This document shows positions 1-32,000 of a DNA stretch of 32,000 bases, piece after piece (position 1 is the first letter of the stretch; every line of letters begins with the position of its first letter). The notes under the pieces were generated by a model. It worked only from the letters and a program-made list of their open reading frames with translations, searched no databases and was not told the origin of the DNA. Both the position numbers and the translations under genes were made by a program. Location of the stretch: NCBI RefSeq assembly GCF_002075285.3, contig NZ_CP021983.2, positions 3,900,001-3,932,000 on the forward strand, given 5' to 3'. Source of the DNA: Halomicronema hongdechloris C2206 (GTDB taxonomy: Bacteria; Cyanobacteriota; Cyanobacteriia; Phormidesmidales; Phormidesmidaceae).

Positions 1-39
1 AGGTCATCCCTCTCCTTTTTTAATGGCTAGTTTTAATGG

Positions 40-915
40 CTAGAGATACTTCTGCAGCAGCAAGGACAGCTTAGTCTTGGTGGCTTCTGGGGCTTTGGCC
101 AGGGGAGTGATCACCGCAAACTTCAGGGCCGAGTGGGCCTCAGACTCGGGGGGATTAGCCGCCAGGCGACGGACCGTTTCCTGAATCACCTGCTGGGCAT
201 TGGCGGCATTTTTCTTGAGGTTACCGATCACCATCTCTACGGTGACGCTGTCGTGACCGTCGTGCCAGCAGTCGTAGTCGGTGACCAGGGCCATAGTGGC
301 ATAGGCGATTTCGGCTTCGCGGGCCAGCTTGGCCTCGGGTAGGTTGGTCATGCCGACGACGGCGGCGCCCCAGCTGCGGTATAGGTGGGACTCGGCCCGG
401 GTAGAAAAGGCAGGACCTTCCATGCAGACATAGGTGCCGCCCTGGTGCAGGGTAACCTCGGGTAACTCTAGGGATGCGATCGCATCGGCCAGCACCCCAG
501 CCAGGGCTGGGCAGACCGGATCGCCGAAGCCGATATGGGCCACAATACCTTCACCAAAAAATGTCGACACTCGATTCTTGGTGCGATCAATAAACTGATC
601 CGGCACCACCATATCCAGGGGCTTTACGGCCTCCTTCAAGGAGCCCACCGCCGACGCCGAGATCAGATACCGCACCCCCAGCTGTTTCATGGCATGAATA
701 TTAGCCCGGAACGGCAGCTCCGACGGCATCAACGTATGATTGCGGCCATGGCGGGCCAGAAACGCCACCCGGGTACCTTCTAGGGTGCCGACAATGATGG
801 CATCAGAGGGAGGGCCAAAGGGCGTGTCTAAGCGAACCTCGCTGATATCGGTGAGAGCCTGCATCTGATACAGACCGCTGCCGCCGATAATGCCAATGGA
901 TGCCTGCTGTGTCAT
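40..915 (-). CDS. mtnP: S-methyl-5'-thioadenosine phosphorylase (PNP/MTAP family)
   Basis: 291-aa ORF with an ATG start at 913-915. Motifs GIIGGSGLY (N-terminal phosphate loop), FLARHGRNH and [15 protein letters not shown] are typical of MTA phosphorylase and purine nucleoside phosphorylase enzymes. Confidence 0.88.
476..483. repeat. HIP1 palindrome GCGATCGC
   Basis: Exact octamer read in the sequence, inside mtnP. Confidence 0.95.
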
Positions 916-1051
916 AGAAGTTGCTGTCTCTAGAGGTGCGGCTCTATCTTATATCGTGGTCTGGCCCATGCAGCTGTGAGCTAGGACGCAAAAGCCAGCT
1001 TTGCGGCGTGGGCGGTGCAACTAATGGCAAGATAAAGGCTGTCGTAATTAA

Positions 1052-1867
1052 TTGGTCTGGATCACCCCTGTGCCCACTGCTGCCACTACCCCGCAATCGC
1101 CGGATACCCCCCGCCATCCCATCTTCGACAGCCCCTGGTTTCGATGGCTAGAAGCCAGCTTAGGGACTGTGTCCCCAATGGGGAATGCCCCTATCCTCCG
1201 GTCCCAACACTTTCCCTGGGTGCCGCCCCTGGAGGCCAACTGGCAGCTGATTCGCCAGGAGCTAGAACAGGTATTGCGGCAAGTCGAGGCCCTGCCCAAT
1301 TTTCAGGACATCATGCCGCGGCAGCAGCGCATTAGCCCTGACAGTGGCTGGAAGACTTACTACTTCTGCGCCTTCGGCTTCGTCGCCCGGCACAACTGCC
1401 AACAATGCCCCCAGACCTGGAAACTACTGCAGCAGATTCCGGGGCTGCAGGTGGCCTTTTTCTCGATTCTGGCCCCCGGCAAACACATCCCTGAACACCG
1501 AGGCAAACACAAGGGACTGATTCGCTATCACCTGGGCCTGATCGTGCCCCAGCCGGCAACCGCCTGTCGGATTCGGGTCGGGAATCAGATCACCCACTGG
1601 CAAGAGGGCCAGAGCCTGATCTTTGACGATACCTACTACCACGAGGTCTGGAACGATACGGACGGCTACCGGGTGGTGCTATTTCTCGATATTGCTCGCC
1701 CCTTGCCGCTGCCCCTATCCTGGCTGAACTGGTTGATCTCCCGGCTGTTGAGCTTCTCGCCTCTGGTGAAGCAGGCCAAGGCCAACCATCACCACTGGGA
1801 ACAGCAGTTTGCCAAGGTCTCAGCTCAACCCACTCAGCAGCCTGAAGATGCCCTGGGGCAGCGGTAA
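1052..1867 (+). CDS. Aspartyl/asparaginyl beta-hydroxylase family 2OG-Fe(II) oxygenase (AspH/LpxO-like)
   Basis: 271-aa ORF. The core PEHRGKHKGLIRYHLGLIVP ... WQEGQSLIFDDTYYHEVWN matches the cupin metal-binding core of the AspH/LpxO family. The track start is TTG at 1052 and the true start is uncertain; there is an in-frame ATG at 1178. Confidence 0.7.
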   Translation: MVWITPVPTAATTPQSPDTPRHPIFDSPWFRWLEASLGTVSPMGNAPILRSQHFPWVPPLEANWQLIRQELEQVLRQVEALPNFQDIMPRQQRISPDSGWKTYYFCAFGFVARHNCQQCPQTWKLLQQIPGLQVAFFSILAPGKHIPEHRGKHKGLIRYHLGLIVPQPATACRIRVGNQITHWQEGQSLIFDDTYYHEVWNDTDGYRVVLFLDIARPLPLPLSWLNWLISRLLSFSPLVKQAKANHHHWEQQFAKVSAQPTQQPEDALGQR

Positions 1868-1947
1868 CCACACTGGAATCAGCAGCAATAGGCTGAGGTA
1901 GACTCGGGCCCGACGGGGATGTTCCGGAGGGCACTGGGCTAAGCCCA

Positions 1948-2721
1948 TCAGCAGCGCAGAATCGCGGCGAAGGCAAACACGGGAATCACCGCGTAGGTGG
2001 TGACGATAAACAAAATCAACCACCAATCCCGTTGCCGCCATAGCCGGGCTGGCCAAGGAGACAAAAAGGCTAGGGCCACTAGGCCCTCAATCGAGAGGGT
2101 CCAATAGGACAGGACCAAGCTGACGGATGACATCAACGGATTCGACGTCAGGGCGATGGGGTCTGTGTAGCCAGTGGTCTGCATCAACGAGAACAGCTCT
2201 CGATTGGCCGTCAAGGTTTCCACCGGCACCCCCCCCAGCAAGACGGCCCCCATGGCCAGCCGATGGTCTAGTAAGAAGGTCAGGTGGAGAAAAGACGACC
2301 CATCCAGATATTCGCCGGCGATCAGCTTCCAGGCAATGGCAAAGGCGAAGCAGAGCCCGATCAGCCAGCGGCCATTCCAGGCCAACACCTGCCGGGGTTT
2401 GGGGGCAAATATGGCTAGGGTGCAGGCCAGTACCCAGTAGGTAATCAGATATTCGTGGTTAACCAGCCGAAACCAATAGACGGTATTGTTGACCACTAGC
2501 AAGGCACTGAGGCTGATCCAGGCCCAGCGGCTTTGGAGCCAGGCCGGACGTCCCAGCATCGCTACCGCTAAGAGGCGTTCAGGCAAGCGGCTCCAGTGAA
2601 ACTGGTTAATTTCATGTAAGGCCACCAGCAGCACCGTCAGCTGCAGAATCAGGTGATGGCGGGGCTGGGCCATCAACCAGTGCAGTCCCCACTGCCAGCG
2701 TTGAATCAGGGCCAGTCTCAT
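1948..2721 (-). CDS. Multi-pass membrane protein, possibly HTTM-like (vitamin K gamma-carboxylase-type membrane domain), function unknown
   Basis: I trimmed track ORF 1948..2760 to the ATG at 2719-2721. That ATG overlaps the TGA (2718-2720) of the upstream 161-aa ORF as ATGA, which suggests translational coupling. The protein has several long hydrophobic segments. Segments VNHEYLITYW and AIAWKLIAGEYLDG resemble, from memory, the NHSYL and KKLDADWVEG regions of the HTTM domain. This assignment is tentative. Confidence 0.55.
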   Translation of the reverse strand: MRLALIQRWQWGLHWLMAQPRHHLILQLTVLLVALHEINQFHWSRLPERLLAVAMLGRPAWLQSRWAWISLSALLVVNNTVYWFRLVNHEYLITYWVLACTLAIFAPKPRQVLAWNGRWLIGLCFAFAIAWKLIAGEYLDGSSFLHLTFLLDHRLAMGAVLLGGVPVETLTANRELFSLMQTTGYTDPIALTSNPLMSSVSLVLSYWTLSIEGLVALAFLSPWPARLWRQRDWWLILFIVTTYAVIPVFAFAAILRC

Positions 2722-3203
2722 CGGGTCACCTCCACCAAGGGCGTGACGGGTTCGTACCACATGCCGCCGAAGGAGCGCTGATGTCGCAGCCGCCAGACTT
2801 GCACTTGCACCTGCTGCAGACAGACGGTCTCGGCCACATCGGCCATGGTCTGGTGGGCATAGTAGATGCCGCTGGCATCGGGCTGTAGCGAGGCCTCTAA
2901 AACTTGAGCCGCCAGGGCCTGCAGGCGGTGGAGATCTGGGAAGGTTCGCAGGCGCACCAGCTCTTGCTGACTAACCAGATCGGCGGGGGGCGCTAGCTCT
3001 ACCTGCAAGGGCTTACCATCGCAATCGGTAGCCAGCACCTGTAACAATCGCCGTTCGTCTCGATCGACGGAGGCAAACATGCCGAATCCGCCCCCATGCC
3101 AAGCACTCAGGCCCTGGGTCTGGGACAACACCAGTTGCCGCCCAGCGACGGCGATCAGCAACAGCGGCACGGCCCATTGATAGAGAAAATTACGGTAATC
3201 CAT
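2718..3203 (-). CDS. Hypothetical membrane-anchored protein (single N-terminal TM)
   Basis: 161-aa ORF with an ATG at 3201-3203. N-terminal hydrophobic helix WAVPLLLIAVAG, followed by WHGGGFGMFASVDRDERR. It overlaps the stop of the upstream MFS gene by 14 nt and the start of the downstream gene by 4 nt, which indicates an operon. I recognise no family. Confidence 0.5.
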   Translation of the reverse strand: MDYRNFLYQWAVPLLLIAVAGRQLVLSQTQGLSAWHGGGFGMFASVDRDERRLLQVLATDCDGKPLQVELAPPADLVSQQELVRLRTFPDLHRLQALAAQVLEASLQPDASGIYYAHQTMADVAETVCLQQVQVQVWRLRHQRSFGGMWYEPVTPLVEVTR

Positions 3204-3538
3204 GACGATGTAACTTCCAGTAGCCGATTAACCAGTACAAGCTGCTGATGGTGGCGGCGATGCCGGCAGCCACGTAGAAGACACTGACACCGCCTACTTT
3301 CCATAGCGGACCAAATAGAACGGGGGAGACAAATTGGCCTAAGGAGGCGGCGCCGGTGCCAATGGCCAGGATGCCAGCCCGTTGATGCCGGGGGGAGCGA
3401 TCGGCCAGGGCATTGTAAAAGTTGGGCATGACTAAGCCGAAGCCGAGGCCAAAGCCGAGGGCTGCCAGGAGAATCAGCGGCGGTTGCTGGAGGTGGGGAA
3501 TGGAGCCCAGGGACAGGGCCATGAGTAAGAATCCGGTT

Positions 3539-3546
3539 GCGATCGC
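3539..3546. repeat. HIP1 palindrome GCGATCGC
   Basis: Exact octamer read in the sequence, inside the MFS gene. Confidence 0.95.
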
Positions 3547-3977
3547 AGCGCCGCGACCGATGCGATGGGCCAGGCGATGGGCCCCTATCGCCGAGATGAT
3601 GGCGGCACCGATGGCTCGGCAGGCCAGTACTATGCCATTAAACATGGAACTGGCGCCAATGGCCGCCTTGAGATAGAGAGGCGCATAGACCACCACCACA
3701 TAAAACAGGGCCGAGGCTACCCCTAGGGCCACCAACAAAGCGGCGATGCGGCGCTGCCGCAACACCCTGCCGACCCCCTGGGTTTGGCTCAGGTCGACGG
3801 GGTTAGCCGTCGGGGTGACCGTGGCTGGCACCACCAGCCAGGCTGCCAGGGCCACCGGGATACCGAGGCCGTAGAGGCAAAAGGCCCAACGCCAGCCATA
3901 CAGCCCCAGCCAGCCCCCCAGGATGGGAAAAATCACCGTGGCCATAGACAGCACACTGGCAGCGTAGCCCATGAGAC

Positions 3978-3985
3978 GCGATCGC
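3978..3985. repeat. HIP1 palindrome GCGATCGC
   Basis: Exact octamer read in the sequence, inside the MFS gene. Confidence 0.95.
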
Positions 3986-4663
3986 ACCTCACTGGCATAG
4001 AGAGTACTGAGCAGACCAATGCCCCCCGCCGCGATGCCACCGCCAGCGGCCCCAGCCAGGGCCCGACAGCAGAGCATGGCCCAAAATCCCTGACTCAGCC
4101 CCCCCAGGCTGCCGAACAGGCCATAGGCCACTAGGGACCCCACTAAAGATTCGCCCGCCCCCGATGCGATTCGCCAAGAGTCCCAGGGTGGGACTGGCCA
4201 AGGCTAGCGTCAGGGTATGGGCACTGACCAACAGGCCAGCCCACTGAGAGTCCACCTGAAATTGGTCAATGACCTCTGGAAAAACCGGGGCCACAATCGT
4301 CCCCGTCGCACTCGATAATCCCCCCGCCAGTAATAACACCAGCAGAACCGGCCATTGCCGCCACCAATCGAGAACCGTAGAGACCTGGCTAGAGGACGCT
4401 ACCGACCTAACACCAGGCTTAGGCAGCGAATCAAGGGAATCAGGCACAGAGACTATCCGAGTTAAAACCGTAACCTGGAGGCACACCCCCCCTCGACATT
4501 TCCTTACTGTATTTCAAAAGGAAATAAATGTTAATATTTTCCATGAAATTAGATGAATATCTCGCAGAAATCGGTTTGCTATTGCGGCAACCGCATTGAA
4601 ACGGGGACACAGGTAAGCTGACACCGCTGTAGGCGACAACAGTATCGCTGTCAAGAGTCCATG

Positions 4664-4716
4664 TCAGAGTCAGAGGTCACTATTCAGAGAGTCACAGAAA
4701 GTCACTATTCAGAGAG
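4664..4716. repeat. Short direct-repeat array (iteron-like) in the divergent intergenic region
   Basis: The exact 16-nt repeat GTCACTATTCAGAGAG occurs at 4676-4691 and 4701-4716, a 25-nt period. TCAGAG occurs 4 times (4664, 4670, 4684, 4709). GTCAC occurs 3 times. Confidence 0.85.
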
Positions 4717-5432
4717 GGATAGCCCTTGCGTCCTAATTTAACCCAGGCATCTCAGCGATATCAGCGTGGCCCATGGCTAGCCGTCGCGCTTAAGTCTACT
4801 ACGCCGTGTATAGCAGATTACATGCCCCGATGGCTGGCATTAGCCCCTTGAGGCAGCTATGGATCCACCCTCCCATTTCCCTTGGCGCTCTGGCCCCTAG
4901 CCTACGGCAGGTAGGCTAATGCCATGGATTCAGCCGTAGGGGATGTTGCCGGTTGAGATTGCCATGATTGACTGGTTTAGTTCCCGGCATTTAATGGCTA
5001 CAGTCGCCGCGGCAGGGCAATGTTAGCCGCTTACGTATCCGGAGAATAGCGGCTCACCCTCCGTAACAAAAGCGCCTTATGCCACGGGTGCATCTACCCT
5101 AGAGCCAGAACTCTGCCCTTGGATTTGGAAAGAACATAGCCTCTTGAAAGTCAATGCAGGTATTATCGCAATGCGGTGTGTGATTCGTCGGTGATTCGAA
5201 TTGAGGGAGTCGATGGTTTTGAGTCATGGTCTGAGAGGATGTTGGCGGGAAGTGCATCTCGATGGCAGTAGCAAACGCATTGCCGCGGCAATGGTGCCAT
5301 GTATTCTCCCTAGGGCGCTGGGCGCCAAGCCTGGTGCTGCGATAGGACCGGTTGAAACCCCCTCTGGATCTAGGGTCGTTTCTCGTCTGGCTGGTGAATT
5401 ACGTCTCGATGTGTGAATGAGAGGAGTGGATT

Positions 5433-6719
5433 GTGGACGTCGTTAATGACTATGTACAGCACCTTCAGGCCAGTGGCTCTTATCCTGATAAGTTCATCTG
5501 CCATCGTAAGCAGGGCAACTTGGTCGAGATCGAAGAGGCCTCTACGGGTAAGTATCGTAAGGTTTTAACGTTTTGCACCAACGATGTGCTGGGCTTGGCT
5601 CAAGCCGACTCGGTCAAACAGGCTGCCATTGATGCCATTAGTCACTATGGCACCTCCAATAGTTCTTGTTCGGTGCTGAGTGGTCGCATCGATTTGCACC
5701 GACAACTGGAGACCGAGATTTCTGCCTTTAAGCATTTGCCCCATACCCATCTCTTTCTCAATGCTTGGATGGCTCTTCAGGCCTTGATGGATGGCTTTTG
5801 TCACTTGGCCATGCCAGTGCCCGGGTTTGAGCACACGCGAGAAACTCTGATCTTCACCGATGTGCTCAACCATGGCTGCATTATTTCGGCAGTGATGAAT
5901 GCCAGTAATCGCTCGGGCAAAATGTTTAACCATGGCCCTAAGGTCCGGGTGAAGGCCTACCGCCATTGTGATATGGATGATTTGGCCCGTAAATTGCGCC
6001 ACTATGTTCGCCCCAACGACCGCATCATGGTAATCTCCGATGCGGTATTTTCAATGGATGGGGACATAGTGCCCTTGCCTCGCATGCTAGACGTGTTGGC
6101 AGAGTATCCTGGCAGTGTGGTGGTGATGGATGAGGCCCATGCCAGTGGTGCCATTGGTCCCAAAGGGAAAGGCATCTACGACCATTTTGGGATCTCGCCC
6201 CAGTCGGTGCTGCAGCAGGGTATGGTGCCGATCATCATGACCACCTTCTCTAAGTTTGCCGGCTCTGCCGGAGCCGCCATTAGCGCCCCTAACCGAGAGC
6301 TGATCGATCTGCTGGATGTCTCCCCCACCTCCATCGGCACCATCTCGCTGCCACCCCCAGTGACGGCGGCGGCCCTAGAGAGCATTCGCCAGGTGCGCCG
6401 CCATCCAGAAATGGTCGAGCAATTACAGACCAATACTCGCTATTTGCGATCGCAACTGAGCCAAGCCGGCTTCGATGCCATTGGTGAGACCAACGTGATT
6501 CCGGTGATCTTGCCCCCTGAGTTAAGCCCTAAGGCCTTCGCCCGTTGCCTGATGGAAGAGCATGGGCTCTGGGTCTCCGCCATTTGGTTCATCGCCAAGC
6601 CACGCCTACGCATCACTGCCAATGCCCTCCATACCCAAACTGAGATGGATAGCCTCGTGGCGGCCATGGTGGCTGTCCGGGAAAAACTATCCGGGTCGGT
6701 GGTGCAGTACACTGCCTGA
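5433..6719 (+). CDS. PLP-dependent alpha-oxoamine synthase family enzyme (BioF/Kbl/Spt family; serine-palmitoyltransferase-like context)
   Basis: 428-aa ORF with a GTG start at 5433, 6 nt after a GAGGAG RBS (5421-5426). Family motifs present: NDVLGL, VLNHGCI, SDAVFSMDGD, MDEAHASGAIGPKGKG, and the PLP-lysine context TTFSKFAGSAGA. Confidence 0.85.
   Translation: MDVVNDYVQHLQASGSYPDKFICHRKQGNLVEIEEASTGKYRKVLTFCTNDVLGLAQADSVKQAAIDAISHYGTSNSSCSVLSGRIDLHRQLETEISAFKHLPHTHLFLNAWMALQALMDGFCHLAMPVPGFEHTRETLIFTDVLNHGCIISAVMNASNRSGKMFNHGPKVRVKAYRHCDMDDLARKLRHYVRPNDRIMVISDAVFSMDGDIVPLPRMLDVLAEYPGSVVVMDEAHASGAIGPKGKGIYDHFGISPQSVLQQGMVPIIMTTFSKFAGSAGAAISAPNRELIDLLDVSPTSIGTISLPPPVTAAALESIRQVRRHPEMVEQLQTNTRYLRSQLSQAGFDAIGETNVIPVILPPELSPKAFARCLMEEHGLWVSAIWFIAKPRLRITANALHTQTEMDSLVAAMVAVREKLSGSVVQYTA
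6446..6453. repeat. HIP1 palindrome GCGATCGC
   Basis: Exact octamer read in the sequence, inside the alpha-oxoamine synthase gene. Confidence 0.95.
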
Positions 6720-6757
6720 GGGAGGTCTGTTGGTACTCGCCCCTCCATCCTTGTGCT

Positions 6758-7891
6758 ATGACAACATCCCTAGCCCTCGAGATCCGACCCGTCACCACCC
6801 CCGCCGAGCAACAGGCATTTTTAGCGGTGCCTGGCCGGGTCTACCAAGGCGACAAGAATTGGGTGCCTCCCCTGGAGAGCACGGTAGCCAAGTTATTCGC
6901 TGCCGATAATCCCTTTCTTAGCTATGGCAAGTTCCAAGCCTTCGTCGCCTTCGCAGACCAGCAACCCGTCGGGCGAGTCGTGGCGGCCGTCAATCAGCGG
7001 CTGCTCGAGCGGGAAGGCCAGCCCATCGGCCTGTTTGGCTTCTTTGAGTCTGTCCCCCAACTTGCCGTCGCCGAGGCCCAGCTAACGGCTGCCGAGCACT
7101 GGTTGCGGCAGCAGGGCATGGAGCGGATACGAGGCCCCATCGACCTGTCTACCCACAACAACTGCTTCTTTCTCATCGATGGGTTCACCAGCCCCCCCAT
7201 GGTGATGATGCCTTACAATCCCCCCTACTACCCCGACTTCCTGGTCCAACTGGGTTGGGCCCAGGCCAAAGACGCCTATGCCTACGAATTATCCCTAGAT
7301 CGGCCGCTGCCTGAGAAATTTGAACGAGCTCACCACATCGCCCAGCAAGCCGGCATCACCTTTCGGCCCCTACGCACTCGCGGTGACGCCTTCCAGCAAG
7401 ACGTCCAAGACCTCTACCAGCTATTCACAAAAGCCTTCGCCAACAACTGGAGCTCCACGGCGCGCACCGAAGCAGAGTTTATGGCCGAGGCCCAGGAACT
7501 GCAGTCTCTGGTCGATCCAGACGTATTTATCATCGCCGAAGATCAGGGCACCATGATTGGGTTCCTGATGGGGCTACCCGATTACAACATTCCCTTAAAG
7601 CATGTCAATGGCAAACTGAATTGGCTGGGTCTGCTCAAATTTCTCTGGTATCGCCGTTACATTAACCAGGGACGCGTGATTGCCATCTGCAGCCTGCCCG
7701 ACTATCGTCGCCAGATGGTGCCCCTGGCCCTGGTCTATCTAGCCAGGCGCGGTGGCCTGCGAAAGCGGACGCCCTACCAGCGGGCCGAGTTGTCCTGGGT
7801 CTATGAAGACAATTGGCCTTCCCGCAAGATCATTGAAGCCGCCGGGGCCACTATTGCCAAGACCTATCGCATCTACGAAAAGGCCCTATGA
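6758..7891 (+). CDS. Large GNAT-fold N-acyltransferase, function unknown (candidate amine N-acyltransferase)
   Basis: 377-aa ORF, 38 nt downstream of the synthase. The C-terminal lobe has a GNAT-like motif-A region (VIAICSLPDYRRQMVPLALVYL) and the ending SWVYEDNWPSRKIIEAAGA...YRIYEK. The N-terminal lobe (NWVPPLES..., GLFGFFES, PYNPPYY) matches a widespread ~380-aa uncharacterised acyltransferase family as I recall it. Confidence 0.6.
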   Translation: MTTSLALEIRPVTTPAEQQAFLAVPGRVYQGDKNWVPPLESTVAKLFAADNPFLSYGKFQAFVAFADQQPVGRVVAAVNQRLLEREGQPIGLFGFFESVPQLAVAEAQLTAAEHWLRQQGMERIRGPIDLSTHNNCFFLIDGFTSPPMVMMPYNPPYYPDFLVQLGWAQAKDAYAYELSLDRPLPEKFERAHHIAQQAGITFRPLRTRGDAFQQDVQDLYQLFTKAFANNWSSTARTEAEFMAEAQELQSLVDPDVFIIAEDQGTMIGFLMGLPDYNIPLKHVNGKLNWLGLLKFLWYRRYINQGRVIAICSLPDYRRQMVPLALVYLARRGGLRKRTPYQRAELSWVYEDNWPSRKIIEAAGATIAKTYRIYEKAL

Positions 7892-8853
7892 ATGCCCTCG
7901 TCACTGGAGCCAGCGGCTTTACCGGCTCTCATCTAGTCAGGGCTTTAGAGCAGCAAGGCAATCAGGTGAGAGCCCTAGTGCGGCCCACCAGCGATCTCTC
8001 ACGGTTGGCCCCCACTTCGGCGGAGTTGGTGTATGGCGACATCACCGATGAGGCTGCCTTGAGGCAGGCCATGTCGGGGGTTGACATGGTCTTCCACATC
8101 GCCGCCTATGTCGATTTGGGCCTGGTCAACGAAGCCGAAATGCAGCGGGTCAACGTGGACGGCACCCAGGCGGTGCTGTCGACGATGCGAACTGTAGCGG
8201 CCCAGAGAGCCAGTCCCCCCCGCCTAGTCTACTGCAGCACCATCGGTGTCTATGGCGATACCCAAGGACAGGTGGTGGATGAAACCTTCCAGCGCACCCA
8301 AGCAGGCTTTTCCTCGGCCTACGATCGCACCAAATACCAAGCGCAGCAATTGGTCGATCAAGCCGCCACCGAGCTACCCGTGGTCAGCCTGATGCCAGCC
8401 GGCATCTTGGGACCAGATGACCCCCACTTTGGCCCAGTCATAACCCTATTTCTCAGGCAACGGTTGAAACTGTGGCCTGGGGGCCAGCGCGTCACCGGCA
8501 TAGTCCATGTCGACGATCTAGTGCAAGCATTAATCTTAGCGGCAGAGCGAGGAACACCAGGAGCCCATTACATTATTTCGGCCGGGGAGCTCTCCACCCG
8601 AGAGATGTTCGAGATCCTCAGCCAACTCACCGGGATTCCCGTGCCGGCAGAACCTCCCCAGGGGATAATCAGAGCCCTGGGCAGCTTGCTCGATCCACTA
8701 GGCCGTTGGTGGGGCTGGAACCCACCCCTCAGTCGGGAACGGGTGCACTACATCTATGATCGCTGCGTCCGAGTCAATGCCAGCAAGGCCCGGCAGGAAC
8801 TGGGTTGGCAGCCCCGGCCCGTGGCCGAGATCCTGAAGGACTTGGTAGAGTAA
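7888..8853 (+). CDS. NAD(P)-dependent epimerase/dehydratase-type extended SDR (candidate ketoreductase)
   Basis: 321-aa ORF. Rossmann motif VTGASGFTGSHL at the N-terminus and catalytic YxxxK (YDRTK). Its ATG (7888-7890) overlaps the TGA (7889-7891) of the GNAT gene as ATGA. Confidence 0.85.
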   Translation: MNALVTGASGFTGSHLVRALEQQGNQVRALVRPTSDLSRLAPTSAELVYGDITDEAALRQAMSGVDMVFHIAAYVDLGLVNEAEMQRVNVDGTQAVLSTMRTVAAQRASPPRLVYCSTIGVYGDTQGQVVDETFQRTQAGFSSAYDRTKYQAQQLVDQAATELPVVSLMPAGILGPDDPHFGPVITLFLRQRLKLWPGGQRVTGIVHVDDLVQALILAAERGTPGAHYIISAGELSTREMFEILSQLTGIPVPAEPPQGIIRALGSLLDPLGRWWGWNPPLSRERVHYIYDRCVRVNASKARQELGWQPRPVAEILKDLVE

Positions 8854-8910
8854 TGATTTAGTACCGCTACATTAACCTAGAGAATCAGTACTGAACAGAG
8901 TCGGGGCATT

Positions 8911-9714
8911 GTGGAACAACAGCAACAGCAAGACAGGCTCATCCTGCTGTCCAAGCGGGAGATCGAGAAAATGCGCCAAGCCGGGCAGTTGGCCGCTCAG
9001 CTGCTCGATCACCTGGCACCGCTGGTGAAACCAGGGGTGAGCACCCTGGAGCTGGACGAGGAAGCCGAGCGGTGGACCCAAGCCCGCGGGGCCAAGAGTG
9101 CCCCCCTTGGCTATGAAGGGCCGGTCATGCCCTTTCCCAAGTCCATCTGCACCAGCGTCAACGAAGTAGTGTGCCACGGCATTCCCAGTGCCGATCAAGT
9201 GCTCCAGGACGGTGATATCATCAACATCGATGTCACCCCCATCTTGGACGGCTACCATGGCGATACCTCTCGCACCTTTTTCGTCGGTGAGCCCTCCCCC
9301 TTGGCCAGACAGTTGGTAAACGTCACGAAAGAATCTATGTGGCGTGGCATCCGGGCCGTGCAACCGGGGGGACGTATTGGGGATATTGGCGCCGCCATTC
9401 AGGAGTATGCCGAAGCCCAAGGCTTCTCGGTAGTGCGCGACTTCGTGGGCCATGGGGTGCATCGAGTCTTTCACACCGCGCCTCAAGTGCCCCATTATGG
9501 TGTGCGCGGCAAAGGCAAAAAGCTCCGCCCCGGCATGGTCTTCACCATCGAACCCATGATCAATGTGGGCACCTACGAAGTCGAAGTGCTCTCCGACGGC
9601 TGGACGGCACTGACGGCCGATCGGCAGCTATCAGCCCAGTTTGAGCACACTATAGTAGTGACTAAGGAGGGGGTTGAGGTGCTCACCTTGGCCCCTGCCC
9701 AAGTGCCCGCCTAG
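8911..9714 (+). CDS. map: Type I methionine aminopeptidase
   Basis: 267-aa ORF with a GTG start. Motifs [31 protein letters not shown] and FEHT carry the MetAP metal ligands. Confidence 0.93.
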
Positions 9715-12110
9715 TGCGGCCAGGTCCAGTTGGCTTCTTCAGGACGGTCTCGCCCTTCGGTATAAGAATGGTTGAGACAGTCGATAATGCGATTCTTCAT
9801 GCGCTCCTTCACGTGGGCAGCGGCGGACAGCAACTTGGGTACCCGATCAATCACGTCAATCACCAAATTAAACCGATCAATCTGGTTCTTGATGGCTAAC
9901 TCCAGGGGGGTATTGATATTGCCCTGTTCCTTGTAACCGCGCACATGAATGCGATGTTGATTGGTGCGGCGGTAGGTGAGCTTGTGAATCAACCAGGGAT
10001 AGCCATGGAAATTGAAGATCACCGGTTTATCTGGGGTGAAGAGGGTATCGAAATCGGCGTTGGACAGACCATGGGGATGCTCCCGTTCTGGTATCAGTCG
10101 GAATAGATCCACCACGTTGATAAAGCGAATTTTCAGTTCGGGAAACTCTTCCCGCAGAATAGCCGTGGCCGCTAGGGATTCGCGGGTGGGAATATCCCCG
10201 CAGCAGGCCATGATCACATCGGGAATATCCGGTTCTATCCCGCAATCATCGTTACTAGCCCAATCCCAAATGCCGATGCCCTTGGTGCAATGCTTGATGG
10301 CCTCTTCGGCAGACAGATATTGCAGATGGCTTTGCTTGTCTGCTACCACCACGTTGACGTAATCAGTACTGCGCAGGCAGTGGTCGGTGACGGAGAGCAA
10401 ACAGTTGGCATCGGGGGGCAGGTAAATGCGCACCACATCTGGATTTTTATTAGTGACCAGGTCCAAAAAGCCAGGATCCTGGTGGCTAAAGCCGTTGTGA
10501 TCTTGCCGCCAGACCACCGACGATAGCAAGATATTCAGGGACGATACCGGCGCCCGCCAAGGCACATGGTGTTTGCAAATGTCTAGCCACTTGGCGTGCT
10601 GATTGAACATGGAATCGATCACATGGGCAAAGGCCTCGTAGGTGTGGAAGAGGCCGTGGCGCCCCGTCAAGAGGTAGCCCTCTAGCCACCCTTCCAGGGT
10701 GTGTTCACTCAGCATCTCCATCACCCGGCCATCCCGAGCCAGTTCGCTGCCATCCAGGTCTTCTGGCAGAAATTCAGCCATCCAGGCTTTCTTGGTCACC
10801 TCATAGACGGCGTTGAGCCGGTTAGAGGCGGTTTCATCGGGGCCAAAGAGCCGAAAATTATGGGGATTTTCCCGCATGGTGTCTCGCAGGAAATAGCTCA
10901 TGATCTTCGTATTTTGGGCCTCCAGGGTAGCCGGTTTGGGCACCTCGATGGCGTATTGGCGAAAGTCTGGCAACCGTAACTCTCGCCGTACTAGCCCGCC
11001 GTTGGCGGCGGGGTTCGCGCTCATGCGACGGTGGCCAGTGGGGGCGAGGGTTTTTAATTCGGGAATGAGTCGACCGGTGTCATCGAACAGCTCTTCCGGC
11101 TTGTAAGACCGCATCCAGGCTTCTAGTCGCTGCACATGCTCAGGGTTGCTGTGCATGCCCCCCATGGGCACCTGGTGGGCGCGCCAAAACCCTTCTACCT
11201 TGTGGCCATCCACCTCTTCTGGGCCAGTCCAGCCTTTGGGGGTGCGCAGGATGATCATGGGCCAGCGGGGGCGCTCGGCCTGGCCGCTGTTGCGGGCGGT
11301 CTGCTGAATGGCGTGGATCTGATCGACGCAGGCATCGAGGGTGGCCGCCATGGCTTGGTGCATGGTCTCTGGGTCTTGGCCGGCCACGATGTAGGGGGTG
11401 TAGCCATAGCCGCGGAAGAGGTTAGCGAGTTCGTCGTCGGAGATGCGGGCCAGGATGGTGGGGTTGGCGATTTTATATCCATTCAGGTTAAGAATGGGCA
11501 GCACGGCCCCGTCTCGAATCGGATTGAGAAACTTATTCGAGTGCCAGGCCGTTGCCAAGGGGCCGGTTTCCGCTTCGCCATCGCCCACCACTACGGCGGC
11601 AATCAGATCGGGGTTGTCGAAGACAGCACCATAGGCATGGGCCAGGCTGTAGCCCAATTCTCCCCCCTCGTGAATGGAGCCTGGTGTCTCGGGGGTGACA
11701 TGGCTGCCGATGTGGCCCGGGAAGGAAAACTGCTTGAAGAACTTGCGCAGGCCTTCGATGTCTTCACTCTTGTCTGGATATATTTCGGAGTAGGTGCCCT
11801 CTAGGTAAACCGGACCCAGTACGCCGGGGGCACCATGACCTGGGCCAGCCAGGAAGATGATGCTGAGGTCTTGTTGTTTGATCAGTCGGTTTAGGTGGAT
11901 GTAGGTGAAGCTGAGGGCGGGGGAAGAACCCCAGTGGCCTAATAGACGATATTTAATGTGATCCGGCTGCAGGGGCTGCTGCAGCATGGGATTGTCTTTG
12001 AGATAGATCATACCTACGGCTAGATAATTGCAGGCGCGCCAGTAGGCATGAATTTGACCGAGTTCTTGGTCAGACAGGGGGGCCGTTTCTGGAGAGGTGG
12101 CTAATACCAT
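9711..12110 (-). CDS. xfp: Xylulose-5-phosphate/fructose-6-phosphate phosphoketolase
   Basis: 799-aa ORF. Motifs [29 protein letters not shown] and [20 protein letters not shown], together with the length, are characteristic of the XFP family of ThDP enzymes. Confidence 0.95.
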
Positions 12111-12721
12111 GGCTGATGAATAGTTGAAGATAGGGTATGCGGTGGTGGGAGCGTATCCTTAGTGTAAGCATGGTAAATTGCTCTCCCTTTAGGTGCGATG
12201 CCTGTTAGTCAGGCCTTTTGAGGCCCCAATAATTCTGCATGGTTTAAGAAAAACTTCCAGGATTGATGGTATCTATCCTGGGCATTGACAGGGTTTGACG
12301 GTATCCCCTTTCTGGGTGAGGTCCAGCCTATCTCCTGCAGGCAAGGGTTTCGTGGCTATCCTTTATACCTCACTAGAGTCAGCAACACTGTAGGCAGATG
12401 CTACGGCCTGAGGCTGGACTGGGTGGAGCCGTCAAGACCCGGGGTTAATGGCGCTTTACCCCTTGGCGTGCTGCCTTGATTAAGCGATAGTGAGGAGGAA
12501 TTGATTGGTTGCCAGAGGAACTCGCCTGAGGAGATTTTCGACACCGGAGCTTATCGGTGGCATTGGCCACTGGACGAGGCAAGTATCTAAATGCTCTCCT
12601 GAGGGCTAGGGGATTTCGGCCCCCGGGAGAAGCTAAGCCTTCAGATCTTGCTCAGACGTGTCAACGGTCTGCTGATCCTGCTGGCGTGATGGCAATGCCG
12701 TGCTGCTGCTGAGGATTCCTA

Positions 12722-14062
12722 ATGACTGCTAAGCCCAAGATCATTGTTCTCGATGACGATCCTACGGGCTCCCAAACAGTCCATAGCTGTTTATTGCTAC
12801 TGCAATGGGACGTTGAGACCCTACGGCTTGGGCTCAAGGATGCCTCCCCGATTTTCTTCATCTTGACCAATACCCGGGCCTTGACTCCGAGGGAGGCGGA
12901 AACTGTCACGCGAGAGGTTTGTCGTAACTTGAAGCAGGCGATTACCGTTGAGGGAATAGCAGATTTCTTGGTGGTCAGTCGCTCAGATTCGACCTTGCGG
13001 GGACATTACCCGATAGAGACAGATGCGATCGCACAGGAGCTGGGTCCCTTCGATGCCCACTTTCTAATTCCCGCCTTCTTCGAAGGGGGACGCATCACCC
13101 GCCAGGGCACCCATTACCTAAGCACGAATGACGTTGATACCCCGGTGCACCAGACCGAATTTGCCCAGGATTCCGTCTTCAGCTACCACCACAGCTACCT
13201 GCCCGACTATGTCGCCGAAAAGACCCAAGGCCGCATCCCAGCCGATCAGGTGCAAGTATTCAGCCTGGACGCCATTCGAGCCGGCAGCCACCAACGGCTC
13301 ATGGCCTTAACCGGAAATACTTGCTGCGCCGTCGATGGCGAGCAGCAGAGCGATCTAGATAGGTTTGCCCAAGATGTGCTGCAGGCAGCGGCCCAAGGAA
13401 AAAGATTTTTGTTTCGCAGTGCCGCCAGTATTCTCACGGCTCTGGCGGCACTGCCGCCCCAACCGGTGGATCCCCAACACATGAACACCTATGTCCGTCA
13501 AGGCCATCCCGGCGTTGTGCTAGTTGGGTCCCATGTCCAGAAAAGTACCCAGCAGCTCTACATCCTGCTGCAAGCCCCCGGCGTCACTGGCATTGAAGTA
13601 GACCTGGTTAAATGGCACCAGGATGACACTAGCGATGAGACTCGGCACCACCTCTTACAGTCCACATTGGAGCAGGCGCATACGGCCCACAGCCAGGGGC
13701 AAACGGCAGTAATCTACACTAGCCGCCAGGAACTGACCTTCGCCGATAGCCAGACCCGGCTCAACTTTGGCAAGCAAGTGTCAGCACTCCTCATGGATAT
13801 TGTCCGTAGCCTACCCGCCGATCTGGGCTTTTTAATCAGCAAGGGGGGCATCACCTCCAACGACACCCTGAGCCAAGGCTTAGCCCTACGGACGGCTCGC
13901 TTACTAGGGCAGATTCTGCCGGGGTGCTCCATTGTCCGTACTCCGGACAGCCACCCCCAATTCCCTGGATTACCAGTGGTTCTATTTCCTGGCAACGTCG
14001 GCGATGAAGACGGCTTAGTCACCGTCTACCGTCGCCTAGCCTGGGAGAGCACTGGTGCCTAA
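12722..14062 (+). CDS. Four-carbon acid sugar kinase family protein (DUF1537-type)
   Basis: 446-aa ORF. N-terminal IIVLDDDPTGSQT and FILTNTR motifs, plus a C-terminal nucleotide-binding-like ISKGGITSND. This matches the two-domain DUF1537/YgbK-like kinases as I recall them. I cannot infer a substrate. Confidence 0.6.
   Translation: MTAKPKIIVLDDDPTGSQTVHSCLLLLQWDVETLRLGLKDASPIFFILTNTRALTPREAETVTREVCRNLKQAITVEGIADFLVVSRSDSTLRGHYPIETDAIAQELGPFDAHFLIPAFFEGGRITRQGTHYLSTNDVDTPVHQTEFAQDSVFSYHHSYLPDYVAEKTQGRIPADQVQVFSLDAIRAGSHQRLMALTGNTCCAVDGEQQSDLDRFAQDVLQAAAQGKRFLFRSAASILTALAALPPQPVDPQHMNTYVRQGHPGVVLVGSHVQKSTQQLYILLQAPGVTGIEVDLVKWHQDDTSDETRHHLLQSTLEQAHTAHSQGQTAVIYTSRQELTFADSQTRLNFGKQVSALLMDIVRSLPADLGFLISKGGITSNDTLSQGLALRTARLLGQILPGCSIVRTPDSHPQFPGLPVVLFPGNVGDEDGLVTVYRRLAWESTGA
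13025..13032. repeat. HIP1 palindrome GCGATCGC
   Basis: Exact octamer read in the sequence, inside the DUF1537-type kinase gene. Confidence 0.95.
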
Positions 14063-14970
14063 GCCCCAGATTCTGCCTGCTCGACGCGCAAGTCTTCGAT
14101 TAGGTTGGCTAATTCTGAGGCATTGGCCCAGTAGACTTCATTGCAGAAGTGACAGGTCGCCTCTGCCCCATCATCTTTCTCAATCATGTCCTGCAGTTCC
14201 GCTTCCCCTAGCAGCTTCAAGGCGCCCAACATGCGGTGATGGGAACAGGGGCAATGGAACCGCACTAATTGGCTCTCGGGTAACAGCTCCAGTCCCATGT
14301 CACCCACCAGACTCTCAAAGATATGGGGCAGACTCTTTTTCTCCCGCAGCAGGGGAGTAAACCCACTCAGCCCCGCTAGCCGAGATTCCAGTTTGTCGAC
14401 AAGATCTTGATCACGAGCGGCCCGGGGCAGCACTTGCAGCAGCAATCCCCCAGCAGCCTCTACCCCAGAGGCTCCGACGAATACGCCCAAGATCAACGCC
14501 GATGGTGTCTGCTCCGAAGTAGCCAGATAGTGGGTGAGATCATCGCCGATTTCTCCAGATACCAGCTCCACCGTACTGGAGTAAGGATAGCCATAGCCCA
14601 CATCCCGCACCACATAGACGTAACCTTGGCGGCCCACAGCACCGCCGACATCCAATTTACCAATGGGATTAGGCGGCAATTCAATGGTGGGATTATCCAC
14701 ATATCCCCGCACCGTGCCATCAATACCGGCATCCACTAAGATGCCCCCTAGGGGGCCATCGCCTCGAATCCGAATATTCACCCGTGCCTCTGTCCGCTTC
14801 ATATTGGAGGCCAGTAACAGGCCAGCAGCCATGGTCCGTCCTAGGGCCGCTGTCGCCACATAAGACAACTGATGTCGCTGCCGAGCCTCCTCTGTCAGAC
14901 GGTTAGCAATCACCCCAACAACCCGGATGCCACCATCTGCTGCCGTCGCCCGAATTAGCTGATCTGCCAT
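14059..14970 (-). CDS. hslO: Redox-regulated chaperone Hsp33
   Basis: I trimmed the track ORF to the ATG at 14968-14970 (MADQLIRATAADGGIRV...). The C-terminal zinc redox switch CPCS...x...CHFCNEVY (CxC...CxxC) is diagnostic. Confidence 0.9.
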   Translation of the reverse strand: MADQLIRATAADGGIRVVGVIANRLTEEARQRHQLSYVATAALGRTMAAGLLLASNMKRTEARVNIRIRGDGPLGGILVDAGIDGTVRGYVDNPTIELPPNPIGKLDVGGAVGRQGYVYVVRDVGYGYPYSSTVELVSGEIGDDLTHYLATSEQTPSALILGVFVGASGVEAAGGLLLQVLPRAARDQDLVDKLESRLAGLSGFTPLLREKKSLPHIFESLVGDMGLELLPESQLVRFHCPCSHHRMLGALKLLGEAELQDMIEKDDGAEATCHFCNEVYWANASELANLIEDLRVEQAESGA

Positions 14971-15097
14971 CGACAAGCCCTAATGTTTCTTAATATTTAC
15001 GCTTATTGCCATTGTAGAGGGTTGCTGTCAGGGCCGCGGGATCGTTCCCTTGACTGGATGGCTTTGGCATACTGAGGAGGTATCCTTTACCACTACT

Positions 15098-15490
15098 ATG
15101 CTGGGCACGTTTCAACAGAGTCGTTTACGCATCGAAGTCGACGCGTCTGCATCTATCATCCGCGACAGTTTGCTGCGGCCGATGCAGGTTAAGCATTGGC
15201 TGTGGCCTCAGCAATTTCAGGCAGGTCTTCCTGATCAACTCACACCGGGCGTCAAGTTCACCAGTTATGTCGGTCCCCTAGCCATTTATCACCACGTCGA
15301 TCTGGTGGGAGAGAACCACCTGCGGCTGCTAATGGCAGGCGGCATCGATGGATTCCACGAGTGGTACTGGGGAGATGGATGGATACAATCCTGCTTGGAA
15401 GGGATCTCGGCTATGCCCCTAAATCTGGCCCAGACGATTTATCTGTGGCGATTGAAGCAGTACTTGAGCCAGCAGCGGCATGAGAGCTAA
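15098..15490 (+). CDS. Hypothetical protein
   Basis: The track ORF 15050..15490 starts at TTG. The first in-frame ATG is at 15098 (MLGTFQQSRLRIEV...). I recognise no motifs. The reading frame is clean and the ORF fills the gap between hslO and hisD. Confidence 0.45.
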   Translation: MLGTFQQSRLRIEVDASASIIRDSLLRPMQVKHWLWPQQFQAGLPDQLTPGVKFTSYVGPLAIYHHVDLVGENHLRLLMAGGIDGFHEWYWGDGWIQSCLEGISAMPLNLAQTIYLWRLKQYLSQQRHES

Positions 15491-15671
15491 TTTGCCAAGA
15501 AACTCTTAAAAAGCCTACCAGGTAAGCACTGTCAAGATGCTAGCGATCTTGCTTGAGCGTTTACAGTGATGCCGAAAACCTTGCTCTGATAACTGTTTAG
15601 GCGTTTTGCAAATCACCTCTGAGCCGGATGAGTAAATCGCCTCTAGGTTCTGAGGGCAACACTTATATCTG

Positions 15672-16979
15672 CTAGTCAGTCGATCCGGGTTGGGTCCGTC
15701 GCTGTACCGAGGCGCCGTGGGACGGTAGCCCTTCCGCTTGAGTCAGCACATCAATGGCACCTGCTACTTTGTGTAGCGCTACTGGGGAGTATTGAATCAA
15801 ACTGGAATGCTTCATGAAGGTCTCGGCCCCCAGAGCAGAGGCATAACGAGCGGCCCCAGAGGTGGGTAGGGTGTGGTTAGGGCCAGCCAGATAGTCGCCC
15901 ACAGCTTCTGGTGTGTGGTGGCCCAAGAAAATAGCCCCAGCGTGGCGAATGTGCTCTAGCAGCTGCCAGGGGTCTGCAACTTCTAATTCCAAGTGTTCTG
16001 GGGCAAACTGGTTGGATAGCTCTGCTGCGGCCTCTAAGGACTCAACCACAATGGCCACCCCATGGTGGGCAATGGCCTTTTCCGTTAAGGTTTGGCGAGG
16101 ATGGTCTCTCAGCTGATGGGCCACTTGAGCAGCCACGGTTTCTGCTAAGGCCATATCGGTCGTAATCAAGATGGCCGCCGCCATGGGGTCATGCTCGGCC
16201 TGGGCTAGGAGATCGGTGGCAACGTGGACTGGATTGGCAGTACTGTCGGCAATGATGAGGACTTCTGAGGGACCGGCCAGGGAGTCGATGCCGACGATGC
16301 CGTACACTAGTTTCTTGGCCAGGGTGACGTAGATGTTGCCAGGACCGGTAATAACGTTGACGTTGGGAATGGTGTCTGTGCCGTAGGCTAATGCTGCAAT
16401 GGCTTGGGCCCCACCAATCCGATAGATTTCAGTGATGCCTGCTTCCTGGGCAGCCACTAGTATTGCCGGGTTGAGGCTTTTGTGTTCCCCCGGAGGAGTT
16501 ACCATGACGATGCGAGGCACACCGGCTACCTGGGCAGGAATGGCATTCATTAGGACGGTACTCGGGTAAGCAGCCCGCCCCCCGGGAACGTATATACCGG
16601 CTCGATCGACGGGAGTATAGCGTTTCCCCAACACCACATTATCGTCGTGGAACTGAACCCAACTCTTGGGCATACGCTGCCGGTGAAAGGCTTCGATGTT
16701 CCGACAGGCGAGTCGAATGGCATCGAGTAATTCCCTCGACACTTGCTGATAGGCCGCGTCTAATTCTGAGCCCCGAATCCGCAACTCATCGGCAGTTAGG
16801 GTTTGATGGTCAAAATCGGCTGTATACCGCAGCAGGGCGGTGTCTCCTTGTCTGCGGACGGCTTGTAAGATTTCCCGTACAGTGGCTTCCTTGCGGAATA
16901 CTTGATCGTCGTGGGTGCGAGCACAGATGCGCTGTAGTTCCGTTCTGGCTTCAGTTTGCTGATGAATGATGCGCAGCAT
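15672..16979 (-). CDS. hisD: Histidinol dehydrogenase
   Basis: 435-aa ORF. Motifs ITGPGNIYVTLAKK, QAEHDPMAAAILIT, APEHLEL and GDYLAGPNHTLPTSGAARY are typical of HisD. Confidence 0.95.
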   Translation of the reverse strand: MLRIIHQQTEARTELQRICARTHDDQVFRKEATVREILQAVRRQGDTALLRYTADFDHQTLTADELRIRGSELDAAYQQVSRELLDAIRLACRNIEAFHRQRMPKSWVQFHDDNVVLGKRYTPVDRAGIYVPGGRAAYPSTVLMNAIPAQVAGVPRIVMVTPPGEHKSLNPAILVAAQEAGITEIYRIGGAQAIAALAYGTDTIPNVNVITGPGNIYVTLAKKLVYGIVGIDSLAGPSEVLIIADSTANPVHVATDLLAQAEHDPMAAAILITTDMALAETVAAQVAHQLRDHPRQTLTEKAIAHHGVAIVVESLEAAAELSNQFAPEHLELEVADPWQLLEHIRHAGAIFLGHHTPEAVGDYLAGPNHTLPTSGAARYASALGAETFMKHSSLIQYSPVALHKVAGAIDVLTQAEGLPSHGASVQRRTQPGSTD

Positions 16980-17187
16980 TACAGCATTCGCCTCTGGTAA
17001 ACCAGGATGGAAGACTCACCCGTTCAGAAGCAAGTCTGGAATGGCTCCAGTCCACTTCGGCAGCATGGGTCTCGATATCCTTTACGATTTATAGCTTAGC
17101 GTGGATTTTTGAGGGAAGCATCCAGCTTGGCCATTAAGTGCTATCATTATTTATCCGGTGAATGTTCTTTGTATCCTAGGGCGAGCT

Positions 17188-17487
17188 GTGGCGAATATTA
17201 AGTCTGCGCTGAAGCGCATCGAAACTTCGGAACGAAACCGACTGCGGAATAAAGCTTACAAGTCGGCGGTCAAGACCTTGATGAAGCGCTACTTTGCTGC
17301 ACTGGAAGACTATAGGGTGGATCCATCCCCGGAAAAGATGGAGGTCGTTCAGACCCGTCTGGCAGCAGCTTACAGCAAAGTTGATAAGGCTGTGAAGCGA
17401 GGTGTGCTTCATCGCAATGCCGGGGCTAATCGCAAAGCCCGCATGGCTAGGGCTCTGAAGGCTCAGGAGACTCAGTTAGCTTCTTAA
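17188..17487 (+). CDS. rpsT: 30S ribosomal protein S20
   Basis: The track ORF begins at 17158. S20 homology begins at (V)[25 protein letters not shown], so the likely start is GTG at 17188-17190 (99 aa). Confidence 0.9.
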
Positions 17488-17520
17488 ATCTTGCTCGACT
17501 GGCAGCGGCAGCAAGATTTA
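17485..17520 (+). promoter_or_regulatory. Perfect 11-bp stem-loop spanning the rpsT stop codon and the tatD ribosome-binding region
   Basis: TAAATCTTGCT (17485-17495) pairs perfectly with AGCAAGATTTA (17510-17520) around a 14-nt loop. No T-run follows, so it is not a canonical intrinsic terminator. The tatD ATG is at 17528. Confidence 0.6.
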
Positions 17521-17527
17521 ATGGCAT

Positions 17528-18352
17528 ATGCAACTGATCGATACCCACGTCCATATTAATTTCGATGCCTTTCAGGCCGATCTCGATCAGATCGCTGAGG
17601 CCTGGCGTCGTGCTGGCATTGTTCACCTGGTTCATTCCTGTGTAGATCCTCAGGAGTTTCCTGTGACTCAGGCTATTGCGAATCGCTTTCCCGAGGTGTC
17701 CTTTGCTGTGGGGCTGCATCCCCTGGATATGGATAAGTGGTGTGGCGAGGCTACATCCGGTGAGATTCGCTCCCTGGCGATGTCAGATAAGCGGGTGGTG
17801 GCCATTGGTGAGACGGGGTTGGATTTCTTTAAGGCGACGGATTACGAGGTGCAGCTGGAGGCGTTTCGAGCCCAATTGAGGTTGGCTCGAGAGCTCACTC
17901 TACCAGTGATCATTCATTGTCGCGAGGCGGCTCGGCCGATGGCTGATCTACTCTGGCGGTTCTGGCAGGAGGAGGGCCCGGTAACCGGGGTGATGCACTG
18001 CTGGGCAGGGACACCGGACGAAACTCAATGGTTTCTTGATTTAGGGTTCTATGTGAGTTTTAGCGGTATTGTCACGTTTAAGAACGCGAACACGGTGAAG
18101 GCGTCGGCCCAGATGGTGCCATGCGATCGCATCCTAGTCGAAACCGATTGCCCCTTTCTGACGCCAGAGCCATGCCGTAAAGAGCGGCGTAACCAACCCG
18201 CCTACGTCCACCATGTAGCCAACCACGTCGCTACCTTACGCGGTGTTTCTCTAGAGACCTTGGCTGCCCAAACAACTGCTAACGCCGTTCGGTTATTTAA
18301 CCTGCCGATTTCTCTATCTCAATCGGAGTTATCTACCACCCACGGCTCGTAG
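17528..18352 (+). CDS. tatD: TatD-family metal-dependent hydrolase/DNase
   Basis: 274-aa ORF. Motifs [28 protein letters not shown] and [10 protein letters not shown] are the TatD metal-ligand motifs. Confidence 0.9.
18123..18130. repeat. HIP1 palindrome GCGATCGC
   Basis: Exact octamer read in the sequence, inside tatD. Confidence 0.95.
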
Positions 18353-18812
18353 ATTAAAGTCCATCTACGCCAGATCTGCTTGACAAATAGAGCGAAATAA
18401 GTCTGTTATGTTGAGCCATAGCGAAGGAGAACGATACACTAGAGCCATTTACCCAATACGGTGGCGCCGATTGGGCTGTTTGTACTTTAAAGATTCTCAT
18501 CTTGGTGCGCTCGGCCAGTTCCCTGCCCCCGTCTATCCCGTGACAAACTAACCCTGTGCTAAGTCAAAAAGCTAGATTTTCCAAAGATAAATCTCCCGAT
18601 TACCCAGTGCTGAACTAACTCCCCTCTAAATGCGATGGTCAAATATTGGCCCAAGCGGGCCATCGCCTCCCATATCCGAGCTGCTCCCGCCAGCTACCCA
18701 TCAACACCCAAACGCTAGGAATCAAGAGTCCGTACCCACTTGATTCCCTGCCATTAGCCAATGCGCGTGAACACAATTGATTACTCAGGGCCTTACCTGC
18801 TTGAGGAGACGC

Positions 18813-21800
18813 ATGACTGATCAGACTTATACCCCAGCCACCTTTGTTTTGCCCGATCTCGTTGAAATCCAGCGTTCCAGCTTCCGCTGGTTTCTAGAAG
18901 AAGGGTTGATCGAAGAACTTGAAAGTTTCTCCCCTATTACTGACTATACCGGTAAACTTGAGCTCCACTTCCTGGGTAAAGATTACCAACTCAAGAGCCC
19001 CAAGTATGCCGTTGACGAGGCCAAACGGCGAGACGCCACCTACGCCGTTCAGATGTATGTCCCCACCCGACTGATCAATAAAGAGACTGGGGAAATTAAG
19101 GAGCAGGAAGTCTTTATCGGCGATTTGCCCCTGATGACCGATCGCGGCACCTTCATTATCAATGGAGCCGAACGGGTCATTGTGAATCAAATTGTTCGTA
19201 GCCCAGGAGTTTACTACAAGGCTGAGACCGATAAAAACGGTCGTCGCACCTACAATGCCAACCTCATTCCCAATAGAGGAGCCTGGCTTAAATTTGAGAC
19301 CGACAAAAATGACTTAGTCTGGGTCCGTATTGATAAGACCCGCAAGTTATCAGCCCAAGTCCTCCTGAAGGCCCTAGGGCTATCGGATAACGAGATCTTC
19401 GATCAGCTACGCCATCCAGAGTACTTTCAAAAGACCATCGAGAAAGAAGGCCAGTTCAGTGAAGAAGAAGCCCTGCTAGAGCTGTACCGTAAACTGCGGC
19501 CGGGGGAACCTCCCACCGTCTCTGGCGGACAGCAACTGTTAGAGTCTCGATTCTTTGAACCCAAGCGCTACGACCTGGGGCGGGTCGGCCGCTACAAAAT
19601 CAATCGCAAGCTACACTTGAGCGTTCCCGATACTGTACGGGTCCTCACCCCCCAAGATATCCTGGCAGCCATCGATTATCTCATCAATTTAGAGTTCGAT
19701 ATTGGTAGTATCGACGACATTGATCACCTCGGTAACCGCCGCGTCCGGTCGGTCGGTGAATTACTTCAGAATCAGGTGCGGGTAGGTCTCAACCGTTTAG
19801 AGCGGATCATCCGGGAGCGCATGACAGTGTCTGACGCCGACTCCCTCACCCCCGCTTCTCTGGTCAATCCGAAGCCATTGGTCGCCGCCATCAAAGAATT
19901 CTTCGGCTCCAGCCAGCTATCCCAGTTCATGGACCAAACCAATCCCCTAGCTGAGTTGACTCACAAGCGTCGTCTCAGTGCCCTAGGTCCAGGGGGCTTA
20001 ACCCGAGAACGGGCAGGGTTTGCCGTGCGCGATATTCACCCGTCCCACTACGGTCGTATTTGCCCTATTGAGACCCCAGAAGGCCCCAATGCCGGCTTGA
20101 TCGGCTCCCTAGCCACCCATGCTCGAGTGAATGAATTCGGCTTCATTGAGACCCCCTTCCACAAAGTCGACAATGGCCGAGTCCGTAAAGATCTACCTCC
20201 CATCTACATGACAGCTGATGAGGAAGATGATCTACGGGTAGCTCCAGGGGACATTCCCACGGATGAAGCCGGCTATATTTTGGGCGATATCCCAGTACCT
20301 GTCCGCTATCGACAAGATTTCACCACGACGACTCCCGACGAAGTCGACTATGTGGCCGTCTCCCCTGTACAAATCATCTCCGTGGCCACTTCTTTGATCC
20401 CATTTATCGAACATGACGATGCTAACCGTGCCCTGATGGGCTCAAACATGCAGCGTCAAGCGGTGCCATTGCTAAAGCCTGAGCGTCCCTTGGTTGGTAC
20501 TGGTTTAGAGGCTCAAGCCGCTCGAGATTCAGGCATGGTCATCGTTAGCCTTACGGATGGTGAAGTGACCCACGTTGACGCCAATCAAATCCGTATTCGA
20601 GATGCTGAAGGCATCGAACATAAATACGTTCTCCAGAAATATCAACGGTCCAACCAAGATACCTGTCTGAATCAGCGCCCTCTTGTTTTCCATGGGGACC
20701 CGATCAAAGCCGGCCAAGTCATTGCCGATGGCTCTGCCACTGAGGGGGGGGAGATTGCCTTAGGGCAAAATATTCTAGTAGCCTATATGCCCTGGGAAGG
20801 CTATAACTACGAAGATGCCATCCTCATCAGCGAACGGCTGGTGTATGACGACGTTTACACGTCTATTCACATCGAGAAGTATGAAATTGAGGCGCGACAG
20901 ACCAAATTAGGCCCAGAGGAAATCACTCGAGAAATTCCCAACGTCGGTGAAGACTCTCTACGTCAGCTGGATGAAACCGGTATTATTCGCATCGGTGCCT
21001 GGGTAGAGGCCGGAGATATTCTCGTCGGCAAAGTAACTCCCAAGGGAGAATCTGACCAGCCCCCAGAAGAAAAGTTACTACGAGCTATTTTCGGAGAGAA
21101 GGCTCGCGATGTGCGAGATAACTCATTACGGGTACCCAACGGTGAAAAAGGTCGCGTGGTAGATGTTCGCGTGTTTACCCGTGAACAGGGTGATGAACTT
21201 CCTCCCGGGGCCAACATGGTCGTGCGAGTCTATGTTGCCCAAAAACGCAAGATCCAGGTGGGTGACAAAATGGCTGGTCGCCATGGCAACAAAGGGATTA
21301 TTTCCCGAATCCTGCCGGTTGAGGATATGCCCTACCTGCCCGATGGCACACCTATTGATATCGCCCTTAACCCCCTAGGGGTTCCTTCCAGGATGAACGT
21401 GGGTCAGGTATTCGAGTGTCTTCTAGGTTGGGCTGCAGAAAACCTGAATGCCCGTTTCAAAATCACGCCATTCGACGAAATGTATGGTGGAGAGGCATCT
21501 CGTAACAGTACCCACAACAAACTCCAGGAAGCTCGCGACACCAAAGCTCAAGATTGGGTCTTCAACCCCGAAGATCCCGGCAAGATTCAACTCTATGACG
21601 GGCGTACCGGGGAACCCTTCGATCGCCCTGTTACAGTTGGTAAGGCCTACATGCTGAAGCTGGTGCACTTGGTGGACGACAAGATCCACGCCCGTTCCAC
21701 AGGCCCTTATTCCTTAGTGACTCAGCAGCCCTTGGGTGGTAAGGCCCAGCAAGGTGGTCAGCGCTTTGGTGAGATGGAGGTGTGGGCTCTAGAAGCCTTT

Positions 21801-22115
21801 GGTGCTGCCTATACTCTGCAAGAGCTCCTAACGGTCAAATCGGATGATATGCAAGGGCGCAATGAGGCTCTCAATGCCATCGTCAAAGGCAAAGCCATCC
21901 CCAGACCTGGTACTCCCGAGTCTTTCAAGGTGCTGATGCGGGAACTACAATCCCTCTGCCTAGATGTGGCCGTGCATAAAGTAGAAACCCGTGAGGATGG
22001 TACCAGCCGAGATGTTGAAGTTGACCTAATGGCAGACGTCAGTAATCGCCGTACCCCCTCCCGTCCAACCTATGAGTCCATTACCCGGGAAGAACTAGAA
22101 GGGATTGAAGAATAG
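18813..22115 (+). CDS. rpoB: DNA-directed RNA polymerase subunit beta
   Basis: I trimmed the track ORF (18777) to the ATG at 18813, which follows a GAGGAG RBS at 18803-18808 ([11 protein letters not shown]...). Motifs [39 protein letters not shown] and [14 protein letters not shown]. About 1100 aa. Confidence 0.97.
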
Positions 22116-22226
22116 TTACTCTGCCAGGCACTAGAGGTCATACTCTGCCTATGTTGGCTCTGAGTAAACTGGCCACTAGTGCCTCCGTCCCCCATTCACT
22201 ATTTGCGTAGAAGGAAGTCAGTCAGC

Positions 22227-24143
22227 ATGCCTAAGCTCGAACAGCGGTTTGATTACGTCAAAATTGGCCTTGCTTCTCCCGAACGAATTCGCCAATGGGG
22301 CGAGCGCACTCTTCCCAATGGCATGGTAGTGGGAGAGGTGACCAAGCCGGAAACCATTAATTACCGAACTCTCAAGCCTGAGATGGATGGCTTGTTCTGT
22401 GAACGGATCTTCGGGCCAGCAAAAGACTGGGAGTGCCACTGTGGCAAATACAAGCGGGTTCGACACCGAGGCATCGTGTGTGAGCGATGTGGTGTAGAAG
22501 TTACTGAATCTCGGGTACGCCGTCATCGCATGGGCTACATCAAATTAGCTGCTCCCGTAGCTCACGTTTGGTATTTGAAAGGGATTCCTAGCTACATTGC
22601 CATCTTGCTGGATATGCCCTTGCGAGACGTTGAGCAGATCGTCTACTTCAACGCCTATGTCGTCCTAGATGCTGGTAATGCTGAAAATCTGACCTACAAG
22701 CAACTGCTGACCGAAGATCAGTGGATTGAGATTGAAGATCAGCTCTACGATGAAGAGTCCCAACTGATCGGCGTCGAAGTTGGCATTGGAGCAGAAGCCC
22801 TGCAACAGCTCCTACAGGATCTTGACTTAGAAGCAGATGCAGAGAACCTACGAGAGGAAATTGCTAACTCCAAAGGGCAAAAGCGGGCCAAATTAATTAA
22901 GCGACTGCGGGTCATCGATAACTTCATCGCTACTGGGGCAAAACCCGAATGTATGGTGCTAGATATCATCCCAGTGATTCCGCCTGATTTGCGACCGATG
23001 GTGCAGTTGGATGGAGGTCGGTTTGCAACTTCTGACCTGAATGATCTCTATCGTCGGGTGATTAATCGCAATAACCGTCTGGCCAGGTTACAAGAGATTT
23101 TGGCCCCTGAGATTATTGTCCGCAATGAGAAGCGTATGCTTCAGGAAGCTGTTGATGCCCTCATCGACAATGGTCGCCGTGGCCGTACTGTAGTCGGAGC
23201 TAACAACCGACCATTAAAATCCTTGTCAGACATCATTGAAGGTAAGCAAGGACGATTTCGGCAGAATTTGCTAGGTAAACGAGTGGACTATTCTGGGCGC
23301 TCGGTGATTGTGGTAGGTCCCAAGCTGAAAATTCATCAGTGTGGTCTGCCCCGGGAGATGGCCATTGAATTATTTCAACCATTCGTGATTCACCGCCTGA
23401 TTCGGCAGGGCCTAGTCAATAATATCAAGGCAGCTAAGAAGCTAATTCAGCGCAATGATCCTAGTGTCTGGGATGTGCTGGAAGAAGTGATTGAAAGTCA
23501 TCCGGTACTTCTAAACCGCGCTCCTACCCTACACCGCCTAGGTATTCAAGCCTTTGAGCCCATCTTAGTTGAAGGTCGAGCCATTCAACTCCATCCTCTA
23601 GTCTGTCCTGCCTTTAACGCAGACTTTGATGGTGACCAGATGGCAGTGCATGTGCCACTATCCCTGGAAGCTCAGTCAGAGGCGCGACTGCTTATGCTGG
23701 CATCTAACAATGTGCTGTCTCCAGCAACGGGAACACCTATTATTACCCCTAGCCAAGATATGGTCCTGGGATGTTACTACCTGACAGCAAATACTCCCTA
23801 TGACCAAAAAGGTGATGAGCGTTACTTTGCCAGTATGGAAGACGCCATTTTGGCCTTCGAACATGGGCTCGTCGATCTACACGCCAAAGTTTGGTTGCGG
23901 TACGACGGTCCTGTGGAGTCAGATAATTCGAATGACAAGGTCCTCGAAGAAATCAAAGCCGACGACGGTACCATCACTAAGATCTATAAGCTGCGCCGGA
24001 TACGAGAAGACGCCGAAGGGAGCGTGATATCGCAGTACATCAAAACCACGCCGGGACGGCATCATCTACAACAAAACCGTTCAAGATGCCTTAGTGAGCT
24101 AGGCAAATATGGCAAGGCGGTCATGCCAGCAATCACAGGCTGA
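22227..24143 (+). CDS. rpoC1: DNA-directed RNA polymerase subunit gamma (N-terminal half of beta-prime); 3' end apparently frameshifted
   Basis: Likely start is ATG at 22227 ([24 protein letters not shown]). Zn finger [23 protein letters not shown] and catalytic [12 protein letters not shown] are present. After TTPGR (ends 24059) the given frame reads [10 protein letters not shown]... to a TGA at 24141-24143. The +1 frame from 24061 reads [13 protein letters not shown] and stops at 24100-24102. That +1 reading is the conserved continuation and would give a ~624-aa product. Confidence 0.93.
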
Positions 24144-24178
24144 TTATGCAGTTACTGAATGAAGGGCGGAGAGACGCA

Positions 24179-27100
24179 ATGGCAGAGCAAGGGGCTAATC
24201 AATCGGCAGCTAAGCTGTTTAGAAATCGCACCATTGACAAGAAGCAACTCAAGAAGCTAATTTCTTGGTCATTTGCTAATTTTGGAACTGCTCGTACAGC
24301 ACAGATGGCAGATCTGATTAAGGATCTAGGCTTTCGCTACGCTACCCGAGCAGGTGTATCCATCAGCGTAGAAGATTTACAGGTACCACCAAGTAAACGC
24401 CAGCTTCTAGAGTCGGCAGAAGAAGATATTCGCATTACTGAAGAACGCTATACCCGTGGCGAAATCACCGAAGTAGAGCGTTTTCAGAAAGTCATTGACA
24501 CCTGGAATAGCACTAGTGAAGAGTTGAAGGATCAAGTGGTCAGCAATTTCAAGACCAATAATCCTTTAAACTCAGTCTACATGATGGCCTTTTCGGGGGC
24601 TCGTGGCAATATCTCTCAGGTGCGTCAGCTGGTTGGGATGCGGGGACTGATGGCTAATCCTCAAGGAGCCATTATTGACCTACCCATCAAAACCAATTTC
24701 CGAGAAGGCTTGACTGTAACGGAATACGTAATTTCCTCGTATGGTGCTCGTAAAGGGTTGGTCGATACAGCCCTACGGACAGCTGACTCTGGTTACCTCA
24801 CTCGCCGCTTAGTGGATGTGTCCCAAGATGTCATTATCCGTGAGGCTGATTGCGGCACGGAGCGAGGGATTCCCCTACGCAGTATGACCGATGGTGAACG
24901 GGTCTTAATTCCTCTAGAAGATCGGCTATTGGGTAGGGTGCTCGCCCAGGATGTGAAGCACCCCGAAACAGGAGATATCATTGCCCACCGCAACCAAGGC
25001 CTATCGACCGATATGGCCAAGCTGATCTCTAAAGCTGGTGTGGACGAGGTTATAGTACGTTCTGCCTTGACCTGTGAGGCGTCTCGCTCTGTATGCCAGA
25101 AATGCTATGGCTGGAGCTTGGCCCATTCGGAGATGGTTGACCTCGGGGAAGCCGTGGGAATTATTGCGGCCCAGTCCATCGGTGAACCAGGAACCCAGCT
25201 GACGATGCGGACGTTCCACACGGGCGGAACCTTCACAGGCGAAATGGCTCCTCAGATTCGCGCTCGCCTCGATGGAACCCTGCAGTTGCCCAAGCGCTTT
25301 CGGAGTCGGACGTTTCGCACTCGCCATGGTGATGATGCCATGGTAATTGAAGCGAACGCTGAACTCACTATTCAGGGAGACGGGAGTAGCCAAACAGAGG
25401 CCTTAGCCCAGGGTTCCATTCTCTTTGTCAAGCCAGGAGAGACAGTTAAAAAAGGGGATCTCGTAGCAGAGATGCCAAGCACAGGTCGGGTCCGCAAGGT
25501 CACAGAAAAGGCCACTAAGGACGTGACTACAGACCTATCTGGGGAGGTCAAGTTCGCTGGTCTAATCCAAGAGGAAAAGACAGATCGTCAGGGCAACATG
25601 ACTCGTTTAGCCCAACGGGGTGGATTGCTCTGGGTATTGTCAGGTGAGGTGTATAACTTGCCACCAGGGGCAGAGCCCGTCGTCAAAAATAGTGACCATG
25701 TAGAAGCCGACGGTATTTTGGCGGAAACCAGGCTGATAAGTGAGCGTGGTGGGCTAGTACGTTTGCCCCAGGAGGCTGAAGGCAATACCGTCCGAGAAGT
25801 AGAAATTATTACGGCTTCGGTGCTGTTGAATCAGGCTGCTGTCAGGATAGAAAGTGGTCAGGGGCGAGAGCATTATGTCCTTGAAACGGCCAATAATCAG
25901 CAATTTTCTCTCATTGCCACCCCAGGGACTAAGGTGACTAACAACCAGGTGGTAGCTGAGTTAGTGGATGAACGCTACCGCACCCCGACAGGCGGTATCC
26001 TTAAGTATTCCGGAGTTGAGGTCGCTAAGAAGGGGAAAGCTAAGCAGGGTTATGAGGTCGTTAAGGGAGGTACCCTGCTATGGATTCCGGAAGAGGCCCA
26101 TGAGGTCAATAAGGATATTTCTCTGCTGCTGGTTGAGGACGGCCAGTATGTTGAGGCAGGTACTGAAGTCGTAAAAGACATTTTCTGTCAGAGCAATGGG
26201 GTCGTTGAGGTTGTTCAGAAAAATGACATCCTACGAGAAGTCCTGATTAAGCCTGGAGATCTGCATATGACAGATGTCTCTGAGGACCTAATGGACAAGG
26301 AAGCTACTCTAGTACCTCCTGGAGAGCAATTGACCCCGGAATTGACCATTGAGGACCTGCGTTATGTCGAATATGTTGAAACTCCTGAAGGGCCTGCTCT
26401 GTTACTACGTCCAGTAATTGAGTTCACCATACCTGATGACCCCGATGTACCTAGTCAAGAGTCGGTGAATGATGCGGGGGGTGAGATTCGCCTGCGTGCC
26501 ATTCAGCGGATTCCTTATAAGGACGGAGAACGGGTGAAGTCGGTTGAGGGGCTGGAACTACTGCGTACTCAGTTACTACTGGAGATTGAACATGATGGAC
26601 CCCAGCTGGCTGCTGATATCGAATTAGTCCCGGATGAGTCTGATGCAGACATCATGCGGTTACAGATGGTGATCTTGGAAACATTGATCGTTCGTCGTGA
26701 TGTAATTGCAGATCAGACTCAGGGGGCTACCTTGACTCGTCTCCTAGTCAAGGATGGTCAACAAATTGAACCTGGTGCCGTTGTTGCTCGTACTGAAATC
26801 CAGTGTAAAGAAGCAGGTGAAGTTCGAGGAATCCGAGAAGGAGCTGAGGCGATTCGTCGGGTCTTGGTAGTACGGGATACTGACCAGTTTACCGTGGACT
26901 TGGCCGGCAAATCTCCCAATGTAGCTGTCGATGATTTAGTCGTCGCTGGTAGCGAAGTTGCCGATGGTATTCGCCTGGAGGAGTCGGGCCAGATTACGCG
27001 CTTGGAAGGAAATACCTTGACCATACGGATTGCTCGCCCCTATCGGGTATCGACAGGAGCTGTTTTACACATTGATGATGGTGATCTGGTCCAACGGGGT

Positions 27101-28153
27101 GACAACCTAGTGCTCTTGGTCTTCGAGCGGGCTAAGACCGGTGATATTATCCAAGGCTTGCCTCGAATTGAGGAACTCTTGGAAGCCCGTAAACCCAAAG
27201 AAGCCTGTGTGTTAGCTGAGCGATCTGGCACAGCTCAAGTGGTGTACGGAGATGATGAGACCGCTGAAATTAAAGTAATCGAAGATGATGGGGTGGTCAC
27301 AGAGTATCCCGTTAGCCCTGGTCAAAACCTGTTGGTGTCGGATGGGCAATATGTGCAGACAGCTGAGCCGTTAACGGATGGCCCAGCTAATCCTCACCAA
27401 ATTTTGGAGGTCTTCTTCCGTTTTTATCAAAGTCAGGGTCGAGGAATTCATGAAGCGGCTATGATGAGCCTGCAGAGTGTCCAAACGTTCCTGGTCAACG
27501 AGGTACAGTCTGTGTATCAGTCCCAGGGAATTGATATCTCTGATAAGCACATCGAGGTGATTGTCCGCCAGATGACTTCTAAAGCTCGGGTTGACGATGG
27601 CGGCGATACCACCATGTTGCCCGGTGAGTTGATAGAAATTTATCAGGTGGAGCAGGTCAATGAGGCCATGGCGATTACGGGAGGGGCTCCCGCCCAGTAC
27701 ACGCCAGTATTGCTAGGGATTACGAAAGCCTCCCTGAATACGGACAGCTTTATCTCAGCGGCTAGTTTTCAGGAGACCACTCGAGTGCTGACGGAGGCTG
27801 CCATTGAGGGTAAGTCAGACTGGCTGCGCGGATTGAAGGAAAATGTCATTATTGGCCGCTTGATTCCGGCTGGTACCGGCTTCAACGCCTATGAAGAGGT
27901 GATGGCAACTGATATTGACACCGCTTTTGAATCGGCGTTGCTAGACGATGATATGCCCCTTCATGACATGGTGCTGGATGATCGCACAGCTCGCACCTAT
28001 GAGCTGGAAGGGAACTTGGGAGTGCTCTCCGATGATGACATGGTTGTCGGTAATGATACGGACTCAGATACTCAGCGTCGAGCTGGGAATGGGTCAGGAA
28101 TTGCCCATGATGATGATCTGCTCATTGATGATCAGACAGAGGCTCCTGAGTAA
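24179..28153 (+). CDS. rpoC2: DNA-directed RNA polymerase subunit beta-prime (C-terminal half, cyanobacterial RpoC2)
   Basis: Likely start is ATG at 24179 (MAEQGANQ...), 5 nt after GGAGAG. The track start at 24146 is also possible. Motifs [41 protein letters not shown] (trigger loop) and [14 protein letters not shown]. There is a large insertion between the trigger-loop halves and an acidic C-terminal tail. Confidence 0.97.
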
Positions 28154-28178
28154 CTCTTAGGCCTTTGAGGTGGCCACT

Positions 28179-28215
28179 GTAGGCCCTCTGTCGCAGGCGG
28201 GGGGCCTGCTTTTAT
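28179..28215 (+). terminator. Probable intrinsic terminator of the rpoB-rpoC1-rpoC2 operon
   Basis: GC-rich stem from 28179-28190 pairing with 28198-28209. The core is AGGCCC/GGGCCT, extended by G-C and G-U pairs, with a ~7-nt loop. TTTTAT (28210-28215) follows immediately. The structure starts 26 nt after the rpoC2 stop. Confidence 0.6.
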
Positions 28216-28405
28216 GGCATCAGCTAGTTACTTGAGACATTGCCAATCGATTCCCTGCTAATACCAGCTCTCTAGTTTCGAGCTACACTTCTAGGCCTAG
28301 GGAGCAAAATTTGTAGCTGTCAGGCAAAGAATTGGTATCAGTCTGGAAAGATTTAAGTGACTCGCCATCATAGTCAAGCTTGGTGGCAATGACCACGGTA
28401 TATGA

Positions 28406-28930
28406 TTAGGCGACGAACTGACAGCGTTCGAACCGCAACATCATAGCGTCGAGGAGGGCGGCATCACCGAAGCCAAAATCACGACGGACGCCAAAACCAC
28501 CGGCTATCCAGGACTGCTGCCAAGGGAGTTGCCAGTACCATAGGGCGGGCAGATGACCAGGTGGTGCCTCTAGGTCGAAGGTTAGCCGGGAGTAGGGTTT
28601 ACAAAAGGCCAGGGGCGACTTATCAGAGAGGAGCCAGCCGATAGTGTGGCTGAAACGCAGGGCTTTGGGGGAAATGGCATGGCGATAAATCTGATGTTGC
28701 ACTGAGAAGCCAAACTGACCACCGCTGTACTGGGTCCAGAGATAATCGAGTTGATGCAGTAGGTGGCAAGGCAGATGGGCAACTGCAGCGGTATCTAGCC
28801 AGCCTTCCTGGACTCGATTAGCAGCTTGTAGAAGGACATCGCAGGTGGCTTGGTCGGCAGCCTGCCAAGCGGATTGGGCTAACAGTTGGGTCAGATCTTC
28901 GTAACTCCAATCGAGGGTAACAGCTTGCAT
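28406..28930 (-). CDS. GUN4-domain protein (core domain only)
   Basis: 174-aa ORF. Motifs WQAADQAT, LPCHLLHQLDYLW, GGQFGFSVQHQIY and FDLEAPPGHLP match the GUN4 porphyrin-binding domain. It is a clear paralogue of the C-terminus of the upstream gene. Confidence 0.8.
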   Translation of the reverse strand: MQAVTLDWSYEDLTQLLAQSAWQAADQATCDVLLQAANRVQEGWLDTAAVAHLPCHLLHQLDYLWTQYSGGQFGFSVQHQIYRHAISPKALRFSHTIGWLLSDKSPLAFCKPYSRLTFDLEAPPGHLPALWYWQLPWQQSWIAGGFGVRRDFGFGDAALLDAMMLRFERCQFVA

Positions 28931-28944
28931 GGGCAGTGTTAGGC

Positions 28945-30429
28945 TCAGAGGGCTTCGGGGATATTGAACAGGGTGTCGTCGGGGATATCGCTAGGCATAC
29001 ACTTTTCCAGGTGCAGGAAGAAGGCATCGACAACGTTGTCGGTGAGATGATAGCCGCTTTCGATGGCTTCGCAGGCCCAGCGCCAACTGGGGAGATGGCC
29101 CGGGGGGGCATTGAGATCAAATTGTAGTTCGCTGTAGTTTAGAGGGCTTGGTGTTAAGGCAATACCGGCTAAGGAAAGGCCTCTTTGCCACTCTAGGCGT
29201 TGTAGAAAAGCGTCTAGTCGTCGTTGTTCATCAGCATAAATTTGCCGTTGACGACTGAATCCGAAGCGACCATGGCTGTGGTGTAGCCAAAGTTGATTGA
29301 TGGTCAAAAGGTCAGTGCAGGGGATCTGTAGGACGGTATCTCCGGTGAGGGGAGCCATGTCATGGCTGCCAGCGGCTTGGAGCATGGCCTGTTCGGTTTC
29401 TTGATCGGCGGCTTGCCATTCTCCTGACCAGAGCAGTTGACGCAGGCGCGAGTAGTCTACTCCGGCTGCAGAGGCAACGCTGCCGTACCAGTTAGCTGTA
29501 ACCTCAACCTCGACGGCCTGGGTTTGCTCGGGGGACAATTCCCAGATGCGGCGGGCTTGTTCTAGGCGGCCTTGATCAAACTCCCGGGGAAAAAGACTGG
29601 TCCGAATCGTGTCTTCGAAGAGGGTGCGGTACTGTTCGATGGGATCGGGGGCTGGCTCGGGAGTCGGGGCTGGCTCGGGTGAAGGCGGTTCAATGGGCTC
29701 GGGTTGGAGATCGATGGCCCTGATGGTGGCTAGATAATTTTGGTGAATGGGCTCGGTGTCGTCTGGGTGGAGTCCGAGGTTGTTGGCTAAGAGTTGTAGC
29801 TCTTTCCAAAGGTCTGGAGAAATGGGTGAGTGTCGGTTGAGTTCAGCCTGAAATACCTGACGATAGTGGTCGAGTTTGTCTTGTCGGGTGCGATGGGGGC
29901 CTAAGGCTTTTGCCACCAGACTGTCGGCAGTTTCTTTGGTCAAATCGAGTTGGTGTCGCAACCAGTCTAGGTTGGCTTGTTCGACGGGGGTAAGTTCACC
30001 GTGGCGGCGAGCATAGCGCTCGACTAGGGCTTGGAAGGCTCGGGGGGCTGGCAGCAGGTGTTCGGCGGCCTGAATAATTGCTTCTAAGTCTTCAAAGTTG
30101 CGACTGATGACCTGGAGTTGGGCTGCATGAACTTTGATCTGAAGGCAAATTTCACAGGGATCGTCGTAGATGCGATCGCACACCGCCTCCAAGACTGCCC
30201 GCAATCGATGGGGAGGCAAGTCTAGCAGCTGCACCCCAATCCGCCCCTGCTCCGGAGTCATCGTATCGACGATGTAGCTCAGCGCTTCCTCCTCTAGGCC
30301 AGGGAGATCATAAAGATCCTGATAAAAGACCTGGGCCCGGTGATCCCGATCAGTGGCACTGAGATCGGCATCTGTAATTTGAATCAGCCAGTCAAGCTGA
30401 GTATCGCGTCCTAAGCCGCCTCCATTCAT
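28945..30429 (-). CDS. Multidomain GUN4-domain protein (unknown N-terminal domain, helical repeats, Pro-rich linker, C-terminal GUN4 domain)
   Basis: 494-aa ORF. C-terminal motifs WQAADQET, IPCTDLLTINQLW, HGRFGFSRQRQIY and FDLNAPPGHLP. The middle has three similar helical modules and the linker PEPIEPPSPEPAPTPEPAPDP. I do not recognise the N-terminal ~130 aa. The gene ends 14 nt before the next GUN4 gene. Confidence 0.75.
   Translation of the reverse strand: MNGGGLGRDTQLDWLIQITDADLSATDRDHRAQVFYQDLYDLPGLEEEALSYIVDTMTPEQGRIGVQLLDLPPHRLRAVLEAVCDRIYDDPCEICLQIKVHAAQLQVISRNFEDLEAIIQAAEHLLPAPRAFQALVERYARRHGELTPVEQANLDWLRHQLDLTKETADSLVAKALGPHRTRQDKLDHYRQVFQAELNRHSPISPDLWKELQLLANNLGLHPDDTEPIHQNYLATIRAIDLQPEPIEPPSPEPAPTPEPAPDPIEQYRTLFEDTIRTSLFPREFDQGRLEQARRIWELSPEQTQAVEVEVTANWYGSVASAAGVDYSRLRQLLWSGEWQAADQETEQAMLQAAGSHDMAPLTGDTVLQIPCTDLLTINQLWLHHSHGRFGFSRQRQIYADEQRRLDAFLQRLEWQRGLSLAGIALTPSPLNYSELQFDLNAPPGHLPSWRWACEAIESGYHLTDNVVDAFFLHLEKCMPSDIPDDTLFNIPEAL
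30172..30179. repeat. HIP1 palindrome GCGATCGC
   Basis: Exact octamer read in the sequence, inside the 494-aa GUN4-domain gene. Confidence 0.95.
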
Positions 30430-30600
30430 AGTGCCTCACCATTGCAGATGCTGCCCCATGTTATACCAGGTAACCTCCCCTACGTCGTGCCTTAGACCGG
30501 AGATCGCGGTTAAATCATCCCTCTCCTCAGGAGTCACGCCCCACCCCAGGCAGGATGTCATACTAAAGGATGTTTGCACTGCCTGCACTGCGCCTTGCCC

Positions 30601-32000
30601 ATGACAGCGTCCACCGACTTTTTGGCTCAACTCAATCCCTCCCAGCGGCACGCCGTAGAACACTTTTGCGGTCCCTTACTGGTGGTAGCTGGAGCCGGAT
30701 CAGGGAAGACCCGGGCCCTCACCTATCGCATTGCCAACCTAGTCCTCACCCATCGCGTTGATCCTGAAAATATCCTGGCCGTCACCTTCACCAACAAAGC
30801 TGCCAGGGAGATGAAAGAGCGCATAGACGTCCTATTTGCCGAGCAAGAGGCCCAAGCCAACTATGGTAAACCCCTGTCGGCCTTATCGGCCCGCGACCTG
30901 ACCCAGCTCAAATCCAAGATTTATAAGACCCTGACCAAACACCTCTGGATTGGCACCTTCCATGCCCTCTGTGCCCGCATCCTGCGGTTCGATATCGAGA
31001 AATACCAGCATCCCAACGGCTATCGTTGGACCCGCAGCTTCTCCATCTTCGACGAATCCGATGCCCAAAGCCTCGTCAAAGCCATCGTCACTCAAGCCTT
31101 AAACCTAGACGACAAAAAATTTAACCCCCGCTCCGTACGCTACGCCATCAGTAACGCCAAAAACCAGAACCTCACCCCCGATGATTTTGAACGAGAACAG
31201 CCCAACTATCGAGGCCGAGTCATCGCCGATGTCTACCGCCGCTATCAACAGTCCTTGGCCGAAAATAACGCCCTCGACTTCGACGATTTAATCCTGGTTC
31301 CCGTGCATCTGTTTCAGCAAAATGAGCAGGTGCTGGGGTACTGGCACAAACGATTTCGCCATATCCTAGTGGACGAATATCAAGACACTAATCGCACCCA
31401 GTATGATTTGATTCGCCTCCTGGTGACCAATGGGGAAGCCATTGACCGTTTCAACGACTGGCAGCACCGGTCTGTATTTGTGGTCGGGGATGCCGATCAA
31501 AGTATTTATTCCTTCCGGGCGGCCGATTTCACCATCCTGATGAACTTTCAAGATGATTTCGGCGATCGACTCCCCGACGACGACACCCGTACCATGGTGA
31601 AGCTGGAAGAAAATTACCGCTCTACCGCCAATATTCTAGAAGTAGCCAATCACCTGATCGAAAACAACACCGAGCGTATCGATAAGGTATTGCGGGCTAC
31701 CCGGGGAGAAGGGGAAAGCATTTTCTGTTATCGGGCTGACGACGAGACGGCGGAGGCAGATTTTATCGTTGCCCAAATTCGGAATCTAGAGTTTCAGCAC
31801 CCAGAGCTGCGCTGGAGCGACTTTGCCATTCTCTACCGCACTAATGCTCAGTCCCGGGCCTTCGAGGAAGTCCTCACCCGCTACAGTATTCCCTACCAGG
31901 TCGTGGGCGGTTTACGGTTCTATGACCGCCGCGAAATTAAAGATGTCTTGGCCTACTTGCGGGTGATTGCCAACCCCGCCGATAGCGTCAGCCTAAAGCG
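30601..32000 (+). CDS. pcrA: ATP-dependent DNA helicase, UvrD/PcrA family (partial, continues beyond the window)
   Basis: It is absent from the ORF track because no stop falls in the window. I translated from the ATG at 30601: MTASTDFLAQLNPSQRHAVEHFCGPLLVVAGAGSGKTRALTYRIA (Walker A). Further motifs are TFTNKAAREMKER, VDEYQDTNRTQY (motif II), VVGDADQSIYSFRAA (motif III) and LEENYRST (motif IV). The frame stays open to 32000. Confidence 0.9.
   Translation, partial: MTASTDFLAQLNPSQRHAVEHFCGPLLVVAGAGSGKTRALTYRIANLVLTHRVDPENILAVTFTNKAAREMKERIDVLFAEQEAQANYGKPLSALSARDLTQLKSKIYKTLTKHLWIGTFHALCARILRFDIEKYQHPNGYRWTRSFSIFDESDAQSLVKAIVTQALNLDDKKFNPRSVRYAISNAKNQNLTPDDFEREQPNYRGRVIADVYRRYQQSLAENNALDFDDLILVPVHLFQQNEQVLGYWHKRFRHILVDEYQDTNRTQYDLIRLLVTNGEAIDRFNDWQHRSVFVVGDADQSIYSFRAADFTILMNFQDDFGDRLPDDDTRTMVKLEENYRSTANILEVANHLIENNTERIDKVLRATRGEGESIFCYRADDETAEADFIVAQIRNLEFQHPELRWSDFAILYRTNAQSRAFEEVLTRYSIPYQVVGGLRFYDRREIKDVLAYLRVIANPADSVSLK

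Follow-up and report, generated by a model that had tools for sequence, protein, structure and literature searches.

Organization of the locus

The window analysed here, a 32-kb stretch of Halomicronema hongdechloris DNA, contains three intact, tightly packed genes on the same strand, encoding an alpha-oxoamine synthase (AOS), a tandem-GNAT N-acyltransferase and an extended SDR (Table 1). A 38-nt gap separates the stop codon of gene 1 (TGA, 6717-6719) from the ATG of gene 2, and gene 3, whose start overlaps the stop of gene 2 (ATGA, 7888-7891), is translationally coupled to gene 2. The open reading frames, both junctions, the GAGGAG ribosome-binding site (RBS) and the motifs described below agree with the first-pass annotation, as does the lack of bioA, bioB, bioD and of a dedicated ACP or acyl-ACP synthetase gene nearby; bio genes, ACP genes and acyl-AMP ligase genes were all absent from the whole window.

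Table 1. Features of the trio and its upstream neighbourhood, in positions of the window.
Feature	Position	Strand	Remarks
OlsC/LpxO-like 2-oxoglutarate-dependent acyl 2-hydroxylase	1052..1867	+	271 aa; OlsC 263 bits (cutoff 450), LpxO 130 bits
Two overlapping ORFs, 270 and 161 aa	1948..3203	-	apparently one operon with the MFS gene
MFS transporter, divergently transcribed	3190..4486	-	two overlapping ORFs in different frames
Gap without recognisable gene	4487..5432		946 nt
RBS GAGGAG	5421..5426	+	6 nt before the gene 1 GTG, read from the sequence
Gene 1, AOS	5433..6719	+	428 aa; GTG start; stop TGA 6717-6719
Gene 2, tandem-GNAT N-acyltransferase	6758..7891	+	377 aa; ATG at 6758
Gene 3, extended SDR	7888..8853	+	321 aa; TAA at 8851-8853

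The gap upstream of gene 1 contained no conserved ORF and no Rfam match, its promoter signal did not rise above that of shuffled controls, and only 30-45 nt around the gene 1 start are conserved in close relatives. It had been described as a non-coding region of about 950 bp, but in 40 of the 50 evaluable relatives the site is occupied by a gene for a Rieske [2Fe-2S] oxygenase (377 aa), immediately 5′ of the AOS gene and on the same strand. The gap exists because this gene is missing in H. hongdechloris, which has kept the core trio and lost the Rieske gene; tblastn found no trace of it in the window. The closest relative (AOS 95% identical) also lacks it and has a gap of 963 nt. Where present, the Rieske protein has SdmA as its best model (236 bits, full length) and, among solved structures, lies nearest to SxtT and SxtDIOX, which tailor saxitoxin.

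Across the gap lies the gene for a drug-efflux-type MFS transporter with Bcr/CflA-like and bacillibactin-exporter-like matches, which may serve the trio by exporting or flipping its product. It is apparently frameshifted near 4146-4160, the intact L001 orthologue aligning as two pieces across the frame change, and may be inactive in H. hongdechloris; in the closest relative it is intact (418 aa). Of 80 loci, 31 have an orthologue, which in most cases is transcribed away from the Rieske-AOS genes. The two ORFs next to it, kept at this place in the seven closest loci, had no match in Pfam or NCBIfam, and the 270-aa product has hydrophobic segments. The acyl 2-hydroxylase has homologues inside the cluster of Gloeothece PCC 7424 and, in L019, L028 and L035, close to the cluster; a tailoring role is possible, with a weaker link to the trio. 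The lost Rieske gene, the apparently frameshifted MFS gene, this hydroxylase gene and the larger cluster of the relatives all go beyond the first-pass annotation.

The alpha-oxoamine synthase

Gene 1 carries the motifs SMDGD, DEAHASG and TFSKF and matches Pfam Aminotran_1_2 (E 3.6e-34). In alignments it retains both catalytic His residues, the catalytic Asp and the PLP-Lys, and its orthologues are 70-95% identical, which together indicate strong purifying selection. It missed every NCBIfam equivalog cutoff, with scores of 231 for BioF (cutoff 426), 207 for Kbl (460), 86 bits for a CqsA-type model (428) and 172, 153 and 113 for the three serine palmitoyltransferase (SPT) models (640, 500 and 670, respectively). 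Its identity to BioF, Kbl, HemA and SPT is 25-34%, equally distant from each, so that the amino acid and the acyl chain length cannot be read from its sequence. The second-best reference match was a Rubrobacter AOS (31%, 169 bits).

Several features set gene 1 apart. The extra length that had been taken for an N-terminus longer by about 40 aa consists of two internal, clade-specific insertions (~11 and 8-12 residues); the C-terminal active-site loop is four residues below its usual length, with R-PP-x-x-P replaced by WFIAKP; and the usual NDYLG and GSR are replaced by NDVLG and SCS, among several changes at otherwise conserved positions. TFSK at the PLP lysine is common to all bCerS-linked AOS enzymes that we aligned; the corresponding motif of BioF, Kbl and HemA varies as T-[FL]-[GS]-K. 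Gene 1 nevertheless falls on a long branch of its own outside the bCerS-linked AOS/SPT-like clade (bootstrap 81), in simple neighbour-joining trees that were built on few references and contain a long branch. The proposed SPT-like character of gene 1 thus failed on the tree and, by wide margins, on all three SPT models. On sequence grounds, gene 1 is neither BioF nor SPT and belongs to a distinct, long-branched, highly conserved cyanobacterial AOS clade.

The acyltransferase and the reductase

Gene 2 matches Pfam Acetyltransf_1 weakly. It aligns over its full length with E. coli YghO (30% identity, E 2e-54), given as the counterpart of Caulobacter CC_1154 (PMC9386255), and, at 28-34% identity, with the GNATs of the Roseomonas, Sphingomonas and Diaphorobacter sphingolipid clusters and of actinobacterial trios. 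Its AlphaFold model (pLDDT 69.7) had tandem-GNAT structures as best structural matches. As had been supposed, gene 2 is, judged by homology, a true member of the bacterial ceramide synthase (bCerS/CC_1154/YghO) family. Its clade (bootstrap 100) comprises the actinobacterial trio GNATs and natural fusion proteins, namely AOS-GNAT fusions and one GNAT-acyl-AMP-ligase fusion, and GNATs without AOS linkage lie outside it. The family is not functionally uniform, since its more distant proteins (27% identity or less) turn up in unrelated contexts.

Gene 3 is an extended SDR with the motifs TGASGFTG and YDRTK, as annotated, and matches Pfam Epimerase and 3Beta_HSD. Its best NCBIfam models, all under cutoff, were HpnA (201 bits), SdmB (139 bits) and OleD (99 bits), and the substrates of these and of 3beta-HSD, another of its nearest models, are all 3-keto or 3-hydroxy lipids. 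The closest reference was the SDR of a Streptomyces trio (31% identity, full length, E 2e-34) and the best solved structure 3wj7 (E 1.7e-45). The suggested kinship with CerR proved only generic, with 52-62 bits to the proteobacterial proteins; by these comparisons gene 3 resembles HpnA/SdmB-type lipid ketoreductases more closely. The protein begins directly with the Rossmann motif, without a signal peptide.

Conservation and the larger cluster in cyanobacteria

The GNAT is carried by at least 257 cyanobacterial species (species-representative genomes), usually with the AOS and SDR genes close by. An AOS gene lay directly 5′ of the GNAT gene in 47 of 75 evaluable loci and an SDR gene directly 3′ of it in 41 of 71; all three were within 8 kb in 35 loci. 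This recurring adjacency argues that the arrangement is not due to chance and bears out the trio as a conserved functional module, although just 17 of the 66 fully evaluable loci have the contiguous order of H. hongdechloris. Where gene order is shuffled, the AOS, SDR and Rieske genes are still linked to the GNAT gene.

The cluster is distributed across cyanobacterial orders, and in most relatives it also contains genes for the Rieske oxygenase, a small fatty-acid-hydroxylase-family protein and an OlsC-like hydroxylase. There it further includes transporter genes, for an MFS protein and an ABC exporter of MacB/FtsX type, and a GH3-type gene for an ATP-dependent acyl-amide synthetase. The GH3 gene lies 3′ of the AOS gene and is absent from the window; its sole NCBIfam match is OlsH (105 bits, cutoff 620). 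These accessory genes fit lipid-tailoring families (OlsC, 263-268 bits; FA_hydroxylase; GH3/OlsH; SdmA-like Rieske), and the combination of Rieske protein, hydroxylases, GH3 protein and exporters implies that the relatives may make a hydroxylated, exported envelope lipid.

Comparison with known systems

The trio shares three enzyme superfamilies with the Caulobacter-type ceramide pathway (Spt CC_1162, bCerS CC_1154, CerR CC_1164, AcpR, AasR), and the implied chemistry of condensation, N-acylation and keto reduction is alike. In contrast to that pathway, the trio has an AOS outside the SPT clade and below the SPT models, and lacks a dedicated ACP, an acyl-ACP synthetase and LptF/G paralogues. 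Caulobacter CerR is periplasmic (PMC11087976), whereas the gene 3 protein, only distantly related to it, has no signal peptide. Transport and tailoring also differ, the relatives of the trio having MFS and MacB/FtsX proteins and different oxygenases. The reference clusters of Roseomonas, Sphingomonas, E. coli and Diaphorobacter combine the three enzyme classes with ACP, acyl-AMP ligase and LptF/G, and their AOS proteins exceed the NCBIfam SPT cutoffs (true SPTs score 600-833).

The AOS-GNAT-SDR order, with overlapping stops and starts, recurs identically on a plasmid of Streptomyces sp. NBC_01001, where a gene for a condensation-domain protein follows, and on plasmid 1 of Rubrobacter radiotolerans. 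The AOS proteins of these trios score best with an SPT model of NCBIfam (377-444 bits) and cluster with the SPTs, whereas the cyanobacterial AOS does neither. The two actinobacterial loci showed no partner genes of the Rieske, GH3 or hydroxylase kind.

Within cyanobacteria, the BioF clade represented by Npun_R3567 (394 aa) belongs to the same AOS superfamily as gene 1 and is often confused with it in annotation. Sphingobacterium SPT aligns with Npun_R3567 at 38.75% identity (E 7.6e-92), but with gene 1 at no better than E 2.3e-38. Only one AOS is present in Nostoc punctiforme, which makes no sphingolipids (Belton et al. 2022, PMC8895605); as this 394-aa protein is far more similar to SPT than gene 1 is, N. 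punctiforme evidently lacks a gene 1-type AOS.

OlsH and OlsC, to which the relatives' GH3 protein and the 1052-1867 hydroxylase are related, belong to families that act on amide-linked amino-lipids, with GH3 OlsH using free fatty acid and ATP to form N-acyl ornithine (PMC12493201). The scores of both are under cutoff, however, no OlsI, OlsA or OlsB genes were seen, and ornithine lipids have yet to be found in cyanobacteria (PMC12971839).

A putative pathway to a ceramide-like amino-lipid

We think it fairly probable, from the enzyme families and their arrangement, that the trio encodes a pathway of three steps whose product is an N-acylated long-chain amino alcohol, a ceramide-like amino-lipid. 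We infer its substrates, step order, chain length, localisation and product as follows. The AOS would condense an amino acid, not necessarily serine, with a fatty acyl thioester to give a long-chain alpha-amino ketone and CO2; the acyl donor would probably be acyl-ACP from fatty acid synthesis, since no dedicated ACP or ligase is encoded in the window. The bCerS-family tandem GNAT would then N-acylate the amine of the amino ketone, and the SDR would reduce the 3-keto group, with acylation before reduction as proposed for Caulobacter. The ceramide-like pathway of the first-pass annotation is upheld as a module and in the family of gene 2, but not in gene 1 as an SPT or gene 3 as a CerR.

A true sphingolipid pathway, with gene 1 an SPT making 3-ketodihydrosphingosine and an ordinary (dihydro)ceramide as product, seems unlikely to us. 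It would suit the family of gene 2, the operon layout shared with the actinobacterial trios and the TFSK motif, and Scytonema julianum and Moorea producens are reported sources of ceramides (PMC8895605), with Scytonema and related marine filamentous genera among the carriers of the cluster. Against it stand the low SPT scores of gene 1 compared with true SPTs and even with the actinobacterial trio AOS proteins, its position outside the SPT-like clade, and its NDVLG, SCS and WFIAKP replacements.

The drug-efflux-type MFS gene, conserved, divergent and upstream, could also suggest that a small- or medium-chain N-acyl amino ketone or alcohol is secreted through this pump as a signal or specialised metabolite, not a membrane lipid. 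AOS enzymes also produce quorum signals, the nearest Rieske structures are SxtT and SxtDIOX, and the condensation-domain protein after the Streptomyces trio would fit. We regard this as distinctly unlikely: the CqsA-type score of gene 1 is far under cutoff, the wide spread over orders and high conservation fit a core physiological lipid better, and the accessory genes match those of a MacB/FtsX exporter and of hydroxylases of membrane lipids (OlsC, FA_hydroxylase).

It is highly improbable that the SDR and the relatives' Rieske protein act on a hopanoid-type polycyclic triterpenoid whose amino side chain the AOS and GNAT modify. Both proteins have this chemistry's models as their best matches (HpnA and, over the full length, SdmB for the SDR; SdmA, also over the full length, for the Rieske protein), but far under the cutoffs (367, 600 and 600, respectively), and squalene-hopene cyclase, hpn and sterol genes are absent from the context, the former two both in the window and among recurrent neighbours. 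The core trio also persists in H. hongdechloris without the Rieske gene. CerR-type SDRs of true sphingolipid clusters likewise have HpnA as best or only model, which indicates that few models cover this SDR branch, and the likeness to the sterol C-4 demethylase pair SdmA/SdmB probably reflects shared chemistry (oxidation beside a 3-hydroxy or 3-keto lipid carbon), not orthology.

That gene 1 serves as the housekeeping BioF, or as a Kbl paired with an SDR-type threonine dehydrogenase, and lies beside the GNAT gene only incidentally, is scarcely tenable and already largely refuted: BioF and Kbl are its top NCBIfam matches by score and its original GenBank name was 8-amino-7-oxononanoate synthase, but it reaches about half of both cutoffs, RefSeq calls it only a generic PLP enzyme, no bio genes are nearby, its linkage to GNAT, Rieske and SDR genes is conserved, gene 3 gave 18 bits or no match with SDR-type threonine dehydrogenases, and Gloeothece PCC 7424 has both a gene 1-type AOS (WP_015954979.1) and a separate BioF (WP_015956773.1), in line with the earlier judgement that gene 1 does not look like a typical BioF.

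We found no earlier description of the trio in the searchable literature, and to our knowledge cyanobacteria are not known as makers of ceramide-like amino-lipids. That the trio is conserved across hundreds of species of this group suggests an amino-lipid not described so far.

Results

Gene layout and content of the window

The first-pass annotation had described three consecutive ORFs, for an alpha-oxoamine synthase (AOS; gene 1), a GNAT acyltransferase (gene 2) and an extended SDR (gene 3). Reading the coordinates from the sequence returned all three exactly, together with the 38-nt gap between genes 1 and 2, the ATGA overlap between genes 2 and 3 and the GAGGAG 6 nt ahead of the GTG that had been claimed with them. 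The window belongs to Halomicronema hongdechloris C2206: gene 2 matches XM38_037090 at 100% identity, and gene 1 was placed in a 90%-identity cluster containing ASC72749.1 / WP_080809851.1.

Features of the trio and its upstream neighbourhood (window coordinates)
Feature	Position	Strand	Description
OlsC-like acyl 2-hydroxylase	1052-1867	+	271 aa, Asp/Arg-hydroxylase family
Two overlapping ORFs	1948-3203	-	270 + 161 aa; beside MFS gene, kept in seven closest loci
MFS transporter gene	3190-4486	-	Two overlapping ORFs, frame change near 4146-4160
Gap upstream of gene 1	4487-5432		946 nt; Rieske site in most relatives
Gene 1, AOS	5433-6719	+	ORF, 428 aa, GTG start; Pfam Aminotran_1_2
Gene 2, GNAT	6758-7891	+	ORF, 377 aa; weak Pfam Acetyltransf_1
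Gene 3, extended SDR	7888-8853	+	ORF, 321 aa; Pfam Epimerase/3Beta_HSD

The remaining window genes are housekeeping genes (methionine aminopeptidase, phosphoketolase, hisD, Hsp33, TatD, rpoB-rpoC1-rpoC2 and GUN4-like). The rpoB, rpoC1 and rpoC2 genes lie at 18777-28153 with the split rpoC1/rpoC2 arrangement typical of cyanobacteria, and two GUN4-like genes lie on the minus strand at 28406-30429. The 32-kb window has neither an ACP nor an acyl-AMP ligase, and it lacks bio genes too, in agreement with the earlier statement that no bio genes lie nearby.

Gene 2 belongs to the bCerS family

A relationship between gene 2 and the bacterial ceramide synthases (bCerS) was borne out by full-length homology and by placement in a GNAT tree. 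Gene 2 aligned with E. coli YghO at 30% identity over 384 aa (E = 2e-54), and yghO (ECD_02850) has been given explicitly as the counterpart of CC_1154, the Caulobacter ceramide synthase gene (PMC9386255). Full-length identity to other GNATs of sphingolipid clusters or of actinobacterial AOS-GNAT-SDR trios was 33% (Roseomonas), 28% (Sphingomonas), 34% (Rubrobacter) and 32% (Streptomyces), values slightly lower than the 31-36% between actinobacterial and proteobacterial family members.

Searches of annotated plasmids (tblastn) located full-length gene 2 homologues, at 28-35% identity, within textbook sphingolipid clusters. The Roseomonas marmotae cluster holds an ACP, an AOS, a diacylglycerol-kinase-family protein, a CDP-alcohol phosphatidyltransferase and two LptF/G genes, along with the GNAT, nucleotidyltransferases, a fatty acyl-AMP ligase and an epimerase-family SDR; homologues also occur in clusters of Sphingomonas parapaucimobilis and Diaphorobacter and in the E. 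coli yghO cluster. These references are sound, since their AOS enzymes pass the NCBIfam equivalog cutoffs for serine palmitoyltransferase (SPT; Roseomonas 639, E. coli 600 and Sphingomonas 833 bits). The E. coli locus (L083; NZ_MG591698.1, plasmid-labelled) is a complete yghO cluster with AOS, ACP, SDR, fatty acyl-AMP ligase and LptF/G paralogues, and its AOS, at 600 bits, lies above the SPT model cutoff. Some E. coli strains carry a full ceramide-type gene set, and such a set has been noted for E. coli BL21 (PMC9386255).

By neighbour-joining, the cyanobacterial GNATs grouped with the trio GNATs of Streptomyces and Rubrobacter and with the fusion proteins described below, in a clade with a bootstrap of 100 that adjoined the proteobacterial bCerS clade. 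The more distant GNATs of Tunicatimonas, Ensifer and Chloroflexota, which have no AOS nearby, fell outside it. The family to which gene 2 belongs is large, with 6,496 clusters at 50% identity. Among its metagenomic members, P0149, P0168, P0179 and P0187 comprise AOS-GNAT fusions of ~780 aa and a 940-aa fusion of a GNAT with a fatty-acyl-AMP-ligase-type domain; such natural fusions are Rosetta-stone evidence that AOS, GNAT and ligase-type enzymes would work jointly.

Gene 2 matched no NCBIfam model, and in Pfam it matched generic GNAT domains only; of 85 relatives scanned, a few had NCBIfam matches, all of them weak and to generic GNAT models. Gene 2 had no sequence match among solved structures, even at E = 10, and its AlphaFold model (pLDDT 69.7, moderate confidence) best matched tandem-GNAT enzymes, e.g. 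MshD. Its neighbours are an AOS and an SDR, adjacent and co-conserved, the AOS not being an Spt by score or tree. On homology and tree position, gene 2 is a bCerS-family protein and a putative N-acyltransferase.

Gene 1 represents a new AOS clade

The catalytic residues of gene 1 are intact, with NHGC, DEAHA and TFSK aligning with those of Sphingomonas SPT (His, Asp, His and the PLP lysine). Its equivalog scores were all below the curated NCBIfam cutoffs, both for BioF (TIGR00858; 231 bits vs. 426) and Kbl (207 vs. 460) and for three SPT models (172 vs. 640, 153 vs. 500 and 113 vs. 670). Every reference AOS scored above 300 bits on the BioF model, on which gene 1 reached just 231, and gene 1 was equally 25-34% identical to BioF, Kbl, HemA, SPT and PigH. 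In a neighbour-joining tree of 31 AOS sequences, gene 1 formed a separate long branch; proteobacterial SPT, the AOS of the actinobacterial trios and the AOS-GNAT fusions grouped without it, at a bootstrap of 81. The likeness to serine palmitoyltransferases proposed in the first-pass annotation was thus lost on both counts, the SPT cutoffs and the position outside the SPT and SPT-like clade.

Invariant features of the gene 1 clade are two insertions, the replacements of NDYLG by NDVLG and of GSR by SCS, and a loop that is 4 residues shorter (WFIAKP-RLRI vs. R-PP-x-x-P of BioF and SPT). Orthologues share 70-95% identity across cyanobacterial orders, and RefSeq labels them as a generic PLP enzyme, nothing further. 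By sequence comparison, gene 1 is neither a BioF nor an Spt, and its AOS clade is a new one. The amino-acid substrate was also sought from the active-site residues of gene 1; the Arg378-equivalent position was not diagnostic, as it varies among true SPT and SPT-like enzymes too.

BioF was rejected as the identity of gene 1 on its 231 bits against the cutoff of 426, on the lack of bio genes in the window and on the separate BioF of Gloeothece PCC 7424, which stood in for H. hongdechloris in the BioF-paralogue comparison. This strain has both the gene 1 orthologue WP_015954979.1 and WP_015956773.1, listed as the Gloeothece citriformis BioF by Belton et al. (PMC8895605, Table S10); because these are different proteins, the genome holds both AOS and BioF. 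A pair of Kbl and an SDR-type threonine dehydrogenase was also rejected (gene 1, 207 bits vs. 460; gene 3, 18 bits to B. thuringiensis Tdh), and gene 3 gave no match to Ralstonia Tdh. Belton et al. (PMC8895605) also described a single 394-aa AOS, not an SPT, from N. punctiforme, an organism without sphingolipids. This protein matched Sphingobacterium SPT at E = 7.6e-92, gene 1 at E = 2.3e-38; the N. punctiforme AOS is therefore far more SPT-like than gene 1 and belongs to a different family.

Gene 3 is an extended SDR

Gene 3 carries TGASGFTG and YDRTK, the TGxxGxxG and YxxxK motifs of extended SDRs (Pfam Epimerase, E = 8e-38), and its best solved structure was 3wj7. Its full-length identity to the Streptomyces trio SDR was 31% (E = 2e-34, 119 bits). 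Against the SDRs from the Roseomonas, E. coli and Sphingomonas clusters, gene 3 scored 52-62 bits, vs. 87-144 bits for those proteins among themselves. [quoted passage not shown] Of the CerR-type reductase suggested for gene 3, the extended SDR motifs stood, but specific CerR similarity and a periplasmic location did not.

The top NCBIfam models for gene 3 were HpnA (TIGR03466; 201 bits vs. 367.65), SdmB (NF052578; 139 vs. 600) and OleD (99 vs. 580), all below cutoff. HpnA was likewise the best or only NCBIfam match for 4 of 5 reference cluster SDRs, the Roseomonas SDR having no match at threshold. An HpnA or SdmB identity, with a hopanoid or sterol role, was rejected on these sub-cutoff scores and the lack of supporting genes: neither the window nor the set of recurrent cluster neighbours included hopanoid or sterol genes.

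The trio is conserved and part of larger clusters in relatives

In one genome scan, the GNAT was encoded in at least 257 cyanobacterial species-representative genomes. Synteny was analyzed at 80 loci; the scan loci did not include the H. hongdechloris genome, and the best match was 71% identical. An AOS lay directly upstream of the GNAT at 47 of 75 evaluable loci and an SDR directly downstream at 41 of 71. All three genes fell within 8 kb at 35 loci, and the trio was contiguous, as in the window, at 17 of 66. Co-conservation of the trio in related genomes was thus confirmed. Cultured carriers include Gloeothece PCC 7424 and PCC 7822, Synechococcus PCC 7335 and Leptolyngbya PCC 7375.

A Rieske oxygenase (377 aa in relatives; best NCBIfam model SdmA, 236 bits; best solved structures SxtT and SxtDIOX) lay directly upstream of the AOS at 40 of 50 evaluable loci. 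Other partners recurred in shuffled arrangements: an MFS gene in divergent orientation (31 loci), a GH3 adenylating enzyme (16), a small FA_hydroxylase-family protein (13) and an ABC ATPase paired with a MacB/FtsX permease (14 and 11, respectively). The GH3 protein had OlsH, a recently described lyso-ornithine-lipid synthetase (PMC12493201), as its sole NCBIfam match, and in Gloeothece PCC 7424 it is translationally coupled to the AOS, overlapping the AOS stop. The window contains no GH3, FA_hydroxylase or ABC/FtsX pair. The fullest cluster version among the loci seen was that of Gloeothece citriformis PCC 7424 (L099; CP001291.1 3313818-3333083), in the order FA_hydroxylase, Rieske, AOS, GH3, OlsC-like hydroxylase and MFS, with GNAT-SDR ~0.8 kb beyond the MFS gene; FA_hydroxylase and MFS are on the opposite strand.

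No Rieske remnant was detectable in the window or in its closest relative, a 95%-related metagenomic contig (L096). Because most relatives have the Rieske gene at this site, the gap upstream of gene 1 is a gene-loss scar, the gene having been lost in this lineage. Neither the window as a whole nor the gap gave a credible RNA element in Rfam, and promoter and terminator signals did not rise above those of shuffled controls. Against the 80 loci, blastn and tblastx found no conservation of the gap beyond the N-terminus of the MFS gene and the surroundings of the RBS and start, which makes a hidden gene or conserved RNA unlikely. The sole repeat found there is a perfect 16-nt direct repeat, GTCACTATTCAGAGAG, in two copies 25 nt apart (4676-4716).

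The MFS orthologue in L096 is an intact 418-aa gene, and the window MFS is either a recent pseudogene or the result of an assembly indel. The hydroxylase gene near the start of the window scored 263 bits on OlsC (ornithine-lipid acyl 2-hydroxylase) and 130 bits on LpxO. An OlsC-like homologue lies within the Gloeothece PCC 7424 cluster, the two scoring 263-268 bits on OlsC; no ornithine lipids are known from cyanobacteria (PMC12971839). The 270- and 161-aa ORF products had no family match, and the 270-aa product has hydrophobic segments.

Discussion

Homology, synteny, natural fusions and conservation connect the three enzymes, and from them we infer substrates, step order and product. The trio probably encodes a ceramide-like pathway leading to an N-acyl long-chain amino alcohol. 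The AOS would carry out a condensation, the GNAT would N-acylate the resulting amine and the SDR would reduce the keto group; in relatives, the product would then be tailored and exported via accessory genes. Because the AOS is so divergent, the amino acid is left unspecified. More tentatively, these clusters could define a widespread, undescribed class of cyanobacterial amino-lipids, ceramide-like, hydroxylated and exported, with enzymes of the new AOS clade building them from an amino acid that may not be serine. The Rieske, OlsC-like and FA-hydroxylase enzymes would perform the hydroxylations, and dedicated transporters the export.

A strict serine-derived ceramide would suit a bCerS-family GNAT, but gene 1 falls short of the SPT models, and we consider this product unlikely. 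That the product is instead a secreted signal seems less likely again. A hopanoid-type role, to which the HpnA match of gene 3 might point, is very improbable given the missing hopanoid genes, and a BioF/Kbl function, with gene 1 far below both cutoffs, is the least credible of all.

Cyanobacterial membranes are usually described by four glycerolipids (MGDG, DGDG, SQDG and PG), and to our knowledge lipids of the sphingolipid type are not counted among cyanobacterial traits. The one dedicated sphingolipid study in cyanobacteria, on Nostoc punctiforme, was negative (PMC8895605). Our literature search found no paper that ties Spt, bCerS or CerR homologues or the cluster to cyanobacteria, and the supplementary tables of the primary bCerS paper may do so. 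The accessible portions of the Ding et al. 2024 supplements make no mention of cyanobacteria, and the nine phyla reported there may include them.

If such a class of amino-lipids exists, sphingolipid-type chemistry would be common in filamentous, mat-forming and soil-crust cyanobacteria, with the genes present in at least 257 species. With hundreds of cyanobacterial species sharing a conserved module of the ceramide synthase family, the sphingolipid question would gain a concrete genetic handle; the module would also define a new AOS subfamily and broaden the range of the bCerS family. It might possibly account for the scattered reports of ceramides from Scytonema and Moorea, and its products could potentially serve as further lipid biomarkers, new to the study of microbial mats and soil crusts.
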